Source: a virus
Reading direction: 5' to 3' (one strand)
IMG/VR virus record: IMGVR_UViG_3300026521_000471
Span: 122,518-186,517 of that record
Length of the DNA: 64,000 nucleotides
Shown here: positions 1 to 64,000 of the stretch, piece by piece
How positions within the stretch are numbered: position 1 is the first letter of the stretch
Layout: each line of letters starts with the position of its first letter
The notes under the pieces: generated by a model
The model's database searches: none
Seen by the model: the letters and a program-made list of their open reading frames with translations, nothing else
What the model was told of the DNA's origin: nothing
Translations under genes and position numbers: made by a program

Positions 1-834
1 CAAACTCTAATCGTTAATAAATTGAAAGGTGTTATTTCTGTTTGTGCTATTGATGCACCTGGTTTTGGTGCTAGAAAAAAAGAATATCTAAAAGATATTG
101 CTGCAATGGTAGGAGCTGAGTTCGTATCTGCTGATTTAGATATTTCTATTGAACAAATTACAGCCGATATGATGGGTTCATGTGAAAAAGCGATTATATC
201 AAAATTTGATACAACATTAGTAAATAGTCAACCTAGAGGAACATCAAAAGATGATAGATTAGCGGAGTTACAAGGTCAAATCAAAGTTGCTGATAATCAA
301 TATGATATTGAATTTTATAAAGAACGTATTGCTAAAATGACTGGCGGTGTAGCTGTTATTCGAGTTGGTGGTGCTTCAGAAACAGAAGTTGAAGAGAAAA
401 AAGATAGGGTCGATGATGCTCTTGGTGCTACTCATGCAGCAGTTGAAAGTGGTATTGTAATTGGCGGTGGATGTGCATTATTACATGCTGCCGAAAGTGT
501 AAATGTTAAAGATTTAAATATTGCTAATTCTGATGAAGCTGCGGGTGTACAAATTATATTAGAAGCTATCAAACAACCACTTAAATTAATTGTTGAAAAT
601 GGTGGAGGAAGTGGAGATTTTGTATCTGAAACTGTTATTAGAAATACTGATATAGAAGGGTATGGATTTAATGCAGCGACTGAAGAGTATGGCGACCTTT
701 TTGAAATGGGTATTATTGACCCAGTAAAAGTAACAAAATCAGCTCTTAAAAATGCTGCATCAGTTGCTACATTACTACTAACATCAAAAACTATCTTAAT
801 GAAACAAAATCAAGCAACAGCTGTTCATGGCTAA
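1..834 (+). CDS. groEL: Chaperonin GroEL (Hsp60), C-terminal ~277 aa; 5' end lies outside the window
   Basis: Open frame from nt 1. Translation QTLIVNKLKGVISVCAIDAPGFGARKKEYL...GGVAVIRVGGASE...GIVIGGGCALL...GIIDPVKVT matches the GroEL C-terminal half motif by motif. Confidence 0.9.
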   Translation, partial: QTLIVNKLKGVISVCAIDAPGFGARKKEYLKDIAAMVGAEFVSADLDISIEQITADMMGSCEKAIISKFDTTLVNSQPRGTSKDDRLAELQGQIKVADNQYDIEFYKERIAKMTGGVAVIRVGGASETEVEEKKDRVDDALGATHAAVESGIVIGGGCALLHAAESVNVKDLNIANSDEAAGVQIILEAIKQPLKLIVENGGGSGDFVSETVIRNTDIEGYGFNAATEEYGDLFEMGIIDPVKVTKSALKNAASVATLLLTSKTILMKQNQATAVHG

Positions 835-862
835 TAATTAATTTTTATTTAATAATCCTTTT

Positions 863-870
863 TGTATAAT
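863..870 (+). promoter_or_regulatory. extended -10 promoter TGTATAAT (member of a recurring TTTGTATAAT family)
   Basis: TTTGTATAATAATATAAAAGGATTATTAATG; about 18 nt to the ATG. Confidence 0.5.
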
Positions 871-888
871 AATATAAAAGGATTATTA

Positions 889-1317
889 ATGACTATAATT
901 GAAATGCTTGAAACTCCAGAAAAATATATTCCACACGGCGATTATTGCTATTATAACAACACCAACTGTCCATTTTGGGAATTAAAAAGTGGTGAATATC
1001 CTCCACAAGAAGATGGATATTGTCATTACTTACACGAATCTGATTGGGATTATAATGAACGGTCTAAAGCTGAAATTGTTTATGCTAAAAATCCAGATCT
1101 AATAGGTACAAATGTAAATGACTACTTTGATGATGATATTGACCCAATATCAGGAAAGAAAACACATTTCCCAGTAAGTTTATTATTCGATCAAGTAAAA
1201 AGTTGTAATGTAAATATGGATGGTTATGACGATACTATTATTATTCAATATGATTCTGATACAGGTGAAAAAAATGAAATTTCCATAGGAGATTTAAAAA
1301 AGACTAACAATGCTTAA
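889..1317 (+). CDS. hypothetical protein
   Basis: The ORF-track start at 862 is a TTG inside the TGTATAAT promoter. ATG 889 is preceded by AAAAGGA. No recognisable domain. Confidence 0.45.
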   Translation: MTIIEMLETPEKYIPHGDYCYYNNTNCPFWELKSGEYPPQEDGYCHYLHESDWDYNERSKAEIVYAKNPDLIGTNVNDYFDDDIDPISGKKTHFPVSLLFDQVKSCNVNMDGYDDTIIIQYDSDTGEKNEISIGDLKKTNNA

Positions 1318-1711
1318 AATAGAAACTTCAACAAATAAATCGTCTAAATCTATGTTTATAAAAGGGATTATCCACTTTACGGATAATGAATTAAATTTTG
1401 AAGTTCTACAAGAAGAATTCTTTTTTAATTTCTTGGAAAAGAATGGGGAATTCTTATCCCAATCCGATTTTGATATTCGCCTTGAATACGATTTAAAAGA
1501 GTTTGAGTGGGATATTAATCCTAAAGAAGATGAAGTGTACGGAGTGCTATGGGAATTTAAATTACACTCTAACAAATCTTGGACGGATTGTGGTTATGAA
1601 TATGATAGTGAGATAGAAACTATTAATTTAACTTTTGATCTTTTTGACTTAGAAGCTACTAATAGGGTTTTAAATGATGAAAGATATTTTAGCTTTGAAG
1701 GAGATAATTGA
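1310..1711 (+). CDS. hypothetical protein
   Basis: ORF track; start codon overlaps the stop of the upstream gene. Confidence 0.45.
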   Translation: MLKIETSTNKSSKSMFIKGIIHFTDNELNFEVLQEEFFFNFLEKNGEFLSQSDFDIRLEYDLKEFEWDINPKEDEVYGVLWEFKLHSNKSWTDCGYEYDSEIETINLTFDLFDLEATNRVLNDERYFSFEGDN

Positions 1712-2151
1712 TGATATGCCCAATTTGTAATAAAGGTAAGGCATTACCAAATGAAAAACAACCTCAGCCTGGAACACATGCTTATACCATAGTTTATGAT
1801 TGTGGTACAAAGATTGATTATGCTTATGGGTATGATGATTATGAAGAAGTTACAGTTAAATGTACCGATAAAAAAACCAATTCAAATGAAAAACCAAAAC
1901 CACAAGAAAAAAATAATAAATTATCTTCAATAATATTTGAACACAAAGGTTTATTTCCGGAATCGGATATACATTTAGTTCATAAAGTTTTAGGATTTAT
2001 GGTTGAAGCTATTGAAGATGCCCCTAAAAATAAAAGAGATATTCAATCTTTAAATGGTTCGGAGTTAATGAAAGAAGTTATGAAAAAAGGTAAAGGATCA
2101 CTCAATCCAAACACAGTTGAAAAAATTATTAAATTTATTAAGGAGATATAA
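1708..2151 (+). CDS. hypothetical protein with N-terminal CxxC pair (zinc-ribbon-like)
   Basis: MMICPICNKG...DCGTK; start overlaps upstream stop (ATGA). Confidence 0.45.
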   Translation: MMICPICNKGKALPNEKQPQPGTHAYTIVYDCGTKIDYAYGYDDYEEVTVKCTDKKTNSNEKPKPQEKNNKLSSIIFEHKGLFPESDIHLVHKVLGFMVEAIEDAPKNKRDIQSLNGSELMKEVMKKGKGSLNPNTVEKIIKFIKEI

Positions 2152-2153
2152 TA

Positions 2154-2675
2154 ATGAAATTAAAAGACTTAATCAATGAAGAAAAAGAAACTAAAGGGAC
2201 TTATGCAGGTGTATTACTTAGTCAAGACGATGAAGATAAAATCATCTCAATAGTGAAAGAAATGGGAATACCTAATCCTATTCCTCGAAAAGATATTCAT
2301 ATTACACTTTTGTATAGTAGAAAGGTACTACCAGATTATAAACCAAATGAAAATTTAGATATTTGGGCATATCCGACTGAATTTCATATTTTTAATGGTG
2401 GTAATGGTAAAGATATTCTTGTATTAAAGATTGACTCTCCTGATTTAGTTAAAAGACATAAAGAGTTGATGAAAGAACATGAAGCTACTTATGATTTCCC
2501 AGAATATATCCCACATATCACATTAAGTTATGATTTAGAAGATTATTTAAATACAGAAGATGATAGACTTAAAGCCATTAATGAAAAATTTAAAAGTTTA
2601 TTACCTAAAGAGTTTCATTTAGTTAGAGAATACGTAGAAGATTTAAATTTAGATTGGGAGAATAGTAATGACTGA
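2154..2675 (+). CDS. 2H phosphoesterase (LigT / 2'-5' RNA ligase / cyclic phosphodiesterase family)
   Basis: Two H-x-T/S-x motifs (DIHITLLYS and IPHITLSYD) with the spacing typical of the 2H family. Confidence 0.6.
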   Translation: MKLKDLINEEKETKGTYAGVLLSQDDEDKIISIVKEMGIPNPIPRKDIHITLLYSRKVLPDYKPNENLDIWAYPTEFHIFNGGNGKDILVLKIDSPDLVKRHKELMKEHEATYDFPEYIPHITLSYDLEDYLNTEDDRLKAINEKFKSLLPKEFHLVREYVEDLNLDWENSND

Positions 2676-3615
2676 AAATCTGTTAAATTATATTAAAGAG
2701 TTATCACTTAATGATAAAAAAACTTTAATTCAAAAAGTCACTAAGCTATTTGAAGAAGGTGGTGAACTTTCTAAAGTAGTTTTACCATTTGAAGGAGCTT
2801 ATGCTACAAATCATAGAGTAGTAAACAAACAAAAGATTCTTGAAGAATGTGCTGATGTTTTTCTAGTAAACCAAAGTATAATGTATAGTGCCGGGTTTAC
2901 TGATGAAGAATTCAATGATATGGTTTTAAAGAAAGCTCAAGTATGGAATGGATTACAAGTTAAAGAAGATAGAGCATTAGCAAAAAGTGATTTGATGCCT
3001 TATGAAATTCATATTACAGTTAATGCTGAAAATGGCATTGATATAGAACAATATAAAAAAGATTGTAAATTTATCGGTGTTAAACCTATTGTACTTGATT
3101 TACAAGATAAATCCGGTGAACCTGTTATGGATGATGTAATGACTTCATCTAAAATTGTTGGTAATAATGGTGAAGCATTTGAAGAAATGAAAAGAATTTC
3201 TAATCATCTAACTTCACTAGGTTATAATGTAATTAGAGAAAAGATTGAAGCCAGTTATTGGCATACTAAAGCACCTTTTAAAATTGATGGCGATACAAAA
3301 ATGCCAGAGGGATGCTATTTTGAATGCCACCTAAACGTTTCTTGTACAGATGAAAAATTACCTCTACTATCAACTATAGCAAAAAATACAAATTGTCATC
3401 TTTCAAAAAATAAATTTAAAGTATTTGATGATGGAAGCTTTACAATTATGATGACTTATCGAAGCTATGACCAAATGTTTGAAGATTTTGAAGATAGTTT
3501 AAAATGGATTAAAAAATGTTTAATTACAGATAATTTTGAATTAGAAAAAGAAGTAGTGGAATTTAGTATCTATGATACAAAAATTACTCATGACTCAAAA
3601 TGGTTGGAAGCGTAA
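2668..3615 (+). CDS. MazG-like all-alpha NTP pyrophosphohydrolase N-domain fused to an unknown ~200-aa C-domain
   Basis: KLFEEGGELSKVV...EECADVFLV resembles the MazG/HisE EExxE...EELAD signature. Confidence 0.5.
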   Translation: MTENLLNYIKELSLNDKKTLIQKVTKLFEEGGELSKVVLPFEGAYATNHRVVNKQKILEECADVFLVNQSIMYSAGFTDEEFNDMVLKKAQVWNGLQVKEDRALAKSDLMPYEIHITVNAENGIDIEQYKKDCKFIGVKPIVLDLQDKSGEPVMDDVMTSSKIVGNNGEAFEEMKRISNHLTSLGYNVIREKIEASYWHTKAPFKIDGDTKMPEGCYFECHLNVSCTDEKLPLLSTIAKNTNCHLSKNKFKVFDDGSFTIMMTYRSYDQMFEDFEDSLKWIKKCLITDNFELEKEVVEFSIYDTKITHDSKWLEA

Positions 3616-3958
3616 ATTGAATACTAATCTTCTTGAGAAAAAAGCTGATGAATTAATAGACAATGCAGGAATTGTTTGTTTATGCGGTAGTACAAAATTT
3701 AAAAAAGAATTTGAAATAGCTACTTCAATATTATCCAAAAAAGGCTTTATTGTATTAAGTGTTGCACAATTTTCCCATCATGATAATTTACCTTTAACCG
3801 AATTTGAAAAAATAACTTTTAATAAGTTACATTTTAAAAAAATAGAATTAGCAGATTTAGTTTATATTGTCAATCCAAATAATTATATTGGTGAATCTAC
3901 AAAGGATGAAATTGAATATGCTAAATCTCTAAATAAAAAAATACAATATATGTTTTGA
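3572..3958 (+). CDS. nucleoside 2-deoxyribosyltransferase / DNPH1(Rcl)-like protein; true start may be the internal ATG at 3590
   Basis: IVCLCGSTKF...KGFIVLS and ADLVYIVN...IGESTKDEIEYAKSLNKKI resemble the DNPH1/NDT fold signature (GS...AD.VvAevt.PSlG.gyE...A...K.i). Confidence 0.4.
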   Translation: MIQKLLMTQNGWKRKLNTNLLEKKADELIDNAGIVCLCGSTKFKKEFEIATSILSKKGFIVLSVAQFSHHDNLPLTEFEKITFNKLHFKKIELADLVYIVNPNNYIGESTKDEIEYAKSLNKKIQYMF

Positions 3959-3989
3959 ATTTGTATAATATAATAAAAAAAGGAAGAAT

Positions 3990-4148
3990 ATGGATCATAA
4001 AATTCGAGAATTATTAGAAAAAATCCAACATTTTACAAATAAAGCCGTAGGTTTACTACAAGAAGAAAAATATGATGAAGCCGCTTTTTTCTTTAATCTA
4101 AGTTCTAGTTTAAATTCTGAAATCGCATTACTAATAAAGAGAGATTAA
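3990..4148 (+). CDS. small hypothetical protein (52 aa)
   Basis: ATG after a TTGTATAAT promoter (3962-3969) and AAGGAAG ribosome-binding site. Not in ORF track because it is under 60 aa. Confidence 0.3.
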   Translation: MDHKIRELLEKIQHFTNKAVGLLQEEKYDEAAFFFNLSSSLNSEIALLIKRD

Positions 4149-4150
4149 TA

Positions 4151-5482
4151 GTGATTACATTAGAATATGTTGCTAGTGCTTGGATGAATTTTAATTTCCT
4201 AAATTCAAAAGACCCGGAATTATTAAAATGGGCATCTGAAAATTATACTGCAAATTTAAAATATATGATGAGTAAATTAGAAAATAATATTTTTGAATTT
4301 TCCGGACTTTATAATGCTTTTTATGAACCCGAACAATATGAGCGTATTTTAGAATGTGGAATAAGTGATCCGAGTTGCGGACATAAACATGTTTATGCTG
4401 ATAGTGGTGGTCTTCAGATGATGAAGCAAAATCTAAATATTACTGAAGAGATTAAAAAAAATATAATGCAAAATCAAGCAAAATACTCAGATTTTGCATT
4501 TATTTTTGATGAAATACCATCTTATAATGTTGATGATACACGAGTATTTGTGAATGAATGGGTAAAACCTTACGGTGAAAGAACAGGACAAAATTTAAAT
4601 ACATTATTAAAAGTTATAAAAGATAATAATTCTCATACAAAAGCAATACCTATTGTTCAAGGTAGAGGAAGAGAGCAAATAACTGAATTTACAAACGCAA
4701 TGTTATCTCAAATATCAAAGAACGATTTAAAATATATTGAAGCTTTTGCTATGGGTAATGCCCATGGAAATGGTTTTGGTTTATTGCAATCTACTAGTAC
4801 TTTTTTATCTATGAAAAATATCGATAATAAATTTAAAAAACACATTCACTTACTTGGAGTAACAGGTTTTGATAGGATGATTCCAATTCTTCAATTAGTA
4901 AAAAATGGTTTATTTGAGCATACCGAAAAGATTTCATTTGATAGCAGTTATCATGCTAAAACCTATGCTTTTGGCAATCTTCAAAAAAGCGTTGAATGGT
5001 GTATTAATGGTATGCAAGATGATAAATTAGGTTTAAAAAGAAATAAAATGACAGAAGACTTTTTTAAAGAATTAGATGATTTTTGGAAAAATTCTCCCAC
5101 GTATAATATTGATGAATTTGATGACTATTTTAAATATTCATCATGGGATAAAGATAAAATCAACACACCAAATAGACAATTAGCTGAGCGAGACGTAGAA
5201 GCATATAAAAAAAATGTAAATATTATTCAAAATTATATTTTCTTAAATATGTACAAATATTTTGAAGTTTTAAATAAATTTATGACTGATGAACTTACTA
5301 TGGAGCAGATTCTCCATAGTAAAAAAACTCTAAAGATATTCCAACCATTACAAAATGTATATTCACTTGATGAATTATATGATTGGGAAAATTATGCCGC
5401 ATCAAATTATAAAGTTCAAGTTAGTAGCTCTATCGATAAAGCACCTTTTGACATTGATAAAGTAACTGATGTTTTATTTTAA
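4151..5482 (+). CDS. tRNA-guanine transglycosylase-fold protein, DpdA-like (putative DNA 7-deazaguanine transglycosylase), paralogue 1
   Basis: GTG start after a ribosome-binding site. YADSGGLQMM matches the TGT catalytic DSGG(F/Y)Q motif. HLLGVTGFDRMIPILQLVKNGL...ISFDSS matches LMGVG.P...G.DMFDC. No CxCxxC zinc site is present. Confidence 0.7.
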   Translation: MITLEYVASAWMNFNFLNSKDPELLKWASENYTANLKYMMSKLENNIFEFSGLYNAFYEPEQYERILECGISDPSCGHKHVYADSGGLQMMKQNLNITEEIKKNIMQNQAKYSDFAFIFDEIPSYNVDDTRVFVNEWVKPYGERTGQNLNTLLKVIKDNNSHTKAIPIVQGRGREQITEFTNAMLSQISKNDLKYIEAFAMGNAHGNGFGLLQSTSTFLSMKNIDNKFKKHIHLLGVTGFDRMIPILQLVKNGLFEHTEKISFDSSYHAKTYAFGNLQKSVEWCINGMQDDKLGLKRNKMTEDFFKELDDFWKNSPTYNIDEFDDYFKYSSWDKDKINTPNRQLAERDVEAYKKNVNIIQNYIFLNMYKYFEVLNKFMTDELTMEQILHSKKTLKIFQPLQNVYSLDELYDWENYAASNYKVQVSSSIDKAPFDIDKVTDVLF

Positions 5483-5494
5483 TAGGAAACATTT

Positions 5495-6805
5495 ATGACA
5501 ACAAATTTAGAATTCGTTTTTTCAGCTTTTCCTCATTATATGAAAATGTGTAGGCAACAGGGTGAGATGTATAAAGCAACAGCCCAGTCAGTCCAAACAT
5601 CAATAGCATATATGAGATCAAAACTCAAAGATAATGTATCTGTAAGTGCTTTATTTAATGCATATACAGAGGAAGATTGTGCTAGAAATGCATCTAATAG
5701 ATTTACAGGTATGAAATCCATTATTGGTAGTAACCTCTATGCTGATAGTGGTGGATTACAAATGATGACTTTAGGACATACAGTTGATGAAGCACAAAGA
5801 AAAAAAATTTATGAAACCCAAATAAAATATGCGACACATGCTATGAGTTTTGATGAAATTCCCGGTATTTTCATTGATAAAAAAAAATATTATAAACCAG
5901 ATACCGTATATAACTGTGGCGTTATTTCTGGGGGAAATTTACTTGAACAGTATAATTTTTTCAAAGAGGCTAGATCAAATACAAAAATTGTGCCAATTAT
6001 TCAGGGATGGGGTTATAAAGATACAGATCTATTTACTCAAGGTTTGATGACAAATTGTAAAAATATTTGGAACGAATTTGATATGTTAGCTGCTGGATTT
6101 CAAAGTTCATCAATTTGGGGAACGGCTCAAAGAGCAATAGATATATATACAAATCCATTACTCAAAAAACAATTTTTAAATCATTATCACATGCTTGGTA
6201 TGAGTGGTTATAAAAGAATAATCCCTATGATAATGATACTTAAAAGCGGATTAATAAAAGATATGAAGACACTTTCATTTGATAGTTCCTCAATATCTAT
6301 GACATATGTAATGGGCAACGTTATAAAATCGACTGATGATTTAATCAATAATAGAAAATATGAATTGGGGAAAGAAAGAACTAAAGAAGTTGAGGATTAC
6401 TATAAAGAGCTGTATGAATTCTGGAAAGATGCACCCAATTGCAATTTTAAAGATTGGGAAGACTTATTAGAAAATTCTCAATGGAATAGTAGGGGTGTTA
6501 AGAGTGCAAAAGCTCGTCATGATGAAACCAATGATATTAATGAATCATTAAAATATCTGACACAAGAACAATATTTTATTTTCTATAATGTATATAAGTA
6601 TGCTATGGTTCTTGAAGATTTTTTAGAGGGTAATATAGAATTATCAGATATATTTAAAGGTAAGGATTTAGAATTATTCAGTCAATTAGAAAAAATAGAT
6701 AATATAGATGATTTCTATGAATGGCAAGATTATGTAAATAAAACACAAAATATAAAATTAGAAATATTTGAGAAAGATAATGATTTTTCAAATATTTTAT
6801 TTTAA
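5495..6805 (+). CDS. tRNA-guanine transglycosylase-fold protein, DpdA-like, paralogue 2
   Basis: YADSGGLQMM and HMLGMSGYKRIIPMI...LSFDSS; collinear paralogue of the upstream gene. Confidence 0.7.
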   Translation: MTTNLEFVFSAFPHYMKMCRQQGEMYKATAQSVQTSIAYMRSKLKDNVSVSALFNAYTEEDCARNASNRFTGMKSIIGSNLYADSGGLQMMTLGHTVDEAQRKKIYETQIKYATHAMSFDEIPGIFIDKKKYYKPDTVYNCGVISGGNLLEQYNFFKEARSNTKIVPIIQGWGYKDTDLFTQGLMTNCKNIWNEFDMLAAGFQSSSIWGTAQRAIDIYTNPLLKKQFLNHYHMLGMSGYKRIIPMIMILKSGLIKDMKTLSFDSSSISMTYVMGNVIKSTDDLINNRKYELGKERTKEVEDYYKELYEFWKDAPNCNFKDWEDLLENSQWNSRGVKSAKARHDETNDINESLKYLTQEQYFIFYNVYKYAMVLEDFLEGNIELSDIFKGKDLELFSQLEKIDNIDDFYEWQDYVNKTQNIKLEIFEKDNDFSNILF

Positions 6806-6855
6806 TTTAAATATTTTATATAAATAATATTAATCAGAATAAAAAAGGGAATAAT

Positions 6856-7917
6856 ATGAAATTAATAGATGTTATTATGGATAACTCATTAGAAATTGAT
6901 GAAGGTTTTATCTTAGAACTAGAGGAATTGGATTTACTTGAAAATATAGTAAATGAATTAGAATTATTAGAAGCTAGAAATATAGCAACTACAAGCAATG
7001 AAAATATAGTGTATGTTAAATCACTTAAAGCATTGCGTGAAAAAGCAAGAAAAATCATTAAAGATGCTATGAAAAAAAATCCAAAAACTAGAGCTGAATT
7101 AATAGCAAAAGTAAGATACTTAACAGGTAGAGGTAAAAAAGAACAACGTATTAAAGATGCTGCAAAAGGAATATATAAAGGTGGTAAACCAGTTGAAGAT
7201 AGCGTATATAATATTACTAAAGCGGATTTAGAAATCATAAAGAAAAATGAAGCAGAAGGTAAATCTAAACCTAAAACATTATCTCCTAACCAAATTACTT
7301 ATAAAGCTAGCCAGACACCAGGTGACTATAAAACATTAACTTTAACTAATCTTTTTGCTATAAAAATTAAAGATAAAGTTTATACAGTTAAATCGGCAGA
7401 AGATAAAATAGAAAAATATGCAACTGATGCAGCAAAAGTTGTAGTTGAAGCTAGAAATAAAACTGCAAAAATTTGTAAAGAGTTTGGGTTAAAAGAACCT
7501 TTCATTCCAAAATCAGAGGAAGAAGCTAAAAAATATATCATTGATGTATTGATTAAACCTATGTCTAAAGCTGCAAGAAATGCTAAAGAAAAAGCTAAAG
7601 AAATGTTAAATCGAAAAATGGCTGGTGAATCATTACCAAAAAATGACTATGTAATTAAAATTGATTCTTATAGACATGGTAAAGTTACAGTTCTTGTTCA
7701 ACTACATCTTGATAAAGTTGTTGAATCATTAGGTTTAGAAGGTATAAAAGCAAGTGAAGTTCCAGATTCATGGTCAGGCACTAAAGCTGCATGGGGGAAA
7801 CAAGTAAAACAGTACAAGGCAGAAATTCAAGATAAGATTGAGTCAATAGCTGGACCAAATGCTACAGTTTCAATCGGTAATGCTGGTGGTTGGATTACTA
7901 TTAGATTTACTAAATAA
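6856..7917 (+). CDS. hypothetical protein (Lys/Glu-rich, possibly structural)
   Basis: ORF track; ribosome-binding site AAAAGGGA upstream. Confidence 0.5.
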   Translation: MKLIDVIMDNSLEIDEGFILELEELDLLENIVNELELLEARNIATTSNENIVYVKSLKALREKARKIIKDAMKKNPKTRAELIAKVRYLTGRGKKEQRIKDAAKGIYKGGKPVEDSVYNITKADLEIIKKNEAEGKSKPKTLSPNQITYKASQTPGDYKTLTLTNLFAIKIKDKVYTVKSAEDKIEKYATDAAKVVVEARNKTAKICKEFGLKEPFIPKSEEEAKKYIIDVLIKPMSKAARNAKEKAKEMLNRKMAGESLPKNDYVIKIDSYRHGKVTVLVQLHLDKVVESLGLEGIKASEVPDSWSGTKAAWGKQVKQYKAEIQDKIESIAGPNATVSIGNAGGWITIRFTK

Positions 7918-7938
7918 TAATACTATAAGGTTGTTTTT

Positions 7939-7946
7939 TGTATAAT
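7939..7946 (+). promoter_or_regulatory. extended -10 promoter TGTATAAT inside the palindrome TGTATAATTACAATTATACA
   Basis: Read from the sequence; 22 nt upstream of ATG 7969. Confidence 0.5.
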
Positions 7947-7968
7947 TACAATTATACAGGAGACAACC

Positions 7969-8862
7969 ATGACAATAGCATTTATTTCGGATATTCATCT
8001 TGATTTTTGGATACCTATAAAATTAAATGGAACTAAAGAAGATTTACGATTAGACAACTTTATATCAAACACTTTAAAACCGATAAAAGCTGATGTACTC
8101 ATTATCGGTGGTGACAATTCCCACTATAATCAACAATTTAAAAAACTCCTTATAAAACTAGCAGAATTAAAATTATTTAAAAAGATAATTATTACTTATG
8201 GTAATCATGATATGTATTTAGTTTCAAATAAACAAATACACGATTATAAAATTTCGATCAATAAAATCACAGAAATGAAAAAAATATGTACTGATATTGA
8301 TACTGTTGAATTTTTAGATGGTAATATAATTGAGGTAGATGGAATAAAAATCGGAGGTTGTGCTATGTGGTATGATTATTCATATGCTAAAAAATTCTTT
8401 AATATGAATGATTTCCATATGCTACAAAAATGGAAACAGGTTATGAATGACGCCAACTATATTTATGGTACAGATCACTTAGGGTTAAATGAAGTTAGAT
8501 CAATGTATTCATATGGAAAAACTAAAATTTATACTTTTGATCCATTGCTATTTTTTGAATCGGAAAAAGATAAACTATTAAAAATAATAGATAAGGTAGA
8601 TATTTTTGTTTCGCATTTTGGTCCAGCTATACCACCCAATTTGGAATCAAAATATATGAATATTGATACAGGTTTTTATTATTTTGATGGCGAACATTAT
8701 CTTTGGGGTGAAAAAGCACCTAAATTATGGATTTTTGGACATACTCATACAAAATATGAATGGAAAGTTAATAATACATGGATGGTATCAAATCCATTAG
8801 GATATAAATCTGAAAATACTGGAACATCTATTGATATAATAGAGTTAGACGACCTTTATTAA
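7969..8862 (+). CDS. calcineurin-like metallophosphoesterase
   Basis: Motifs ISDIHLD, GGDNSHY, YGNHDMY and GHTH. Confidence 0.6.
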   Translation: MTIAFISDIHLDFWIPIKLNGTKEDLRLDNFISNTLKPIKADVLIIGGDNSHYNQQFKKLLIKLAELKLFKKIIITYGNHDMYLVSNKQIHDYKISINKITEMKKICTDIDTVEFLDGNIIEVDGIKIGGCAMWYDYSYAKKFFNMNDFHMLQKWKQVMNDANYIYGTDHLGLNEVRSMYSYGKTKIYTFDPLLFFESEKDKLLKIIDKVDIFVSHFGPAIPPNLESKYMNIDTGFYYFDGEHYLWGEKAPKLWIFGHTHTKYEWKVNNTWMVSNPLGYKSENTGTSIDIIELDDLY

Positions 8863-8916
8863 ATATTAAGTTATATTTAGATATAATTATAATATTAAAA
8901 TAAAAAGGTATTATAT

Positions 8917-9717
8917 ATGAACGATAAAACTTTCGATGAAGAAATTGGTGAATTTTCAGGATTTAGTGAAGCAGATTATAATTTAACTGAACCTATGAAA
9001 TTAATAGCTAAAATGGAGATGAAAGCACTAAATGTTATTTGTGGTGAAAATAATGTTGGGAAAAGCCTAACAAATAAACTTCTCTGGGCTAGTACATTTT
9101 TTATGAATTTAAAAATTACTCAAAGTTTTAATTCATTACCTAAAGAACAAATGTCTGATGAAGAAATATTAGAATTAATATTAAATAATACATTTGATGA
9201 TCAAAGTTTTGAAGGTACTATCAATTATTCATCAAGAGATGAAATAGTAAAGGTGGCTTTTTATAAATTAGAATATAGATTAGAAAATGGAAAAGTATGC
9301 GATCTTGTTATTGATTTTCCTAATAAAGCTAAGCCTATGGGTCCTATTATTTACCTTTCAAAAGAAGCAAGAGATTTTTCTAATATTGAAAAATATTTAA
9401 AGATTAAAAAATTATTAAATATACACGAAATAGAATCTTGGGACAGTATTACTGCTTTATCTGACTTTTTCAAAATCTATGATATTTTAGCTATAGAATC
9501 ACTTTTACAAAAGTTTGATAATGCTAGTGAATTTATCACTCTTATAAATCAAATGCCAGGTGGTAATGAATTACTAGATGATGATTTAGTCGATATAAAA
9601 TTAGATCATGAAAATTCTGAATTATATTATATTGATAAAAATAAGAATCAGAAACGTTTAAGTACATTAGGTGCTGGAACACAATCTATAATATTAATGC
9701 TTCTTTCCGCAGTATAA
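8917..9717 (+). CDS. hypothetical P-loop protein (AAA/ABC-like ATPase N-domain)
   Basis: Walker A-like GENNVGKS near the N-terminus. Confidence 0.4.
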   Translation: MNDKTFDEEIGEFSGFSEADYNLTEPMKLIAKMEMKALNVICGENNVGKSLTNKLLWASTFFMNLKITQSFNSLPKEQMSDEEILELILNNTFDDQSFEGTINYSSRDEIVKVAFYKLEYRLENGKVCDLVIDFPNKAKPMGPIIYLSKEARDFSNIEKYLKIKKLLNIHEIESWDSITALSDFFKIYDILAIESLLQKFDNASEFITLINQMPGGNELLDDDLVDIKLDHENSELYYIDKNKNQKRLSTLGAGTQSIILMLLSAV

Positions 9718-9735
9718 AAATTTATTTAGCCTTTT

Positions 9736-9743
9736 TGTATAAT
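9736..9743 (+). promoter_or_regulatory. extended -10 promoter TGTATAAT embedded in the inverted repeat AGCCTTTTT...AAAAAGGCT
   Basis: Read from the sequence; upstream of ATG 9764. Confidence 0.5.
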
Positions 9744-9763
9744 AATTATAAAAAGGCTTTATT

Positions 9764-10117
9764 ATGTTTTATATTTTATACTCTAACAAAACAATAAATA
9801 AATCTCCTGAAATATCCTATGCTAATGGCACTACTCTACCCTTTAAGGAAGGATATTTTTTATTTGATGACAGCGATAAATCTATAAATTTTTGGATTAA
9901 TGAATCATCTAATTATATCGAATTTGAAGGTAACAGATTTAAAATTGATAAAAAATTAAAATTCAAAAATAAAAATCATGCTACAATAATCCTTAATTCT
10001 TTAAAATTAGCCGAATTGAAAAAAAATGGTGGTGACTTCTTCTTCCCGAATACGTTTAAAAATATCAAAAATACCTTTGAACAACTTATAAGTACCTACC
10101 CCGAATATTCCATTTAA
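9764..10117 (+). CDS. hypothetical protein
   Basis: ORF track; TGTATAAT promoter and AAAAGG ribosome-binding site upstream. Confidence 0.4.
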   Translation: MFYILYSNKTINKSPEISYANGTTLPFKEGYFLFDDSDKSINFWINESSNYIEFEGNRFKIDKKLKFKNKNHATIILNSLKLAELKKNGGDFFFPNTFKNIKNTFEQLISTYPEYSI

Positions 10118-10157
10118 AAAATTGTAAAATAAGTATAATATATCACAAGGAGTAAAA

Positions 10158-11531
10158 GTGAGTGAAATTTTTAATGTACCAGAAATAATAGAAAATATAA
10201 GTGGTGAAAAAGTAAGTTCTTATCTTGAAGCAGAGCATAGAAGTTTTGCAATTTATACATTGCAGCAAAGAGCAATACCTTTCTTTAATGGGATGAAGCC
10301 CGTTCAACAAAGATGTCTTTGGCAATTAAGAGGAACTAGTAAATATGAAAAAGTCGCAAAACTAACCGGACAAGTTATGAGTATTCACCCACACGGCGAT
10401 GCTTCAATTGCAGATTCAATAAACCAAATGGCCGGACCATATTGTAACAATATTTCATTTTTTGATGGTCATGGTGCTTTTGGAACAAGAATTAATCCAA
10501 CAGCATTTGGTAGTCCAAGATATGTATCAGCAAAATTTAGTTCATTTGCAAAAGAAGTGATCTTTAAAGATTGGGAAATTGTAGAATTACAACCAACATA
10601 CGATGAAACTGATATGGAACCAACATTACTTTTGCCATTAATCCCACTTTTATTATTAAATGGTATTCAAGGTATTGCTACAGGTTATTCTACAACAATT
10701 TTACCTAGAGACCCTAAAGATGTAATTGATAGACAAATAAAAGTTTTAAAAGGACAAAAGATTGATAATCCTTTACCATACTCTAAACCTATTGATAACT
10801 GGGCTATCCGACATGAAGATAATCCTAACAAATATACATTCTTAGGTGAATGTGAGATCATTGATACGAGTAGTGCAAAAATCACTAAATTGCCATTTGG
10901 TATGACTCATGCTAAGGTTGTTGAATCATTGGCGAAAATGGTTGATAAAGGGCAAATTGTTGATTATACAGACAAGTCTAAGACTGATATTGATATTACA
11001 GTAAACTTTAAACGAGCAGCTCTCAAAAATAAAAGTGGGGAATTTGCTGCAAGAAAATTAAAACTTTCCGCAGGTATGACTGAAAGAATAATTGTCTTGG
11101 ATTCAGAAGAATCTAAAGCAGTCGTAGAATATGATGATGCTGCACAATTTATTAAGGATTATACAGAATGGAGATTAAGTTTTTTTCCAAGACGATATGA
11201 ACGATTTATACAATTAAATCTAGCAGAAATCAGTAGATTAAATGATATAGTTTTGGCAATCGATAATAATTTAGGTGGTCAAGCTAAAAATATTAAAAAT
11301 AAAGCAGATTTAATTACATTTATTGAGGGTATTGGAGTTATCGATATAGAATATATCGCATCTTTACCAGTTTATAGATTTACAGAAGAAGAATATGATA
11401 AAGCTAAAGCAAAAATTGCCGAATTAGAAAAACAAAATATGGAATATAATAACATTATTGATGATGTAGATCTCCAAAAAAATATTTTTATAAATGAACT
11501 AAAAGAAGTCAAAAAGAAATTTGCCAAATAA
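10158..11531 (+). CDS. type II DNA topoisomerase, medium subunit (T4 gp52-like, GyrA N-terminal-like)
   Basis: GTG start with AAGGAG ribosome-binding site. AIPFFNGMKPVQQR and HPHGDASIADSINQMA resemble the GyrA/ParC region around the catalytic Tyr (YHPHGD). Size (457 aa) matches gp52. Confidence 0.75.
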   Translation: MSEIFNVPEIIENISGEKVSSYLEAEHRSFAIYTLQQRAIPFFNGMKPVQQRCLWQLRGTSKYEKVAKLTGQVMSIHPHGDASIADSINQMAGPYCNNISFFDGHGAFGTRINPTAFGSPRYVSAKFSSFAKEVIFKDWEIVELQPTYDETDMEPTLLLPLIPLLLLNGIQGIATGYSTTILPRDPKDVIDRQIKVLKGQKIDNPLPYSKPIDNWAIRHEDNPNKYTFLGECEIIDTSSAKITKLPFGMTHAKVVESLAKMVDKGQIVDYTDKSKTDIDITVNFKRAALKNKSGEFAARKLKLSAGMTERIIVLDSEESKAVVEYDDAAQFIKDYTEWRLSFFPRRYERFIQLNLAEISRLNDIVLAIDNNLGGQAKNIKNKADLITFIEGIGVIDIEYIASLPVYRFTEEEYDKAKAKIAELEKQNMEYNNIIDDVDLQKNIFINELKEVKKKFAK

Positions 11532-11579
11532 TATTTATTAGTAGTAATAAATAAAGTAAAAATATCAGCAGGTTTATAA

Positions 11580-12767
11580 ATGGCAATTACACAGATAGCA
11601 GACTCAAATAATAATATAGGTACATTATATGAAGAGGTATTAAAACCTCTTTATGGTGATGATGCAGATAGAATTTTATCTAATACAATATTAATCAGAA
11701 GTTTTTTTTTAAATATTATTAAAAAATTTGTTGATTCTGAAAATATGATTAATATTCGAGAATTTTCAACGGATCCTATTATGTATTACTTAACAAGTGG
11801 CGAGTACAACTATGATATTATTAAAGATTATATTACCGACTCAATAGTAATTCCCAATACTACTGATCTAAGTATGTTAAATAATCAAATTAATAATTTG
11901 GAATATAAATTACCATTAGTAGTCGAAGCTCTATCATACAATAATGTTACTGAAGAATTATGGGATCAATATTTGGATGATATTTTTTTATACTACGCTG
12001 ATGATGCAAATAATCCAGTTCATAAAATTATAATTGAAGATGTCATATCGGTATTCAAGTTATGGAATGATACATCAAATACAAACCAAAAAGAAATGCT
12101 AAAAGCATACAATGCAAATAATAATATTTCGTATGATACTAATACTTTTTGGTTTGAACCATTTAATTCCATATCTAGTAAATATTGGGAAAAGTTTTCA
12201 TTCGCTTTAACTATTAATGATTATGATATTTATGATTCTAATAATGATACGTATCTAGATATTATAGCGAATGAGTATTTCACCAATGGATATTTTGATG
12301 AAATAATAATAAAAATAAACTACTACTATTGGTTTGATAATTTTCAAAAAATTACTGATTGGGTTGAAAAAAATCTAAAATCTGCTCTGGTTTCATATAG
12401 ATTCAATACAATATTTTCAATTTCTAATAGATATGCAACTACTGAAGAAGCCGAAAAATATAATGACATCGTACGTCTAAATACTGAAGATGAGGAATTA
12501 ACTATGTATAAAGAACGATTACCAATACTCCTTGATACTATTCTTAAAAACCCTCAAACATATGGCTTTGAACTTATTGGTGGATATTTTGGTAAAGAAG
12601 GATATAGTAATAATGCTGTTGATCAATCAATTTATGATAATGAGTTCAAAGATTATCTATGTGATATAGCTAATAGCTCACCATTTAGCAGTTTAAATGA
12701 TATGTATGTTAGAGTATTTAATGATCCAAATAAAAAAATTTTTATTTGTATTGATAATACCCCTTAA
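11580..12767 (+). CDS. hypothetical protein
   Basis: ORF track. Confidence 0.45.
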   Translation: MAITQIADSNNNIGTLYEEVLKPLYGDDADRILSNTILIRSFFLNIIKKFVDSENMINIREFSTDPIMYYLTSGEYNYDIIKDYITDSIVIPNTTDLSMLNNQINNLEYKLPLVVEALSYNNVTEELWDQYLDDIFLYYADDANNPVHKIIIEDVISVFKLWNDTSNTNQKEMLKAYNANNNISYDTNTFWFEPFNSISSKYWEKFSFALTINDYDIYDSNNDTYLDIIANEYFTNGYFDEIIIKINYYYWFDNFQKITDWVEKNLKSALVSYRFNTIFSISNRYATTEEAEKYNDIVRLNTEDEELTMYKERLPILLDTILKNPQTYGFELIGGYFGKEGYSNNAVDQSIYDNEFKDYLCDIANSSPFSSLNDMYVRVFNDPNKKIFICIDNTP

Positions 12768-12776
12768 AGGTAAATT

Positions 12777-13214
12777 ATGAGAATAAAAAAATATTACAAT
12801 AATGTAATTGTGATTTTTGAGACTATTAATGACAATATAATAATTAAACATGAATCAGTTATTTTTGATATAGTATCTACTTTTGAGGAAACAGCTTTAT
12901 TAAATAAGAATATTGAATTTGATAAGTTAATTAAATTACAACAAAAAAACCCTAGACATATTTTAATACCTTATAATACAAAACCACTAGACAATATACG
13001 TATTATGTTAAAAATGTTAAATAATTTTCTAAGAGTTACTAATCAATCTTATGATTTTATAATCGAAAGTATCATTGTACAAAATGATATTGAAATATTA
13101 GCTTATGGTCATGAAATATATCTTAATTCTATAAAAGATATTACATTTTCACCATTAGCTCGATCGAAATGGTCAAATCCTCAATTAATAGCTAAAATAT
13201 GTAATGTAGATTAA
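12777..13214 (+). CDS. hypothetical protein
   Basis: ORF track. Confidence 0.4.
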   Translation: MRIKKYYNNVIVIFETINDNIIIKHESVIFDIVSTFEETALLNKNIEFDKLIKLQQKNPRHILIPYNTKPLDNIRIMLKMLNNFLRVTNQSYDFIIESIIVQNDIEILAYGHEIYLNSIKDITFSPLARSKWSNPQLIAKICNVD

Positions 13215-13271
13215 TATTTATTTAAAATTAAGTTTTATTTTAATATAATTATCGAAAATAAAAGGATAATT

Positions 13272-13925
13272 ATGGTTAATAAGCTCACAATAGAAAATGC
13301 TTGGAAGCAAGATCCATTTAAATCATACTATGTTATACAAAATCCAAAAATCGATAAAAAGAAGCAAAAAATATCTGGACTAAGTATTAAATACGTTGAA
13401 TATCGTGTTAAAGATTGGGATGATAAATTTGTACGTTTTGAAAAAGTAAATAAACTTAAAAATAAACGATTCGCAGATATTATATCATTCGATAAACGCT
13501 ATCCTGATGCTGAAAATGAAGTATATGCTGAAAAAGTTTCAAAAGCAAAAACTAAACCGGATACTTATGTTTCGTATGGTATTTTTATCGACCCACAAAT
13601 GGCTACGTATCACAAATTAATTAGATTACATAGACTGGCAGAAGATATGGCTGGCATATATAAAGCCTTAAAAAATAATGAAATTAATAGTGTAGATAAT
13701 GAAACTAATAACTCTTTAAAATCTAAAAAGAAAAAAACAGATACAAGTGATAAAGGTGAAGTTATATCTAAAGAAGCGGAAGATGATATTAAGTCGGGAG
13801 TTAGTAATAAAGTGACGTTTAGCATAGATGAGGTTAAAAAATATTTTGAAGAAATCCAAAATACTGATTACTTTACTAAATTAGAGGATATTCAAATTGA
13901 AAATCCAGATTTAGCTACAAAATAA
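13272..13925 (+). CDS. hypothetical protein
   Basis: ORF track. Confidence 0.4.
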   Translation: MVNKLTIENAWKQDPFKSYYVIQNPKIDKKKQKISGLSIKYVEYRVKDWDDKFVRFEKVNKLKNKRFADIISFDKRYPDAENEVYAEKVSKAKTKPDTYVSYGIFIDPQMATYHKLIRLHRLAEDMAGIYKALKNNEINSVDNETNNSLKSKKKKTDTSDKGEVISKEAEDDIKSGVSNKVTFSIDEVKKYFEEIQNTDYFTKLEDIQIENPDLATK

Positions 13926-13935
13926 GGAGATAAAA

Positions 13936-14382
13936 ATGGCTAAGGTAACATCTTGTGGTATTGTACCAATAAGAAATAATAATGGGCATATCGAAATTCT
14001 TTTAGGACAACCAATTAATGGCGGTTTCTATGGTATGGGATTTTTAAAAGGTCAAGTAGAAAATAATGAAACTGATTTAACCGCTGCATTACGTGAATTT
14101 GCGGAAGAAAGTGGCGATCTGGATATTGAATTGATAGATAAAGAGTTGTTTTTTACACAAAATAATCCAAAAAAATTAATTCATATTTGGCCTGCAACAG
14201 TTCTTGATACGGCGCACAACAAGTCAAAAATTAGAAATGATGGGGTCGTTGAAGATCATGATGAAGAAAATGATTATATTCAATTCTTCGATATAAATGA
14301 TTTACCTATGGTTTTTAGAAATCAACAAGATATTCTCGATGAATTATTACTATTCATCGAAAAGAACAAAAATAAATTTTAA
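13936..14382 (+). CDS. Nudix hydrolase
   Basis: Nudix box GFLKGQVENNETDLTAALREFAEESG (G x5 E x7 REf.EEsG). Confidence 0.6.
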   Translation: MAKVTSCGIVPIRNNNGHIEILLGQPINGGFYGMGFLKGQVENNETDLTAALREFAEESGDLDIELIDKELFFTQNNPKKLIHIWPATVLDTAHNKSKIRNDGVVEDHDEENDYIQFFDINDLPMVFRNQQDILDELLLFIEKNKNKF

Positions 14383-14444
14383 TCTTAAATTAAGATAGTT
14401 TAGATTATAATACATTATTCAAAAACAATATAAGGAATTAAAAA

Positions 14445-15659
14445 ATGAGTCAATTAAATGCGAGTAAGTTTGAAAATAGTTCTCAATTAGAGAATCTGTA
14501 TAAAGTAGCGTGTGATACAAGTGTATCTGTTATTGTTGAAGGTGATCATGGAATTGGTAAATCTGAAAGTGTTTATGCGTTTGCTAAGAAAAATAATTTT
14601 CATGTGGAACCCTTATTTCTATCACACCAAGAAGTTGCCGATTTAATTGGTATTCCAACACTTGAGAGAGATGAAAATGGACAGCCACTTACAACATGGT
14701 CAAAACCTATTTGGCTTCATAGAATGGAAGAAGCAGCTGCAAGAGGACAAAGAACCATTCTATTCTTAGATGAATTAAATAGAGCACAGACTGAAGTAAG
14801 ACAGGCTGCTCTACAACTTGTACTTGATAAAATGATTCATGAGCATAAACTACCAGATACTGTTGTAAATGGAGTAGCTTTCCAAGCATTTGTTGTTGCG
14901 GCAGTTAATCCTGCAGATGGTTTCTATCAAGTTGATGAACTTGATCCAGCACTAATGGATAGATTTTTACATTTTAAACTTACAGTAAACGCTGATAGTT
15001 GGTTAGATTGGGCTTCTGAAAACGGAGTACATAAAACTATTATCAGTTATATCGCTAATAGTAAAGATAAGTTATATGTGCGTGATGAAAATGCTGCAAT
15101 CTTTCCAACACCAAGAAGTTGGACAAAGTTAAGTGAGCTTCTTCTTTCGTATGAAGATAAAAATATTGACAATCAAGCATTGATGCATAATCTTATTACT
15201 GGTAAAATTGGATATACTGTCGGTGCACAATTTATGACATATTACAAAGAAAATTCTGTAATTGTTTCAGTTGAAGATATTGAAAAAATTACTAAAAAAG
15301 CATGGCCTTCTGCTGTTAAAAAATATGGTGATGCTACGGTTGAAGCATGTGATATGGTAGCTAAGAAAATATCAAAAGAGATTGATGAATTGGAAATTCC
15401 ACTTCTAAAAGAGTTAAGTGCAAACTTAGTAGAAAAGTATCTTAATGATGAAGGTAAAGTTAAGTTTGAAGATGCAAGACCGTTAATTTGTTATCTACAT
15501 GCACTACCAATTGAACAGCTAGCAGCAGTTATTAAAGAAATCCAAGTTGAGGATGAAGAAAATAATTCTAAAAGATATGATAACCTTGCAGAAATTACAC
15601 CTCAAAAAGAAATTTTTAGAAGAATTGTGAAAAGAGTTAAAAAACTTTCAATCGACTAA
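14445..15659 (+). CDS. AAA+ ATPase, MoxR/CbbQ-like (AAA_5)
   Basis: Walker A GDHGIGKS, Walker B ILFLDELNRA, sensor region AAVNPADG; typical MoxR layout. Confidence 0.7.
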   Translation: MSQLNASKFENSSQLENLYKVACDTSVSVIVEGDHGIGKSESVYAFAKKNNFHVEPLFLSHQEVADLIGIPTLERDENGQPLTTWSKPIWLHRMEEAAARGQRTILFLDELNRAQTEVRQAALQLVLDKMIHEHKLPDTVVNGVAFQAFVVAAVNPADGFYQVDELDPALMDRFLHFKLTVNADSWLDWASENGVHKTIISYIANSKDKLYVRDENAAIFPTPRSWTKLSELLLSYEDKNIDNQALMHNLITGKIGYTVGAQFMTYYKENSVIVSVEDIEKITKKAWPSAVKKYGDATVEACDMVAKKISKEIDELEIPLLKELSANLVEKYLNDEGKVKFEDARPLICYLHALPIEQLAAVIKEIQVEDEENNSKRYDNLAEITPQKEIFRRIVKRVKKLSID

Positions 15660-15672
15660 GATTTTTTTAATA

Positions 15673-15690
15673 GTGGGGATTTCCCCCCAC
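15673..15690. terminator. GC-rich hairpin GTGGGGA-ttt-CCCCCAC (possible terminator) after the MoxR-like gene
   Basis: The only GC-rich stem in an otherwise AT-rich intergenic region. Confidence 0.35.
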
Positions 15691-15723
15691 ATAAATAAGT
15701 ATAAACCAATAGGAGATAGTATT

Positions 15724-15909
15724 ATGTCTTTAGAAAATATAAGATTCCAAAAAATTTCACTTAATAAGTTTTCTGATAATGAGAAAGCTGATTTAGTTAA
15801 AGAACTTAAAAAACGTAATATTTCTCATCGTTTAACTTCAACATCAATTTTATTTGATGAAAGATATTTAAAACAAGTTAAGGATTTGGTTCCACCTTCT
15901 TTAAGATAA
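15724..15909 (+). CDS. small hypothetical protein (61 aa)
   Basis: The ORF-track start at 15673 is a GTG inside a GC hairpin. ATG 15724 is preceded by AGGAGA. Confidence 0.35.
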   Translation: MSLENIRFQKISLNKFSDNEKADLVKELKKRNISHRLTSTSILFDERYLKQVKDLVPPSLR

Positions 15910-16018
15910 ATCTTTTAAATTACTTTTAATTATTAATTTTGTATAATAATTAAATTACTACTAAAAAAGTACCATATAACTTTATATATGGAAAAAATAC
16001 AAATGGATAGAATCAATT

Positions 16019-16804
16019 ATGAATATTACTCAACCCGAACCTAATTTAAATACACCTCCAAAGAAAAGAAGAGGACGTTTAAAAAAAGGGGAAAAAGTTA
16101 CTGCTAGTGGTTATAAAACTATGACTATGGAAGAAGCTTATAAATCTGTTGAAGGTATGAAATATAAAATAGCAAATAAATATAAAGTTTTTTGTAACGC
16201 AAGTGTTTCATATGAAGATTTAATTGGAGCAGCAAATATAGGGCTTGCATGGGCATATAGAGATTGGGATGCAAATACTGCTAAATTTACTACTTTCTCA
16301 CACAATAGAATTGAAAGACAAATTGACCTATACTTATGTGAAATGCTACCAAAATATAAAAACAATGTAGATGCTAAAAATTGGCTAAGAAGAAAAAATG
16401 ATGAAAGCTTTAAACAACTTCAAGAAAGAAAAGTAACTAAAGACCCAGAATTTAATGAATTGCATGGTTTAGATGGTAAAAAAGAATTCACCAAAGAATT
16501 ATATAATTTATATACTCAAAAAATGGCTAATAAACTATATAACAATGGACAACATCTAATTGTTACTTCGGCAAGTGGTTTTCAAAATGGCGATAATGAA
16601 GATTTCAATATTTTTGATGCTCTTAATGATGATAATGACAATGTTGATATAGAAGAGGAATTTGATATTAATGAATTAGAAGATGTAACGCAAAAAGAAA
16701 TAGCTTCTATGATTCTTGAAGGGTATTCTATTCAAGAAATTGCTAAAAAATTTGGCGTTTCAAAAGCTAAATTAATAAATTTAGCGGGTGTAAAGGAATT
16801 TTAA
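16019..16804 (+). CDS. sigma-70 family RNA polymerase sigma factor (regions 2 and 4)
   Basis: DLIGAANIGLAWAYRDWD...FTTFSHNRIERQI resembles regions 2.2-2.4. C-terminal SIQEIAKKFGVSKAKLINL resembles the region 4.2 helix-turn-helix. Confidence 0.6.
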   Translation: MNITQPEPNLNTPPKKRRGRLKKGEKVTASGYKTMTMEEAYKSVEGMKYKIANKYKVFCNASVSYEDLIGAANIGLAWAYRDWDANTAKFTTFSHNRIERQIDLYLCEMLPKYKNNVDAKNWLRRKNDESFKQLQERKVTKDPEFNELHGLDGKKEFTKELYNLYTQKMANKLYNNGQHLIVTSASGFQNGDNEDFNIFDALNDDNDNVDIEEEFDINELEDVTQKEIASMILEGYSIQEIAKKFGVSKAKLINLAGVKEF

Positions 16805-17049
16805 TGTTACCTTCTATAAATGAAAATCAAGCTGATTATGTATTAAGTTTAGTTAAAAATGGTTTGAACGATCTTATTTCACATACAGAATTAGATGAAA
16901 GTAAAGATTCAATAAAATTTACTCTACAACCAGATTTAATAGAAAAATTTTCTAATAAATTTCCAGATGCGAATTTAGTAGATTTGGATAATGTTGTTAC
17001 TTGGATACTTTATAAATCTATGATGTTTAAAAAGGAAGATGATGGATAA
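16804..17049 (+). CDS. hypothetical protein
   Basis: ORF track; start overlaps upstream stop. Confidence 0.35.
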   Translation: MLPSINENQADYVLSLVKNGLNDLISHTELDESKDSIKFTLQPDLIEKFSNKFPDANLVDLDNVVTWILYKSMMFKKEDDG

Positions 17050-17437
17050 TACTGTAACTATTAATGCTCCAGATTATACAATAGATGGAGATTTAAATAT
17101 TTTAAGTACTACTTTACATAGTGGATCTTGGCAATCGCCATTATTTGATAATGCTACAATCGTATCAGGTAACAGTAATCCACTAATTATTGGGGATAAA
17201 GATCCCAATGAACAAGAAATTTATATTGTGGAAAAATGGCAAACCAAAGCACCAATTATTATTGATGCCGACTTAATAATATCATTAAAAAAAGATATTT
17301 TAAGTGAAGATGAATTATATAAAAAAATAATGGATAAAATCAATAGTGATTATCCAGAAGTAGCTCTTAAAATTGGAGCTAATAAACTAAGAATTAGAAA
17401 ATTATCAATACCTATTGAAATAAAGGACAATCAATGA
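17039..17437 (+). CDS. hypothetical protein
   Basis: ORF track. Confidence 0.4.
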   Translation: MMDNTVTINAPDYTIDGDLNILSTTLHSGSWQSPLFDNATIVSGNSNPLIIGDKDPNEQEIYIVEKWQTKAPIIIDADLIISLKKDILSEDELYKKIMDKINSDYPEVALKIGANKLRIRKLSIPIEIKDNQ

Positions 17438-17802
17438 CACTTTTAGAAATTATGAATGAAAATAATATAGATCCAAATTGGATTTTTACACATGCTAGAT
17501 TACATGATAAAGAAGGATTATTTTTCTTTGAATCCATTATAAAAGAAAATGATGAAGGTGAGGATGAACATTATTTTGATACAAAATGTATGCTAATTGA
17601 TGGAGCTCGTCTTGATTATTCCGATGATATGGAAAAAAATTTAGAGCTCAATAGTAAAGATGGTATGATTATCTTATCTCGTATAGATGGAGCATCATTG
17701 ACACTTAAAAAAAGCGATTTTGAAAATTTACCCTTTAAAGTAACGGAATTTGGCTCAAAAATAAATCATTCAAAACCTAATGAATTTATTAAAATCGATT
17801 AA
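17434..17802 (+). CDS. hypothetical protein
   Basis: ORF track; ATGA overlap with upstream gene. Confidence 0.4.
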   Translation: MTLLEIMNENNIDPNWIFTHARLHDKEGLFFFESIIKENDEGEDEHYFDTKCMLIDGARLDYSDDMEKNLELNSKDGMIILSRIDGASLTLKKSDFENLPFKVTEFGSKINHSKPNEFIKID

Positions 17803-17811
17803 AGGACCATT

Positions 17812-18864
17812 ATGGGATGTTGGAATGAAACATGTGGACTCTCACAAAAATCTATTAGTTATGGTGAAGCAGTATATGCCGTAATCATTCTAAATGAAAA
17901 TGCAGTATATAAATCATGCTATGCTAATGGAATGGCTAGACCTTTTTCTTTTTTAATAGAAGGAACCTATGATGATTATGGCTCTATCGAAAATATTAAA
18001 GATACATTTGCAGCAAAATCTTTAGTTTTATTATTCAATGATCTAATAAATGAAAATAAACTTATTATATCGGATGAAGTTATGAATCAGAATTACTTTA
18101 ATAATGAAGAAATTGGCTATGATGGTAAATACTTTGCCCATCCAGAAGCAATTTTTAAATTTATTGAAAGAGGGTATCTAAGCCTAAGTACAAATTCTTT
18201 CGACGGTGGAAAAAATGAACAAACATTTTCTTTTACTCTTTTTGATTGTGATGCATATGATGCCATGAAAGAAGTAATTGAATATAGAGAAGTAAAATAT
18301 ATAGATCTTCAATATGATGTACAAGAATTTTTAAATACCCTATTAAACAAAAATAATATCAATTTAAATAAGGCTGAAATAAGAGAAAAATTAAAAGATG
18401 ACAATTTGAGTGATGAAGAAAAAGATATACTTATTGAACTTTTATTCCAGGACCGTAATTCATTATGGGGTGGTGAGAAATTAAAGTCTAAAGCATCTAA
18501 ATGGGGAAACATGTTGTCATATTTAAGAAGTTATGAAAGTGTTAATCGAGATGCATTTAATAAACTAGAAAAAATAGTAAGATCAACATATAATCAAAAT
18601 AACAATAACGACATCAATACAACTATATCAGATTTTATAATAACACTCTTGATATTTAATACTTTTAGAAAATCTTGGGCACCACAAGGTCATGCATCAC
18701 AGGATGATAATCTTATTGAAATAATTGATTTCACAGAACGGTTTTTAAGAAAATTATACAAGAAGAGAGATATTTTAAAAGAAGAAGGCTACTATGAAGA
18801 TGAAAATGAAGTTATAGGTAGTGTTTCAATATTAGATGAAAAGAAATTACTATGCAATTCGTAA
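17812..18864 (+). CDS. hypothetical protein
   Basis: ORF track. Confidence 0.45.
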   Translation: MGCWNETCGLSQKSISYGEAVYAVIILNENAVYKSCYANGMARPFSFLIEGTYDDYGSIENIKDTFAAKSLVLLFNDLINENKLIISDEVMNQNYFNNEEIGYDGKYFAHPEAIFKFIERGYLSLSTNSFDGGKNEQTFSFTLFDCDAYDAMKEVIEYREVKYIDLQYDVQEFLNTLLNKNNINLNKAEIREKLKDDNLSDEEKDILIELLFQDRNSLWGGEKLKSKASKWGNMLSYLRSYESVNRDAFNKLEKIVRSTYNQNNNNDINTTISDFIITLLIFNTFRKSWAPQGHASQDDNLIEIIDFTERFLRKLYKKRDILKEEGYYEDENEVIGSVSILDEKKLLCNS

Positions 18865-19349
18865 ATGTATTTGACTTGGATTGTACCCTAATAGATAGTT
18901 CACACAGAATAAATAAATTTGGAGATCCAAAAAAAGGTCTAGATTTAGACTATTGGATCGACCATTCAATATCAGAATTCATAAATAAAGATAAGCTCTT
19001 ACCTTTAGTAGAAGTTTTTCAAGAATTTAAGAAAACAAATTTTTCAAACATCGCTGTAACTGCAAGAGAAATGACTAACGCAGATTATGAATTTTTAAAA
19101 CAGCACGATTTACATTTTGATATGATATTACATAGAGAAGATAGCGTTGAATTAGATCACATACTTAAAAGTAGAAAATTAGATGAATTATTTGCATCCA
19201 CAAACTTAAAGCCTTTTTTAGCGTTTGATGATAAAGAAGAGAATTTAGAAATATTTAAAAAATTTGGTTTTACATGTATTAATGCTATCGAAATTAATAC
19301 TATTATGTTAGGCATATCATTAAAATGCAATGCAGAAAAAAATAATTGA
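18852..19349 (+). CDS. HAD-superfamily hydrolase-like protein
   Basis: N-terminal FDLDCTLIDS (the DxDxT motif I of HAD phosphatases). Confidence 0.5.
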   Translation: MQFVNVFDLDCTLIDSSHRINKFGDPKKGLDLDYWIDHSISEFINKDKLLPLVEVFQEFKKTNFSNIAVTAREMTNADYEFLKQHDLHFDMILHREDSVELDHILKSRKLDELFASTNLKPFLAFDDKEENLEIFKKFGFTCINAIEINTIMLGISLKCNAEKNN

Positions 19350-19386
19350 AATAGGATCTTCCCTATTTCAATTTTTTCCTTTTTAT
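19348..19386. terminator. rho-independent terminator-like hairpin with T-run
   Basis: GAAATAGG-atcttc-CCTATTTC stem followed by AATTTTTTCCTTTTT. Lies between convergent genes. Confidence 0.55.
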
Positions 19387-19408
19387 AGGCAAGGTAAAGG
19401 TGTCCACC

Positions 19409-19705
19409 TTATTCTTTTGAAAAAATTCGTTCTGCAAATTGAGTAACAGGTCCTCTAAGAACTTTTTGTAATTCTATACCAAATAGATTTACTTCTTCAT
19501 GTTCTTCTTTTGTAGCATTTAAAAGGGTGGTTAAACCATTAGTATATCTTGTAATATACTGATTATCAATCTGTCTATTTGAACCTAATACAATAACTTT
19601 ACAAGAAGAATCAATACGACTTAATACTAGTTGTAATGTAGAATTACTCATATTTTGAGCTTCATCAATAATTACAATAGCATCTGAAAGTGTTCGACCT
19701 CTCAT
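19409..19705 (-). pseudogene. phoH 3'-end fragment: ~88% aa-identical duplicate of the last ~96 codons of the PIN-PhoH gene at 20493..21920
   Basis: Translation (M)RGRTLSDAIVIIDEAQNMS...ELQKVLRGPVTQFAERIFSKE aligns with the C-terminus of the full gene. Similarity stops exactly at RGR. The fragment has no N-terminal ATPase part. Confidence 0.75.
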
Positions 19706-19727
19706 ACTACCAAAACTTTTTAATAAT

Positions 19728-19736
19728 TGTATAAAT
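19728..19736 (+). promoter_or_regulatory. extended -10-like TGTATAAAT upstream of the GIY-YIG homing-endonuclease gene; the leader closely resembles the one at 863
   Basis: ATTGTATAAATAATATAAAAGGATTAAGG compared with TTTGTATAATAATATAAAAGGATTATTA. Confidence 0.45.
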
Positions 19737-19762
19737 AATATAAAAGGATTAAGGACAAATTC

Positions 19763-20500
19763 ATGATATATACCATATATAAAATCACAAATAAACTAAA
19801 TAATAAAATATATATAGGAGCCCACACAACAGAGGACATTTCCGACAATTATATGGGTTCGGGAGCAATATTAAAAAAAGCTATTGAAAAATATGGGTTA
19901 GATAATTTTTATAAAGAGGTGTTATATACGTTTACAACCGAAGAAGAAATGTATTTAAAAGAAGCAGAGTTAGTTAATGAAGAATTTATTCAACGAGATG
20001 ATACTTATAATTTAAAGGTCGGTGGATATGGAGGATGGTCTTATATTAACGAAAATAAATTAAATAATACAGAAAAAAATAGATTATCAAGATTAAAAAA
20101 TTTGGAAAAAGCAAATGAAGCAAATAAAAAATTAGTTGCTGAAGGGAAGCATAGAAAAGGCTTTAAGATTAGTGCGGAAACAAAATTGAAAATGTCGTTA
20201 AATAAGAATCGGTCATTTCCTGGCGAAAAAAACCCTCAATATGGGAAAAAATGCGTTAATAAAAATGGTAAAAATTTGATGATATTAAAAGAGGAAGTAA
20301 ATGACTATATTAAAAAAGGTTGGGAGTTAGGTCAAATACAAAATAAACCAGATACCAAAGGAAATAAAAATGCGTCCTTTGGTAAAAGCTGGTACACAAA
20401 TGGTGAAGAAAGTAAATTATTAAGCCAAGAAGAGTCAATTAAATACATTTCTTTAGGTTGGACAAAGGGTAGAACATTGAAAAAAAGTAAGACTAGCTAG
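19763..20500 (+). CDS. GIY-YIG homing endonuclease (Seg/I-TevI-like)
   Basis: N-terminal IYKITNKLNNKIYIGAHTT...YNLKVGGYGG is a GIY-YIG module. The Lys-rich C-terminal half resembles a DNA-binding region. Flanked by duplicated phoH 3' sequence. Confidence 0.7.
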   Translation: MIYTIYKITNKLNNKIYIGAHTTEDISDNYMGSGAILKKAIEKYGLDNFYKEVLYTFTTEEEMYLKEAELVNEEFIQRDDTYNLKVGGYGGWSYINENKLNNTEKNRLSRLKNLEKANEANKKLVAEGKHRKGFKISAETKLKMSLNKNRSFPGEKNPQYGKKCVNKNGKNLMILKEEVNDYIKKGWELGQIQNKPDTKGNKNASFGKSWYTNGEESKLLSQEESIKYISLGWTKGRTLKKSKTS

Positions 20501-20520
20501 TCTTACTAAAAATTTTTTCC
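20486..20520. terminator. 22-bp perfect palindrome (AGTAAGACTAGCTAGTCTTACT) spanning both convergent stop codons, with T-runs on both sides (bidirectional terminator-like)
   Basis: Read from the sequence. The homing-endonuclease and phoH reading frames both end ...SKTS within the palindrome. Confidence 0.5.
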
Positions 20521-21920
20521 GCAAATGTTGTTATAGGTCCTCTTAATACTTTCTGTAATTCTATACCGAATAAACTTACTTCTTCATGTTCTTCTTTTGT
20601 AGCATTTAAAAGTGCAGTCAAACCATTCGTATATTTGGTAATATATTGATTATCGATTTGTCTATTTGAACCCAATACAACAACTTTACAAGAAGAATCA
20701 ACCCTAGTCAATGTTAGTTGTAGTGTACTAGTACTCATATTTTGAGCTTCATCAATAATTACAATAGCATTAGATAAAGTTCTTCCGCGAAGTGCACCAG
20801 TCCACATAGTTTCAACTTGATAACGTTCTACTAACTCTTGGACTTTTTCAGATATTCGTTCTTCAGTTACAGTTTCTCCCTTACCAGGCTTATTTTCTTT
20901 TGATTTTTTTAACATTTGACCCGCAATATAAGCAAGAGTATCAAATAATGGGAAATTATATATCTCAAATTTTGCTTCATTCGTTGAAAGATAACCTACA
21001 TCTTCTCCTTTAGCTAACGATTCAACTGAGTTTCTAATATAGACTATACGTTGATATTCTTTACACTTAATCAATTCCATTGCTGCACTAATAGCTAAAA
21101 GGGTTTTACCAGAACCAGCTTTAGCTTCAGCTACAACGATATTATAATGATTATTAAGTAATGCATTACTAAAAAATAATTGTTCGGCATTCATAGGATT
21201 TACATTTTGTTTACGTAATTCTTTTTCATCTAAAAATTGTATTTTATTATTAATTATATAAGCAAGTATTTTTTGCCCGTCTTTATTAAAAATATAATTA
21301 AAATTATTTGGTTTGTGTTCGGAGTTAAAATCTAAAATATTATCTCCCTCTCGAACTTCCTGTCCATTTAAATTAATTTCTTTAATAAAATCTAAAGAAA
21401 TCTCTTTATTTCCTAAATTTAATGGTTCTGTCTCCAGTCCTAAACTTATAGCTCTTGTTCTAGCCATCACATCTAATGATATAAATTTAATATGTTCATA
21501 ATTTATATCCTCTGTATTATGTATTAAATCCAATGTAATTTCTAAGATCTTTCTATCATTTCTTATACTATTACTCGTATTATCAGAATCAGCTTTATAT
21601 ACTTCCTTGGATATAATATGAATAACAGTATCATCTACTTTAGTTTCGATTAAAACTATATCAAATGATTTATTGTTGTCGCTATTTGCTTTTATAACTC
21701 TTTTATCTTTAATTTCCGCATCAAATAACATTCTACCGAACTCTCTGGCTTGGAAATTTATTTCATCCCAACCACTTTTTTTACTATCTATTTCATCTAA
21801 TACTGTTTCTGGTAAAATAATAAGATTTTTACCATTATCCGATAAAGTGAATAGATTTTTTGCGTCGTCAAGTATTATATTTGTATCTAAACAAAATACT
21901 TTTTCAAATTTTTTAGTCAT
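20493..21920 (-). CDS. phoH: PhoH-like ATPase with N-terminal PIN domain (YlaK-type)
   Basis: PIN-like FCLDTNIILDD; Walker A AKAGSGKT; IIDEAQN; C-terminal PhoH signature. Confidence 0.85.
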   Translation of the reverse strand: MTKKFEKVFCLDTNIILDDAKNLFTLSDNGKNLIILPETVLDEIDSKKSGWDEINFQAREFGRMLFDAEIKDKRVIKANSDNNKSFDIVLIETKVDDTVIHIISKEVYKADSDNTSNSIRNDRKILEITLDLIHNTEDINYEHIKFISLDVMARTRAISLGLETEPLNLGNKEISLDFIKEINLNGQEVREGDNILDFNSEHKPNNFNYIFNKDGQKILAYIINNKIQFLDEKELRKQNVNPMNAEQLFFSNALLNNHYNIVVAEAKAGSGKTLLAISAAMELIKCKEYQRIVYIRNSVESLAKGEDVGYLSTNEAKFEIYNFPLFDTLAYIAGQMLKKSKENKPGKGETVTEERISEKVQELVERYQVETMWTGALRGRTLSNAIVIIDEAQNMSTSTLQLTLTRVDSSCKVVVLGSNRQIDNQYITKYTNGLTALLNATKEEHEEVSLFGIELQKVLRGPITTFAEKIFSKTS

Positions 21921-22087
21921 AAATAAAGTCTCCTTTTTGACATTTAAACGGATAGGAATAATTCCAATCTCATTTTTATTTATGAAATATTTCCCCCACT
22001 TACACCTTTTTCAAATATTTAACTATTAACAAACAATAAAAATTACTACGTACACCATATAAATAAAAAGAAAATAAGGCATTAAAA

Positions 22088-22531
22088 ATGAAAATAAGAA
22101 ATATTCTATTAGAAGCTAAAAAAAGAAGATGGAAAGGTCTAAATAATCATATCGTAGAAATTTTACCAAATAAAACGGGTTTCGGAACTGGTTCTGGTAA
22201 GTTTAGAATTAATAAAAAAGATGATAATGAAATTTGGACAATAAAAGTTGGACCAAATAGTACAAAATATTATATATATCTTGGTATAAGTCCTAATGCT
22301 AAAAAAATTGGATTTCGTATCCAGCCAAATAAAATAAATAGTGGAGTTGATGGTCATAAATTATTTAACAAAATTAAAAAATTAACAGATACTTTCAATA
22401 ATCAAATAATTTATCCAAAAAATAATAATACTGTAAATGAAGATTTTATTGATGAATTAATTAAATTAAATACTAATTTGTTTAATGAAATCAATAAAGC
22501 TGTGATAGATTTAAAAGAAAACTTTAAATAA
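22088..22531 (+). CDS. hypothetical protein
   Basis: ORF track; AAATAAGGCATTAAAAATG ribosome-binding site. Confidence 0.4.
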   Translation: MKIRNILLEAKKRRWKGLNNHIVEILPNKTGFGTGSGKFRINKKDDNEIWTIKVGPNSTKYYIYLGISPNAKKIGFRIQPNKINSGVDGHKLFNKIKKLTDTFNNQIIYPKNNNTVNEDFIDELIKLNTNLFNEINKAVIDLKENFK

Positions 22532-22536
22532 TTTTT

Positions 22537-23946
22537 TTATTTAAAGTTTTTTAATTCTATTTTTTCAACCTCAAATGGGTATTGAGCCTCTTTATAAAAA
22601 TCTTTTCTAGATTTTATATGTTTTTTATCATATTTTAAATTAGATGTTATATCAATTACTGTAACATGTTCTTTCTGTCCAGATTTTCTTCTAAGCCCTC
22701 TTCCAATCGATTGTATAACTTTTGTAAAACTTTTTCCAGGTGTAGGTGCAAGAATTAAGTTGTTAATATGTACAATATCAATTCCAGTACTAAGTAATGA
22801 ATATGTTCCAACTGTTACTAAATTACCACCATAAACGAATTCATTAAATTTCTCTTGTCTTTTATCAACCGTTAATTTTGAACTAATATAACCACACTCT
22901 AGAAATTCTGATAAATCTTCAGCCGGATCTATATTCTTCATCAATATCAATGTGTTACCTTCTAATGAATCAACAATGGCTTTCATTAATTTTTGAAACA
23001 TTTCATTACTTTGTAAAAAAACAGTCTCTTCATGCCAGTCAATAAATGAGCCTAAATATTCTTTAGGGTAAACCAATTCAAAAATATTAATATCTATTGA
23101 AGATAATATATTTCTCTTTTGTAATTCATGTGCTTTTACATCATAAACCACAGGACCAAAACCAGCTGTTAAATTAGCTTTGTCTAAAGGATCTTTTGGC
23201 ACAGTACCCGTCAAACCTATTCTCAAATATGAATTTTTTGCCTCATTCATAATTTGTTGAGCTACATATGCTTTAGCGCCATGTACTTCATCCCATATCA
23301 CACATTCAAAATCTCGTATAAAATGTTTATTATTTTGTAGTGTTTGCCAAGTAGCCACAATATTAATTTCATTATCTTTTTTACCACTACCAAACATACC
23401 GACAGGAATATCAAATTGTTTTATATAATCAAATGTCTGTTTTAACAATGATGATGATGGTACAATGACAATCGTTTTCATATTTAGTTTATTGGCATAT
23501 TTAACGATAGCTGATGTCAATAAGGTATTATGATGAACTGTTCCATTTGCTATTTGATATAAATGATTTTCAGAATTAACTTCGACATCATATAATAAAC
23601 CCTGTTCATTTAGATTCTCTATATTTGTAACTACTGCCATATGTTTTTCATCAACATTATATAATCTATCACCTATAGACAATTCATTGACTTTTTTTAT
23701 AGTTTGGTCATCTAACATTAAGATATGATTATCAGTAGTTATTATATTCTCTATTGCATCAATCTCTAGCTTTATTAAATTATCCTCTTTTACAATAAGA
23801 CCTTTAATATCAACCCATTTACCGACCTCATCTTGAATTTGAATTGGTGTACGTTGAAAATATTCCTCATCTCTACGAAATGCAATATCTTCTTCTAACG
23901 ATATTATTTTAAATAATTGTTCAAAAGTTAATTCTATTTCTTCCAT
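22537..23946 (-). CDS. C-terminal fragment of a split SF2 (UvsW-like) DNA helicase: 137-aa C-intein (IntC) followed by helicase motifs Ia-VI
   Basis: A TAA lies immediately upstream of the ATG. Residues 1-137 carry intein block B (TTDNHILM) and blocks F/G (LLYDVEVNSENHLYQIANGTVHHN). The +1 Thr then starts TLLTSAIVKYA...TIVIVPSSSL (motif Ia), DEVH (motif II), GLTGT (motif III) and QSIGRGLRR (motif VI). The P-loop (motif I) is absent and is found in the N-fragment at 39479..40027. Confidence 0.8.
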   Translation of the reverse strand: MEEIELTFEQLFKIISLEEDIAFRRDEEYFQRTPIQIQDEVGKWVDIKGLIVKEDNLIKLEIDAIENIITTDNHILMLDDQTIKKVNELSIGDRLYNVDEKHMAVVTNIENLNEQGLLYDVEVNSENHLYQIANGTVHHNTLLTSAIVKYANKLNMKTIVIVPSSSLLKQTFDYIKQFDIPVGMFGSGKKDNEINIVATWQTLQNNKHFIRDFECVIWDEVHGAKAYVAQQIMNEAKNSYLRIGLTGTVPKDPLDKANLTAGFGPVVYDVKAHELQKRNILSSIDINIFELVYPKEYLGSFIDWHEETVFLQSNEMFQKLMKAIVDSLEGNTLILMKNIDPAEDLSEFLECGYISSKLTVDKRQEKFNEFVYGGNLVTVGTYSLLSTGIDIVHINNLILAPTPGKSFTKVIQSIGRGLRRKSGQKEHVTVIDITSNLKYDKKHIKSRKDFYKEAQYPFEVEKIELKNFK

Positions 23947-24057
23947 TTATAGTCCTAAGAATTTATATAATATATTAATTATACATTTTATGTTAATAAA
24001 TATTTAAAGTATAATAGTGTATAATAATAACTTATTACCATAAAAAGGGATTTTAAC

Positions 24058-24999
24058 TTGAAATTTTTAATTAGTTTTTTATTTATCATAACACACTTAC
24101 AAGCACTAAGTACAGAACAAATAAATAAAATAAAATCAACCTATAAAATAGGAATGGAAATAAAAGCGTCAGATGGGATGACATTTGGTTATAGTTTAGC
24201 AAGTATTATGGGACAAGAAAGTTCTTGGGGACGATACGTTGTTGGTGATAAATGGGCAAATGGAAAATTAAAGCCTCTTTATGATTCATCGTTAGGAAAC
24301 TTTCAAGTAAAATTAGAAACAGCAAAAATAACAATTAAAAAATTTCAACATTTAAAAAAGAAATATGCATATTTAATTTATGATGGAAGAATAAATTATG
24401 ATAAATTTGCTAAATATAAATCGGATTATATATATCTAAAAACTATTACTAAAGATGGTTTTAATAGTTATTTTGAAGCTAAATCTGTACATTTATTAAA
24501 TAATAAAAATTATGACAAAATATTATATTATGAATCAATATTAAATAATCCTATTTGGATTAAAAGATATAACTCTGAGGAGAAAAGAGCTATAAGAACT
24601 TTTAAATGGGCAAAAAAAGAATTAAAATACCATAAAAATATTCATAAAAATAATATTAAAAAATTGAAGATTAAATTAAAAGAACAATACCCACAAGATT
24701 TAGCACACCTTAAAGAAGTAAAAATCCAATATATAAAAATGAAAAGGAAAGTAGACAAAGATGTATTGATGGTTAATAAATTATTAAGTGATTTTAATTT
24801 TGGTGCTGAAATTGCTGGACACTATCTCCTTTTATGTTATGAACAAGCTAAGAAAAAACATTTTAAAAATCCTCTTAAAAAAGCAATAGGACGATATAAT
24901 GGTGGGTGGAATAATACTCAATATTATCTAAAAGTCAAAGAACGTATGAAAGTTGTTAAAAAAGTTATCAATAATAATTTAAATACAATGAATAAATAA
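24058..24999 (+). CDS. lytic transglycosylase (SLT domain) with signal peptide
   Basis: TTG start after AAAAGGGA. N-terminal hydrophobic signal sequence. LASIMGQESSWG and LGNFQV match the SLT catalytic E-S and GLMQ-like motifs. Confidence 0.55.
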   Translation: MKFLISFLFIITHLQALSTEQINKIKSTYKIGMEIKASDGMTFGYSLASIMGQESSWGRYVVGDKWANGKLKPLYDSSLGNFQVKLETAKITIKKFQHLKKKYAYLIYDGRINYDKFAKYKSDYIYLKTITKDGFNSYFEAKSVHLLNNKNYDKILYYESILNNPIWIKRYNSEEKRAIRTFKWAKKELKYHKNIHKNNIKKLKIKLKEQYPQDLAHLKEVKIQYIKMKRKVDKDVLMVNKLLSDFNFGAEIAGHYLLLCYEQAKKKHFKNPLKKAIGRYNGGWNNTQYYLKVKERMKVVKKVINNNLNTMNK

Positions 25000-25023
25000 A
25001 AGAAAAATAAGGATGAAACATTC

Positions 25024-25377
25024 ATGGTTATAAATTTTGATAAACAAATAGACCCAAATATAACAGATATTAAAGTAGCTGGACAAGACTTTGAAATGAT
25101 TAATCTTGTAACTGGTGGATCAATGGGGTGGAGTATCGATATTGATCTAAATATTATCAGTTTTCTGGGAACAACAGATGTTCAAATTACTTTTAATTCA
25201 GCATCTTCATTAGAACTTTACTCTAAACAAATAGAGTTGGCTACTAGTACACCATATAATCCATATACACATGGATTAGCAGAAGATCCTCATTATGATA
25301 AAATACCGACAGGTCAAATTCAAACACATACATATACTGATACAGATATTGAACAAGACTTGATCAATAATAATTAA
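25024..25377 (+). CDS. hypothetical protein; paralogue of the next gene (shared C-terminal HTYxDTDIE(Q/K)DLIN motif)
   Basis: ORF track; C-terminal motif shared with 25394..25768. Confidence 0.45.
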   Translation: MVINFDKQIDPNITDIKVAGQDFEMINLVTGGSMGWSIDIDLNIISFLGTTDVQITFNSASSLELYSKQIELATSTPYNPYTHGLAEDPHYDKIPTGQIQTHTYTDTDIEQDLINNN

Positions 25378-25393
25378 ATAAAGGAATTAAATA

Positions 25394-25768
25394 ATGGTTA
25401 GATTAGAATTTGTTAAAGGACAAGGTGGTGTTGCAAATATCATTAATGGTAATCTAAGAGATACTGATAGAGAAGAATTATTAGATATTGAAGATGCAAC
25501 ACGAGTTATAGTTAATTTCTATTCAGCTATCGCTATAAATGATGATTTAATTGCTATGGAGATATCTGGGTATATTATTGTTTTTGAGTCATTAGAAGAT
25601 ATGGAACCATATCTAACACAAATAGATTTATTAGATGGTGAAATTTTTAATCCTGGTATTAATGGAATAAAAACTCCGGATTGGGATGTAGCAAGTAGAG
25701 ATAAAACCGAAGGTATTGTAGAACATACATATGAAGATACCGATATTGAAAAAGATCTAATAAATTAA
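25394..25768 (+). CDS. hypothetical protein; paralogue of the previous gene
   Basis: ORF track; ends ...EHTYEDTDIEKDLIN. Confidence 0.45.
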   Translation: MVRLEFVKGQGGVANIINGNLRDTDREELLDIEDATRVIVNFYSAIAINDDLIAMEISGYIIVFESLEDMEPYLTQIDLLDGEIFNPGINGIKTPDWDVASRDKTEGIVEHTYEDTDIEKDLIN

Positions 25769-25812
25769 TATATCACATATAAATAAAAGTGTAAAAAAAA
25801 TAAGGAGTTACT

Positions 25813-26022
25813 ATGAAATTAGGTGAACTATTAAACAAAAATACAATAAATGAAAATTCAAATATTACTGAAGATGTTTTAAGACAAGCAATGGCAGAAT
25901 CAGGTAAAACTCGAGCGAATGACCTAAAAGCATACTTAAAATATAAATTTCCAGATATGCCTTTTACTGCTAAAGAACTAACAGCTATTGTAAAAGAGTT
26001 TAGAACAACTCTAGATTATTAA
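25813..26022 (+). CDS. hypothetical small protein
   Basis: ORF track; AAGGAG ribosome-binding site. Confidence 0.35.
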   Translation: MKLGELLNKNTINENSNITEDVLRQAMAESGKTRANDLKAYLKYKFPDMPFTAKELTAIVKEFRTTLDY

Positions 26023-26024
26023 TC

Positions 26025-26624
26025 TCAATTATAAGGTTCTATATTAAATTCTTCAAATAGAACCTTAAGCCCAACAGTTAATTTTCCCGACTTTGGAAAG
26101 TCAGGAAATTTTTTCTTTCGTCCACTCAATCCATATTCTTTTTTTAATTTATTATAATTTCGTTTAGATACCTTTTGAGCTTTTGGTTCTTCTGATGGAT
26201 GTATATAAAAATTTCCTTCTTCATCTTGATATGCACCAGCTTCTAAATAATCTGCTAAATTTCGTAAAAAATCTGGCAAACTGATCGGGTGGTTAGTTTC
26301 ATCTGCTCCGAAATATCTTTTCCAGTTATTTGTGATTTTTCCTTCCATTGCATTTGCCCTAAACTCTAAAGCATTTCTAATCGTACCTTTTTGTTCAGAA
26401 CATTCTTCATTTTTTAATTTATGAATATGATCTAATACCATTTTATCGAGTTCAACCTCAATTCCTAATAATGGACATATTTTATTATTTTCTAACCATA
26501 ATTTTTCTTTTAATTCTTTTATATTTTTCTGTTTTAATTGTATTAATTGTTTCATAGTTTTATTTATATGATAAAAATTGTAAAATTGATATAAAAAAAA
26601 TAAGGTTTTGTAATGGATGAGCAA
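26025..26624 (-). CDS. putative His-Me finger nuclease (HNH / T4 endonuclease VII-like)
   Basis: ICPLLG...VLDHIHKL...EEC loosely resembles the endo VII CxxC...HLDHDHEL core. Free-standing on the minus strand between plus-strand genes. Confidence 0.35.
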   Translation of the reverse strand: MLIHYKTLFFLYQFYNFYHINKTMKQLIQLKQKNIKELKEKLWLENNKICPLLGIEVELDKMVLDHIHKLKNEECSEQKGTIRNALEFRANAMEGKITNNWKRYFGADETNHPISLPDFLRNLADYLEAGAYQDEEGNFYIHPSEEPKAQKVSKRNYNKLKKEYGLSGRKKKFPDFPKSGKLTVGLKVLFEEFNIEPYN

Positions 26625-28034
26625 ATAGATGATACAGAATATGAAGACGCTTTAGCCGAATTAGAGGCAGAATCATCTTCAAAAAAGAAAAAGAAGAAAA
26701 AAACAGTTGAACATTCAGAAGGCAAACTATTAGATATTGAAGATAAAGAACGAATTTTACTTGCTCAACTTATTAATAACCCAGAATTATTTGTTAAAGG
26801 TATAACTTTTCTAGATAAAGATTTCTTTGAATCAAAAATTAATAAATTAATTGTGGAATTTATGATTGATTATTATGATTTATATAAAAGTATCCCGCCT
26901 GAAGATGCTATACTATTAGAATTAAATTTAGATAACGTACATGATGATTGGTTAGATATAAATAAACCTTGGCCAACAGAGTATCTTGAAGACTATTTAA
27001 ATGCGTTTATAAAAAATATGAGTATGAAAGGTGCTATCGAAGATAGTATTGAATTACTAGAAGAAGAAGATTATGGAACTATTGAGAAGAAGATTAAAGA
27101 TGCTGTAAACGTTGATATTGATACAAAGTTAGGTGTAACCATAGATACTGATAAAGATAATTTTCGTGACTTATTTAAAATGCTAACATCAACTGAAGCT
27201 ACAATTCCAACTGGATGGTGGAACGTAGATGATAAATTAGATGGTGGTGTAACAATACCAAGTTTAAATTATTTATTAGCTAAATCTGGTGGTGGTAAAT
27301 CAATAGGTTTAATAAATTTAGCATGGAATTATATTCAGATGAAAAGGGATGTTATTTATATTTCTCTAGAACTAAAGGAAGAGAAAATCATGAAGAGGTA
27401 TATAACCCACTCAACTAAAATTCCGACCCATCAAATTGAAAAGTCTGAGATGGAAATTTATAACCATCTAAAGAAATGTGATAATAAGGGGTATGGTCGA
27501 TTTACTGTTCATTTCTATCAACCCAATACACTAAGTGCAATGAAGTTGGAATTATTTGTAAGAAATTATTTACAAAAATATAATACAGTACCTATTATTA
27601 TTCTAGATTATGCAGGTTTAATGACACCAAATGGTAAAAATTGGCAAGGTATGTTTGAAAAAGATAAATATGTTTCTGAAGAATTAAGAGCTGTGGCAAC
27701 GTTATTTGATACGATCGTTTGGACAGCAGACCAATATAATAGATGTATATCATTTGGTGAACAGGTAATAACACCGAATGGTAAAAAAAATATTGAAGAT
27801 GTTGAAATAGGGGATAAAGTTCTTGGGGGCAATAATAGTTATCGTACTGTAACAGCGATAACGGAGCCGGAAGAACAAGAAGTATATAAAATTACTTTAA
27901 AAAGTGGAAAAACTATCAAAGTATCAGGAAGACATATCTTCCCAAAAGTTTTAGAAGATGGGAAATTAGTAGAAGATTGCATATTATCTTCATTAAGTAT
28001 AGGTGACAAGTTGGTGGTCTCCGATAAAATATGA
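26613..28034 (+). CDS. DnaB / T4 gp41-like replicative helicase N-extein, interrupted after the QxNR motif by the N-terminal half of a classical split intein (IntN ~99 aa)
   Basis: TGWWNVDDKLDGG...LLAKSGGGKSIGLINLA (Walker A), IIILDYAGLM (Walker B), ...WTADQYNR. This is followed by CISFGEQVITPNGKKNIEDVEIGDKVLG (intein block A), TLKSGKTIKVSGRHIFP (block B) and ...SIGDKLVVSDKI, then a stop. Confidence 0.75.
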   Translation: MDEQIDDTEYEDALAELEAESSSKKKKKKKTVEHSEGKLLDIEDKERILLAQLINNPELFVKGITFLDKDFFESKINKLIVEFMIDYYDLYKSIPPEDAILLELNLDNVHDDWLDINKPWPTEYLEDYLNAFIKNMSMKGAIEDSIELLEEEDYGTIEKKIKDAVNVDIDTKLGVTIDTDKDNFRDLFKMLTSTEATIPTGWWNVDDKLDGGVTIPSLNYLLAKSGGGKSIGLINLAWNYIQMKRDVIYISLELKEEKIMKRYITHSTKIPTHQIEKSEMEIYNHLKKCDNKGYGRFTVHFYQPNTLSAMKLELFVRNYLQKYNTVPIIILDYAGLMTPNGKNWQGMFEKDKYVSEELRAVATLFDTIVWTADQYNRCISFGEQVITPNGKKNIEDVEIGDKVLGGNNSYRTVTAITEPEEQEVYKITLKSGKTIKVSGRHIFPKVLEDGKLVEDCILSSLSIGDKLVVSDKI

Positions 28035-28270
28035 AAAATGGAACATTCAGATTAAAAACTAGATTATTTATCTTTCCAAAATCATTCTTTGGTATTGAGA
28101 AGTGGGGCATTCAAAAAGTATATCAACGTTTTTGGAAAGACTATGTTAATTATGAAGAGCCAGACTTTGCATGTTGGGAAGATTACTGCTGGGATAATCA
28201 AATAGAAAGATTAATTTGATTTTAAGGTTAATTTAGATATTATTTTTAAATATAATTCAAGGAGAATAAT

Positions 28271-28795
28271 ATGCTAGTTATTAAAGCTATACAATTTGCA
28301 GCAGAAAAACATAAAGGTCAAGAACGAAGATGTTCTGGATTACCCTATGTAACACATCCAATTATTGTATCTCAACTAATTGCAAAATATAAAAATGGCT
28401 CTAAAAAGCTAGATGAATTACAATGTGCTGGATTACTCCATGATGTTTTAGAAGATACAGATTGTACATATTCTGAGTTAGAGCGGGAATTTGGTCCATT
28501 AGTAGCTTCAATAGTCGTTGAATTAACGTCAGATCCTGTAGCAATTAAGCAGCTAGGTAAGAATGAATATTTAAAGCAAAAAATGATTAAAATGTCTAAA
28601 TATGCTTTTATCATAAAATTAATAGATCGACTTTCAAATGTTTTAGACAAACCTGGAGAGTCATATGTTAAAAAGACGTTAAATATGATGGAATTTCTTA
28701 AAAAAAATCGTCCTGATATAACTGAACGGCAATTAAGAATTATAAATGAGATAGAAAATGTGTGTCTGGAGTTTCAAAAAAATGAGTGTAAGTAA
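28271..28795 (+). CDS. HD-domain (p)ppGpp hydrolase-like protein (RelA/SpoT HD family, small alarmone hydrolase)
   Basis: AAEKHKGQERRCSGLPYVTHPIIV...AGLLHDVLEDT...EREFGPLVASIVVELT matches the RelA/SpoT HD-domain signature. Confidence 0.65.
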   Translation: MLVIKAIQFAAEKHKGQERRCSGLPYVTHPIIVSQLIAKYKNGSKKLDELQCAGLLHDVLEDTDCTYSELEREFGPLVASIVVELTSDPVAIKQLGKNEYLKQKMIKMSKYAFIIKLIDRLSNVLDKPGESYVKKTLNMMEFLKKNRPDITERQLRIINEIENVCLEFQKNECK

Positions 28796-29300
28796 ATTTG
28801 AATATCAACTATTAGAAGATGAATTGAAAAAAACTAAACGTGAGTTAAACCAATTAAAAAATATGCAAGAATTTGAATATCTAGTAGGTCAAGAATTTAA
28901 AATGCCTATGAAATTTGGTTTTGATATTACAGAGTCAAATATTAAATCACTAAAAAGTGATTTAGGATTCATTTTATGGGCACTTATAAAAAATAACCAT
29001 TTAACTCCAGAAGATTTTGATGATGAAGTAATGTCAGCTGTTGAAAAAATAAATCAAATACGTCCAAAAAATTACGTAGAATTTAAAGCAGCAATATCGT
29101 TTAGTAGATTACGTCAATCTAATAAATATGGTAGTACCTATATTGAAGAATTTCAAACACAAATTTTAAATGATGTTTATTGGTTAGGAATCTGGTTTTA
29201 TATTAAAAATCCACAAGAATTTTTATTTGAATATAATAATAAAATTATGCAATTAAACACTAAAAATTTTTCATTTGTAAACCCCCAATTATTTGTTTAA
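28782..29300 (+). CDS. hypothetical protein (start moved to the internal ATG to avoid overlap)
   Basis: The ORF track gives 28758. ATG 28782 (MSVSKFEY) lies closer to the stop of the upstream gene. Confidence 0.4.
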   Translation: MSVSKFEYQLLEDELKKTKRELNQLKNMQEFEYLVGQEFKMPMKFGFDITESNIKSLKSDLGFILWALIKNNHLTPEDFDDEVMSAVEKINQIRPKNYVEFKAAISFSRLRQSNKYGSTYIEEFQTQILNDVYWLGIWFYIKNPQEFLFEYNNKIMQLNTKNFSFVNPQLFV

Positions 29301-29333
29301 TAGTTATAAATATTTTAAAAAGTAGGTTTAAAT

Positions 29334-31511
29334 ATGGATGTTAAATATTTTTTAGAAAAATTAGGAAGTTTATTAATTATTGGATTTGTTATTATATCCA
29401 CGTCTATTATACTTTATTTTAGCTATAAGTCAAATAATAAAGATATTATGGATGACATTGACAATAATTTACGCCACGAATTGATTATTTTATCTATTGC
29501 GTCCGAAGATTTGTTTAACAAATATAACAATATACTTACAATGTTAGGGGATAATATTTTATCCAAAGATAATAAACAAAAATATTTAGATACAGCATTA
29601 AAATTAGAAACTGATGCAGTGGGCTATGGTTTTATATCACCCGAAGGTAATATATTAATTAACTCCTCAAACGTCGATATAAAGAAGATCTCTAATTTTA
29701 TCTCCAACCCCAAAACTAAAGGAACATTTCTTAAAACTATAAAATCAAAATCATCAATTTTAGGACGGTCATATTTATTTAAACCGACAAATCAATTAAT
29801 TGTACCAATAAGAAAAAGTATTAGGAAAAATTCAAAAGTATATGGTGTACTAGCGGTAGGCATTAATATAAATAAGTCGTTTTCTAATTTATTTACAAAT
29901 AAAATACATAACAATTCTATAATTTTATTAATCAAAAATAACTCAGCTAGAATTCAATATTCAAACGATAATACGTTCGAAATAGATTCTATTTTAAAAA
30001 CCGATAATCCTCGACTTTTTAAAACTATAAATCAAATGACATTGACTAATACATCATTAAATAATATAAAATATAGGGTAGGTGTAAAATTTATTGAAAA
30101 ATACAATCTATGGCTTGTTATAGGCTTTCCTTCAAAAGTTATATCTTCATTAAAAAATGAATGGTTAATAAATGCTGTATCTATATGGTTTGTTTTTAAC
30201 GTAAGTTTTATTATAATGATATTAATTATTAATAAGATTAATAACGATCGGAAAAATGAATTGGAATATATTTCTATACATGATCCATTAACACATATTG
30301 GAAATAGATATTATTTAAATAAGAAAATAGTCGATTACGAAGAATATAGTATGCTATTTTTAGATCTAGACAATTTTAAATTTATAAATGATAACTTCGG
30401 ACATAATTACGGAGATAAATTTTTAGTTTCTATAGCAACAGAACTTAAAAAAAATATTTCTGCTGATGATTTATTAATACGTTTTAGTGGTGATGAATTT
30501 ATAATTATTACTAGGGAAATGAATAAAGATAAATTATTAAGTTTTGCTAAAAGATTATTGAATATGACTAATGAGAAATTTAAATATGAGCATAAGACAA
30601 CCATGAGTATTGGTATTGCACAACGAGAGGGATCTGAAGATCTACATAATGTAAAATATAAAGCAGATTTAGCTTTATATATAGCAAAAGAAGAACTAAA
30701 CACCATTATATTCTATGATAAAAATATAGAAGAATCATTTAAAGAAGAACATTTAATAGAAAATGAACTATTAGAAGGTATTATTTTAAAAGAAATTTTC
30801 ATGGTTTATCAACCACAATTAAATACTAAAAATAAAATCGTAGGAATAGAAGCATTAGTTCGATGGAATAATTCAAAGTTAGGTTATATAAATCCCGAGA
30901 CATTTATCAAAATCGCTGAAAAAAATGGAAATATGATAATTTTAGGTGATCATATATTAAATCAAGTTTTTAGTGATATTAATACATTTAAAAATATAAT
31001 TCCAGATAATTTTAATATATCTATTAATATTTCTGTTAAACAATTTATGGAAGATAACTTTGTACAAAAATTAAAGGATAAATTATACCAATATAAAGTC
31101 AATCCAAATAATATCACATTAGAAGTAACAGAAAATATATTTATTTTAGATTTAAACTATATGGAACAAATAATAAATGATTTGCATACATTGGGTGTAA
31201 AAATTTCTATTGATGATTTTGGAACAGGATACTCTTCTTTATCTTCTGTTAAACATCTGACTATTGATGAAATAAAGATTGATAAATCTTTTGTAGATAA
31301 TATTGAAAACGACCATAGTTCCAAAAGTATGGCTGAAGTAATTATTAAAATGAGTAAAATTTTTAATACCATTATTTTAGCTGAAGGTATAGAAAATATC
31401 AAACAAAAAGAAATTCTTGATAACTTAGGGTGCGATTTCTACCAAGGATATTACTTTTCAAAACCTTTACCATTAACAAAATTAAAAGAGTTCATAAAAA
31501 ATAATATTTAA
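29334..31511 (+). CDS. membrane-anchored sensor protein with GGDEF (SGDEF variant) and EAL domains (c-di-GMP cyclase/phosphodiesterase family)
   Basis: Two predicted transmembrane segments flank a ~250-aa extracytoplasmic region. GGDEF domain: HDPLTHIGNRYYL, LDLDNFKFINDNFGHNYGDKFL, RFSGDEF. EAL domain: EALVRW, LEVTENI, DDFGTGYSS, KIDKSFV, AEGIEN, QGYYFSKP. Confidence 0.8.
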   Translation: MDVKYFLEKLGSLLIIGFVIISTSIILYFSYKSNNKDIMDDIDNNLRHELIILSIASEDLFNKYNNILTMLGDNILSKDNKQKYLDTALKLETDAVGYGFISPEGNILINSSNVDIKKISNFISNPKTKGTFLKTIKSKSSILGRSYLFKPTNQLIVPIRKSIRKNSKVYGVLAVGININKSFSNLFTNKIHNNSIILLIKNNSARIQYSNDNTFEIDSILKTDNPRLFKTINQMTLTNTSLNNIKYRVGVKFIEKYNLWLVIGFPSKVISSLKNEWLINAVSIWFVFNVSFIIMILIINKINNDRKNELEYISIHDPLTHIGNRYYLNKKIVDYEEYSMLFLDLDNFKFINDNFGHNYGDKFLVSIATELKKNISADDLLIRFSGDEFIIITREMNKDKLLSFAKRLLNMTNEKFKYEHKTTMSIGIAQREGSEDLHNVKYKADLALYIAKEELNTIIFYDKNIEESFKEEHLIENELLEGIILKEIFMVYQPQLNTKNKIVGIEALVRWNNSKLGYINPETFIKIAEKNGNMIILGDHILNQVFSDINTFKNIIPDNFNISINISVKQFMEDNFVQKLKDKLYQYKVNPNNITLEVTENIFILDLNYMEQIINDLHTLGVKISIDDFGTGYSSLSSVKHLTIDEIKIDKSFVDNIENDHSSKSMAEVIIKMSKIFNTIILAEGIENIKQKEILDNLGCDFYQGYYFSKPLPLTKLKEFIKNNI

Positions 31512-31568
31512 GTTAATTATAAGTTTATTTTGTATATAATAAAACCTAATAAAAATTTAGGAGTTAGA

Positions 31569-32492
31569 ATGGAAAAACTTATGAAGACCATTGGATGGTC
31601 AGTAGTACTAGGTATTGGCCTTGTTATAATCTTAGGATTTATGGCAATCACAAAAACTGGATTTGCAATTGTAAATGACGGTGAAAGAGGCGTTATGAAA
31701 ACAGGTACAAAATATGATATGACGGAAGTACAACCCGGTTATCATTTCTTTATACCAATCTATCAGAGTATTGAGATAGACACGATTCGTCCAAAACTTA
31801 TTAATTATTCAAGAACAGAAGCAAACAAAGAAGATTCTGAATTACTTATTTTTGAACCGGTTCTTAAAGGTTTAGATAAAAAAGGTATTCCTATTGAGTT
31901 AGCTTTAAGTATTGAAGTAAAACCCGTAGCAGATCAACTAGCTGAAATGTATAAGAATGATGGTGATTTTGAAAATGCATTCTATAAAAAAGTTAAGCAG
32001 GTAAATAGAGAGGCCGTACAAGCTACAATTTCTAGATTTAGTGTTGATACTATTATGGATAAAAGACCTGAAGTTGAAAAGTATCTTACAGAAAAACTTA
32101 ATGAAAGTTACTCTAAAAACCCATATTTTAAATTGGTAAATATCAATCTTAAAGATATTATAGTGCCAAAAGAGATCGCTGATAAGATGTTAGAAGTTCA
32201 ATCGGCTAAACAAGATGCTCTCAAATCACAAGAGTTAATTAAGAAAGCACAAAATGAAGCTAAAGCGAGAGAAGCTAAAGCTCAAGGTGAAGCTAATGCA
32301 GTTAAAATTGCGGCACAAGGTAGAGCTGATGCTATTTTAGTCGAGGCTAATGCCCAATCAAAAGCTAATAAATTACTTAGTGCATCATTAACTGATAAGG
32401 TTATTAAAATTCAAACCGTTGAAAAGTGGAATGGTTCTGTACCTACTTATGTTGGTGGAGAAAATTCACAATTTATTATGGATATGAAATAA
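31569..32492 (+). CDS. SPFH / band-7 domain protein (HflC/prohibitin-like)
   Basis: The ORF-track start at 31530 is a TTG inside the TGTATATAAT promoter. ATG 31569 follows TTAGGAG. One N-terminal transmembrane helix, an SPFH core, and an Ala/Lys-rich coiled C-terminus (KAQGEANAVKIAAQGRADAILVEANAQ). Confidence 0.7.
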   Translation: MEKLMKTIGWSVVLGIGLVIILGFMAITKTGFAIVNDGERGVMKTGTKYDMTEVQPGYHFFIPIYQSIEIDTIRPKLINYSRTEANKEDSELLIFEPVLKGLDKKGIPIELALSIEVKPVADQLAEMYKNDGDFENAFYKKVKQVNREAVQATISRFSVDTIMDKRPEVEKYLTEKLNESYSKNPYFKLVNINLKDIIVPKEIADKMLEVQSAKQDALKSQELIKKAQNEAKAREAKAQGEANAVKIAAQGRADAILVEANAQSKANKLLSASLTDKVIKIQTVEKWNGSVPTYVGGENSQFIMDMK

Positions 32493-32582
32493 TCCTTACA
32501 ACTAAATATCTAGGTTTTTAACCTAGATACCTCTCTTTATACTAATCCCTAATAAACCCATATAAATAAATTAAAAATATGG

Positions 32583-32786
32583 ATGTATAGAATGAAAAAA
32601 CAATTTACATACCAAAATAATATTTTAGCATTTCCTTGCGGTATTGAAGTTGAAATCAACAAACAGAAACTCAAAGACATTTATAAAATCTTTAAATTGG
32701 AAAATGAATTTGAAGAAATGATTAAAATAGGTTATAGTGAAATACCCCAATGGGCTGCTTCTCAAATTAGACAATATCTAACATAA
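32583..32786 (+). CDS. hypothetical small protein
   Basis: ORF track. Confidence 0.3.
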   Translation: MYRMKKQFTYQNNILAFPCGIEVEINKQKLKDIYKIFKLENEFEEMIKIGYSEIPQWAASQIRQYLT

Positions 32787-32824
32787 AAATTGTATAATAA
32801 AAAGAAACAATTAAGGAGTATATT

Positions 32825-33940
32825 TTGGCTTTACCAAAAAAGAAAAAAATTTTTTCTATCCCACTTAACCCGTACACTTCAAAAGAAGACTTTGAAAACA
32901 TCTTTGTTCCATTCTTAAAAAAGAATGCCGATTGGATTTATGATGTATATTTTACAAGTAGAATCCCACCATTTATGCAAGATGCAATGGGAGCAAATTT
33001 TGATAATAATTCATTAGTACAAATTTTTAATAATGCTATGGCATTAGAACAAGCTACAGGAGTTAGAGTTTCAGCAACTTTCAATAATGTTAATGTTCCA
33101 CCTACTGCAGAGAATTTAGAAATATTTTGTTCAAATCTACAATTTTTATATGATGCAGGACTCAGAAGCATGACACAACCACACAATCATTGGATGATGA
33201 CCGGTGTATTTAAAGAAAAATTTCCCGAATTACAAGTAAAGAATACAGTTTTAAAAAGAGTTGCTACAGCACAAGACTTTTGGACTGCATGTGAAGCAGG
33301 TTATGATTATATTAATATTGATAGAATTCTTTTGCGTGATGAAGAAATGCTAAAGAGAATTAAAAAAGCCCAACTTAAATTTGAAAAAGAAACTGGAAAA
33401 TATGTACCTATCGCATTACTTGCTAATGAAGGGTGTAGAGGTAAATGTCCGGTAATGAATGAACATTATACAATTAATAATGCTAGTGGTAGCAAACAAC
33501 CAGGAACAGACAAACCATATTTTTATCAAAAAATTAGTGAAGTTAGTTGCCCTAAATGGAGATTAGAAGATCCTGCTTATTCATTCAAAATAGGCAACAT
33601 ACCACCATATCGAGAAGATTTTGAAAGACTTTTAGAGTATGTAGATGTAATAAAAACTCATGGTAGAGAAGGGTTTGGACTACTAAATGATACTATCAAA
33701 TTCATTGAGAGTTATATTAATGGTGATGAAGAATTACATGACATTTCAATTAGAGGTCAAATTGAAGATTTAAAAGTCGACCAAAATAAATTGCAATTAT
33801 GGCGAAAACATATTAGAACGTGTCAATTTGAATGTTGGGATTGTCATCTTTGTGATGAACTAGTAGCATCAGCTCAAAAAAAGAAGGATAAAGATTTAGG
33901 TACATCAATAGATGATTTAATAAATTCATATGAAGGATAA
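32825..33940 (+). CDS. hypothetical Cys-rich protein (possible TIM-barrel/metalloenzyme)
   Basis: TTG start after AAGGAG (6-nt spacer). Cys clusters CRGKCPV...C and CQFECWDCHLC. Confidence 0.45.
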   Translation: MALPKKKKIFSIPLNPYTSKEDFENIFVPFLKKNADWIYDVYFTSRIPPFMQDAMGANFDNNSLVQIFNNAMALEQATGVRVSATFNNVNVPPTAENLEIFCSNLQFLYDAGLRSMTQPHNHWMMTGVFKEKFPELQVKNTVLKRVATAQDFWTACEAGYDYINIDRILLRDEEMLKRIKKAQLKFEKETGKYVPIALLANEGCRGKCPVMNEHYTINNASGSKQPGTDKPYFYQKISEVSCPKWRLEDPAYSFKIGNIPPYREDFERLLEYVDVIKTHGREGFGLLNDTIKFIESYINGDEELHDISIRGQIEDLKVDQNKLQLWRKHIRTCQFECWDCHLCDELVASAQKKKDKDLGTSIDDLINSYEG

Positions 33941-34202
33941 CATTATGATTAAGATAATTTCAAAATATGATGATAATTCATCATTAGATTTTTTAGCGAC
34001 TAAATGTAATTATGAAGTTGTTATAAGTACTATTGATGATACAACACAATCCACTATATGTGATGGTAAAGATGCAGGACTAAAAGCATTAGAAGTAATT
34101 GATCAATATAAATTGCTTTCTGATAGTAATCCTCCTTTCCCATTCATAGAATCGACAATAGTAAAATATCTTGCTCCATTAATTAATAAGATAGGTTTAT
34201 AA
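33930..34202 (+). CDS. hypothetical small protein
   Basis: ORF track. Confidence 0.35.
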   Translation: MKDNIMIKIISKYDDNSSLDFLATKCNYEVVISTIDDTTQSTICDGKDAGLKALEVIDQYKLLSDSNPPFPFIESTIVKYLAPLINKIGL

Positions 34203-34204
34203 TT

Positions 34205-34816
34205 ATGAGTGTTTTACTTGGAAGTAAGATTATAGAAGAAGTATCTAATGGGAAAATTATCATTGAACCATTCAATAAATCTTTTGTAGGACCAAATTCT
34301 ATTGATATAACATTAGCTAATAAACTAATTACATATGAACATTGTGAAATTAGAAAAATTGATGGGGAATATACTGTTGTACCCGCAAAAATATTTGGTT
34401 ATCAAGAGCCTATTATTGATATGGCTAAAGAAAATACAACGTATGAATTAAAAATTCCGGAAGAAGGATTAGTACTTTCTCCAAATATTCTATATTTAGG
34501 AAGTACAAATGAAAAGGCAGGAAGTGATTATTATGTCCCAATGTATGAAGGTCGTAGCTCAATGGCTCGATTAGGAATACAATCTCATGTTTCTGCAGGA
34601 TTTGGGGATATTTTTTTTAAAAGTAATTGGACCTTAGAAATAACAGTAGTACATAAAACAAAGATATACCCAAATTGTCGAATTGGACAAGTATATTTTC
34701 ATGAAGTAAATGAATTAGAAAGAAGAGATTTAATTAAAATGAAAAAATACTACCAAGGAAAATATTCAGACCAGATAGGTCCTCAAAAATCTAAATCATA
34801 TTTAGATTTTCAATAA
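34205..34816 (+). CDS. dCTP deaminase / dUTPase-superfamily protein (Dcd-like)
   Basis: IIIEPF...NSIDITL...YEGRSSMARLGIQSHVSAGFGD matches the Dcd signature (GRSSLARLGL, trimeric dUTPase fold). Confidence 0.7.
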   Translation: MSVLLGSKIIEEVSNGKIIIEPFNKSFVGPNSIDITLANKLITYEHCEIRKIDGEYTVVPAKIFGYQEPIIDMAKENTTYELKIPEEGLVLSPNILYLGSTNEKAGSDYYVPMYEGRSSMARLGIQSHVSAGFGDIFFKSNWTLEITVVHKTKIYPNCRIGQVYFHEVNELERRDLIKMKKYYQGKYSDQIGPQKSKSYLDFQ

Positions 34817-34840
34817 ATAAAATAAAAAAGGAGATTTACT

Positions 34841-35755
34841 ATGGCAGTAATTCAAAATATATTCAAAAATCTTGAATACAAATTAAATATGACCGAAGAA
34901 ATAAAACTTTTCAAATGGTCAAATAAAAATATTAAAGAAAAATTAGCGGAATTAATGGATTGGAATGAACAATATTCACCAGAAGCAGTTATTGTTAAAG
35001 CAGCTGAGCAAATTTTAGAATTAAATTATCCTAATGATTATTTAAAGTATTCTGCTATGCAGCAAAAATTTAAACACTCACATCCATTTTATATTGAAAA
35101 TACCGTTGATGATGTATCGGGATTTATTGATTGGGTGAATAGTGTATTTGACCATTTTGATGGGCTTCAAGAAGGTTTATTAGGTGGATTAGTAGTAACT
35201 CCAGCTATTGAGGGGTCTATGATTTCATGCGAATATGAAAAAGGGAAACTTGTAAGAGTACTTAACAAGGGTGATGGAGATGACGCAGAGATGATTATTA
35301 ATATGATGGATTTATCATCAATCCCACAAGAAATTTCAGTTAAGAAAAATATAGCTGTTAGAGGAATAGTCACCCTTAAAGATCCAAATAAAAAGAATAA
35401 AGGACAAACTGTTACATCGGCTGTTAATTCAATAATGTTTGCAGATAATGCTGATGATAGTAATCTAGTATTCATACCTAATGAATGGCTTGCTGCTGAC
35501 GGTAAATGGCAGAATACTTCAAAAACATATCAAATACTTAAAGATAATGGATTTATTGTTCCAGCAGTACATAAGGCTGCACAAGTTATTGAGGCTCTTG
35601 AAAAATATGAAGAATACATTGCAACAGATTTTGGTTATGAATTAATGGGTTGTAGAATTGAAGTAGAAAAATCAGATACAATTAATGAGCTTATTGACAT
35701 TATGAAAGAAGAAAATCTTTCAGATTATCAACATAAAATAATTTTGATGGGATAA
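34841..35755 (+). CDS. hypothetical protein
   Basis: ORF track; AAAAGGAG ribosome-binding site. Confidence 0.45.
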   Translation: MAVIQNIFKNLEYKLNMTEEIKLFKWSNKNIKEKLAELMDWNEQYSPEAVIVKAAEQILELNYPNDYLKYSAMQQKFKHSHPFYIENTVDDVSGFIDWVNSVFDHFDGLQEGLLGGLVVTPAIEGSMISCEYEKGKLVRVLNKGDGDDAEMIINMMDLSSIPQEISVKKNIAVRGIVTLKDPNKKNKGQTVTSAVNSIMFADNADDSNLVFIPNEWLAADGKWQNTSKTYQILKDNGFIVPAVHKAAQVIEALEKYEEYIATDFGYELMGCRIEVEKSDTINELIDIMKEENLSDYQHKIILMG

Positions 35756-35768
35756 AGGTTTTATACCT

Positions 35769-36050
35769 TTATCCATTATATCTGAATGGTTCACTATCAA
35801 TCGTTATTGTCCCTTCAGATGAATCTGTATCTCCTGCAAATAATGAATCCTCTTTATTTTCACCATCTTGAATGAATGTCCATATTAATGTATTACCTTT
35901 AGTTTTAAATTTCAAATTTTTAATTTCGATACCTAATTCTTCAGCATACTCAATTAAACTATCTTTTATATCAGCCTTAACCGCTTCCAATCCCTTATAA
36001 TCATTTTTAACTTCTACACTATTACTCTCTAGTAAATCCTTTAATTTCAT
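35769..36050 (-). CDS. hypothetical protein
   Basis: ORF track; part of a 4-gene minus-strand block. Confidence 0.4.
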   Translation of the reverse strand: MKLKDLLESNSVEVKNDYKGLEAVKADIKDSLIEYAEELGIEIKNLKFKTKGNTLIWTFIQDGENKEDSLFAGDTDSSEGTITIDSEPFRYNG

Positions 36051-36337
36051 TTGTTCTTCTCCTTATTTAATTTTTTATTTTTACCCCATTTTTTAAAAGT
36101 TTTAGCTAGGGTCGCTCTTTTTTTTAATAATACCGCTTCATCATGATCTTTCTTTGAAGCTTTAGGATTATTTATAATTTTATCAGCTTTTTCAATAGCT
36201 GTTTTAATACAATCATAAGATGTTTTTCTAAATCCCATATCTTCACATTGTTGAGTAAAAGCTCCAACTGTTCCTTTTTTCTTCATAGATTTAGCTACAT
36301 CTTGAGCCCACCATTCATTTAATTGTTTTAATTTCAC
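36047..36337 (-). CDS. hypothetical basic protein
   Basis: ORF track. Confidence 0.4.
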   Translation of the reverse strand: MKLKQLNEWWAQDVAKSMKKKGTVGAFTQQCEDMGFRKTSYDCIKTAIEKADKIINNPKASKKDHDEAVLLKKRATLAKTFKKWGKNKKLNKEKNK

Positions 36338-36346
36338 TTTGTACTC

Positions 36347-36901
36347 CTAAAATATAAATATTTCTTTAATTTCTGGCATTAACTCAGCAATATCACTACT
36401 AACAATCTCAGTCAAATTCTTATCTACATAATTAATAAACTCGTTAATAAGTATTTTTGACTCCTTAATCATTTTATTTACTTGTTCTTCTTCAGGTTTA
36501 TCCTCTATACCTTCAAATAAATAAAGGGCTGAAGTATCCAATTTATTATATATGGCATTCATAATTTGGTTATTTGTTTTTGAACCTATTTTAGAACCAA
36601 ACATTAATGAACCTTTCAAATATCGTTCTCCAGGCGATCTAAAAGCAGACCCCATCCTAGTAACTGATATACCAAATTTAAAATATATTTGTAATGGATT
36701 CTTATCTGGAAATGCTGAAAACTCATAAATTATATCTAATGTATCATTCCAACCTGTTCTAAGTTCTATTGCTTCGATACTAATACCATAATCTTTAAAA
36801 GAATTATCTATTTGAACTAAAAATTCATCTTTTGATTTTTTTAAATAAAAATATTGTATATCCTTACTGGGAAACATACCCAAATTATTGATAAATTCCA
36901 T
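36347..36901 (-). CDS. hypothetical protein
   Basis: ORF track. Confidence 0.4.
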   Translation of the reverse strand: MEFINNLGMFPSKDIQYFYLKKSKDEFLVQIDNSFKDYGISIEAIELRTGWNDTLDIIYEFSAFPDKNPLQIYFKFGISVTRMGSAFRSPGERYLKGSLMFGSKIGSKTNNQIMNAIYNKLDTSALYLFEGIEDKPEEEQVNKMIKESKILINEFINYVDKNLTEIVSSDIAELMPEIKEIFIF

Positions 36902-37143
36902 TATATTTCCTGGATTATTATAGTATTCATACCTAAATAAGAGATACTATATTTTCTCATTAGAGATGGTATAGAATTCATATCATCAACTATATTTTTA
37001 ACTCTTTTCGATGGTAATGATACATCAATTTCGTACCCATTTGACTTTTTAAAGTATTTAACTTTTAAATTATTATTTTTAAAATATTCTTCAATATCAC
37101 TTATTTTAGATTCATTTATCTTCAATATATTCTTTAATAGCAT
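36901..37143 (-). CDS. hypothetical small protein
   Basis: ORF track. Confidence 0.35.
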   Translation of the reverse strand: MLLKNILKINESKISDIEEYFKNNNLKVKYFKKSNGYEIDVSLPSKRVKNIVDDMNSIPSLMRKYSISYLGMNTIIIQEI

Positions 37144-37252
37144 AGTATTTTAACCTTTTTTTCTTTTATTTATTAAAAAATTACTTTTTAGTACCAAAAT
37201 TATAATTAATTTTGTAAAGTAATCTAAAAGAACTATATTTTAAAGGCATAAT

Positions 37253-37807
37253 ATGATAATTAAAAAACATAGAAATAATTTAAATCTATTGAACTGCTCT
37301 AAAGAAGAAATGGAAAAGATACTTACTTTTCTAGAAAATGATATGGATACTTCACTAAAAATAGAAGAATATCCGACATGGGATAAATGGAGTGATCATA
37401 TTAATATTATGGATCATGCCAATTCTTTAGGCGATATTTCCGAATTTAAACGTTCGGGAGTATATAAAATATACCATAAGAAAAAACTTATATATATTGG
37501 TGAAACTAGATGTGATGGTTCATTAAGTACTAAAGATCATAAAGTTAGAAATGGTATGTGGGCTAGAAGAGGAGATTTTAGAAGTACAGCGTTAAGTAAT
37601 GGGACTGTTAAAAACCCATATGGTAATGCTTTATCATTTCTTGAAAAGTTTGGGGTAGATGAATTAAAAAATGTAACTCATAGATTCCATGTTGTATCAC
37701 CAGAATTTTGTCTTGAAGCTGAAACAGATTTATTACAGCAATATTATGATAAACACAAAACATTACCAATATTACAAACCGAAATCGATTATAAGCGTGT
37801 TCAGTAA
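37253..37807 (+). CDS. GIY-YIG domain nuclease (possible second homing endonuclease)
   Basis: SGVYKIYHKKKLIYIGETR... is a GIY-YIG motif pair with a downstream Arg and Asn. Confidence 0.5.
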   Translation: MIIKKHRNNLNLLNCSKEEMEKILTFLENDMDTSLKIEEYPTWDKWSDHINIMDHANSLGDISEFKRSGVYKIYHKKKLIYIGETRCDGSLSTKDHKVRNGMWARRGDFRSTALSNGTVKNPYGNALSFLEKFGVDELKNVTHRFHVVSPEFCLEAETDLLQQYYDKHKTLPILQTEIDYKRVQ

Positions 37808-37855
37808 TTTTTAAATAAAATGTAAAATATTACTATAATCAATTAAAGGCTTAAA

Positions 37856-38881
37856 ATGAAATATGAATGTATAATGGATTTTGCATTAACCGATAATAAG
37901 GTTGGCGATATAGTAAATATTGAAAAAACGAATGCCGGATACTTAGTAAATGATATTGAAATATTAGATTCTGAATCAACATACAAATATTTTAAAAAAA
38001 GAAAAATCCCAGGTTTTAACCATGCACCATTTAGCCATTCAAAAATGGAGACATGGGCTAGTTGTCCTAAAAAATTTGAATTTAATTACATCATTCGTCC
38101 ACCTAGGGAATCTACACCCAACCCTATTTTAGAAAAAGGAACTTTATTTCACGCTGTTTTAGAGTTTGATATGGTAGATAAACTTGATGATTTTGATATT
38201 CCTGATAATTTTGAGGCTCTGTCTCGTGATGATTGTGGAAAAATTATTACTCAAGCATTAGAATTTTCAGAAAATTCAGAAATTTACCAATGGATTAAAA
38301 ATCTAAAAGGTAAAAAAGTACCAGAACAAGAAATGTTCCTTGGACCAAATCTTGAACCTGTAGAATGTTTAGAAGATTCTTTAATACGAGGCTTTATAGA
38401 CTTAATAATTTGGGATGATGAAACTGGTTCGTGTTATATATTTGATTGGAAAACAGGCGGCAAATCAAAAGAGGCTCTAAAAAAGTGGCCTAAATCAAAA
38501 GACCAATTAGAATTATATGCCATTTGGGCTCATGAAGTTTATGGTGCTAGTTATATAGAAACTGCGTTTGTTTATGTAGAACATAATCATATGGCTAAAT
38601 ATACATTTGAATCTAAAGATATTCCTATACTCAAAAAAAAGTTTTTAAATAAAATAAATAATATTGAAAAAGATAAAACTTTTAATAAATCTATATCACA
38701 ACTTTGTGCATGGTGCGATTTTAAAGAATTATGCTTAGGTATTCCAGCAGATAAAAATCCAAGAGAAATAACTAAGGATGAAATATTTTCCGCAGCTAAA
38801 GGTACACCTAAAAAAAATAAATCAAATTCTAAAAATACTGCTTTCTTAAATAAAATTAGAAAAGGTCGAAATAAAGAATGA
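37856..38881 (+). CDS. PD-(D/E)xK nuclease of the Cas4/RecB-nuclease family (4-Cys cluster)
   Basis: GFIDLIIWDDETGSCYIFDWKTGG (D...D.K motif), N-terminal CPKKF Cys, and C-terminal CAWCDFKELC. Confidence 0.6.
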   Translation: MKYECIMDFALTDNKVGDIVNIEKTNAGYLVNDIEILDSESTYKYFKKRKIPGFNHAPFSHSKMETWASCPKKFEFNYIIRPPRESTPNPILEKGTLFHAVLEFDMVDKLDDFDIPDNFEALSRDDCGKIITQALEFSENSEIYQWIKNLKGKKVPEQEMFLGPNLEPVECLEDSLIRGFIDLIIWDDETGSCYIFDWKTGGKSKEALKKWPKSKDQLELYAIWAHEVYGASYIETAFVYVEHNHMAKYTFESKDIPILKKKFLNKINNIEKDKTFNKSISQLCAWCDFKELCLGIPADKNPREITKDEIFSAAKGTPKKNKSNSKNTAFLNKIRKGRNKE

Positions 38882-39486
38882 AACTCGAAACATTAATTTC
38901 AACAGTTAAAGATAAAATTATATACAAAATGGATTTCTATCAATCTATTATTATTATTAATGTTCCAAAGCAAAAAATTTTAAATAAAGGTACTATAATT
39001 TTTTTGCTAAATAAACAATCAGGTGTATTATCTGGAGAATGGTTTAATAATAAAAATAGCAATATAAAATTATTTGGAATTCTAAATAATAAATTTATAA
39101 AATCCATATTAAAAAATAAAAAATTAAGATTATTAAATAGTATCTTACCTGATGTATTAGTCAATAAAGATTTTATAATAGAATATAAATTTCTTTCACC
39201 AGAAGAGAAAAAATTATTGAAAGAGTATATAATATCTTCTGAAGAACAAATACACAACAAGTATATGACATTTGATAATAAATTTAATAAAGTCTCTTGG
39301 GAACAAAGCATTAAACTATCTTCTAACTATTTTGTAGAATGGTGTAAAGATAGCTCAAATATACAAGATTGTATTAAAAATGCAATCAACATTGCTAATA
39401 AAAATTTAGATATAAATTTAAAACGCAGAGCAATTTTAAATAAATGTTTTATAGATATTAGAAAATGGAGAGAAAAAAATGGCTAA
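38878..39486 (+). CDS. hypothetical protein
   Basis: ORF track. Confidence 0.4.
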   Translation: MKLETLISTVKDKIIYKMDFYQSIIIINVPKQKILNKGTIIFLLNKQSGVLSGEWFNNKNSNIKLFGILNNKFIKSILKNKKLRLLNSILPDVLVNKDFIIEYKFLSPEEKKLLKEYIISSEEQIHNKYMTFDNKFNKVSWEQSIKLSSNYFVEWCKDSSNIQDCIKNAINIANKNLDINLKRRAILNKCFIDIRKWREKNG

Positions 39487-40027
39487 AAAAAAGAAAAATA
39501 TACCTATCCATATTACAAAACGTGATTCATCAACATTTGTTTTAAATAAGATTTCGTCTAGTATGTTATATCATGTACAACAAAAATTCGCATATTTACC
39601 ACCAGGTTATAAATTTCAACCTAGATTTAGACTTATGGGTATTAAAGGTGTACAAGTTAAGCTAGTACACGCAGATGGTTCATTCCCAATGGGATTATTT
39701 TCAGAAGTTGTAGAATATTTAACAGAGGTGCAAAAAAAGAAAGTTACTATGAGCAGTGAAGTAATGGAACATTTTTTACCACTAACTGATTTTTTTGAAG
39801 ATGGTATAAAAGATGATATATTCTCAGACTATGAATTCGATGGTAATCCTGTAATATTAAGAGATTATCAATTAGGTGCAGTTGAAGCCGCTTTTGAAAA
39901 TAGAAACGGCTTATTAAATTTATCTACTGGTGCAGGTAAGTGCTTAGGTGGTGAAACTAAAATACGAGTAAAATTAAGTAGTGAACTAATTAAAAAATAT
40001 AAAGTTATTATAAAAGGCGAATTATGA
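39479..40027 (+). CDS. N-terminal fragment of the split SF2 (UvsW-like) helicase: Q-motif and P-loop, followed by a 28-aa N-intein (IntN)
   Basis: ...RDYQLGAVEAAF...LLNLSTGAGK then CLGGETKIRVKLSSELIKKYKVIIKGEL and a stop. CLGGETKIRV fits intein block A (C-L-x-G-[DE]-T-x-[IV]) directly after the Walker A lysine. The matching IntC and C-extein are at 22537..23946 on the minus strand. Confidence 0.75.
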   Translation: MAKKKKNIPIHITKRDSSTFVLNKISSSMLYHVQQKFAYLPPGYKFQPRFRLMGIKGVQVKLVHADGSFPMGLFSEVVEYLTEVQKKKVTMSSEVMEHFLPLTDFFEDGIKDDIFSDYEFDGNPVILRDYQLGAVEAAFENRNGLLNLSTGAGKCLGGETKIRVKLSSELIKKYKVIIKGEL

Positions 40028-40314
40028 AATTATGGATGAATGGATATGATACGACCATAGATGATTTTCCACAAATCATCTATAAAAATAAAATTTTATC
40101 ATATGAAGAACAAGCCTTTTTAACTAATAAAATTTTTGGCTTATTTCAATTAACACATCGAGATAAATTTAAAGAAATAAATGAAATAAAATTAAATACA
40201 AATGAATTACCATTTAAAAAATTATATCAATTAATTCATTCAGATGATAAATATGAATTTGAAGCTGAATATATGGTATATCTATTAAATTATTTCTCCG
40301 TGGAACTAGATTAA
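40024..40314 (+). CDS. hypothetical protein
   Basis: ORF track; ATGA overlap. Confidence 0.35.
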   Translation: MKLWMNGYDTTIDDFPQIIYKNKILSYEEQAFLTNKIFGLFQLTHRDKFKEINEIKLNTNELPFKKLYQLIHSDDKYEFEAEYMVYLLNYFSVELD

Positions 40315-40517
40315 TGATAACTGAAATTATAAGATTTAACTGTCATGTATTAAAGGTAAATAAATATAACAAAATAACTCCTGATGAATTGTTATTAGAA
40401 TATAAAACTCGTAACAACCTTATTTTAGAAAATACGGAAGTATATGTTGAAAGCTGTAAATGGGCTGCTGGAAGTACTAGTACTATTATAACAAAAGTGA
40501 AAAGGATAGAAAAATGA
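40314..40517 (+). CDS. hypothetical small protein
   Basis: ORF track. Confidence 0.35.
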   Translation: MITEIIRFNCHVLKVNKYNKITPDELLLEYKTRNNLILENTEVYVESCKWAAGSTSTIITKVKRIEK

Positions 40518-40963
40518 CTTATGCTCAAAATAAAAAGGCTAGATTTAATTATGAAATCATAGAAATATTTGAAGCAGGGATTGTACTAACAGGTGGTGAA
40601 GTAAAATCTGTAAGAGATAGTACAATTTCTCTTAAAGAAAGCTATGTTAAAATAAAAAATAATGAATTATTTTTAACTCAAGCTCATGTTTCAGTCCCTA
40701 CATACATACCATCATATGCAGTATTTGATGAAGTCCAAGATAGAAAATTGTTAATGCATAAAAGAGAGATTTTAAAACTTAAAAATAAATTGAAAGAACA
40801 GGGTTTGACTTTAATTGTATTATCAATTTATCAACGTGAAGGCACAAAAAAGATAAAAGTACAGTTGGCATTAGCTAGAGGTAAAAAATTATATAATAAA
40901 AAACAAACTATCAAAGAACGTGATATTAAACGAGATATGGAAAGAACATTAAAAAAATTCTAA
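40514..40963 (+). CDS. smpB: SsrA-binding protein SmpB
   Basis: KKARFNYEIIEIFEAGIVLTGGEVKSVR...LLMHKREILKLKNKLKEQGLTLIVLSIYQREGT.KIKVQLALARGKKLYNKKQTIKERDIKRD aligns along its full length with bacterial SmpB. Confidence 0.85.
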   Translation: MTYAQNKKARFNYEIIEIFEAGIVLTGGEVKSVRDSTISLKESYVKIKNNELFLTQAHVSVPTYIPSYAVFDEVQDRKLLMHKREILKLKNKLKEQGLTLIVLSIYQREGTKKIKVQLALARGKKLYNKKQTIKERDIKRDMERTLKKF

Positions 40964-41003
40964 TAGGTATAAATAATTATAAAATAATCTTAGGAGCAAT
41001 AAA

Positions 41004-41297
41004 ATGGCAAGAAAGAAAAAGATTCAAGAAGAAGTAGAAGTACCAGTTGTTGAAGTAACTGATGAAGAGATTCAAGAAGAAGTAGAAGTAGAAGTAGAAG
41101 TACCAGTTGTTGAAGTAACTGATGAAGAGATTCAAGAAGAAGTAACTGATGATTTTGATAATATTGCAATTACTGATTATGCTATGGTATCAAATGAATT
41201 AGCAAAAAAAATACTTGAGAAAAAAGGTAAAAAAGTATTATTTGAAGAGCCAGAAGACGTTCAATCTAGCTTTCATATGAAACCATTAAAAAAATAA
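41004..41297 (+). CDS. acidic repeat-containing protein
   Basis: ORF track; contains tandem EEVEVPVVEVTDEEIQEEV repeats. Confidence 0.45.
   Translation: MARKKKIQEEVEVPVVEVTDEEIQEEVEVEVEVPVVEVTDEEIQEEVTDDFDNIAITDYAMVSNELAKKILEKKGKKVLFEEPEDVQSSFHMKPLKK
41021..41152. repeat. tandem direct repeat (~48-60 nt unit, 2.5 copies) within the coding sequence
   Basis: GATTCAAGAAGAAGTAGAAGTACCAGTTGTTGAAGTAACTGATGAAGA is repeated with a 12-nt insertion. Confidence 0.7.
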
Positions 41298-41352
41298 TTT
41301 TTTATTGTAAAATAAAATTATATTAAATAAAAAAATGACTTTAAATTTTTAA

Positions 41353-41494
41353 GTGTTTAGTCATCACTTCATTAAATCAAAATATATTATGTTAGTCTCT
41401 GTATGTTAATAATAAAGTATATTCGTTAATATACGGAGGTTAATCCTCAAAAATATTTTTATAGACTTAAAAAATAATTGTGTTAGTCTATCAC
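41353..41494. promoter_or_regulatory. three copies of a 15-mer GTGTT(T)AGTC(T)ATCAC-like motif in the intergenic region upstream of 41507 (candidate operator sites)
   Basis: GTGTTTAGTCATCAC (41353-41367), TGTTAGTCT (41390-41398) and GTGTTAGTCTATCAC (41480-41494). The last copy ends 13 nt before the ATG. Confidence 0.4.
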
Positions 41495-41506
41495 AAAGGA
41501 AAAATC

Positions 41507-42295
41507 ATGTATAACAAAAAATTAATAGCTTGTATAAAAGCTGATGGTAAAATTTTAAGAGAACAGGGTGAAAACGTATATCTCCCATTTGGTACAGAGT
41601 ACCAAATTTTTCTTAAAAATGAAAACGATAGAAAGGTTGAAATATCCATAACTATTGATGGTGAAGATGTTTTAAATGGTAGTAAACTATTATTATCTCC
41701 AGGTAAAAATATGGAACTAAAAGGTTTTATTAGAGATATAAATGGTGGTGAAGATAATAGAGCTTTTAAATTTATAGAAAAAACTCAAGAGATTAGTGAA
41801 TTTAGAGGTGATAAACCAGAAGATGGTCTTGTTAAAATTACTTATCAATTTGAACAAGAATCTATTACTAATAAACTTAGGGATTTTTGGTATTCTGATG
41901 ATAGAATATATACAAATCATACTAACCCAAGTTTTGGACCTGGATTTATTGAAACATCGACTACACCTACATATGGAACAACAAGTATATCATCAAATGA
42001 AGTATTTTGTAGTACTGAGATGGTATCCAACAATATTAGTACAAATGCTTTAAGAAATAATGATATGGGTATTACCGTAGAAGGTACTGCTACTAATCAA
42101 AAATTCCAAGAAGGTAATATCGGATATTTAGAAAATGAAACACATTCGATAATTCTTAAGCTAGTTGGTGTAAATGGTAATGAAAAGATTTCTGAACCTA
42201 TAACTGTCAAAACAAAAAAGCAATGTCCATCTTGTGGACGAAAATATAAAAGTTCATTTCAATATTGTCCACAAGATGGGACATATTTAAGATGA
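41507..42295 (+). CDS. hypothetical protein with C-terminal zinc ribbon (CPSCGRKYKSSFQYCPQDG)
   Basis: The ORF-track start at 41480 is a GTG inside the repeated motif. ATG 41507 is preceded by AAAGGA. Confidence 0.45.
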   Translation: MYNKKLIACIKADGKILREQGENVYLPFGTEYQIFLKNENDRKVEISITIDGEDVLNGSKLLLSPGKNMELKGFIRDINGGEDNRAFKFIEKTQEISEFRGDKPEDGLVKITYQFEQESITNKLRDFWYSDDRIYTNHTNPSFGPGFIETSTTPTYGTTSISSNEVFCSTEMVSNNISTNALRNNDMGITVEGTATNQKFQEGNIGYLENETHSIILKLVGVNGNEKISEPITVKTKKQCPSCGRKYKSSFQYCPQDGTYLR

Positions 42296-42297
42296 TT

Positions 42298-42305
42298 TGT
42301 ATAAT
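42298..42305 (+). promoter_or_regulatory. extended -10 promoter TGTATAAT
   Basis: GATTTGTATAATATATAAAAAGGATCAAAATG. Confidence 0.5.
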
Positions 42306-42322
42306 ATATAAAAAGGATCAAA

Positions 42323-42589
42323 ATGAGTTATAAATTAGATTTATTAAATTCTACAAATAATAGTTTTTTGGGTTATATTGGTGCAGCTGTTTTAGGATAC
42401 ATTCTAAGTCTAATGTTTAATTTGGTATTATCCAATCAGGTGGGGACTGCCATAGTATTATATACTACCTATATGATATTTATCATAATTAGTCAAGTAA
42501 TGTGTGAGAAAAATATTAAATATTTATGTCAATTTAATGAATTTTGGTATTCTCTAGAACAATTAATCATTAATAAATTACATAGATAA
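42323..42589 (+). CDS. small membrane protein (2 transmembrane segments)
   Basis: ORF track; TGTATAAT promoter and AAAAAGGA upstream. Confidence 0.4.
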   Translation: MSYKLDLLNSTNNSFLGYIGAAVLGYILSLMFNLVLSNQVGTAIVLYTTYMIFIIISQVMCEKNIKYLCQFNEFWYSLEQLIINKLHR

Positions 42590-42597
42590 AATTTAAT

Positions 42598-43017
42598 ATG
42601 GCGTTAATTCAGAATCAATTCTATTCACAAATATCATTAGCAACAATTAGTAAAATTGCTAAAAAACAACCATATAAACAGAAATTAGAATTTTGGGAAT
42701 GTGATGTTAGATTTAATTTAAAAAATTCCAATTTTAATTTTGAAGTTATAGAGCCAAAAATTAATTTTGCTTTATATTCCGATAATACAAATAATGTGAC
42801 TTTTGATAATACAGTTTATAATACTGAATTAAAACGTTTCTGGACAAAAGAAGAAGCTGAAAATTTTATTATTTTCAGCTTAATGCAAGTTTTTAAACCA
42901 TTAAACAATTATATTTTAAATAATAAAATTGATAAAAAATTTACAAATATAATCGAAAACAACCCTGACAAAATATTAAAAGAAATAGAATCTGGATATA
43001 AATGGTTTATTAATTAA
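42598..43017 (+). CDS. hypothetical protein
   Basis: ORF track. Confidence 0.4.
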   Translation: MALIQNQFYSQISLATISKIAKKQPYKQKLEFWECDVRFNLKNSNFNFEVIEPKINFALYSDNTNNVTFDNTVYNTELKRFWTKEEAENFIIFSLMQVFKPLNNYILNNKIDKKFTNIIENNPDKILKEIESGYKWFIN

Positions 43018-43071
43018 TTTTTAAGTTTATTTCTTTTATAATTATGTATAAAATTATATAAGGAATATTAT

Positions 43072-44325
43072 ATGGCTATTTTACAGCTCCATTCTGATGA
43101 TCCAAATTTTGGATACATTATCAAAAAAAACCCAAATTCATCTATGCAAATAAGAAGTATACGTAAAGGTACTGCTTTTACATGGTATTCTCATAATGGT
43201 ACCGACTTTAATATTTATTTTAAAGATGCTGATAATGATGTATCGTTTGGATCGCAAGAATTCGATTATCTAAATATTTCTAAATATAATTCACCGATGT
43301 TTATTATCAATGCAATAAGTGAGTTTTTTTCAAGTACTGTTAGAGAAGAATCAGAATTAGATATAAAAAGTTCAAAATATTTTTATATTAACTTACTTGA
43401 AATCAAAAGAATAAAACAATTAATGGATTTTAAGAAATATTTCCCTGATTTTGAAATTGAAATTACCGAACAAGTTGGGAAAAATTATACTATTAAAGTA
43501 ATAACTGAAAATAGTTGGTTTATGTTATTAAATTATATTAATCTTATGATGATTTTTATTGCATTATCAAGTAACGACTACGTACATTTAGATAGTTCAA
43601 ATATTGAAAAATATCTAAATGCTATGAATCGATTGGATGCACCATTTTTTATACGTTATTTAGTAAGTAGAAATCTTATTAAAAGTAAAAACCAATTTAA
43701 AAAATATAAACAATTACTTGAAAAATCAAAAAGATATAATATCAATATGGCATATGGTAATACGGCTATGCAACGGAAAGACAAAATAGAACGTTTATTA
43801 TCATTTGATAAATCGATTCTTGATATTGGGTGTGGAGAAGGTTTTTATGCTATAGATTTTTCTAAAAAAATAGAAAAATATTCTTATAATGCCATTGACA
43901 TTAATCCTAATCTATTAGAGTCGATCAAGATAAAAGCTTCAAAAAAAGAAATTACAAATATTAATCTCTTTAATAGTCTAGAAGATTTTATAAAGATTTA
44001 CAATGATGAGTTAGTAGATATAATACTAACTGAAGTTATTGAACACATGCCAAAAGATGAATCAAAAAGATTAATAGAGACAGTATTGATGTCTATTAAT
44101 TTTAATACATTCATTATTACCGTACCAAATAAAGACTTTAATATTTTTTATGAATTAGGTGATGAAATGAGACATGATGATCATGACTGGGAACCTACAT
44201 TTGATGAATTTAAAAATTTTATAGCTAATTTTAATAATGATGGTTTATCTTTTGAATTTATAGAAATAGGTGATACTATCGATGGTATCTCTACAAGTAT
44301 CGGTTGTATAATTAAAAAGGTATAA
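43072..44325 (+). CDS. hen1: Hen1-like RNA 3'-terminal 2'-O-methyltransferase (bacterial Hen1 architecture: N-terminal domain plus C-terminal Mg-dependent methyltransferase)
   Basis: C-terminal domain: ILDIGCGEGFYAIDF (SAM motif I), LTEVIEHMPKDE (the Hen1 EVIEH metal motif), MRHDDHDWEPTFDEF (Hen1 HxDHxFEWTxxEF). The ~240-aa N-domain is consistent with the ligase-activating domain. Confidence 0.8.
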   Translation: MAILQLHSDDPNFGYIIKKNPNSSMQIRSIRKGTAFTWYSHNGTDFNIYFKDADNDVSFGSQEFDYLNISKYNSPMFIINAISEFFSSTVREESELDIKSSKYFYINLLEIKRIKQLMDFKKYFPDFEIEITEQVGKNYTIKVITENSWFMLLNYINLMMIFIALSSNDYVHLDSSNIEKYLNAMNRLDAPFFIRYLVSRNLIKSKNQFKKYKQLLEKSKRYNINMAYGNTAMQRKDKIERLLSFDKSILDIGCGEGFYAIDFSKKIEKYSYNAIDINPNLLESIKIKASKKEITNINLFNSLEDFIKIYNDELVDIILTEVIEHMPKDESKRLIETVLMSINFNTFIITVPNKDFNIFYELGDEMRHDDHDWEPTFDEFKNFIANFNNDGLSFEFIEIGDTIDGISTSIGCIIKKV

Positions 44326-44327
44326 AA

Positions 44328-45212
44328 ATGCTATTAACATTTGGAGGATATGGTGGTGAATATTGCTGTGGTGAACTCAGTAAGCTTCATATTAACAATA
44401 TAAAAGAACTACTTAGACGTTTTGAATACGAAGATATTATTGGACATTTCGATACAATTTTTAGTAGTAGTGGATGGGAAAGACAATATTATGATTTTGA
44501 TGATATTGAACATATTTCTAGCTGTGCCATTGATGGTAGTATTTCTATTAATCCTAATGAACGCGAACATACAAAGTATGATTCTATTAATATTAGTGAT
44601 TTAACTATCAATATCAATGATGATGACTTTTTATCTGATGGTTGGTATATTTCATCAGCTTCCATAGAAAAAGGTATTTTTTTTGAAGCAGAAATTTTAG
44701 ATGATGTCAATGAATTTAATAAAGATTTACTGATCATAGATGCAAAAGATACAGATTATATTGGTACTGGAGACATTTTAGTTACTGATGTTTTTTACAA
44801 TAATAAAGTCCTCGAAATGAACTATGATGTTATGGATACATTCGGTAAAGGTTTCTATCAAAGTATTTTTCATGTTAAAGATAGGATACATTATGACGGA
44901 AAGGAAAAACTCCTAGACGATTTTAAAAACTCTTTTAATATTATTGAAATGGTTGGTATGGATCGTGAAGATATAATCTTTGAATATTTAGAATATGTAG
45001 AAGCTGCAAATAATAAGCATTTAATAAAAGATGATCGAATTATAGTTTGGGCTAGTCCATTCTTATATGAACATTTTGAAAAAGAAGATGTAGACCTTTT
45101 ATGGATGACTGAAAAGAATATTAAATTCGCATTGAAAAATGGTTTAAAAGATGAAATACCACCAAATATTTTTGAACGTATTATTATGAGGTTTCCAGAA
45201 TGGCTAATTTAG
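44328..45212 (+). CDS. hypothetical protein
   Basis: ORF track. Confidence 0.45.
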   Translation: MLLTFGGYGGEYCCGELSKLHINNIKELLRRFEYEDIIGHFDTIFSSSGWERQYYDFDDIEHISSCAIDGSISINPNEREHTKYDSINISDLTININDDDFLSDGWYISSASIEKGIFFEAEILDDVNEFNKDLLIIDAKDTDYIGTGDILVTDVFYNNKVLEMNYDVMDTFGKGFYQSIFHVKDRIHYDGKEKLLDDFKNSFNIIEMVGMDREDIIFEYLEYVEAANNKHLIKDDRIIVWASPFLYEHFEKEDVDLLWMTEKNIKFALKNGLKDEIPPNIFERIIMRFPEWLI

Positions 45213-45490
45213 TATATGGTATTACCATTGATAGAAAATTATTTCATGGCAAAATTATAAAATCCAGTTTGAAATCTATGATTTCTATTAAGACAGTTGA
45301 TAATAGAATTTTAAATTTTCCTAAGTCTCATAAATTATTTAAAACAAAAGAAGAACGAGATATAGAAATTTTTTTAAATAATAATAATTTAAGCATAGAT
45401 AAAGTTGCAGAGTTATATAATATTAACAAAAAAGAGGCAATTTTAGCTTACCAATCAGCTATTAAAAAATTTCCCGAAAAATTTATATAA
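45200..45490 (+). CDS. hypothetical protein
   Basis: ORF track. Confidence 0.35.
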   Translation: MANLVYGITIDRKLFHGKIIKSSLKSMISIKTVDNRILNFPKSHKLFKTKEERDIEIFLNNNNLSIDKVAELYNINKKEAILAYQSAIKKFPEKFI

Positions 45491-45499
45491 AGGATCATT

Positions 45500-46093
45500 G
45501 TGAATATTAAAAGCAATATAAAATCTAACATTAAAGGTAAATCCTTAATAAGAACAAAATCTTACATTATACCGACTACTGTAACATTTCTTATAGGTTG
45601 TTTTATATGGTTATTAGATGGTAGCTGGGGAGTATATTTAACATTTTTAATTATAGGTATCATTACCCACTTTATTTATGTAGGTATAAATGAACATTCA
45701 AGATATAATCATGATCTGCATTGGGATAATGAAGCCTATTATAATTGGTTTGCCATTGTTGGTTTACCAATGATATTAATTGGTATTTTTTACCCATTTG
45801 CTATATCCCCAGCAATCCACGACTATTATCATGCAGAACGAATTGATGAAGAAATACCTATCGACAAAAATATTTCTCTTATGTACAATGACTACCATAG
45901 TACATTTATATTAATGGTTGAAGGAGAAAAACAACCTCTTCTAATTGATAAAGGTGGTTCTAGCGATACTTACAATCGTATGAAAGCTAGCTATCTTGAT
46001 AAAAAAATAAAAGTAGTTAAAAAAAGATATAAATCTTGGACTGATGACGAAATTCAAACAGTTTATCAGTTAGATGGTTACACATTCAAATAA
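45500..46093 (+). CDS. hypothetical membrane protein
   Basis: ORF track; hydrophobic helices. Confidence 0.4.
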   Translation: MNIKSNIKSNIKGKSLIRTKSYIIPTTVTFLIGCFIWLLDGSWGVYLTFLIIGIITHFIYVGINEHSRYNHDLHWDNEAYYNWFAIVGLPMILIGIFYPFAISPAIHDYYHAERIDEEIPIDKNISLMYNDYHSTFILMVEGEKQPLLIDKGGSSDTYNRMKASYLDKKIKVVKKRYKSWTDDEIQTVYQLDGYTFK

Positions 46094-46102
46094 AGGATTT
46101 TT

Positions 46103-48793
46103 ATGAATAAAATTAAAACACAAGTACATACTATAATAATGCTTATTGGACCTAGTGGTTCTGGTAAAACAACATTCGCTAATGAAATTCTAATACCCAC
46201 ATTACAAGAATATAAAGGTAGTGGAAATGACAATTTAAAAACAAATATACAATATATTAGTTCTGATGATATTAGAAAAGATATTTTAGGATATAATTAT
46301 AGTAAAATAGATGAAATTATGACTGAAAGTTCAACACAAGCATTTGAAATATTATTTACAAAATTAAGAGCTGTTACTAGTTATCCAATCAATGCTGAAT
46401 TTGTTATTTTAGATACAACTGGATTAAGTGAAAAATTTAGAAATGATGTTTTAGATATAGCAAAAGATAATAATTATAATGTCGATATTATAGTTTTCGA
46501 TTATAAGAATATTGATGAATATCAGAAAAATTTTTCTGATGAAGTTTATCAACAACCTAGTACTAATGGCAAAATTATTTCTAAGCATATAAAAAGATTA
46601 AAAACAGAAACATTAAAAACATTAAAAAAAGGTGTATATAAAAATATTCATAAAATTAAAAATAAAGATTTTCTTTTAGAAGTTGAACAGGAGAATCCAT
46701 ATGATTTAACACCTACTATGTTAAAACCTCTTTATAGTGTAGATGTATGGGATTGGAAAAAATATACTGATAGAATATTAAATAGTACTTATGATTGGAT
46801 TACTATTGGTGATGTTCATGGATGTATTCATGAATTAAAACAATTACTTGAAAAATATGGTTTTATAATTGAAGACAATGAAATCATAGATACAAACAAA
46901 ACAAAAAATATAGGATTGATTTTTGCAGGTGATTTAATTGATAAGTCGTCAGAAGAAGATTTAACTGAAACTATAAGATTTATACATAAAAATATGATAA
47001 AATTTCAAGATCGTTTTCAATTAATATTAGGTAATCATGAAGAGATGGTCTGGAAATGGATAACAAATCATAAAGATTTAGAAATTACTCCAGAACGATT
47101 GGATCAGAAAAAAAGATACTATAATACAGCAATTTTACTAGAGAAAAATGAAGAGTTAAAATCTATGTTTTTAGATATTTTTCATAATATGAAAGGTTGG
47201 GTTAAATTTATAGGATTAAACAAAAGAAGTTTTGTAGTTACACATGCACCATGTGAGGTTAAATATCTCGAAAAAATGGATCGTATTTCATTAAAACGTC
47301 AATATAAATGCGCTAGTAGAAGTAAAAACAAAGATAAGACTAATGATGAACTAACACCATATTTAAAAGAAGAAGCAGTTAATAACCATCCAGTTCACAT
47401 ATTTGGTCATATGGGACAATCATCTGTTAGATCTTTTAAAAATAAAGTTTGTATTGATACAGGCTGTGTATATGGTGGAAGATTAACTGGATACAGTATA
47501 GGATACGGTAAACCATTTATTCAAAGTGTAAAATCATTATCTCCTAAGAGTGCAAGAAACGACTTTGGAAATAATCTATTTGAAGATATAGGTAAAGCTA
47601 TAAAAGAAGTATCTATTGAAGATTTAAATCCATACAACCAAAAAAGATTAGATTATATAGTAAAAAATGGCATAGGATACATAGGAGGTACAATTTCACC
47701 TTCAAATAAAAACATCGAAAAAAATTCACTAGAATCTTTAGATAGTGGACTTAATTATTTCAAAGATAAAGTAGATAGTGTAGTTCTACAACCTAAATAT
47801 ATGGGGTCTAGAGCACAACTGTATCTCTTTAAAGATAATATTGAAAAATGCTATGCTACAAGTAGAAATGGATATAAAATTAGAGAGGACTTAACTGATT
47901 TATTCTCATCTAAATTAATAGAATACAAGCATATTTTTGATATGTATAATGCTGATGAGATAATTATAGATGGTGAATTATTACCATGGGCTCTTTTAGG
48001 AAAAGGTTTGATAGAAACACATTTTAAAACTGCGGATATAGCTATCCAAACAGAAATCGACTTTCTGGATGATAATGGGTTTGATAAGGCTTTTTTAAGT
48101 TTAAAGGATGAATTTAATGAATCAGAATTTTTAAAAGATAAAAATATTTTAGCTAAAAAAGAATTAGCTAAAAAATATGGTCACAAATATCACTCTTATA
48201 AAGATTTAAAATTTGAAATTGATAGATTCATACCTTTAAGTAAACACAAAAAAGCTTGGAAAATTTTCAATAAACAAATAACCCTTTATGGAGATGATAC
48301 AAATACAGATTTTAAAGGTTTTAGATTATTAAAAGTAATATCAAATAACAATATAATCGATTTGGATCTAACCCCTAGCGAACACTTTAAACTATTAAAT
48401 TCAGATGATATTCATATTGTTGATTTCAATGATAAAGACTATTTAGTTAAAGCTGAAAGATGGTATGATGATTTAGTGAGTAATCAAAATATGGAAGGTT
48501 GTGTAATAAAACCGGAAGTAAAGTTATTAGAATCTTGGATTGCTCCATATTTAAAAGTAAGAAATGAAGAATATCTTTCTATCATTTATGGGTATGATTA
48601 TAAATTCCCTGTCAAATTTAATAGATTATTAAATCAAAAAAATATTTCTAAAAAATTAAGACTCTCTATATCAGAGTATAAATTAGGAGAAGAAATGCTT
48701 AAAGCTCCTATGGGTAGTAAAGAACAAATACAGATTATAGCCAATCTATTATTTGAAAATGAAAAAGAAGAAAGCGTCGATCCAAGATTATAA
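46103..48793 (+). CDS. pnkp: bacterial-type polynucleotide kinase-phosphatase-ligase (Pnkp): P-loop 5'-kinase, metallophosphatase, and adenylyltransferase/ligase domains
   Basis: IMLIGPSGSGKTTFAN (kinase P-loop). ITIGDVHGC, IFAGDLIDK and LGNHEE (calcineurin-like phosphatase). C-terminal ...VVLQPKYMGSRAQLY (nucleotidyltransferase KxxG motif I). At 896 aa with this domain order it matches Clostridium-type Pnkp. Confidence 0.85.
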   Translation: MNKIKTQVHTIIMLIGPSGSGKTTFANEILIPTLQEYKGSGNDNLKTNIQYISSDDIRKDILGYNYSKIDEIMTESSTQAFEILFTKLRAVTSYPINAEFVILDTTGLSEKFRNDVLDIAKDNNYNVDIIVFDYKNIDEYQKNFSDEVYQQPSTNGKIISKHIKRLKTETLKTLKKGVYKNIHKIKNKDFLLEVEQENPYDLTPTMLKPLYSVDVWDWKKYTDRILNSTYDWITIGDVHGCIHELKQLLEKYGFIIEDNEIIDTNKTKNIGLIFAGDLIDKSSEEDLTETIRFIHKNMIKFQDRFQLILGNHEEMVWKWITNHKDLEITPERLDQKKRYYNTAILLEKNEELKSMFLDIFHNMKGWVKFIGLNKRSFVVTHAPCEVKYLEKMDRISLKRQYKCASRSKNKDKTNDELTPYLKEEAVNNHPVHIFGHMGQSSVRSFKNKVCIDTGCVYGGRLTGYSIGYGKPFIQSVKSLSPKSARNDFGNNLFEDIGKAIKEVSIEDLNPYNQKRLDYIVKNGIGYIGGTISPSNKNIEKNSLESLDSGLNYFKDKVDSVVLQPKYMGSRAQLYLFKDNIEKCYATSRNGYKIREDLTDLFSSKLIEYKHIFDMYNADEIIIDGELLPWALLGKGLIETHFKTADIAIQTEIDFLDDNGFDKAFLSLKDEFNESEFLKDKNILAKKELAKKYGHKYHSYKDLKFEIDRFIPLSKHKKAWKIFNKQITLYGDDTNTDFKGFRLLKVISNNNIIDLDLTPSEHFKLLNSDDIHIVDFNDKDYLVKAERWYDDLVSNQNMEGCVIKPEVKLLESWIAPYLKVRNEEYLSIIYGYDYKFPVKFNRLLNQKNISKKLRLSISEYKLGEEMLKAPMGSKEQIQIIANLLFENEKEESVDPRL

Positions 48794-49068
48794 TAGTATT
48801 TTTGTATAATTCTAATAAATAATTAGTCATATCGACAAAAGGAGATAATTATGTTACATTCAATTAGTAGATCTTATTTAAATTTTATTCTTACTCGGAT
48901 AGCATTTACGTAAATACATTTATTGAATCTTCTATAAAAAATATCTTTGATTTAGGTGGTGATTTATGAGTTTAATAATCATCTCCTATATAATAAAATG
49001 GTATAAAAAGAAAAAATAGAAGTCAAATCACTATGGTAACATGATTTGTATATTTATCGGATGAAATT

Positions 49069-49407
49069 TCATCTAATTTGATTATCATCCGATATTAAAG
49101 GGTTTACTCGATAACCTTTGTAAATTTTATTTTTTAACGAATCATTCACACAAGCATCATACTTTTTTAAAAACTGATTTGATATTTCTAAATATCTATT
49201 TTGTAATTCATATGATTTTACATTATTAACTTTATTTAAAAAATTTATTACTTCTTTTTTATATATTAAACATGAATCTTTAATATTTCTTTGATCAATT
49301 ATAATTATTTTATTTTTGATATATGAAATCCCTTCAGATGCATTATACCATTGATCATCAGCGTTTAAAAATATTATACTAATTAATATTATTAATATCT
49401 TTTGCAT
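49069..49407 (-). CDS. hypothetical secreted protein (signal peptide)
   Basis: ORF track; N-terminal MQKILIILISIIFLNA. Confidence 0.4.
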   Translation of the reverse strand: MQKILIILISIIFLNADDQWYNASEGISYIKNKIIIIDQRNIKDSCLIYKKEVINFLNKVNNVKSYELQNRYLEISNQFLKKYDACVNDSLKNKIYKGYRVNPLISDDNQIR

Positions 49408-49772
49408 TGTTCAGTATCCTCCATTAATCTTTCTATCGGTTCCCATTTAGCATTTGTACTGATTTTTTTATATTTTTTCTTGAGAGATTGTAATATACTA
49501 TAATTTTCTAAATACTCATCCCATTCCGTATCACTTACTGCACATGGATTATGTTCAGAACGACGCACTATATCTTTCAATATCATCATTTGAGTAATCT
49601 CTATTCGTTCAGTATTTTCCGATATACTATCTAATATACCCTCATAACTAATATACCCACCAATACCGACTGTAATAACAAAAGATAAAAATCCGTATAA
49701 GGCAACGACTGTATTCGTCATTTTATTAAATTTATCAAAAAATGAATTATTATTTTCTTTATTTTTAGACAT
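49392..49772 (-). CDS. hypothetical type-II membrane protein
   Basis: ORF track; a single N-proximal transmembrane helix. Confidence 0.4.
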   Translation of the reverse strand: MSKNKENNNSFFDKFNKMTNTVVALYGFLSFVITVGIGGYISYEGILDSISENTERIEITQMMILKDIVRRSEHNPCAVSDTEWDEYLENYSILQSLKKKYKKISTNAKWEPIERLMEDTEQCKRY

Positions 49773-49816
49773 TTTATTACCTCTATTTTTCTTTATTTAT
49801 ATTTAAGTATTTTTTT

Positions 49817-49824
49817 TGTATAAT
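49817..49824 (+). promoter_or_regulatory. extended -10 promoter TGTATAAT upstream of pncA-rlmN-nadE
   Basis: TTTTTTTGTATAATATAATAT; about 88 nt upstream of ATG 49913. Confidence 0.45.
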
Positions 49825-49912
49825 ATAATATAAATAAAAACACACTTTGTGTATTATTAAAACTGTTATTGGATCTAACACAAGTTAGAATGAATAACTA
49901 AGGAGAACTAAT

Positions 49913-50551
49913 ATGAAAAAAATACTTATAGTAGTAGACTACCAATTTGACTTTGCTAGCCCAACAGGGGCTCTATCAGTACCCAATGCTGATAAAATAG
50001 TTGATAACATCCAATCTTATATCAATGATAAATCGTATGAAAATATAATTTATACTTTTGATACTCATACATCTGATAAATATAATGGTTCTGATGAATC
50101 TAAAATTTTTCCTTCAATTCATTGTGAATTTGGAACAATCGGTTGGAATTTTTATAAAATTAAACCCAGATATAAAAATTGGGATAATTTTATTGCAAAT
50201 CGTGGAATCGATGAAGGTACAGTACCTTTTAACACCTTTATAGTTGAATCGGAAATGTTTTTTACAAAAGATGTTTTTGATATTTGGCAAGGAAATTCAA
50301 TCTTTAAATCTATTTTTACAAATACCTTTAAACCAAAGGACACAATTATAGACATTGTAGGTGTAGCTACAAATTACTGCGTATTTATGAATGTTATGGG
50401 TCTAGTAAAAAATGGTTATACAGTTAATGTTCTTTCAGATGCTGTTGAAGGGATTAAATCATTTCCAGATGGATCAATAGATGATAGTTTTCAAACAAAT
50501 ATCAATGTTATGAAAAATAAAGGTGTAACTTTTTCTGGAGACATAAAATGA
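49913..50551 (+). CDS. pncA: nicotinamidase PncA (isochorismatase/cysteine-hydrolase family)
   Basis: ILIVVDYQFDF (VDxQxDF), catalytic-triad context, and ...VGVATNYCVFMN (nucleophile Cys). Confidence 0.75.
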   Translation: MKKILIVVDYQFDFASPTGALSVPNADKIVDNIQSYINDKSYENIIYTFDTHTSDKYNGSDESKIFPSIHCEFGTIGWNFYKIKPRYKNWDNFIANRGIDEGTVPFNTFIVESEMFFTKDVFDIWQGNSIFKSIFTNTFKPKDTIIDIVGVATNYCVFMNVMGLVKNGYTVNVLSDAVEGIKSFPDGSIDDSFQTNINVMKNKGVTFSGDIK

Positions 50552-51444
50552 TTATGAAAGTAATAGAAAGTTCAGAAGAGAATGTTTGGAAATATATTTT
50601 TAATGATAATGAAATAGTTTTGGAAAGTGTATTATATAAATACGGTTCATTCGATAAAAGAACTGTTATTTGTTGTTCTGTACAAAGTGGTTGTCCGGTT
50701 GGATGTACATTTTGTGGAACAGGTGCAAATTTCTTAAAAAATATTTCATCAGATCAAATAGTTGAGCAAATAACAACTATTTTTAAAGATAAAAATATCG
50801 AGGATATAAACAGTAGATGTGAAAAGCTTCAAATAATGTTTATGAGTATGGGTGAACCATTTCTTAATTACAAAAATGTTAAAGAAGCAATAATTAAATT
50901 GAATAAATTATACCCTAATGCCGACTTATTAATATCTACTGTTGGTATTAATGATGATAAAATTTTTAAAGATTTTATTTCATTATCTAAAATGATTAAA
51001 AAAGTTGGTTTACAATTTAGTATTCATAAATCAAATGATACAGATAGAGATAAATTAATACCCTTTAAAAAGAAATATACACTTAGGGAAATCAGAGATA
51101 GAGGTACTATTTGGCATAAAGAAACAGGGAGACAAGTATATCTCAACTACTGTGTTGATGGTACAAATAATAGTCAAAATGATATTGAGAATCTTAAGAA
51201 TCTCTTTTCTCCAATTATTTTTAATATGACATTTAGTGTTATTTGTGAAGCAGATGAAACAATGAAAGATAGTTCATGTAGAAATTTGAATACGATTAGA
51301 GATTTTGAAAAATCTTTTATTGAAGAAGGGTATAATACCAGAATATTTGATCCTGCTGGACAGGACGATATTGGTGGAGGATGTGGCCAATTATGGTTCG
51401 TTCAAGATTATCTTAAAAATAAAAAAATGAAAGCAGAGGTATAA
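50548..51444 (+). CDS. radical-SAM RNA methyltransferase of the RlmN/Cfr family, lacking the N-terminal domain
   Basis: CCSVQSGCPVGCTFCGTG (CxxxCxxC), FMSMGEPFLN, and C-terminal GQDDIGGGCGQLWF (the second catalytic Cys motif DIDAACGQL of RlmN). Confidence 0.8.
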   Translation: MIMKVIESSEENVWKYIFNDNEIVLESVLYKYGSFDKRTVICCSVQSGCPVGCTFCGTGANFLKNISSDQIVEQITTIFKDKNIEDINSRCEKLQIMFMSMGEPFLNYKNVKEAIIKLNKLYPNADLLISTVGINDDKIFKDFISLSKMIKKVGLQFSIHKSNDTDRDKLIPFKKKYTLREIRDRGTIWHKETGRQVYLNYCVDGTNNSQNDIENLKNLFSPIIFNMTFSVICEADETMKDSSCRNLNTIRDFEKSFIEEGYNTRIFDPAGQDDIGGGCGQLWFVQDYLKNKKMKAEV

Positions 51445-51448
51445 AATT

Positions 51449-52402
51449 ATGGAAAAAATAGAAACACTAACCGATATGGTAGAAGTAATCAGAGAAATAA
51501 AAACACCGACAAGTCAAAAAGCTAATATGGTTGTAGGAAATATTAGAGCACAAATTAAAAATTACGTACAACGTAATAATCTTAAATCACTTGTAGTAGG
51601 TGTGAGTGGGGGTCTTGATTCAGCTGTTGTAGCGGCTCTTTGTCAAGAAGAATTTACAGGAGTACCTCTAATTGGTCTTTCTATTCCTATGAGTTCAACT
51701 AACGCTCACAAAGAACAGGCAGAATGGGTAGGTAATACCTTTTGTACGGCTTTTGAAGAATTCAACTATTGGGATGAAACTTTTCAGTACAATGAAGAAG
51801 AAGGTACTGATATGATGAGTGAAGTATTTAATACCGTTTCAGCAACAGATAAAGTTGCTGAAAAAGCAGGATTTAAAACGGAAGATTTTCCAAAAAATGT
51901 TCTTCAAGGTAATATTAAAGCGAGGCTTAGAATGATAACTCTTTATGACCTTGCAAGAAAAACAAACGGTATGGTTCTTTCAACAGATAACCTTTCTGAA
52001 TTTCAAATGGGATTTTGGACTATTTGTGGTGATGTAGGTGATTTTGGACCTATCCAAAATGTTGGTAAGGGGTTTGAGCTTCCAGCCATAGCAAGAGCTC
52101 TTGGAATAAGAGCAGATATTATCACTCAATCGCCTAGTGATGGACTAATGGTAACTGAAGAAAATACAGATGAGGCTCAACTTGGAGCTAATTATGAGGA
52201 AGTTGATACTATTATGAGTATTTATCTTGGCAATATCAATAAACCAAAAGAAATTATAGATAAACTTAAAAGTAACCTATTTAATATTATTAATGATAAA
52301 AAGAGTGCTAAGAAAATTTCAAATGTAATTACACGTTATGAAAATTCACACTTTAAACGTAATGGTACAATCAACCTTACAAGAGAACAGATCGGAATCT
52401 AA
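51449..52402 (+). CDS. nadE: NH3-dependent NAD+ synthetase NadE
   Basis: LVVGVSGGLDSAVVAALC (PP-loop), KARLRMITLYDLAR, VLSTDNLSEFQMGFWTICGDVGDFGPIQ and QSPSDGL...LGANYEEVD all align with E. coli NadE. Its length and motifs do not fit QueC. Confidence 0.8.
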   Translation: MEKIETLTDMVEVIREIKTPTSQKANMVVGNIRAQIKNYVQRNNLKSLVVGVSGGLDSAVVAALCQEEFTGVPLIGLSIPMSSTNAHKEQAEWVGNTFCTAFEEFNYWDETFQYNEEEGTDMMSEVFNTVSATDKVAEKAGFKTEDFPKNVLQGNIKARLRMITLYDLARKTNGMVLSTDNLSEFQMGFWTICGDVGDFGPIQNVGKGFELPAIARALGIRADIITQSPSDGLMVTEENTDEAQLGANYEEVDTIMSIYLGNINKPKEIIDKLKSNLFNIINDKKSAKKISNVITRYENSHFKRNGTINLTREQIGI

Positions 52403-52427
52403 ATTCCGATCAAAAAAAAGGATATTT

Positions 52428-52772
52428 ATGGTTTACCGTTCTAAAGCTGATTTAGAGGAAATTAGAAAGTCACAAAATAATATTAAATTATATGCTGTAT
52501 ATTCACATCTTGCATTACCCGTATTTAAAATCAAATCATTAAGTAAAAAATATGTATATTGGGAAGATAATTCAAAACATCCATATCCTAGTAATTCAGC
52601 AGGTTATATATTAACAGACAATTTATATGAAGGTTGGAAAATATATAAAGATACTTATAATAAACGGAAAAAATTTATTGAAGACCAATATAAATCAGAA
52701 ATACAAAAATTAACAATGGCAGAATCTATACTAGATTCTCTTTCAAAATCAAATCCAGAACTTTTTATCTGA
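52428..52772 (+). CDS. hypothetical protein
   Basis: The ORF-track start at 52338 overlaps nadE. ATG 52428 follows AAAAGGA. Confidence 0.35.
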   Translation: MVYRSKADLEEIRKSQNNIKLYAVYSHLALPVFKIKSLSKKYVYWEDNSKHPYPSNSAGYILTDNLYEGWKIYKDTYNKRKKFIEDQYKSEIQKLTMAESILDSLSKSNPELFI

Positions 52773-52801
52773 TTTTAAGTATAATTCCATTATAATCCAC
52801 T

Positions 52802-53122
52802 ATGTTAAATAATTTAAAATTAAAGTTCATTTATACATTTATCAATTTTAAAATACAAAGGGTAGGACATATGTTAAATCTCAAAATAGATCCAGATAAT
52901 AAATCCATAAAATTATCTATTTTATTACTTGGTGAAGATGAACCATTAGATATAGATATTAAATCTTATGAACTAATAGAAGAAAATAATAAATCTTATA
53001 TAAAAATAAATGATGTAGAAACTAGTAAAACATGGATGAATATCCTAATATTAGAATTTGTTGAAAATAATAAGATAGAAATTTCAAATAAAATTTCAAA
53101 ACTATTGAAAATAATTATATAA
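52802..53122 (+). CDS. hypothetical protein
   Basis: ORF track. Confidence 0.3.
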   Translation: MLNNLKLKFIYTFINFKIQRVGHMLNLKIDPDNKSIKLSILLLGEDEPLDIDIKSYELIEENNKSYIKINDVETSKTWMNILILEFVENNKIEISNKISKLLKIII

Positions 53123-53135
53123 AAAAGGACATAGC

Positions 53136-53339
53136 ATGACACATAATGAATTAACAAAATTAAATAATTTAGTAGAAAACCTAAATACAAAATTTAATGA
53201 AAATAAAACATTAGAGGGTTTTATACGTTTTACGAAAAAAATTAATATGGTTGAGACAGTTTCATTTAAACAAGTTAAGTATGAGATTGATTTAATGTAT
53301 GAACGTCTTTTAGAAGAACAAGAAGAAAATACATGGTAA
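53136..53339 (+). CDS. hypothetical small protein
   Basis: ORF track. Confidence 0.3.
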   Translation: MTHNELTKLNNLVENLNTKFNENKTLEGFIRFTKKINMVETVSFKQVKYEIDLMYERLLEEQEENTW

Positions 53340-53348
53340 AGGATAACT

Positions 53349-54488
53349 ATGAAAAAAAGTATGAGAGAAGAATCTTTAGGAACTAGACTTAAAGGTTATG
53401 AAAGAGAGTTTGAATCAGTAATCGATCCAAAGGATTTTATTATTTGTAGAATTGATGGACATAAATTTAGCAAATATACAAAAGGTATGAAAAAACCATT
53501 TGATAAAATGTTGTCAAATACAATGGAGGAAACTACTAAAGACCTTGTTGAAAAATTTGGAGCCGTAACGGGCTATACGCAATCTGATGAAATTTCATTG
53601 GTTTTTGTCCCTCAATTCAAAGAAAGATTAATACCTATTGAAACCAAAGAATTATTTGTTCTTAATGATGAAGAAGCAACCTATAAAGTTTATGACAAAG
53701 AATACAACTTGCTAGGTTCATTAGATATTAGTTATGAAGATATGGATGATGAATATTTCAGTATTAACTTTTGGGTAGTTTCTGATACTAATGATGAAAT
53801 TATCGATCAATGTTCTTGGCAAAATAGAAACTCTAAAACTGAGGCTAAAGCATTAGAAACGCTTTTAAAGTATATCATTAAGAAAGTTGAAATAACAAAT
53901 GAGCAAATTTTTGGAGGAAGAGTTCAGAAATTAACTTCTTTGATTGCGGCATATACTACTATGCAGTTTAATAAACACTTTTCTAAATTTTTAGAAAAAA
54001 CATACGAAGATTATGAAGAAAAATTAGAAAAGGGCGAAATCGATACGAATAGTTTAGAGGCCATGAAATACCTTAAAACAATGGATGAAAAAGTAGGTAA
54101 TGCTTGGTTTGATGCTAGAGTTTATGGCGTATCATCTAAAGAAGAAGCATTTAACAGTATTATGTGGCGAATTCGTGATGCCGAGAAGAACTCTAGATCA
54201 ATGTTTGCACAGACATACTGCTCTCATAAATCGCTATTAGGAAAAAATGGTCTTGAACAGGTTGAATACTGTAAAGAAACTACTGGTAAAGATTGGGAAG
54301 AAGTTGAAGATAAATACAAATATGGCATTTTAGTTAAAAAAGAAAAATATCTTAAACCTATTTCTGAAGGGACTATGGATTATGCTCAAAATGATTTTGT
54401 AGAAAGATCCAGAATTATTAGTTGGGCTGAAAAAATTACTACTTTCTCTGGTGAAAAAGTTGAAATGGTTGTTAGGAAATATAAATGA
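53349..54488 (+). CDS. Thg1-like protein (tRNA-His guanylyltransferase family 3'-5' nucleotidyltransferase)
   Basis: FIICRIDGHKFSKYTKGMKKPFDKMLSNTMEETTKDLVEKFGAVTGYTQSDEISLVF aligns with Thg1 (VVVRLDGRNFHRF...GQSDEYSFVF), including both metal-binding carboxylate motifs. Confidence 0.8.
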   Translation: MKKSMREESLGTRLKGYEREFESVIDPKDFIICRIDGHKFSKYTKGMKKPFDKMLSNTMEETTKDLVEKFGAVTGYTQSDEISLVFVPQFKERLIPIETKELFVLNDEEATYKVYDKEYNLLGSLDISYEDMDDEYFSINFWVVSDTNDEIIDQCSWQNRNSKTEAKALETLLKYIIKKVEITNEQIFGGRVQKLTSLIAAYTTMQFNKHFSKFLEKTYEDYEEKLEKGEIDTNSLEAMKYLKTMDEKVGNAWFDARVYGVSSKEEAFNSIMWRIRDAEKNSRSMFAQTYCSHKSLLGKNGLEQVEYCKETTGKDWEEVEDKYKYGILVKKEKYLKPISEGTMDYAQNDFVERSRIISWAEKITTFSGEKVEMVVRKYK

Positions 54489-54751
54489 TTTCTAATCCTC
54501 CAGAAGATTTAGTAGAGGTTGTGAAACTTCTACTAACAGATAATCTTAAAGATTTTAAACCTTTAGATGATTTTATTAAAACAGATGAAAATGATTTGAT
54601 AAAATATCATTTTAGTTTGGGTATGGAGTTAAGAAATCATTATAGTTTATGGACGAAAAGATTCGAAGATAAAAATGGCTTTGAAATTCATCCAGATGAC
54701 GTATCATTTGAATTTATAAAATATGCTCATACACAATTAAAAATTAATTAG
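54485..54751 (+). CDS. hypothetical protein
   Basis: ORF track. Confidence 0.35.
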   Translation: MISNPPEDLVEVVKLLLTDNLKDFKPLDDFIKTDENDLIKYHFSLGMELRNHYSLWTKRFEDKNGFEIHPDDVSFEFIKYAHTQLKIN

Positions 54752-54759
54752 GAAAATTT

Positions 54760-55188
54760 ATGAAACCTACGTCTATTGGAATTATTCCCTATCGGTTTTC
54801 TGAAAACGGGGTATCTATTCTTTTAATGCGGTCTTCTAAGAAAAATGATAGATTCGATTTTGTTAAAGGTAAGATAGAACCTTATGAAACTAGAGTAGAC
54901 TGTTGTTTACGAGAAGTTCAGGAAGAAATAGGTGTTTCACTTTCCAAAGAAGATTTAGACTTTTCTGTTAAGCAATACAATAAGAAGAAAAATATTGAAT
55001 TATTCTTTATTCATTGGGATAAATATTTGTATAAGCAATTTAAATTAGATGAACGAGAAGTTTTTGAACTAAAATGGTTTAATTTGAATGAAATACCTAC
55101 AATTTCTCAGAACCAACGTTTGATTATTACGAAAATAAATGAAAGATTTAACAAATTACATCAACTACTAAGGAGTAACTATGTTTGA
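54760..55188 (+). CDS. Nudix hydrolase
   Basis: Nudix box GKIEPYETRVDCCLREVQEEIGV. Confidence 0.6.
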   Translation: MKPTSIGIIPYRFSENGVSILLMRSSKKNDRFDFVKGKIEPYETRVDCCLREVQEEIGVSLSKEDLDFSVKQYNKKKNIELFFIHWDKYLYKQFKLDEREVFELKWFNLNEIPTISQNQRLIITKINERFNKLHQLLRSNYV

Positions 55189-55326
55189 TGAATTAAAAAT
55201 TACTTGTCTTAAAACTGGCGAATTTAAAATACTTAATATATGGGAAAGTAGACTATCTATTCATGACCTCAATATTATAACATTGTTTTACAAAAATCAT
55301 AAAGATTTTACTATTGAAGTTGTTGA

Positions 55327-55848
55327 ATGAACGCCTTGTTCTTAGATATTGATGGAGTTTTAAATAATTACCATCTTAAAGAACCATTTACTTTTCCAAA
55401 CGGTTATACACAGCAACCAGTTAAAGGCACTCAAAATAAATGGAATGGTTTAATGGGTATGGATTATGATAAAGTTAATTTATTAAATGAAATACTTGAA
55501 AGTAACGAGTGGAAAGTAATAATATCAAGCTCTTGGTATTATTCGGATAGTACTGTTAATGCGTTAAAACATTTTGGTTTTAAATATTCAGATAGAATTA
55601 TTGGTGGTACAAATAGAAAATCATATGGTAGAGGAAAACAAATCCTAGATGCTGTTGAAGATTTTAAAGTAACAGATTTTATTATTTTAGATGATGAACT
55701 ATTTGATATTACTGGAAACTCTGAATTTGTTAGTAATAATATGCGAGAAATATTTAGAGATAGAGTGTTTAAAACAAATCCATACATAGGTTTAACTGAA
55801 AAGACAGTCTCTAATATTTTAAAAAGATTAGACTATTTTATAATTTAA
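55327..55848 (+). CDS. HAD-like phosphatase
   Basis: LFLDIDGVLN (motif I) and FIILDDE (motif IV-like). Confidence 0.5.
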   Translation: MNALFLDIDGVLNNYHLKEPFTFPNGYTQQPVKGTQNKWNGLMGMDYDKVNLLNEILESNEWKVIISSSWYYSDSTVNALKHFGFKYSDRIIGGTNRKSYGRGKQILDAVEDFKVTDFIILDDELFDITGNSEFVSNNMREIFRDRVFKTNPYIGLTEKTVSNILKRLDYFII

Positions 55849-55886
55849 GGTATAAATATATTAAAAATAGAATATGGAGAATATTT

Positions 55887-56141
55887 ATGAAATTTTCAAC
55901 AGTAAAAGAAATGGAAGAGACATTGAAAAAAATTAAATCAAAAAAAGAATTATCTCAAGATATATCATTTAGAAGTCAAGGTGAAGAAATTTTTCTTGAA
56001 TTTATAGGTGAAGGAACAAGACAAAATCTTAAAGATATGATATGGATAGGTAGAGAAACAGCAGATAATCTAAGGATTTCATTTGATGATAATGGCGATG
56101 ATTCAATTAATATCCTAGAATATTCTTTAAATAGAGGATAA
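55887..56141 (+). CDS. hypothetical protein
   Basis: ORF track. Confidence 0.35.
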   Translation: MKFSTVKEMEETLKKIKSKKELSQDISFRSQGEEIFLEFIGEGTRQNLKDMIWIGRETADNLRISFDDNGDDSINILEYSLNRG

Positions 56142-56145
56142 TAAA

Positions 56146-57297
56146 ATGCGAGTTGATAATATCTTAATAAAAACAGAGTATGGAGATATAGAAATCTCAG
56201 GAAGAGTAGATAGCGGTGAATTTATTCCAGATGATTTAGATATTTCAACGGAATTAGGTGAATTTTTAGGAAAATGGATTGAAGCTGGAAATTTATTTTT
56301 TTCAGATAATGAAATTGATATGGTCGGTCAAGATATTGATGATGATTTAATCGATGAATTAAAAAATTTCGTTACATTGAGTGATTTTTCAGATCCTATG
56401 AGAGCATTAGCTTTACATCAACATACAGGATACGATTTTACAAATATTGATGAAGATAGAAACCCATACACATTTACATCTGGAAGAGAAGAATATATGG
56501 TTTTGACCGATGATGAAGCTGATGAAATGGCTAAAGAACGGGTTGAAAATTTATTAGATGATGTAGGATTTGATGGATTTAGTGATTGGGCTAAAGATCA
56601 TGCATTAGATAATTTTATTGATACTGATTGGTTTGACGATGCAAAAATTGAAATGAGTATGAGCTATGCTGAAGATATTAAACACGAGGGTGCAAATTCG
56701 GATGAATACATTAATAGACTACATGAAGAAATGGTAGAATTAGGTGTTCTTTTTGAACCGGAATGGCCTGAAGAACCAGATGAATCAGATTATACCTATG
56801 AAAGAGAGGAATTTGATAGTTCAGATTTTTATGATAATGAACCAGTAGAAGATGATTATGAAACTGAAGAAGAATGGGAAGAAGCACATAGTAAATGGGA
56901 AGATGATTTATCAAATGCTGAAAAAGAATGGGAAGAAGAACAAGACCGTTTAGAAGAAGAAGCTCAAGAAGAATATGACGATGCGATTGAAGCTTGGGAA
57001 CGTGAAAAAGAAGAATATGAATCAGATTTAGAAAATGATATAGATAATAATATTGAAGAGTTTGCTGAAAAACGTGTAGAAGATGAAGACGGCATCGAAT
57101 ATTGGAAAAATAATATTGGTGATATTTCCGATGTAGTAAAAGAACAAGGTTTATTAGACGAAGACGCTTTTATAGAATGGATTGTTGAAACTGATGGTAG
57201 AGGTACTAATATTGCAACTTATGATGAGGCGGAGTACGAAGAAACTGTAACCTTAAATGGTGAAACTGAAGATTTTTATATTTACAGAACCGAATAA
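56146..57297 (+). CDS. highly acidic (D/E-rich) hypothetical protein
   Basis: ORF track; low-complexity acidic C-terminal half. Confidence 0.45.
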   Translation: MRVDNILIKTEYGDIEISGRVDSGEFIPDDLDISTELGEFLGKWIEAGNLFFSDNEIDMVGQDIDDDLIDELKNFVTLSDFSDPMRALALHQHTGYDFTNIDEDRNPYTFTSGREEYMVLTDDEADEMAKERVENLLDDVGFDGFSDWAKDHALDNFIDTDWFDDAKIEMSMSYAEDIKHEGANSDEYINRLHEEMVELGVLFEPEWPEEPDESDYTYEREEFDSSDFYDNEPVEDDYETEEEWEEAHSKWEDDLSNAEKEWEEEQDRLEEEAQEEYDDAIEAWEREKEEYESDLENDIDNNIEEFAEKRVEDEDGIEYWKNNIGDISDVVKEQGLLDEDAFIEWIVETDGRGTNIATYDEAEYEETVTLNGETEDFYIYRTE

Positions 57298-57367
57298 ATT
57301 ACCACTTTATATTTTTTTAAGACTCTTTTAGATATAATTATTATATATTAAATAAAGGGGTCTTAAA

Positions 57368-58771
57368 ATGGCTTTATTAACTTACGATGAAGTATTAGAA
57401 ATCACAAAAATAAATGAAACTTTTAAAATGAAACACCAAAAAATAGGTAACACAGAAATTGCAATGTGTACTTATTTTTTAGCAAATGCAGGTGATTTTT
57501 TTGATGCAAAATTAGATGGCTCTATGGTTAGAGCCACAGAATTAAGAGGTATAACATTTGTAAAAGCTCCAAATTCAGACTGGAAAACATATTTGTTTAT
57601 CGATAAATTTTTTAATATCGGTCAAACAAATGGAACTAATATAACAAATATGGAACTTTCTATCAATGACTCAACTGAAATTTGTAATATTAATAAACTT
57701 TTTATCGATGAAAATGAGAAAACATATCGTGCAATAGATTTAAAGTTAAATATGATTGTTGCTGAATTTGATAGAAATACTGAAACTCATGGGGATTTTT
57801 TTCAAATTTTATCACTAGATAAAAAAGTTTTACCTACATTGAAACCTGAAAATTCTTGGATGTATGAGGATGTAAAAGATTTAGAAATTGTAAGAATTGC
57901 AAATAAAGAAGATGGATCCGCAATAAGATTTCTTTTAATTGAAGGAAAATTAGTGGCTAAAACAAAATTTTCTTTTGAATCAGAACAATGCAAATTAGCT
58001 ATGGAAATAGTTGAAAAAGATCCTAAACTTAAAGCATTTATTTTAACAACTTTAGAGTTTGGATATGCAGCAATTTTTGAAATAGTTTCACCATTTAATA
58101 AAATCGTTTTAACATATCCAGAAACATCTCTTAGATTGTTGCAACTAAGAGATGAAAATAATGATGGGTTATATCTAAATATATATGATAATACATTAGT
58201 AAAAGCATTTAATATCTTGACTGCCAATCAAGAACCTTTATACACACTTGATGAGTTACTTAAATTAAAAGAAACCGTTGAAGATAAAGAAGGTTGGGTA
58301 ATTACATTTGAAAATGGAAAAATGGCAAAGGTAAAAACTGATTGGTATATGTCACTTCATGGTATTTTAACTGATGGGTTAAAAGAACATAAAATAATTG
58401 AAAAGGTTTTAGACGAAACGATTGATGATACTATAGCAATGATACCAGAAGAAAATATTGAAGAACGAGATTTTATTGATGGTATCTCTGAAATTATAAT
58501 TAATCATGTAAATCATTTAGTGTCAGATGCAGAAGCTAAATTTAAAAATTCATGGAATGGAAATAAAAAAGAGTTAGCACTAAAATTTAAGGATGATAAA
58601 CGTGCTTTTCCATATATAATGAGTTTTGCAAATGGAAAAAATATTGAAGAAATTGAAAAACAAGTTATAGATAGAGTTAAATTTGAATGTAGACGTTTAG
58701 AAATGGCTAAACAATACCTTAAAAATTTAGGTTTTGACAAAGAACTCGAAATAAAAATTGAGGATGATTAA
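57368..58771 (+). CDS. rnl1: RNA ligase 1 (T4 Rnl1 / gene 63-like tRNA repair ligase)
   Basis: ELRGITFVKAPNSDWKTYLFIDKFFN, ANKEDGSAIRF (motif I KxDGS), EFGYAAIFEIVSPFNKIVLTYPE and KEGWVITFENGKMAKVKTDWYMSLHG align block by block with T4 Rnl1. Confidence 0.85.
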   Translation: MALLTYDEVLEITKINETFKMKHQKIGNTEIAMCTYFLANAGDFFDAKLDGSMVRATELRGITFVKAPNSDWKTYLFIDKFFNIGQTNGTNITNMELSINDSTEICNINKLFIDENEKTYRAIDLKLNMIVAEFDRNTETHGDFFQILSLDKKVLPTLKPENSWMYEDVKDLEIVRIANKEDGSAIRFLLIEGKLVAKTKFSFESEQCKLAMEIVEKDPKLKAFILTTLEFGYAAIFEIVSPFNKIVLTYPETSLRLLQLRDENNDGLYLNIYDNTLVKAFNILTANQEPLYTLDELLKLKETVEDKEGWVITFENGKMAKVKTDWYMSLHGILTDGLKEHKIIEKVLDETIDDTIAMIPEENIEERDFIDGISEIIINHVNHLVSDAEAKFKNSWNGNKKELALKFKDDKRAFPYIMSFANGKNIEEIEKQVIDRVKFECRRLEMAKQYLKNLGFDKELEIKIEDD

Positions 58772-58773
58772 TC

Positions 58774-58941
58774 ATGAAATACGGTTTTAGTTTATTTGAA
58801 TTAATTATTGTAGTTGTAATATTGGGAATTCTAGCAGCAGTTGCTATTCCTAGATTATCAAATTCTTCATCAAATAATGATAAAATTTCATACAAAAAAA
58901 TAATTTTTACTAATGGTGATGGTGGATCCGCCGAGAATTGA
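58774..58941 (+). CDS. short type IV pilin/pseudopilin-like ORF (55 aa): prepilin leader and N-terminal hydrophobic helix only
   Basis: MKYG|FSLFELIIVVVILGILAAVAIP is a canonical class III signal peptide with Glu at +5. The 3' end overlaps the tmRNA 3' terminus. Not in ORF track because it is under 60 aa. Confidence 0.35.
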   Translation: MKYGFSLFELIIVVVILGILAAVAIPRLSNSSSNNDKISYKKIIFTNGDGGSAEN

Positions 58942-59301
58942 ACTCGGGTCTGCCACTACTTCCATTTAAATCTCATTTACAAGTTTAGTTTGATTTTTAA
59001 TACTTTAATACTTAGATAACCAAACAAATCGGTATTAAAGGCACTTGATATAATTTTCGTCTAAAGGTATCAAGTTTAACTTTAGCTTATCTATTTTTTA
59101 TTATACACTCTGTATTTATTAGTAAATAGACAACTAATAAACTGAGTGATTCCGGGCTCCCAGAGGGAGGATTAAGCAGCTACTCTCGCAGTCTGTGGAA
59201 TATAAAGTTTTGTGTTTGCATTTAAGCTTTTTTGATGATTAAGTCATCACTCTACTTGCAATTTAAATTTCTTATAGCAACATCGATCCCAATTCGGACC
59301 C
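58920..59301 (-). ncRNA. ssrA: tmRNA (SsrA), 382 nt
   Basis: Minus-strand 5' end GGGUCCGAAUUGGGAUCGAUG resembles the tmRNA 5' end GGGGCUGAUUCUGGAUUCGAC. The 3' end is ...CCGAGUUCAAUUCUCGGCGGAUCCACCA (T-arm plus acceptor plus CCA). The acceptor stem pairs with a G3:U70 wobble (alanine identity). An internal tag ORF (59219..59172) reads GCA AAC ACA AAA CUU UAU AUU CCA CAG ACU GCG AGA GUA GCU GCU UAA, giving ANTKLYIPQTARVAA, followed by a CUCCC/GGGAG helix. Confidence 0.8.
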
Positions 59302-59310
59302 ATAAAAAAT

Positions 59311-59337
59311 ATCAGTATATAGAAATTATATACTGAT
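59311..59337. other. perfect 11-bp-stem hairpin (ATCAGTATATA-gaaat-TATATACTGAT) just upstream of the tmRNA 5' end
   Basis: Read from the sequence; flanked by a T-run on the minus strand. Confidence 0.5.
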
Positions 59338-59575
59338 ATGATAATATCCTTTATTTTATACCCAAGGTAACAAAGAACCCTTTACATAAAAAAACACATA
59401 CGATATTAATTTATCTTTTTACTTGTAAGTAAATTAGAGCGTTATCAATTAAGATAAATACGTTCCATAAGAGTTATTTTCTCTAGGTCAATCTCTAAGA
59501 TAAAATTTTAAAGAGTAATTTAAATCTCTTATATATTTATTTTACAATTTTTAATTTAATTATAAGGTATTTTTT

Positions 59576-59584
59576 GATATAATA
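59576..59584 (+). promoter_or_regulatory. extended -10 promoter TGATATAAT upstream of rsr
   Basis: TTTTTTGATATAATATATTAC, 36 nt before ATG 59620, which carries a TAAGGAG ribosome-binding site. Confidence 0.45.
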
Positions 59585-59619
59585 TATTACAAATTTTAAA
59601 TAATTAAGGAGATTGTCCT

Positions 59620-61119
59620 ATGGCAAAATTTAACCAAGGTACTAAAAGTATCCCAAATAGTAAAAATATGGCTGGAGGGGTATCATATGATCGCCCAATA
59701 AAAAAAGAGGTTGCGACTGTTGTTTTAAACTCTATGCTTAATGGTGATTCATATTATGAAAAAGAAGGTGAACGTTTAAAACGAATTGAAACTCTTATCA
59801 CTACATCAAAGTCTGATGCTGAGTTTGTAGCAAAAGCTATGGTGTTTACTAGAACAAATGGTCGTCTTAGAAGTATTTCACATTTCATGGCAAATATTTT
59901 AGCAGAAAATGTAAAAGGTAGTGACTTTTTACGTTCAGCATTAACAAAAGCTATTGTAAGACCGGATGATATGACAGAAATGTTATCACTTTGGGATACA
60001 AGAAATCCAAATAAAATGGTTCCGAATTCACTTAGAAGAGCCTTTAAGAAAGCTTTGGAAACTAAATTTGATGAATATCAATTTCGTAAATATGCTCAAC
60101 CAAAATCAAAAGTGAAACTAAAAGATGTCGTTAAACTAGCACATCCTTCACCTAAGAATTTTGATGATGAAACTATTTTTAAAAGAGTTATCGAAGATCA
60201 ATTAAAGGCTGTTGAAACAGCACAAACTATCAATGCATCTAAAACTGGTGAAGATCGAGTTGAAGCATATATGAAAGAAATTAAATCTGGTAAAATGGGT
60301 TATATGGCAGCATTAAAAAATATTAGAACATTGATGGAAAATAATATTTCAGAAGATGACTTAAAACAATGGTCTAATTTTATAACTGATCCTAAAAGGG
60401 TACAAAAATCAATGGTACTTCCATTTAGATTTGTTGATGCATGGAATGCTGTAAAAGATTTACCTATTAATGAATTTAAGAAAAATATTGTTAAGAAAGC
60501 ACTTGAGAGAGCTTTTGCCCTATCAGCTGGAAATACAAATATTGCTTCTGATGATGAAAAAGTGGCTATTTTACTTGATGAATCAGGTTCTATGGGCGGA
60601 TATTCAAATAATGACCGTAAAACACCATTTTATATTGGTAAAGTATTATCAGCTGCGATGAAAGTAGGTATGGATGATGATAAGTGTCTGTTTTATACTT
60701 GGGCAGATACATGTACAAGAAGAGATATAAAAGGTTTGTCATCTTTTGATTTTATCAATAATTTAAATACTAGAGGTGGAGGTACTGATGTATCAGCTCC
60801 TTTAAAAGAGTTAATTAAAACAAAAACATTTGTTGATAAAATTATAATCTTTAGTGATATGCAGATGTATGGTGGATGGGGAAATATTGGAGATCAACTC
60901 AAAAATTATTTAAAAACATATCGTAAAGAAGTCAATCCAAATGTAAAAGTATTATTTTGGAATTTAGAAGGATATGGTGGTGGTTCACCATTAGATATTG
61001 AAAAAACATCTGATATTTTTGAAGTAGCTGGTTTTTCAGATAGCATGCTTCAAATTATACCTAAATTATGGAGTGATAAAGATTTTTTAATTAAAGAGAT
61101 TGAAGCTATATCACTTTAA
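59620..61119 (+). CDS. rsr: Ro60-related protein (Rsr): TROVE domain plus vWA domain
   Basis: N-terminal NMAGGVSYDRPIKKEVATVVLNSMLNGDSYYEKEGERL (TROVE), KLKDVVKLAHPSP (the Ro60 RLSHLKP region), vWA MIDAS VAILLDESGSMGG and TRGGGTD, IIFSDMQ, and C-terminal VAGFSDSMLQII (Ro60 CGFDTGALDVI). Confidence 0.8.
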   Translation: MAKFNQGTKSIPNSKNMAGGVSYDRPIKKEVATVVLNSMLNGDSYYEKEGERLKRIETLITTSKSDAEFVAKAMVFTRTNGRLRSISHFMANILAENVKGSDFLRSALTKAIVRPDDMTEMLSLWDTRNPNKMVPNSLRRAFKKALETKFDEYQFRKYAQPKSKVKLKDVVKLAHPSPKNFDDETIFKRVIEDQLKAVETAQTINASKTGEDRVEAYMKEIKSGKMGYMAALKNIRTLMENNISEDDLKQWSNFITDPKRVQKSMVLPFRFVDAWNAVKDLPINEFKKNIVKKALERAFALSAGNTNIASDDEKVAILLDESGSMGGYSNNDRKTPFYIGKVLSAAMKVGMDDDKCLFYTWADTCTRRDIKGLSSFDFINNLNTRGGGTDVSAPLKELIKTKTFVDKIIIFSDMQMYGGWGNIGDQLKNYLKTYRKEVNPNVKVLFWNLEGYGGGSPLDIEKTSDIFEVAGFSDSMLQIIPKLWSDKDFLIKEIEAISL

Positions 61120-61139
61120 TATTAGATAGGGAAACCTAT

Positions 61140-61970
61140 CTAATCAATGGGTGACAAATCAACTAATTCTTGATTTCCTTCTTCATCAATTTCAATCTCA
61201 AATTCTCTACCTTCTAAATTTTCTTTAGCATACTCATCACTATAATAATAGTCCCACGAAGTTTGTAAAGAGTTTTGTAATGTATCATAATGTTCTTCTA
61301 AAAGATTATTAACTTCTTCAACATAAAGCTCTATTTCATTTTCTATTTGACTTTCTATTTCAGCTCGTATTTCAGAAGTTAAATCATAAAATTCATTCAA
61401 ATCCATATTATAAACATCTTGAAAAAACATTTTTGATGCTTTAATGCCATCTTTAATACTATTCAATGAGTCTTTATATTCCGGTTCATAACCTAATTCA
61501 TTTAACCATTTTTCAATTGACTGTTCAACTTCAAAAACTATTTCGATTTGTTCTCCATCCTCTAATGGATCTAAAAAAATCCTTGATTCGATTTCACTAT
61601 CTATAACATCAGTATCGATATAATAATCTTCAGTTTCTAATTCATAATTTTGAAAACTATATGGAAGATCATAAACAAATGATTCTTTTTCAAATTCATC
61701 CAAACGAGATGACTTAATTTCTTTAATAGATTTATGACCATCATCGATTGTACCTCTATATTCTAATTCATTTCTATAAAGGTCGAATGTAAAACTATCT
61801 TCATCTATATCTATCCCAAATTCAGTTTTCATAGTATTGACAAAATCATCAAAAATCCACTCATACCAATCTTCAGGAACTAAAAATTCATCTTCCTGAA
61901 AATTAACAATTATTTCTTCTTTTAATTTTTGAGGTAAATCCTCAAATTTTACAATTTCAGTTTTAAACAT
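61140..61970 (-). CDS. hypothetical acidic protein
   Basis: ORF track. Confidence 0.45.
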   Translation of the reverse strand: MFKTEIVKFEDLPQKLKEEIIVNFQEDEFLVPEDWYEWIFDDFVNTMKTEFGIDIDEDSFTFDLYRNELEYRGTIDDGHKSIKEIKSSRLDEFEKESFVYDLPYSFQNYELETEDYYIDTDVIDSEIESRIFLDPLEDGEQIEIVFEVEQSIEKWLNELGYEPEYKDSLNSIKDGIKASKMFFQDVYNMDLNEFYDLTSEIRAEIESQIENEIELYVEEVNNLLEEHYDTLQNSLQTSWDYYYSDEYAKENLEGREFEIEIDEEGNQELVDLSPID

Positions 61971-62015
61971 AATATCTCCAATTAAGTTTTTATTATGTTT
62001 ATTTATACCTTATTT

Positions 62016-62291
62016 CTAATCATTACGGATGATACCAAATATTTCATCCATTTCAATAATTAATAATTTTTCTTTATCTAATTCAATTTCAGTACCAGAA
62101 AATTTTCCAAAAACAACTGTCGTACCAATATCTACACCGAAATCTTCTTTAGTATCATCGTTACATGCTACAATTTTTCCAAAAGATGGAGTTTCTTTTG
62201 ATGAATCAGGTATAATAATACCACTTGCTGTTGTTTTCTGAGCTTCCTCTACTTTTACCGCTACTCTAGTTCCTAATGGTTCAAAATTCAT
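62016..62291 (-). CDS. groES: co-chaperonin GroES / T4 gp31-like (Hsp10)
   Basis: MNFEPLGTRVAVKVEEAQKTTASGIIIPDSSKETPSFGKIVACNDD...GTTVVFGKFSGTEIELDKEKLLIIEMDEI matches the GroES mobile loop and beta-barrel signature. Confidence 0.8.
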   Translation of the reverse strand: MNFEPLGTRVAVKVEEAQKTTASGIIIPDSSKETPSFGKIVACNDDTKEDFGVDIGTTVVFGKFSGTEIELDKEKLLIIEMDEIFGIIRND

Positions 62292-62315
62292 TTTAATTCC
62301 TTATTTTTTATTTTA

Positions 62316-62606
62316 TTATACAAATTTTTCAGGGTATTTTTCTAACATTTTAGTAAACATTTTATGAAGATCATTAATATTTACTTTAAACTGCTCTTCT
62401 ATAACCTTATTAATACTTAATATAGTTTTTAACATGGCTTCATCTTCTGATTTTTCTAATAAATGTTTAGATTTTCTTTTTGTATTTCCTCGACCAACAT
62501 CAATAATACAAAACTTATTTGTAATCCTTAAAATTTTTCCAGTAGAAATTTTTCCAGACCACTCATCTTGATACCAAACTTGCATACCTATTTCAAAATC
62601 TTTCAT
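62316..62606 (-). CDS. hypothetical protein
   Basis: ORF track. Confidence 0.4.
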   Translation of the reverse strand: MKDFEIGMQVWYQDEWSGKISTGKILRITNKFCIIDVGRGNTKRKSKHLLEKSEDEAMLKTILSINKVIEEQFKVNINDLHKMFTKMLEKYPEKFV

Positions 62607-62643
62607 TTAAAACCTTATTAAAAAACTTATATTATATATATTA

Positions 62644-63717
62644 TTATACAATGAATGTAGCAATAAATGCCCATATCAATAATAAAATCTGCCAACCAAT
62701 TATAGCTTCAAAATAACGACGTATTGGAGTACCAAAATACCCACTACCAATAGATAAACATTTATGCATCGGTGATATATTATAGGCAAAAAATTCAAGA
62801 ACTAAAAACCATACTAAATATTGTACACCATAAATGGTTGTTAATAATGCTACAATTCCTGCAAACTTTCCACTACTACCCATTAACCAGCTCGAAATAA
62901 ATGCGAAGCTACTTATCGCTATTAATCCAGACATAGTACTAATATCAAATATATTTTTATGACTATTAATAAATTCTATAATTTCTGTATTGTGACTTTT
63001 AAAAAATACTGATAACATTAGAATTACACTCAATAATAAAACTAACCACCAGTTTACATACCCAAATAACTCTTTAATATTATATGATTTTGTTAGTATG
63101 ATATAATAAATTGTAAGAATACCAAATATTATGGCTCCATTAAAACCGAATGCTAATAATCCAACACCTACAATCAAAGGTATTGCACCAGTTATGAAAC
63201 GTTTAATATCATATTTATCAAAAATTGACGCATCTAATATTATATCACTTTCGTCAAATTTCCAAAATATATACCATACGATATATAAGAAAGTGATTAA
63301 AATTAATGGCCACACATACCCTATAAATGCTCCCCAACTTAATCCTAAAGCTGCCATCGGTAAAATTACTGTTTTCTCTAAAGGAGACCATAGATAATAA
63401 TGATGTGTTGATAAATAATCTATAATACCAAATTTAGATCTAGATTTCCTACATTTTCTTTCGCCTTGATTACAATTATCCTTACTGCAACATGGGGCTA
63501 AATTTGATAATATACCTGCAGAAACAGTCACTCTACCAGGTATCGGCAATATACCACCGATAAATGATATTAAAGCAATTACACCCCTTTTACTTGGAAT
63601 TTTTTCAGATATATACTTAAATACATCCACCATCAAATTATGTGTTTTCATAATTCCTGAACTTATCATTACACCGATAAGAAAAATTAAATATGTTTGT
63701 ACTAATAAATATGACAT
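62644..63717 (-). CDS. polytopic integral membrane protein (about 9-10 transmembrane helices)
   Basis: ORF track; hydrophobic helices throughout; ribosome-binding site AAAGGAGGAA upstream. Confidence 0.5.
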   Translation of the reverse strand: MSYLLVQTYLIFLIGVMISSGIMKTHNLMVDVFKYISEKIPSKRGVIALISFIGGILPIPGRVTVSAGILSNLAPCCSKDNCNQGERKCRKSRSKFGIIDYLSTHHYYLWSPLEKTVILPMAALGLSWGAFIGYVWPLILITFLYIVWYIFWKFDESDIILDASIFDKYDIKRFITGAIPLIVGVGLLAFGFNGAIIFGILTIYYIILTKSYNIKELFGYVNWWLVLLLSVILMLSVFFKSHNTEIIEFINSHKNIFDISTMSGLIAISSFAFISSWLMGSSGKFAGIVALLTTIYGVQYLVWFLVLEFFAYNISPMHKCLSIGSGYFGTPIRRYFEAIIGWQILLLIWAFIATFIV

Positions 63718-63796
63718 ATTTCCTCCTTTTGTATTAAGTATTTTACAAATTATGATATTTTATATAATAAATATACTTAAAATTAAGGAAAATTTA

Positions 63797-64000
63797 ATGT
63801 ATTTTGCAATAATTAATGAGAAAAATGAATATCTAAAAGTAGAATTTGTCGATAATATATTTTGTTTAAATAATAAAGGGGTGGTCTTTACTAGTAGTTC
63901 ATTAGAAGTAATAAAAAAAGTATTGGATGGGGGTGAGGGTACATTAGAAATACCCTCAAATAGTTTTAAAAATCTTAAAGCTGTACAATTAGCAATTAAT
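63797..64000 (+). CDS. hypothetical protein, 3' end cut by the window edge
   Basis: ATG 63797 after AAGGAA; open to the end of the window. Confidence 0.3.
   Translation, partial: MYFAIINEKNEYLKVEFVDNIFCLNNKGVVFTSSSLEVIKKVLDGGEGTLEIPSNSFKNLKAVQLAIN

Follow-up and report, generated by a model that had tools for sequence, protein, structure and literature searches.

Classical Pnkp-Hen1 cassettes, such as those of Clostridium thermocellum and Anabaena variabilis (TIGR04075/TIGR04074), have been described only as co-oriented, adjacent Hen1 and Pnkp ORFs, and the essential residues of the C. thermocellum enzyme (CthPnkp) have been listed (PMC3675462). The N-terminal domain of Hen1 is documented as the activator of the ligase (PMC3675462, PMC4411300). 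In Capnocytophaga gingivalis the system is a Pnkp1-Rnl-Hen1 heterohexamer (PDB 4XRP/4XRU; PMC4411300), in which the ligase is a separate protein, Pnkp1 is a T4-like healing enzyme whose phosphatase belongs to another superfamily, and hen1 is encoded apart from pnkp1-rnl. Pnkp/Hen1 was also noted on phage XacN1 in 2018 and read as tRNA repair (PMC5852040). The occurrence of the pair on a phage is not new; what is specific to the phage described here is the insertion of three genes between the two.

In the window (the whole 64-kb stretch of DNA analysed), positions 43072-48793 hold five tightly packed ORFs, all on the + strand. These encode Hen1 (hen1, 43072-44325; 417 aa), three ORFan proteins, namely an acidic protein of 294 aa (orfA, 44328-45212), a basic protein of 96 aa (orfB, 45200-45490) and a predicted membrane protein of 197 aa (orfC, 45500-46093), and a kinase-metallophosphatase-ligase Pnkp of 896 aa (pnkp, 46103-48793). 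The ORF list agrees with the sequence-only reading, which had named the same five ORFs and placed three unknown genes between hen1 and pnkp. As read from the sequence, the start codon of orfB lies within the last 13 nt of orfA, giving a 13-nt overlap; the other junctions are one 2-nt gap and two identical TAAAGGAT stop/RBS junctions. A search for terminator-like sites on the + strand of 43072-48793 found none. We consider it probable that these five genes form one co-transcribed operon with translational coupling in a ~220-kb uncultivated myovirus-like phage, and that the first and last of them supply a complete Hen1-Pnkp RNA repair machine. In this phage hen1 and pnkp are not adjacent, with 1.78 kb between them, a separation that is atypical if stoichiometric co-expression matters.

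Hen1 and Pnkp profiles matched both proteins far beyond chance. Pnkp was matched by TIGR04075 (bacter_Pnkp, 6.5e-58) and by the Pfam families PNKP_ligase (3.4e-31) and AAA_33 (3.6e-10), and a Metallophos domain is on record for a protein identical to it. The kinase domain (46103-46687, + strand; aa 1 to ~195) carries the P-loop GPSGSGKT (16-23; G16-K22/T23) and SSDDIR (53-58), whose D55 and R58 align to D38 and R41 of the C. thermocellum kinase structure (4GP6). The binuclear metallophosphoesterase domain (46787-47542, + strand; aa ~229-480) aligns residue by residue with 4J6O_A (3.9e-16) and contains the motifs GDVHG (236-240), GDLIDK (276-281), GNHE (310-313), H381 and GH (435-436), with D237, H239, D277, N311, H312, H381, H436 and D452 as its phosphoesterase residues. 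In the ligase (adenylyltransferase) domain (47624-48790, + strand; aa ~508-896), the nucleotidyl-acceptor motif K565-Y-M-G568 (KYMGSR) is accompanied by DGELLPW (623-629), EGCVIKP (798-804) and KVR (818-820). Profile and structure matches thus bear out the domain order first read from the letters, and the KxxG adenylyltransferase motif was found where K565 lies. The known catalytic residues of the CthPnkp kinase, phosphatase and ligase, as well as the Hen1 metal site, are all present, with the single exception of R237K. Moreover, the catalytic residues of Pnkp are invariant across 26 relatives, and pnkp is under strong purifying selection (dN/dS 0.074 against a 94%-identical sibling contig).

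Hen1 has a complete ligase-activating domain (aa 3-221), matched by Pfam Hen1_N at 1.5e-64 over 222/222 profile positions, followed by a SAM-methyltransferase domain (aa ~245-410; Methyltransf_25, 2.1e-10), and TIGR04074 (bacter_Hen1) matches the protein at 3.9e-18. The C-terminal domain, with its SAM motif DIGCGEG (251-257) and metal-ligand motifs EVIEH (321-325) and HDDH (368-371), is predicted to be a 3'-terminal ribose 2'-O-methyltransferase of the Mn-dependent type. EVIEH had been recognised beforehand; the other motif proposed then, HxDHxFEW, is matched only in part, as H-x-D-H-x-W-E-P (HDDHDWE, 368-374). Strong purifying selection also acts on hen1 (dN/dS 0.088 against the same sibling).

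A closer comparison with solved structures separates the cassette from the classical one. The ligase domain matches CgiRnl (4XRU_B) at 3.5e-46 across aa 513-886 and over the full length of Rnl, against 2.5e-16 (62 bits in all) for the CthPnkp ligase (3TY9), where a C-terminal stretch contributes most of the score and another, weak one lies near the lysine motif. Similarly, CgiHen1 (4XRP_C) aligns over the full length of Hen1 (4.3e-39), whereas CthHen1 aligns in the methyltransferase domain only (1.2e-11). Both proteins also score far under the NCBI equivalog cut-offs, at 197 bits against 750 for Pnkp (TIGR04075) and 65 against 340 for Hen1 (TIGR04074). The label 'Clostridium-type', originally given to Pnkp, therefore fails at the sequence level. 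C. gingivalis provides the best solved-structure match for ligase and Hen1, but the phage ligase is fused with kinase and metallophosphatase, and the phage Pnkp gave no match to Capnocytophaga Pnkp1 even at E<=1. With the classical cassette it shares the domain order, the catalytic residues of the four active sites, the N-terminal ligase-binding domain of Hen1 and, as far as these residues predict, the chemistry of healing, methylation and sealing; it differs further in having Lys for Arg237 and three genes between hen1 and pnkp. Judged by these alignments, the subfamily to which the cassette belongs has a kinase-metallophosphatase half that is Clostridium-like and a ligase and Hen1 that are Capnocytophaga-like.

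The phage cassette belongs to a separate subfamily, with relatives in Bacillales and huge phages at about 40% full-length identity. The Bacillales cassettes (Paenibacillus, Brevibacillus, Bacillus, Cohnella and others) are uncharacterised and mostly annotated as 'metallophosphoesterase', and a search of the accessible literature library for this hen1-pnkp subfamily found no paper. They form the sister clade of the phage cassette in an NJ tree, share 39-43% (Pnkp) and 40-48% (Hen1) full-length identity with it, and have the same fused domain order, Rnl-like ligase, Lys for Cth Arg237 and upstream hen1. They differ in belonging to cellular genomes and in that hen1 abuts pnkp (gap ~15-25 bp) without an insert. 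Indeed, pnkp directly follows hen1 in 79/79 Bacillales loci and in 135 of the 185 loci overall, and the pairing is also kept in most viral contigs. The idea that an upstream hen1 departs from the bacterial operon is thus wrong for the nearest bacterial relatives.

Fused Pnkp was found in 14 of 15 related IMG/VR viral contigs. Hen1 occurs in 5 deposited phages, where its partners are split or differently fused. In cultured large phages (Xanthomonas XacN1, ORF197-199; Stenotrophomonas RAS14/CM1; Vibrio RYC and sm033), Hen1 is 29-31% identical over its full length and lies beside a Pnkp-type ligase. The order in XacN1 and RAS14 is a stand-alone kinase, Hen1 and then a ligase-only protein; in RYC and sm033 a ligase is followed by a Hen1-PNK-HAD fusion. 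These phages lack the fused kinase-metallophosphatase-ligase (none of 23 records spans 80% or more of Pnkp), and they lack orfA, orfB and orfC.

The three ORFs between hen1 and pnkp are genuine genes under purifying selection, since their dN/dS values against the sibling contig are 0.26 (orfA), 0.412 (orfB) and 0.146 (orfC). A search for homologs and fold matches of these genes found none, and they are confined to the closest clade. The orfA product (60 D+E against 28 K+R) is modelled as beta-rich in its N-terminal part and helical in its C-terminal domain, which ends in an invariant RFPEWLI tail. That of orfB ends in KFPEKFI, and a search of 1.84 billion proteins gave just 8 representatives of it; its family has five members, including a 98-aa ORF of locus L009. 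In the orfC product (AF2 pLDDT 85), a basic N-terminus is followed by three long hydrophobic helices (aa 20-38, 43-74 and 83-111, from hydropathy peaks) and then by a small C-terminal alpha/beta domain (aa 115-197). No fold match was found for this protein, and its relatives fall into 21 clusters, 0 with a Pfam domain. Among related loci the insert ranges from none (L114) through two small ORFs (L009) and three genes (the window, L108, L007 and L113) up to four genes, and orfC is tandemly duplicated in L112 and L116. Of the inserted genes, orfC is the most tightly linked to pnkp, lying directly upstream of it wherever it occurs in the loci examined (10 family members, 8 loci).

This linkage, the shared orientation, translational coupling and purifying selection would fit a single functional unit of five genes, in which the products of orfA, orfB and especially orfC are dedicated Hen1-Pnkp subunits with a role in localising, regulating or extending the machine, for example by membrane tethering or damage sensing. 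Moreover, the insert is kept among clade members at only ~58-65% Pnkp identity, and contigs with database relatives of orfC are the same size as those with Pnkp relatives. However, within the same clade L114 has no insert and that of L009 is largely different, whilst no Bacillales relative or more distant phage relative has one. The C-terminal tail of the orfA and orfB products also recurs in other parts of the genome, on small ORFs unrelated to them, a pattern that suggests a lineage-specific family spread over the whole genome and not one dedicated to repair, and no RNA-related domain or fold was detectable in the insert proteins. We therefore regard dedicated subunits as rather unlikely; most likely, the inserted genes are accessory or hitch-hiking and not core repair subunits.

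A second question concerns the exception in the phosphatase site. In the alignment, Lys281 takes the place of Cth Arg237, and this Lys is invariant in 26 subfamily members. In CthPnkp, Arg237 binds phosphate, and R237K abolishes the phosphomonoesterase step whilst speeding up the cyclic phosphodiesterase step (PMC3675462), so complete 3'-end healing by the phage Pnkp is not assured. The domain might act as a 2',3'-cyclic phosphodiesterase only, so that the pathway would either pass through a 2'- or 3'-phosphate intermediate or need another phosphatase, for example the HAD_SAK_2 protein encoded in the same island (55327-55848, + strand; Pfam match). This is unlikely, as the same Lys occurs in the apparently self-sufficient two-gene Bacillales cassette, the effect of one residue may not carry over to a homolog at ~25-30% identity, and the Pnkp metal ligands are all intact, as is His312.

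For the activity of the cassette and its RNA substrate, we infer the following course. The kinase domain of Pnkp would phosphorylate the 5'-OH end and the metallophosphatase domain would take off the cyclic phosphate; Hen1 would put a 2'-O-methyl group on the 3'-terminal ribose, and the ligase, activated by the N-terminal domain of Hen1, would seal the break via a Lys565-AMP intermediate. The methylated junction would resist re-cutting by the same type of nuclease. If this is true, the phage would reverse host anticodon-nuclease or ribotoxin defences and stop renewed cutting, and such a counter-defence role is plausible. It may be analogous to that of Pnkp and Rnl1 of phage T4, which heal and seal host tRNA-Lys after its cleavage by the anticodon nuclease PrrC, and the window also encodes a T4-type Rnl1 (57368-58771, + strand; Pfam match). 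However, the T4 pathway has no methylation step, which leaves repaired tRNA open to re-cutting, and its phosphatase and ligase families differ.

Other genes for RNA repair and ribosome rescue surround the cassette. Besides Rnl1 and HAD_SAK_2, these are SmpB, the ribosome-rescue partner of tmRNA (40514-40963, + strand; Pfam SmpB, 1.4e-48), a Thg1-like gene (53349-54488, + strand; Pfam), tmRNA itself (58920-59301, - strand; Rfam tmRNA, 115.5 bits, and ARAGORN) and Ro60/TROVE (59620-61119, + strand; Pfam); a Nudix gene lies at 54760-55188 (+ strand; Pfam). This set agrees with what has been described as the counter-defence repertoire of jumbo phages (PMC7824862). No phage tRNA genes, cognate nuclease or sign of a host were seen in the 64-kb window. 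In eukaryotes, 3'-terminal methylation by HEN1 stabilises small RNAs. Together with the nearby tmRNA, SmpB and Ro/TROVE genes, this could suggest that the pair processes or protects certain phage or host RNAs instead, for example through 3'-end 2'-O-methylation or maturation of phage tmRNA or Ro-associated RNA, and, according to PMC4411300, it is not known what bacterial Pnkp-Hen1 acts on in vivo. We find this very doubtful. The whole kinase-phosphatase-ligase set is conserved and strongly constrained, and end healing and sealing require that set, whereas methylation alone would not; moreover, Bacillales cassettes have no neighbouring tmRNA or Ro.

No structural or packaging gene (capsid, terminase, tail) was found inside the 64-kb window, so the assignment to a phage rests on gene content and relatives, which uphold the initial description of the genome as phage-like. 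That the window is instead a bacterial chromosome or plasmid segment with an ordinary cellular cassette, as this lack, the cell-typical genes (tmRNA, SmpB, GroEL, GGDEF-EAL) and one related 6.9-kb scaffold binned to a Cloacimonadota MAG might suggest, is most improbable, given several ORFs matching phage-only PHROG families (1e-36 to 1e-92), a protein 41% identical to T4-like cyanomyovirus proteins, the presence of T5 dNMPase, Acb1, PhoH and UvsW_N, the dense one-strand genes with many ORFans on contigs of 221-224 kb, and the known occurrence of tmRNA and SmpB in huge phages (PMC7162821). The location of SmpB upstream of the cassette is itself conserved in relatives, with the same position in L007 and L009.

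The region between 43072 and 48793 is filled on the + strand by five ORFs in the same orientation, namely hen1 (43072-44325, 417 aa), orfA (44328-45212, 294 aa), orfB (45200-45490, 96 aa), orfC (45500-46093, 197 aa) and pnkp (46103-48793, 896 aa). The sequence-only reading had placed three unknown genes between hen1 and pnkp, and these are present in the ORF listing as orfA, orfB and orfC (together, the insert). The genes lie close together, with 2 nt between hen1 and orfA, 13 nt shared by orfA and orfB, and the identical stop/RBS sequence TAAAGGAT at the other two junctions; this spacing indicates that all five are carried on a single transcript and are translationally coupled. A promoter/terminator scan found no + strand terminator inside the operon, and its sigma-70 component was uninformative in DNA of 27% GC (74 sites vs 78 expected). 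Judged by its sequence, this huge-phage operon for Hen1-Pnkp RNA repair is real and looks intact, its predicted function following from strong homology.

Profile searches matched both enzymes to the expected families. Hen1 was hit by Pfam Hen1_N (1.5e-64, over 222/222 model positions), by SAM-methyltransferase domains and by NCBIfam bacter_Hen1 (3.9e-18), whilst Pnkp was hit by Pfam PNKP_ligase (3.4e-31), a P-loop kinase domain and NCBIfam bacter_Pnkp (6.5e-58). The domain order read from the sequence, kinase then metallophosphatase then ligase, was confirmed, with a Pfam AAA_33 kinase at aa 12-133, a binuclear metallophosphoesterase (Metallophos/4J6O) at aa 234-478 and the ligase (PNKP_ligase/4XRU) at aa 513-886. 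Pnkp residues were checked by alignment to solved structures and in an alignment of 26 sequences. The kinase P-loop K22/T23 is invariant across the 26, as are D55 and R58, which align with D38 (the general base) and R41 of the Clostridium thermocellum (Cth) enzyme. Also invariant are the metal and phosphate ligands of the phosphatase (D237, H239, D277, N311, H312, H381, H436 and D452) and the ligase motifs K565, DGELxPW, EGxxxKP and KxR. The reported KxxG motif lies at K565-YMG; K565-YMG-SR aligns with K-HMGSR of Cth and K-YMGSY of Capnocytophaga gingivalis (Cgi), making K565 the predicted nucleotidyl-transferase lysine and putative site of Lys-AMP. Hen1 has a predicted N-terminal ligase-activating domain and a predicted C-terminal metal-dependent 2'-O-methyltransferase, in which both the SAM motif and the metal ligands (E-x-x-E-H ... 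H) are retained. Its EVIEH (321-325) and HDDH (368-371) align to both CgiHen1 and CthHen1; EVIEH had been read correctly, but the second motif given for the protein, HxDHxFEW, is in fact HDDHDWEP. Compared with a sibling contig of 94% identity (L108), dN/dS was 0.088 for hen1 and 0.074 for pnkp, and therefore both genes are maintained.

The cassette had been called Clostridium-type, which holds for the domain order and the N-terminal half of Pnkp but not for the rest. The kinase and phosphatase match the CthPnkp domains (4GP6, 4J6O). The ligase, however, matches the Capnocytophaga Rnl over its full length (4XRU_B, 3.5e-46) and the CthPnkp ligase far less well (2.5e-16, with most of the score from the C-terminal part). 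Likewise, Hen1 matches CgiHen1 over its full length (4.3e-39) and CthHen1 in the methyltransferase domain only (1.2e-11). The Capnocytophaga and Clostridium systems have phosphatases from different superfamilies (PMC4411300), and the T4-like Pnkp1 of the former gave no PDB match to Pnkp even at E<=1. The cassette shares the sequences of the Rnl-type ligase and Cgi-type Hen1 with the Capnocytophaga type, but there Rnl is a stand-alone protein, whereas here the Rnl-like domain forms the C-terminal third of an 896-aa Pnkp, and the phosphatase is a calcineurin-like metallophosphoesterase rather than T4-like. With the classical Pnkp-Hen1 it shares the fused domain order, the kinase residues, the KxxG lysine and the two-domain build of Hen1; the classical ORFs are adjacent and co-oriented, whereas those in the window share an orientation but have 1.78 kb with three ORFs between them. 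Scores against the curated equivalog models were below cut-off for both Pnkp (TIGR04075, 196.6 bits, cut-off 750) and Hen1 (TIGR04074, 65.2 bits, cut-off 340).

A search of 5.8 billion proteins with Pnkp returned an identical protein on a 224-kb contig, approximately 30 relatives (53-63% identical, the longest of their contigs being 496 kb), and a large family of 861-aa Bacillales proteins with approximately 40% identity over the full length, most of them annotated simply as 'metallophosphoesterase'. The Bacillales proteins score approximately 180-196 bits against TIGR04075 (117-196 when other phage relatives are included), and their ligase is also closer to CgiRnl (1.4e-58 for a Paenibacillus member, vs 1e-15). 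The combination of a CgiRnl- and CgiHen1-like ligase and Hen1, a Cth-like kinase-phosphatase and low equivalog scores places the window in a distinct Bacillales/huge-phage subfamily. This subfamily was delineated in the present analysis and corresponds to no curated family; it is defined by a fused Pnkp, an Rnl-like ligase, a Cgi-like Hen1 and a same-strand hen1 upstream, and its ligase motifs LQPKYMGSR and YL..YGYD served as scan patterns. The cassette in the window has all of these features, with 39-63% full-length identity of its Pnkp to members, the insert being the sole difference. By homology, the subfamily combines a Clostridium-like healing half with a Capnocytophaga-like sealing and methylating half. 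It is apparently uncharacterised, and a full-text search found no papers naming Hen1, Pnkp and Paenibacillus together. In a neighbour-joining tree the clade of the window is sister to the Bacillales clade, with both nested among viral and metagenomic lineages, a placement that is indicative only because the tree carries no support values.

Eight of the nine essential CthPnkp phosphatase residues (D187, H189, D233, R237, N263, H264, H323, H376 and D392) are conserved. The position of the phosphate-binding Arg237 is taken by lysine (Lys281) in every subfamily member, phage and Bacillales alike; in the window it ends the motif GDLIDK (46937-46945, Pnkp aa 279-281). In CthPnkp, R237K abolishes the phosphomonoesterase step, whilst cyclic phosphodiesterase activity is spared and sped up (PMC3675462).

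The position of hen1 upstream of pnkp had been regarded as unusual. To survey gene order, 187 loci were fetched and homologues mapped by tblastn. In all 79 Bacillales genome loci hen1 directly precedes pnkp on the same strand, the two being approximately 15-25 bp apart, and the same arrangement is found in 135 of the 185 pnkp-bearing loci, the exceptions being mostly truncated contigs. The point about gene order therefore fails, and the unusual part is the insert only. The sole locus with hen1 downstream of pnkp (L167) was considered as a classical-type cassette and rejected (159 bits).

The insert is limited to the closest clade, in which Pnkp is at least 54% identical, and its gene content is variable. 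The window, L108 and two further loci (L007, L113) carry orfA-orfB-orfC, L112 carries orfA with two copies of orfC, L116 two copies of orfC with other ORFs, L009 a 77-aa ORF with an orfB homologue, and L114 no insert at all. In phage lineages further away, the hen1-pnkp gap often holds a single unrelated small ORF. The three genes represent three protein families, and profile searches covering databases of 5.8 billion and 1.84 billion proteins gave relatives from the close clade only: 8 clusters for orfA, 8 representatives among the 1.84 billion proteins for orfB, and 21 clusters among the 5.8 billion, with 10 members in the fetched loci, for orfC. Neither profile nor fold searches gave a functional lead; Pfam, NCBIfam and PHROGs returned only sub-threshold matches to DUF447_C (0.0027) and a 'minor head protein' PHROG (0.003). 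The product of orfA is acidic, with an N-terminal part modelled as beta-rich and a C-terminal part as helical (pLDDT 78). That of orfC was modelled by AF2 as three long hydrophobic helices with a small alpha/beta domain (pLDDT 85); the topology is left ambiguous by Lys-rich sequence in both the N-terminus and the C-terminal domain. All three genes are under purifying selection, with weaker constraint than on Hen1/Pnkp (dN/dS vs L108 of 0.26, 0.41 and 0.15 for orfA, orfB and orfC, respectively).

We read the gap between hen1 and pnkp as a site that tolerates insertions in phages, and the insert as accessory. Of the three genes, orfC is the likeliest to have a real functional link; it is always found immediately 5' of pnkp and is duplicated in tandem in L112 and L116. 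That the insert, chiefly the membrane-type orfC, works within a five-component, membrane-associated repair machine unique to one huge-phage clade strikes us as improbable. Such a machine would belong to a hybrid Pnkp-Hen1 subfamily, not recognised before, that bridges both characterised bacterial systems and whose phosphatase, with Lys at the Arg237 position, may work differently.

A further feature of the insert is a shared C-terminal tail: orfA ends in RFPEWLI (45176-45212) and orfB in KFPEKFI (45470-45490). The same 'PE-x-(F/L/W)-(I/V)' terminus closes two small ORFs elsewhere in the window, at 52338-52772 (+) and 62316-62606 (-), giving four tail-bearing ORFs against 0.13 expected. Relatives carry it at 17259-17735 in L007, at 15313-15711 and 19504-19905 (-) in L009, and at 14621-14986 in L108, the form across ORFs of the clade being (F/Y/N)PE-x-(F/L/W)-(I/V); none was found in the flanks of more distant loci. 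When orfA and orfB were compared by hhalign, the alignment was confined to the final 29 columns (probability 24%); the tail is therefore regarded as a motif, which does not prove homology. Its distribution suggests a C-terminal module particular to this lineage and dispersed through the genome, one that could be shared for docking or DNA binding. A tail spread this widely makes it less likely that orfA and orfB are dedicated to repair.

Phage-borne Hen1 and Pnkp have already been reported and are hence not new: the 2018 description of XacN1 pointed out PNKP and Hen1 and tied them to tRNA repair (PMC5852040). By tblastn, Hen1 is present in five deposited phages. In XacN1 and RAS14 a stand-alone kinase is followed by Hen1 and then by a ligase-only protein, whilst in Vibrio phages RYC and sm033 a ligase is followed by a 717-aa Hen1-PNK-HAD fusion. 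A fused kinase-metallophosphatase-ligase was found in none of 50,697 deposited phage records, with none of 23 matches covering at least 80% of Pnkp, and megablast of the 5.7-kb region against the same records gave no match. Among related IMG/VR viral contigs of up to 530 kb, however, 14 of 15 carry the fused Pnkp, and in these 14 hen1 is upstream on the same strand, with the exception of L026. These relatives came from an alignment-based scan; a single-protein scan of viral contigs gave none. Reviews of jumbo phages cover RNA repair as counter-defence without mention of Hen1 (PMC7824862). The cassette is therefore less surprising than had been suggested, given the earlier phage reports and a gene order normal for its nearest relatives. 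What is new is the hybrid subfamily architecture, absent from cultured phages, and the clade-specific three-gene insert. Separately, the 'polynucleotide kinase' genes of RYC (L002, 6001-8154) and sm033 (L003, 5998-8178) encode 717-726-aa Hen1-PNK-HAD_PNKP fusions, each with an Rnl-type ligase before it. The arrangement is in effect a Pnkp1-Rnl-Hen1-type system in which Pnkp1 and Hen1 are one protein, although it is not so annotated in GenBank.

Among known RNA repair pathways, Hen1-Pnkp alone also shields the mended site from re-cleavage; none of its natural substrates has ever been identified (PMC4411300). The phage setting supplies a clear selective rationale in the form of anticodon-nuclease defences, and with it a tractable route to the in vivo substrate. 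In evolutionary terms, many Bacillales and huge-phage 'metallophosphoesterases' make up a hybrid subfamily that joins both solved systems. In practice the gain is modest: annotations can be corrected, and there are now three ORFan families, of which one is strictly linked to pnkp, as candidates for an accessory or anti-defence role.

The description of the window as phage-like was supported. Several large ORFs match phage-only PHROG families (1e-36 to 1e-92), one is approximately 41% identical to proteins of T4-like cyanomyoviruses, and the gene set includes a T5-type dNMPase, PhoH, DnaB, a topoisomerase, UvsW_N, an NAD-dependent ligase and an Acb1-like 2H phosphoesterase. The GC content is approximately 27% and nearly all genes lie on the same strand; no virion genes are found within the 64 kb. 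Two adjacent paralogous ORFs of approximately 440 aa (4151-5482 and 5495-6805, both +) are hit by the phage-only family phrog_10773 (8e-52 and 1.6e-36). The Acb1-like protein (2154-2675 (+)) was hit by Pfam Acb1 at 1e-33 and weakly by 2_5_RNA_ligase2; it could act against CBASS by degrading cyclic nucleotides, or be a 2',3'-cyclic phosphodiesterase feeding RNA repair. At 19409-21920 (-) and 22537-23946 (-), a 98-aa PhoH fragment and a 475-aa PIN-PhoH protein lie side by side, near a ResIII/Helicase_C helicase with a faint intein-splicing match; the genes there may be split or may contain inteins. The 725-aa product of 29334-31511 (+) is a GGDEF-EAL protein, faintly matched also by dCache_1, and represents cyclic-di-GMP signalling machinery on a phage.

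Lastly, the cassette is surrounded by RNA-repair, ribosome-rescue and NAD-salvage genes. SmpB (40514-40963 (+), Pfam 1.4e-48) and a full-length tmRNA (58920-59301 (-), Rfam 115.5 bits, tag peptide ANTKLYIPQTARVAA) together form a complete trans-translation ribosome-rescue pair, as already known in huge phages (PMC7162821). A second RNA-repair cluster (53349-61119) contains a Thg1-like gene (53349-54488), a Nudix gene (54760-55188), a HAD_SAK_2 'Swiss-army-knife' phosphatase (55327-55848), a 383-aa ORF of unknown function (56146-57297), a T4-type Rnl1 (57368-58771) and a Ro60/TROVE protein with a vWA domain (59620-61119). Between Rnl1 and Ro is the tmRNA gene; no Y-RNA-like partner was found at Rfam gathering thresholds. 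The positions of SmpB and the NAD genes are conserved in relatives, with an additional ribosomal protein L33 in L009. This gene context supports a putative role for the cassette in repairing tRNA cleaved by host nucleases during infection. Just 3' of pnkp (49913-52402 (+)) lie nicotinamidase/isochorismatase-like, radical-SAM and NadE genes, kept in L007 and L009, which fit the phage theme of NAD salvage tied to RNA repair and counter-defence. The ORF at 41004-41297 (+) contains a 60-bp tandem duplication (41026-41144, 2.0 copies, 98% match) encoding an acidic EEVEVPVVEVTDEEIQ repeat. Its product is 97 aa in the window and 77 aa on an ENA contig (L005); the 20 aa (60 nt) by which the two differ correspond to a single unit of the repeat, and the assemblies therefore probably have different numbers of copies.

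Follow-up and report, generated by a model that had tools for sequence, protein, structure and literature searches.

The small gene that lies between a nicotinamidase-like gene and an NAD+ synthetase gene in a 64-kb stretch of a 224-kb jumbo-phage contig (the window, as analysed here) encodes a functional-looking class A radical-SAM C-methyltransferase, whose sequence retains the whole catalytic apparatus of RlmN and Cfr. By the same sequence comparisons it is an orthologue of neither. It belongs to a sister clade that is widespread and, it appears, has yet to be described; this clade has shed its RNA-anchoring domain, has a rebuilt substrate pocket and travels with NAD+ salvage genes. Our best reading of the whole, held tentatively, is that this is a distinct clade of class A radical-SAM C-methylases, coupled to NAD+ salvage and acting on an NAD-related nucleotide rather than on A2503.

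The protein of 298 residues is encoded on the plus strand at 50548..51444. An earlier note on this DNA had listed a CxxxCxxC motif, a GEP motif and a C-terminal GGGCGQL, and all three are present and invariant in 46 family members: the [4Fe-4S]/SAM motif CPVGCTFC, a CX3CX2C arrangement of C49, C53 and C56 (50692..50715, plus strand); the MGEP motif (M101–P104; 50848..50859, plus strand), part of a family-wide invariant MSMGEP; and GGGCGQL (G276–L282; 51373..51393, plus strand). Within the latter, C279 corresponds to the methyl carrier, C355 in RlmN and C338 in Cfr. Cys42 (codon 50671..50673, plus strand), the counterpart of RlmN C118 and Cfr C105 that resolves the covalent intermediate, is invariant in the 46 members and in nine RlmN/Cfr references, and E26, equivalent to E105 of RlmN, is invariant in the 46 members. 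The full set of five catalytic cysteines (C42, C49, C53, C56 and C279) plus Glu26 is therefore present, and it is shared with Cfr (C105, C112/116/119, C338, E91) as well as with RlmN, which further resembles the protein in its CX3CX2C and MGEP motifs, in a β-sheet extension ahead of the core and in a C-terminal helix.

Both sequence and fold identify RlmN and Cfr as the nearest relatives, in line with the RlmN/Cfr-type assignment made earlier. Pfam Radical_SAM is matched with 32.1 bits against a cutoff of 29.5, Fer4_12 being the sole other Pfam domain. The RlmN model TIGR00048 aligns over positions 73–342 of 355 (1e-35) at 123.3 bits, where the cutoff is 290, and the Cfr models score 92.6 bits against 530 (NF000424, 3e-26) and 87.2 against 550 (TIGR04432). 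The profile search placed the protein in no radical-SAM family that modifies something other than RNA, and the PHROGs gave only a weak match to a group of unknown function (phrog_24834, 2.7e-10). An AlphaFold2 model has a mean pLDDT of 87.8, dipping near GGGCGQL, where the ten-residue blocks around 271–290 average 57 and 74. It shows the partial TIM barrel, the β′ extension and the C-terminal strand and loop of the RlmN/Cfr fold, and its top Foldseek matches are RlmN (6fz6, 3rfa, 5hr6) and Cfr (9p0p) at E values of 2e-17 to 1e-12; for RlmN (PDB 3RFA, 5HR6) the common fold is reflected in an E value of 1e-16 and a TM score of about 0.78. SuiB is the next family at 4e-6. The best 120 sequence matches share 61–100% identity, and 70 clusters at 50% identity are found with E ≤ 1e-30; because of these conserved relatives and the confident model a chance open reading frame is excluded. 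From sequence and model together, membership in the class A radical-SAM methyltransferases is very probable.

The clade comprises proteins of about 300 residues, mainly encoded on phages and other mobile elements. It was found on 268 IMG/VR contigs and in 81 of 185,579 species genomes, and it was absent from the 72,556 plasmids searched, where cfr genes abound. Hosts of the cultured phages are mostly Gammaproteobacteria. The protein from the window is 24–29% identical to RlmN and Cfr references (24% to E. coli RlmN, 27% to Cfr). In a neighbour-joining tree, a distance-based method applied here with a small sample of nine references, 100 clade representatives form one monophyletic group at the end of a long stem, and all nine RlmN and Cfr sequences lie outside it; this is the phylogeny that the earlier note had proposed as a check.

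The clade differs from its relatives in the machinery for holding RNA. The HhH2 N-terminal domain (RlmN_N, PF21016) is absent: Pfam gives no match, TIGR00048 aligns only from model position 73, and the reading frame cannot be extended upstream. The loss itself and the length of 298 residues had been noticed before, with the missing part put at about 100 residues; this size is too large, as in the references 59–93 residues precede the point where the alignment begins (64 for Cfr, 80 for RlmN of E. coli). A supply of the domain in trans was sought with its HMM, which matched no open reading frame of the window and none of 171 related loci. The β-sheet extension that follows the missing domain is kept (model strands 2–7, 13–19 and 24–31). 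In Cfr the N-terminal domain binds at the H90–H92 junction, and rRNA binding is described as depending crucially on it (PMC13001441).

Residues of Cfr and RlmN that contact A2503 and the RNA backbone were taken from the same source (PMC13001441), and at six positions of the E. coli enzyme the clade carries replacements: T116 to V40, R206 to A125, R207 to Q, E or D, T209 to L128, N307 to S230 and R344 to F267. All but one of these replacements are invariant among the 46 members, and several of the original residues are invariant among the nine references. The loop around R206 is four residues shorter than in RlmN, five residues are inserted after STxGI, and NLIPWNP has become FSVICEADE. Compared with Cfr (PDB 9P0P and the cryo-EM complex of PMC13001441), the serines that grip the phosphate of U2504 (S103, S151, S153 and S187) are replaced by V, Q, M and L, R327 by F and N288 by S, and W101 by R38, as in RlmN. 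Three Cfr contact positions are retained where RlmN differs, namely Y97 (Y32), R249 (R195) and Y252 (Y/F198). The clade core is also more acidic, with a median net charge of −3.5 and a pI of 5.7, while reference cores have a median charge of about +2. Sub-cutoff scores, a separate clade and the loss of both anchor domain and RNA contacts leave RlmN/Cfr orthology unsupported, and hence also the action on A2503 or A37 that had been raised earlier. Cfr-type antibiotic resistance likewise depends on that orthology and is not supported.

The genomic setting provides the second line of evidence. On the plus strand a PncA-like gene (49913..50551), the radical-SAM gene and nadE (51449..52402) follow each other in tight packing. 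The ATG at 50548 overlaps the TGA of the PncA-like gene as ATGA (junction AAAATGATTATG), and nadE begins after a gap of four nucleotides (TAA-AATT-ATG), exactly as had been described. Each gene is preceded by a Shine-Dalgarno-like element: AAGGAG, eight nucleotides upstream of the ATG, for the PncA-like gene, GGAGA for the radical-SAM gene and AGAGG for nadE. The three genes are probably co-transcribed in this phage. That earlier proposal of a single transcript fits the gene spacing and rests on it, since promoter and terminator scans found no signal above shuffled sequence (34 versus 36.6 and 1 versus 1.0, respectively). Rfam models detected neither a riboswitch nor any further RNA element in the vicinity of the operon, PADLOC matched no known defence-system component, and a search for near-identical DNA among 50,697 phage records returned no match.

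The flanking genes bear out the placement of the radical-SAM gene between nicotinamidase-like and NAD synthetase functions. The upstream product (212 residues) is an isochorismatase-fold hydrolase by Pfam (Isochorismatase, 2.3e-14), and its match to the NCBIfam nicotinamidase/pyrazinamidase PRK11609 (7.6e-13, 48.7 bits) stays below the curated cutoff of 174; the family-level assignment as a nicotinamidase is probable, drawing on the Pfam match and the NAD gene context. D9, D50, H52, H70, C71 and C156 are invariant in an alignment with 13 homologues from NAD operons (14 sequences in all), and we take them to match the catalytic Asp and Cys and the metal ligands of M. tuberculosis PncA. A Lys occupies the TKD/KG position in this protein and in most rows of the alignment. 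NadE (317 residues; Pfam NAD_synthase 3.1e-43; TIGR00552 142.8 bits, cutoff 63.65; PHROG 11189, NAD synthetase) consists of the synthetase domain only. It has no CN_hydrolase (glutaminase) domain and is therefore of the NH3-dependent type. Of the deamidated route the window has only the first step, PncA, and the last, NadE; among its open reading frames no homologue of a PRTase, Adps or NMNAT was found, and so neither Adps with Namat nor Nampt with Nmnat.

Is this neighbourhood incidental, as the earlier note had treated it? The placement is real, and comparison across genomes makes it the defining recurrent context of the clade. The fetched flanks of clade genes were compared across 103 lineages. 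Seventeen of these have an NAD gene at most 300 nt away, and 21 have one at most 1.5 kb away. The latter are 21 of the 27 lineages that have an NAD gene anywhere in the flanks (binomial p 6e-11). Unbiased clustering of neighbours returned NAD genes only at its top: PRTase in 19 lineages, PncA in 13, NadE in 10, Nudix/NrtR in six and Adps in five. PncA, PncB/Nampt/Namat, Adps, NadM, NadE, NadA and NrtR are the sole recurrent neighbours across the 103 lineages, and clade members with an NAD gene next to them turn up in all parts of the family tree.

The arrangements extend beyond phages. The chromosome of Ornithinimicrobium murale carries pncB-pncA-X-nrtR with 4-nt overlaps, X being the clade gene; an alphaproteobacterial MAG has nadM-pncA-pncB-nadE-X, and in an archaeal MAG nadA lies directly upstream. 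Three Saccharibacteria lineages place the clade gene divergently from pncA-pncB and beside nrtR. The intergenic stretch that both sides share contains a conserved palindrome, TAGTGT-N7-ACACTA, as a candidate operator. These loci in Ornithinimicrobium and Saccharibacteria recall the regulons of NrtR, the Nudix-related ADPR-responsive repressor. Two phage pathways of NAD+ reconstitution were reported in 2024, NARP1 with Adps and Namat and NARP2 with Nampt and Nmnat (Osterman et al., bioRxiv 10.1101/2024.02.11.579819). Clade genes directly adjoin NARP1 genes in Vibrio phages (locus L033) and NARP2 genes, including NadM-Nudix with Nampt, in five loci (L043, L049, L073, L078 and L098). The pncA and nadE genes of the window match this logic, in which NAD+ is rebuilt from nicotinamide, although a radical-SAM gene belongs to neither described pathway and the 64 kb hold neither gene pair. 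Taken together, these neighbourhoods suggest that the clade is likely coupled to NAD+ salvage or reconstitution genes.

This coupling has bounds. About 74% of the lineages have no NAD gene in the fetched flanks, and among phage PncA loci the clade gene is present in only two of 41 lineages, so that it is not a core salvage step. Ten of those 41 contain PNK-HD, so that NAD and RNA-repair genes co-locate with each other in phages, and part of the NAD signal could for this reason reflect a shared accessory island.

What reaction might such an enzyme perform? As the whole catalytic apparatus is kept, ping-pong chemistry as in RlmN and Cfr appears most likely. The methyl group of SAM would be transferred to Cys279, a 5′-deoxyadenosyl radical would abstract a hydrogen atom to leave a Cys-CH2 radical, and this would attack a heteroaromatic ring at an sp2 carbon before Cys42 resolves the adduct. 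We infer that the substrate is not A2503 of 23S rRNA and may be a nucleotide of the NAD pathway or derived from NAD. Candidate targets are NAD+, NaAD or a derivative of ADP-ribose, methylated on the adenine or possibly on the pyridinium ring, and also RNA ends linked to NAD. For phages the enzyme could be an optional add-on to NAD+ reconstitution during their conflict with NAD+-depleting host immunity.

In its strongest form, this proposal would make the clade the first radical-SAM C-methylase of NAD+ or of a nucleotide derived from it (NaAD, ADP-ribose, cyclic ADPR as an immune signal, or the NAD-RNA cap), with RlmN/Cfr chemistry directed at a substrate that is not RNA or is an RNA end. Phages would use it beside NAD+ reconstitution so that the cofactor pool or immune signals become refractory to NADase/TIR defences, and some bacteria would keep it in NrtR-controlled salvage operons. 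We regard this as possible, with considerable doubt. To our knowledge no characterised enzyme besides RlmN and Cfr methylates adenine at an unactivated sp2 carbon by way of a protein-bound methylene radical, every characterised member of this pair of families acts on RNA adenosines, and we know of no small-nucleotide precedent for a class A radical-SAM methylase. Enzymes of this type are slow and spend two molecules of SAM in each turnover, so that a macromolecule or a scarce molecule would be a better match for them than an NAD+ pool in the millimolar range.

A serious rival, if a somewhat unlikely one, is that the protein methylates C2 or C8 of adenosines in tRNA or small RNAs within a phage island for RNA repair and translation protection, the NAD genes being co-located counter-defence genes and not partners. 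Repaired tRNAs or those encoded by the phage would have the methyl group re-installed or added at an A37-like site of the anticodon loop, for example restoring decoding or blocking renewed cleavage by host anticodon nucleases. The homologue RlmN is annotated in E. coli to methylate tRNA A37 as well as rRNA A2503, the Cfr-like Y32, R195 and Y198 are retained, and the surroundings in the window are suggestive. All on the plus strand, there are Hen1, the RNA 3′-end 2′-O-methyltransferase (43072..44325; Pfam Hen1_N 1.5e-64 and a methyltransferase domain), a Pnkp-type polynucleotide kinase of 896 residues with a PNKP ligase domain (46103..48793; PNKP_ligase 3.4e-31, AAA_33), a Thg1-like 3′-5′ nucleotidyltransferase (53349..54488; Thg1 4.8e-27, PHROG 4717 1.4e-55), a HAD_SAK_2 phosphatase, a domain of RNA-repair proteins (55327..55848; PF18143 2.1e-18), a T4 Rnl1-type RNA ligase (57368..58771; RNA_lig_T4_1 6.1e-13) and a Ro60/TROVE-like protein (59620..61119; TROVE 5.9e-16, vWA_Ro60). 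A tmRNA gene lies on the minus strand (58920..59301; ARAGORN, Rfam RF00023 at 115.5 bits). The Pnkp orthologue in locus L005 has a Metallophos domain too. The window also contains a NUDIX hydrolase gene (54760..55188, plus strand; Pfam NUDIX 7.2e-16, with weak MutT and NAD+ diphosphatase matches).

Elsewhere, the order in locus L006 is Rnl1, PNK/HD, RlmNL, Rnl2 and the CCA-adding enzyme, the clade gene of Stenotrophomonas phage ANB28 sits inside a tRNA gene cluster, and 19 of 52 loci have tRNA genes no more than 10 kb away, with tmRNA genes in two further loci besides the window. The likeness to Pnkp/Hen1 and T4-type tRNA repair is one of physical neighbourhood, in the window and in some other phages; we know of no radical-SAM component described in those systems. 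Across lineages the RNA-repair association is weaker and more distal than that with NAD genes: RNA-repair genes lie within 10 kb in 18 of 103, within 1.5 kb in seven of these 18 (a marginal enrichment, p 0.04), and within 300 nt in two, versus 17 for NAD genes. Action on tRNA would also leave the pncB/pncA/nrtR operons of cellular chromosomes and the Saccharibacteria arrangement unexplained, and it has to accommodate the loss of the HhH2 domain and of conserved basic and polar contacts to the RNA backbone.

The gene might instead be tied specifically to neither NAD nor RNA repair, being a mobile accessory gene with another target (DNA adenine or another metabolite, for instance) that lands in the same variable regions of large phage genomes. 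About 60% of lineages do have neither kind of gene in the fetched flanks, neighbours are mostly small open reading frames of unknown function, and the clade gene is optional in NAD operons. Chance insertion would hardly produce 4-nt overlaps with several NAD pathways, NrtR operons in cells and a spread over the whole tree, so we consider this account improbable. A true RlmN or Cfr analogue, methylating C2 or C8 of 23S A2503, remodelling host ribosomes and possibly conferring resistance to antibiotics of the peptidyl-transferase centre, would agree with the nearest relatives and with the three Cfr-like residues, but it is most improbable given that the domain anchoring Cfr to the H90–H92 junction is missing, that H90 contacts of the R206/R207 type have become Ala and acidic or amide residues in a shortened loop, that scores fall far below both families' cutoffs, that the plasmids searched lack the clade and that hosts of the cultured phages are expected to encode RlmN already.

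The searchable literature yielded no account of the clade or of its coupling to NAD genes, no paper combining RlmN, phage and RNA repair, and none combining NrtR with radical SAM; queries on phage-encoded RlmN radical SAM, or on radical SAM with nicotinamidase and NAD synthetase in phage, gave off-topic matches only. Neither the NARP paper (10.1101/2024.02.11.579819) nor the survey of viral NAD-ADPr systems by Iyer and Aravind mentions radical SAM or RlmN. The features of the clade point to a new substrate class for RlmN/Cfr chemistry and to an unrecognised accessory component of the phage–host conflict over NAD+. RlmN is a housekeeping enzyme, whereas clade genes occur in NAD salvage and mobile-element contexts, and Cfr is a major multidrug-resistance determinant. 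Annotation pipelines label clade members ‘23S rRNA (adenine2503-C2)-methyltransferase’ or ‘RlmN’. This label is probably wrong, and in phage therapy screens it could lead to misreading as a resistance gene.

Three fusion proteins were also considered as possible clues to function. An HD/dGTPase fusion (P0187) was discarded, being a singleton with a radical-SAM part that falls among canonical RlmN proteins having the N-terminal domain, and an RlmN-Apt fusion (P0410) is irrelevant to the clade, being a cellular RlmN beside adenosine deaminase. A NUDIX fusion (P0122) is likewise a singleton cluster; it was kept, as supporting evidence only, because it is located within a cluster of RlmNL-Nudix, Nampt and NMNAT.

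Three co-directional genes on the plus strand form a compact unit in this AT-rich stretch (GC about 27%), which belongs to a 224,467-bp metagenomic contig where the identical radical-SAM protein is recorded (P0001). A pncA-like gene encoding an isochorismatase-fold protein (49913-50551) is followed by RlmNL, the gene of the 298-residue RlmN/Cfr-type radical-SAM protein (50548-51444), and by nadE (51449-52402), which encodes an NAD+ synthetase that lacks a glutaminase domain. Reading the sequence confirmed the ATGA overlap of the first two genes and the 4-nt gap before nadE, and each gene is preceded by a Shine-Dalgarno-like element. Since a scan for promoter and terminator consensus sites returned no more of them than shuffled sequence, it is the gene spacing that suggests co-transcription. 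A perfect palindrome with a 9-bp stem, GATCGGAAT-TTAG-ATTCCGATC (52390-52411), spans the nadE stop codon. It is flagged as terminator-like on the minus strand only and might mark the end of the transcript or a protein-binding site.

The identity of nadE is clear (TIGR00552, 142.8 bits, above the cutoff of 63.65). The pncA-like protein matches the Pfam isochorismatase family at 2.3e-14, while its match to the nicotinamidase model PRK11609 is weak (48.7 bits; cutoff 174). Aligned with 13 homologues encoded in NAD operons, it shares with all of them D9, D50, H52, H70, C71 and C156, which correspond to the catalytic Asp and Cys and the metal ligands of M. tuberculosis PncA.

For RlmNL the best family models are RlmN (TIGR00048, 1e-35) and Cfr (3e-26). 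All RlmN/Cfr motifs named in the earlier note are present, and the resolving cysteine (RlmN C118, Cfr C105) has its equivalent in Cys42. A confident AlphaFold2 model built from 39 homologues (pLDDT 87.8, pTM 0.88) retrieves only RlmN and Cfr structures from the PDB with Foldseek at E-values of 2e-17 to 1e-12, the next family being SuiB at 4e-6. The alignment to the 355-position RlmN model begins at model position 73, and nine references for RlmN and Cfr, drawn from annotated records, carry 59-93 residues ahead of RlmNL residue 1 (Cfr 64, E. coli RlmN 80). Cfr is held at the H90-H92 junction by an N-terminal segment of HhH2 fold, which is followed by a three-strand beta extension (PMC13001441, a cryo-EM preprint of the Cfr-rRNA complex). 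RlmNL is predicted to begin at this extension, with model strands at residues 2-7, 13-19 and 24-31. The absence of an N-terminal domain was thus recognized correctly in the earlier note; its size of about 100 residues has to be revised to about 60-90, comprising the HhH2 domain only. The reading frame cannot be extended upstream, and a search of the window and of 171 related loci gave no ORF resembling the missing domain.

A status as RlmN or Cfr orthologue, in contrast, did not hold. RlmNL scores 123 bits against an RlmN cutoff of 290 and 93 bits against a Cfr cutoff of 530, and shares 24-29% identity with each of the nine references. Neighbour joining places 100 representatives of the short proteins together in a single clade with a long stem, and all references fall outside it. 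Public records label orthologues as 'ribosomal RNA large subunit methyltransferase N' or, for Stenotrophomonas phage BUCTxx99 (H3) and Xanthomonas phage JGB6 (H4), as 'prohibitin family protein / SPFH Band 7'; both labels are probably mis-annotations.

How the clade differs from RlmN and Cfr was analyzed by projecting the RNA contacts listed for Cfr (PMC13001441) onto an alignment of the clade and the references. As judged from this alignment, the residues needed for the ping-pong radical methylation of RlmN/Cfr are intact and invariant, the set in RlmNL being E26, C42, C49/53/56 and C279. The clade lacks several RNA-backbone contacts in addition to the RNA-anchoring domain, as positions with little or no variation in RlmN/Cfr are exchanged for other residues, which are themselves invariant in the clade. 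Thus, E. coli R344 / Cfr R327, touching the ribose O4' of A2503, is F267, while N307 / N288, touching the A2503 phosphate, is S230. T116 / S103 and T209 / S187, which touch the 3'-O and the U2504 phosphate, are V40 and L128, and R206 / R184 and R207 / R185, which touch the H90 backbone, are A125 and Q/E/D within a loop that is four residues shorter. Y32, R195 and Y/F198 retain the Cfr pattern. The clade core is also somewhat more acidic (median net charge -3.5, pI 5.7) than the reference cores, which lie at about +2. The predicted pocket is rebuilt rather than degraded, and this points to a substrate that is defined but different from that of RlmN/Cfr.

The clade is widespread in viruses. Among the best 120 database matches to RlmNL, at 61-100% identity, nearly all have 290-310 residues and a few are longer. 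At 50% identity there are 70 representative clusters at E<=1e-30, mostly of 280-320 residues, and full-length RlmN/Cfr proteins first appear at about 1e-28. Members occur on 268 IMG/VR viral contigs and, at 44-49% identity to RlmNL, in cultured phages of Vibrio, Aeromonas, Salmonella, Stenotrophomonas and Xanthomonas among others, where annotations range from hypothetical through 'RlmN' to 'prohibitin'. Only 81 of 185,579 species-representative genomes contain one, mostly on MAG contigs, a few on isolate chromosomes, and others in Saccharibacteria and archaeal MAGs. Plasmids yielded no member, their matches being Cfr or RlmN at <=31% identity. No description of the clade or of a radical-SAM gene in NAD salvage operons was found in the searchable literature, PHROGs offers only a family of unknown function, and PADLOC gives no match. 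Chemistry and fold were known before; what is new is the architecture, the genomic association and probably also the substrate.

To describe this association, the 171 loci were pooled and reduced to 103 lineages by grouping their radical-SAM proteins at 80% identity, and the flanks were searched with HMMs from annotated seed genes. NAD-metabolism genes lie within 300 nt of the radical-SAM gene in 17 lineages, within 1.5 kb in 21 and within the fetched flanks in 27; the corresponding numbers for RNA-repair genes are 2, 7 and 18. Placement within 1.5 kb in 21 of the 27 NAD-positive lineages compares with about 19% expected under uniform placement (binomial p 6e-11), and the 7 of 18 for RNA repair give p 0.04. 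When all genes up to 4 kb away were clustered without bias, only NAD genes ranked at the top: NAPRT/NAMPT-family phosphoribosyltransferases (19 lineages), PncA (13), Nudix/NrtR (6), two types of NadE (5 each), Adps (5) and NadM-Nudix (4). Curated models confirm a Nampt-type enzyme (PRK09198, 635 bits) and a bifunctional NadM-Nudix (432 bits), which constitute the NARP2 pair, as well as true PncB (TIGR01513, 407-448 bits), NadE, NadA and NrtR (NUDIX plus NrtR_WHD).

The arrangement varies between lineages. It reads Adps-Namat-RlmNL in Vibrio phages, PNK/HD-RlmNL-Adps-Namat at locus L033, and NadM-Nudix followed at some distance by Nampt-RlmNL at L043, L049, L073 and L078. RlmNL precedes a glutamine-type NadE at L102 and on related MAG contigs assigned to Firmicutes, of which several come from gut samples. 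The chromosome of Ornithinimicrobium murale carries pncB-pncA-RlmNL-nrtR with 4-nt overlaps, an alphaproteobacterial MAG nadM-pncA-pncB-nadE-RlmNL ahead of an RND efflux operon, and an archaeal MAG nadA-RlmNL. In three Saccharibacteria lineages the gene is divergent from pncA-pncB and adjoins nrtR-nadE. The intergenic region there contains a conserved palindrome, TAGTGT-N7-ACACTA (L140 7836-7949; also upstream of RlmNL in L152 and L142), with an ACACT(A/T)AC repeat upstream; the palindrome may be an operator for NrtR. Members adjacent to NAD genes are scattered across the entire clade tree, and the pncA-RlmNL-nadE unit of the window is thus one compact form of a recurrent theme. The clade is coupled to NAD genes by an adjacency that is conserved yet rearranged in unrelated taxa.

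On a single contig, L098 (2043-3449), an RlmNL-type protein carries a fused NUDIX domain whose Nudix box is intact; Nampt and an NMNAT without Nudix follow. It looks as if the module normally found on NadM had been transferred to the radical-SAM protein; as a singleton cluster, the fusion may be an assembly or frameshift artefact. A different fusion, of an RlmN-type protein with adenine phosphoribosyltransferase next to an adenosine deaminase gene (L180 5005-6453; also L181 and L182, three metagenomic contigs), is of the cellular RlmN type and unrelated to the short clade.

The reverse view limits the link. Phage PncA loci from 41 lineages have NadE (26), a PRTase (31) or an Adps/Prs-like gene (20) as companions and a radical-SAM gene of this type in only 2, so that RlmNL is an optional accessory of NAD operons rather than a salvage step. 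The 64-kb window itself contains no PRTase or NMNAT. PNK-HD lies near PncA in 10 of the 41 lineages. In large phages, NAD genes thus tend to occur in the same islands as RNA-repair genes, and this may account for some of the RNA-repair signal around RlmNL, or vice versa. In L005 (496 kb), the closest large relative of the window phage, the operon genes share an island and stand apart. This island has a second radical-SAM gene (8295-9281, 328 residues, weak MoaA/viperin-like matches at about 1e-11) that is absent from the window.

What might such an enzyme do? We propose that RlmNL C-methylates a heteroaromatic ring of an NAD-pathway or NAD-derived molecule, which by homology would be adenine. 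In Cfr, the backbone of the C-terminal loop makes the adenine N1/N6 contacts (PMC13001441), and this loop is retained in the clade with a one-residue insertion. Phages rebuild NAD+ through NARP1 and NARP2 (10.1101/2024.02.11.579819), and phage RlmNL would aid in the conflict with NAD+-depleting defences. Taken as a whole, from RlmN/Cfr chemistry and NAD-gene coupling to substrate and role, this proposal is a tentative one. Enzymes of the RlmN/Cfr type turn over slowly, so a scarce target would fit better than the bulk NAD+ pool, for example a signalling nucleotide or an NAD-linked RNA end.

A tRNA or small RNA as target is a serious rival, even if we consider it rather unlikely, because of the company the gene keeps. 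The operon is embedded in a dense island of RNA-repair and RNA quality-control genes: Hen1 (43072-44325), a Pnkp-type kinase with a PNKP ligase domain (46103-48793), a Thg1-like enzyme (53349-54488), a NUDIX protein (54760-55188), a HAD_SAK_2 phosphatase (55327-55848), Rnl1 (57368-58771), a tmRNA gene on the minus strand (58920-59301; ARAGORN; Rfam RF00023, 115.5 bits) and a Ro60/TROVE protein (59620-61119). In another phage RlmNL is flanked by PNK/HD and Rnl2, a CCA-adding enzyme is encoded close by, and the genes of PnuC and a NadR-like kinase lie 3-4 kb upstream; in a T5-like Stenotrophomonas phage RlmNL sits inside a tRNA gene cluster. That the enzyme has some other target and is merely co-located with NAD and RNA-repair genes has a smaller though real chance; about 60% of lineages show neither context in the fetched flanks. 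Methylation of A2503 in rRNA, whose ribose and phosphate contacts are among those exchanged in the clade, is very improbable.

The repair and quality-control set at 43072-61119 is unusually complete for a phage. Its tmRNA gene, with the tag peptide ANTKLYIPQTARVAA predicted by ARAGORN, directly adjoins the Ro60-like gene, beside which Rfam gave no Y-RNA-like match; L043 and L084 also have a tmRNA gene near the radical-SAM gene. Within P0274, which is the clade's most abundant cluster and occurs on contigs as long as 470 kb, RlmNL is found close to genes for a Ro60-vWA-like DUF2828/DUF7788 protein, a ThiF-family protein, a reverse transcriptase and RNase H (L099 12394-13938, 18418-20587). Between the repair and quality-control genes of the window, several ORFs of 200-380 residues (44328-45212, 45500-46093, 56146-57297) have no Pfam, PHROG or PADLOC match.

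Elsewhere in the window, sub-threshold intein/Hint-domain matches occur in two helicase ORFs, within one of ResIII/Helicase_C type (22537-23946, minus strand) and where a DnaB-like one ends (26613-28034, plus strand); the DnaB-like ORF may run on past the intein. A PIN-PhoH fusion is encoded at 20493-21920 on the minus strand (PhoH 1.1e-46, PIN_4 1.4e-13). Finally, the phage encodes a 725-residue dCache-GGDEF-EAL protein (29334-31511; EAL 3.9e-66, GGDEF 9.1e-31), a viral example of an enzyme that links c-di-GMP turnover to a sensor.

Follow-up and report, generated by a model that had tools for sequence, protein, structure and literature searches.

The question raised by this locus is whether the 379-aa product of the gene at positions 53349..54488 is a genuine Thg1-like protein (TLP) and, if so, what its unusual length may be for. 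The gene was read as an open reading frame in the window, i.e. the whole 64,000-nucleotide stretch of DNA that was analysed; all coordinates refer to this window and to the + strand, unless otherwise stated. To our knowledge, Thg1 and TLPs are the only polymerases that make RNA in the 3'-5' direction, and all their characterised members are compact (about 240-280 aa), their substrate choice being set by oligomerisation and by one flexible hairpin.

The open reading frame is preceded by a Shine-Dalgarno sequence, AGGA (53340..53343), separated from the ATG by a 5-nt spacer, and its stop codon overlaps the start codon of the next gene (ATGA). The protein contains both motifs from which the initial annotation had recognised a Thg1/TLP enzyme (RIDGHKF at aa 34-40, TQSDEISLVF at aa 77-86), and its profile and sequence matches indicate that they are not there by chance. 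The search against the Pfam Thg1 model (PF04446), which had been proposed as a check, gave 94.9 bits as compared to a cutoff of 29.2 (E=4.8e-27), and PHROG 4717 ('tRNA-His guanylyltransferase') matched with E=1.4e-55. When the single sequence was searched against PDB sequences, the best solved relative was the TLP of Bacillus thuringiensis (BtTLP; PDB 4KGK/4KGM), with E=1.5e-22 for 4KGK; with a profile built on 120 relatives (hmmsearch), the match rose to E=1.5e-42. BtTLP is the closest solved relative by sequence, with 37% identity. Similarity to the TLP of Methanosarcina acetivorans (MaTLP; 5AXK-5AXN) and to Candida albicans Thg1 (3WBZ/3WC2), neither of which has a domain inserted in the palm, was detectable only in the N-terminal palm. 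No matching model was found in NCBIfam, and megablast of 4 kb around the gene against deposited phages gave no match. The protein has the Thg1 fold, with polymerase-like palm and fingers, and shows every sequence and fold feature of the TLP clade that was tested. Judged by its sequence, it is a genuine member of the Thg1-like 3'-5' RNA polymerase family.

The active-site residues of BtTLP were mapped onto the query with MAFFT --add and with an hmmsearch profile alignment, and their conservation was evaluated over 120 relatives. In the profile alignment, the RiDGhkF and qSDEitL blocks of the profile fall on RIDGAHF and QSDEISI of BtTLP. Misalignment of the catalytic carboxylates had been named as grounds for rejecting the assignment; these residues align with those of BtTLP and are invariant among the 120 relatives. 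The first metal-binding carboxylate, D36 (codon 53454..53456; BtTLP D30, hTHG1 D29), is conserved in 120/120 sequences, and the second and third, D80 and E81 (codons 53586..53591; BtTLP D75/E76, hTHG1 D76/E77), are family-invariant. Overall, BtTLP E12/R28/D30/K43/D75/E76/K99/R131/R147 correspond to E18/R34/D36/K49/D80/E81/K194/R257/R274 of the query. All these positions are invariant or near-invariant across the relatives; at the position of K49, lysine is found in 101/120 sequences and arginine in 17/120. In the structure of BtTLP (PMC3701042), the role of conserved carboxylate belongs to D30, D75 and E76. K43 brings the activating ATP into position, the incoming NTP is handled by R28, R131 and R147, and the arginines are held by E12. 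M285 of the query is the methionine typical of TLPs (BtTLP M158), in place of the asparagine of eukaryotic Thg1 (N161), and the alignment shows that RDAEKNSRSMF (KNSRSM) replaces the DxHINNLYN (HINNLYN) motif of Thg1.

Thg1 and TLPs are dimers of dimers, in which the active site is completed by the partner subunit. In BtTLP, both K99' and R16' come from the partner: the former contacts the nucleotide in the partner's nucleotidyl-transfer site and the latter touches the gamma-phosphate of the partner's NTP (PMC3701042). The counterpart of K99' in the query is K194 (codon 53928..53930), which is located 10 residues past the larger of the two insertions described below and is conserved in 120/120 sequences. 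This conservation is consistent with a functional dimer. The position of R16', on the other hand, is occupied by glutamate (E22 in the query) in 119/120 members of the clade, and therefore nucleotide handling in the whole clade may differ from that of BtTLP.

At the C-terminus, the structural model contains a beta-hairpin (aa 327-359; 54327..54425) with strands at 327-337 and 350-359 and a loop of low confidence (pLDDT 63 in the block 341-350); its R353 is invariant in the alignment of the relatives. In MaTLP, a flexible C-terminal hairpin (R198-R215, including R215) measures the elbow of the tRNA; one tRNA is bound per dimer and the reading of the elbow makes the extension end at the right length (PMC4820378). 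The hairpin of the query, with R353, is a candidate counterpart of the MaTLP elbow hairpin, as judged from the model. When a tRNA is truncated at its 5' end, TLPs restore it by 3'-5' addition templated by Watson-Crick pairing, after a first step in which the 5'-monophosphate is activated with ATP or GTP (PMC3061083, PMC4820378). Since all catalytic residues are kept and a C-terminal hairpin with R353 is predicted, the same chemistry as in other TLPs would be expected. Thus, the protein is expected to be a catalytically competent TLP, which would act on tRNAs or tRNA-like RNAs that are damaged during infection.

With respect to BtTLP (245 aa), the query is 134 aa longer. The initial annotation had described a large insertion, in a protein about 100 aa longer than typical TLPs; the extra length is real, but it is distributed mainly over two insertions, of which only the first is specific to a subfamily. 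The net gain with respect to BtTLP is about 91 residues at aa 89-184 (insert 1; 53613..53900) and about 31 residues at aa 215-250 (insert 2; 53991..54098). Insert 1 follows the strand carrying D80/E81 (palm strand beta3) and precedes helix alpha2, where the link is about 9 residues long in BtTLP and about 100 in the query. It is an acidic alpha/beta domain with beta-alpha-beta-beta-beta-beta-alpha-beta order. Insert 2, defined by alignment and model, consists of an extension of alpha2 followed by a returning helix (192-227 and 236-248 in the model), so that the link between alpha2 and beta4 counts 38 residues as compared to about 7 in BtTLP. The insert-2 segment is 14-42 residues long in all 120 relatives, with no distinction between long and short forms. 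The insert-1 segment is instead bimodal among these 120 closest relatives: 87 sequences have 12-32 residues there, the other 33 have 84-114, and none is of intermediate length. The query exceeds its closest relatives of about 290 aa by about 85-90 aa, all of which derive from insert 1. Because insert 2 is common to the whole clade, the subfamily of about 370 aa is defined by insert 1 only.

Insert 1 was modelled with high confidence within the full protein (block pLDDT 84-97). When the segment aa 84-192 was folded alone, using a 27-sequence alignment, the same succession of strands and helices was obtained (pLDDT 84.7, pTM 0.70), which suggests that insert 1 behaves as an autonomous domain. 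A profile of the insert only, run against 1.84 billion representative proteins, gave seven matches, five of which are long-form TLPs carrying the segment at the same position. The non-TLP matches, P0122 and P0123, were discarded, being tandem-repeat proteins whose scores are summed over many weak stretches. No relative by fold or sequence was found in the PDB, a Foldseek search of the BFVD viral predicted structures gave no relative (best hit E 0.04, TM 0.37), nothing was found in PHROGs, and the only Pfam hit, Imm42, was sub-threshold (14.7 bits vs. 27.2) and was considered noise. An origin by internal duplication of the palm was rejected (hhalign probability 0.2%), as was an intein or homing-endonuclease origin, since neither such domains nor splice-junction residues are present. 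Insert 1 is therefore a domain with no recognisable fold and no detectable relative in the databases searched.

The sequence of insert 1 is poorly conserved, with no invariant residues of its own and no conserved basic or aromatic residues. In the comparison with the 86%-identical orthologue of locus L089, a pair whose dS of about 0.63 is unsaturated, dN/dS was 0.16 for insert 1, 0.26 for insert 2 and 0.076 for the core. Insert 1 is thus under purifying selection, and its base composition is unremarkable (GC3 0.20 vs. 0.22). Its net charge is negative in each of the 33 long members, averaging -10.8 (from -18 to -4), and the pI is 4.2-5.0 in the 27 members for which it was computed; relatives with a short loop at this site have a neutral to basic segment there. 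A net charge of -10 per 96 residues corresponds to about the 12th percentile of 96-residue windows of this proteome. After this control, we no longer considered acidity in itself a strong signal; what is more notable is its consistency across members.

The comparison of long and short forms gives indications on how insert 1 was acquired. The shortest relatives read ...PSFKDKDGGITNNQ... at this site and have retained the sequences that border the domain in the long form (PQFKE... on one side, ...EITNEQ on the other); in the model, strands at 90-96 and 176-184 border the insert. The domain therefore appears to have been grafted on the tip of a small hairpin that already existed in the clade. Short-form orthologues (e.g. 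P0022, P0020 and P0026; about 290-318 aa) are 58-65% identical to the query in the core and share with it insert 2, the C-terminus and the flanks PQFKE... and ...ITNNQ, but carry a hairpin or loop of 12-32 residues instead of the domain of about 95 residues. Loops of 15, 19 and 28 residues are also found at the insert-1 site in relatives. In a neighbour-joining tree built on 192 core columns, which is of low resolution, the long form is not monophyletic: about 22 long-form sequences make up a main cluster, 7 form another, and several stand alone, with short forms interspersed. Together with the shared flanks, this tree points to clean in-frame gains or losses. P0022, a short form that is 61% identical to the query, sits in the same genomic island, with isochorismatase, NadE, TLP, NUDIX and TROVE genes as in the query's island. 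This makes the long and short forms orthologues and means that the basic role of the enzyme does not need insert 1.

The long form was seen only in metagenome assemblies and in one 496-kb NCBI contig. A TLP is present in 162 deposited phage genomes, in which all matches cover less than 80% of the query, being split into two pieces that together span about 210-245 aa, and none contains insert 1. In IMG/VR, a scan by exact peptides with the single TLP protein found no relative, whereas an alignment-based scan gave at least 596 TLP loci; the best 80 of these include no long form, the closest spanning about 285 aa. Two loci with apparently long matches (L031 and L032) turned out to contain two tandem paralogues and not an interrupted gene.

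The gene is embedded in an island rich in RNA-repair functions. Upstream, there are genes for the RNA 3'-terminal 2'-O-methyltransferase Hen1 (43072..44325; Hen1_N 1.5e-64, methyltransferase domains, TIGR04074 3.9e-18), the polynucleotide kinase-phosphatase-ligase Pnkp (46103..48793; AAA_33, PNKP_ligase 3.4e-31, TIGR04075 6.5e-58), a nicotinamidase-like protein (49913-50551), an RlmN/Cfr-like radical SAM protein (50548-51444) and NAD synthase, NadE (51449-52402). Downstream, a DUF6794 gene (54485..54751; Pfam DUF6794 2.3e-08), whose start overlaps the TLP stop codon, is followed by a NUDIX hydrolase (54760..55188; Pfam NUDIX 7e-16), a phosphatase-like protein of the HAD_SAK_2 type (55327..55848; Pfam PF18143 2.1e-18), HAD_SAK_2 being the HAD domain that occurs in RNA repair proteins of the 'Swiss Army Knife' kind, a 383-aa ORF (56146-57297) and a T4 Rnl1-type RNA ligase (57368..58771; Pfam RNA_lig_T4_1, phrog_562 4.9e-50, TIGR02308 3e-27). 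A full-length tmRNA gene with encoded CCA lies on the - strand (58920..59301; ARAGORN, Rfam RF00023 115.5 bits vs. 47), and beyond it, on the + strand, a Ro60/TROVE and vWA RNA-binding protein is encoded (59620..61119; Pfam TROVE 5.9e-16, phrog_850 1.7e-35). No Y RNA was found near the Ro60 gene by Rfam at E<=1.

The Hen1, Pnkp and Rnl1 neighbours pointed out previously are therefore real. For the radical SAM protein the earlier reading holds in part: the best match is RlmN (TIGR00048, 1e-35), but its 123 bits are far under the 290-bit equivalog cutoff, so that the protein can only be called RlmN-like. The statement that the phage has enzymes for both tRNA ends was right as to the presence of repair enzymes and loose in its wording, since the breaks that Pnkp/Hen1 and Rnl1 heal and seal are internal ones, e.g. 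cuts in the anticodon loop, and no CCA-adding enzyme was identified among the window proteins scanned.

Locus L089 is collinear with the window, and the order of the island is largely or partly kept in L083, L001, L084 and L088 and in the short-form locus L085. The long-form loci L082 and L087 lie outside the repair island. In related loci, the tmRNA and the Ro60 gene are conserved near the TLP gene. By tblastn, NUDIX directly follows TLP in both long- and short-form loci (L001, L083, L085, L005 and L011), and this adjacency is the most general linkage of the island. DUF6794 adjoins TLP also in L001, L083 and L089; we considered it as a partner specific to the insert, but it is adjacent only in the closest long-form loci, where this cannot be separated from simple synteny. 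In some short-form loci DUF6794, which is itself acidic, is found 6-9 kb from TLP.

The window has a GC content of about 27%, with nearly all genes on one strand, and among its genes are those for a T4-type topoisomerase II (phrog_551, 2e-116), PhoH and helicases, along with PHROGs found only in phages. For the topoisomerase, the nearest cultured relatives belong to phages of 346-490 kb (Atu_ph07, Phosso and the RaK2 group), with about 34% identity. No phage structural gene was identified in the 64-kb window; from its gene content, on which the phage assignment rests, the window is probably a piece of the genome of an uncultivated huge phage. RNA-repair and NAD arsenals have been described in jumbo phages (PMC7824862), where Thg1 and ROT/TROVE proteins occur sporadically. 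Annotated phage TLPs (PHROG 4717), such as those of Bacillus phage Goe8, Serratia phage BF, Caulobacter phage CcrSC and the Erwinia jumbo phages, belong to the family of the query and have the same presumed RNA-repair role in reviews on jumbo phages, but lack insert 1. What was already known is therefore the existence of phage TLPs, annotated in hundreds of genomes, and their phage context; what is new is the accessory domain. No solved TLP and no deposited phage TLP has this inserted domain, for which no relative was detected. In the literature searched, we found no paper on a characterised phage TLP or on a TLP with an inserted domain.

The explanation that we consider rather probable is that the protein is a competent TLP working in a phage repair island, with insert 1 serving as an accessory gate or docking site. 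The enzyme, to which we attribute a putative tRNA 5'-repair activity by analogy with its relatives, would activate the RNA 5' end or use a 5'-triphosphate, and would then extend the RNA in the 3'-5' direction with the 3' strand of the acceptor stem as template, so that 5'-truncated tRNAs or tRNA-like RNAs would be restored. The island as a whole, with its RNA-repair and NAD-salvage functions, would counter host nucleases that attack the translation apparatus. As K194, the counterpart of BtTLP K99', starts alpha2 only 10 residues after insert 1, the insert probably lies beside the dimer interface and the path of RNA entry. In the literature text searched, we found no description of where the beta3-alpha2 loop lies with respect to the subunit interfaces. 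Insert 1 would be accessory and not catalytic: it may restrict or gate the RNA ends that reach the active site, or dock a partner protein. Being acidic, it is unlikely to be an RNA clamp, and an access gate or a docking surface is more plausible; our best guess is thus a substrate-access gate or partner dock near the dimer interface. Several observations go against this proposal: insert 1 lacks invariant residues and is lost in close orthologues that keep the genomic context, its acidity reaches only about the 12th percentile of the proteome, the position of BtTLP R16' is a glutamate in nearly the whole clade, and the long forms of L082 and L087 are found outside the repair island.

A more specific version, which we think unlikely, would make the acidic insert a purpose-built regulatory or docking module of a repair assembly, or a lid mimicking nucleic acid. 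As a docking module, it would tether the TLP to, e.g., Ro60, Pnkp/Hen1, Rnl1 or a tmRNA/tRNA-like RNP; as a lid, it would hold the reverse polymerase away from intact RNAs, giving way once a partner or a damaged 5' end pushes it aside. It is similarly improbable, in our opinion, that insert 1 is an additional RNA-binding or specificity domain contacting the tRNA body (elbow or anticodon) or a tRNA-like RNA, by which the TLP would be retargeted to particular substrates, for instance the phage's own tmRNA. The insertion point does adjoin the elements that build the partner's active site, and the phage tmRNA and the Ro60 gene are conserved nearby; however, acidity in all 33 long members is unfavourable for contacts with the RNA backbone, the insert is unlike any known RNA-binding fold and has no conserved basic or aromatic residues, and the predicted C-terminal hairpin with its invariant R353 is still present and could bind the elbow.

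Some of the features that count against the gate or dock could be read as signs that insert 1 is a tolerated neutral decoration, i.e. an indel at a permissive hairpin tip, perhaps the remnant of an old mobile element. The absence of invariant residues, the patchy distribution on the core tree with apparently clean losses, and the orthologues without insert in the same island would all fit, and the varying loop lengths among relatives (15, 19 and 28 residues) make the site an indel hot-spot. Nevertheless, a dN/dS of 0.16 is far below neutrality, the length is held at 84-114 residues despite identities down to about 10-20%, the fold is confidently predicted as autonomous, every member keeps its acidity, and there is neither a nuclease or intein signature nor a composition anomaly, so that we ascribe little likelihood to this reading. 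Even less credible appears the hypothesis that the enzyme does not repair tRNA at all and uses the Thg1 palm for a different nucleotidyl transfer, e.g. to modify or cap the 5' ends of other RNAs or to produce a nucleotide signal; the insert would then be a regulatory sensor. The residues tied to activation and templated transfer in BtTLP are conserved, the predicted C-terminal hairpin and its conserved arginine are kept, the closest solved relative at 37% identity is the tRNA-repairing BtTLP, and the neighbours are classic RNA-repair enzymes.

A palm insert for which matched orthologues lacking it are available offers a ready-made experiment on how substrates gain access to a reverse polymerase. 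Thg1/TLP enzymes are under development as tools for the engineering of RNA 5' ends (PMC11404450). If the insert were indeed a dedicated module or lid, it would represent a new protein fold and the first case known of a 3'-5' polymerase under the control of an accessory domain. As to the biology of huge phages, an island with Hen1/Pnkp, Rnl1, TLP, NUDIX, HAD, tmRNA and Ro60 adds to the picture of their RNA-repair arsenals.

Downstream of the gene for the Thg1-like protein (TLP), a NUDIX hydrolase gene (54760-55188, +) was found, which was also seen after the TLP gene in two loci whose TLP carries insert 1 (long forms L001 and L083), in the short-form locus L085 and in the further loci L005 and L011. 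The NUDIX gene lies directly 3' of the TLP gene in relatives both with and without the insert, and this retention in both forms suggests that TLP and the NUDIX hydrolase represent a functional pair. For example, the hydrolase might process a 5'-end pyrophosphate or cap, with 3'-5' addition by TLP taking place afterwards. A DUF6794 gene (54485-54751, +) is translationally coupled to the TLP gene by an ATGA overlap. Its position next to the TLP gene is the same in L001, L083 and in a third long-form locus, L089, and in some short-form IMG/VR loci (L022, L023, L044) it is located 6-9 kb from the TLP gene.

The gene encoding the Rnl1 ligase and that encoding the Ro60/TROVE protein with a vWA domain (59620-61119, +) flank a full-length tmRNA gene (58920-59301, -), which matched Rfam RF00023 with 115.5 bits as compared to a gathering score of 47. 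The CCA end is encoded in the gene, and the tag peptide is ANTKLYIPQTARVAA. The corresponding spot in L001, L085 and L089 is a gap without genes. When the region around the Ro60 gene (58700-62700) was searched with Rfam at E ≤ 1, no Y RNA or YrlA-like RNA was detected, and the tmRNA was the sole tRNA-like RNA found beside this gene.

The radical SAM protein (50548-51444, +) is closest to RlmN/Cfr (TIGR00048, 1e-35). Its match does not start until position 73 of the profile, with a score far under the equivalog cutoff, and the protein may be an RNA methyltransferase that is truncated or has diverged. L001 carries a second radical SAM gene. The DnaB-like helicase ORF (26613-28034, +; 473 aa) gave Hint/intein-splicing matches at its C-terminal end (aa 382-469) and seems to terminate within an intein, which could reflect an intein that is split or degenerate; alternatively, the helicase itself could be split. 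Two neighbouring paralogous genes (4151-5482, +, E 8e-52; 5495-6805, +, E 1.6e-36) both match phrog_10773, a PHROG without known function. This apparent phage genome also contains a gene for c-di-GMP turnover with a sensor domain (dCache-GGDEF-EAL, 29334-31511, +), and two PAS/GGDEF/EAL genes are found in the same island on the related contig L084 (905-4658).

On some IMG/VR phage contigs, two tandem TLP paralogues are present about 1.2 kb apart (L031, 1158-3012; L032, 10001-11855); the first impression of a single interrupted gene was rejected. In the TLP from Bacillus thuringiensis (BtTLP), R16' from the partner subunit touches the gamma-phosphate of the incoming NTP, whereas the equivalent residue in the phage clade is a glutamate (E22 in the window, codon 53412-53414). 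This glutamate is found in 119 of the 120 clade members, in both long and short forms. Phage TLPs of this clade may therefore differ from the solved enzymes in nucleotide handling.
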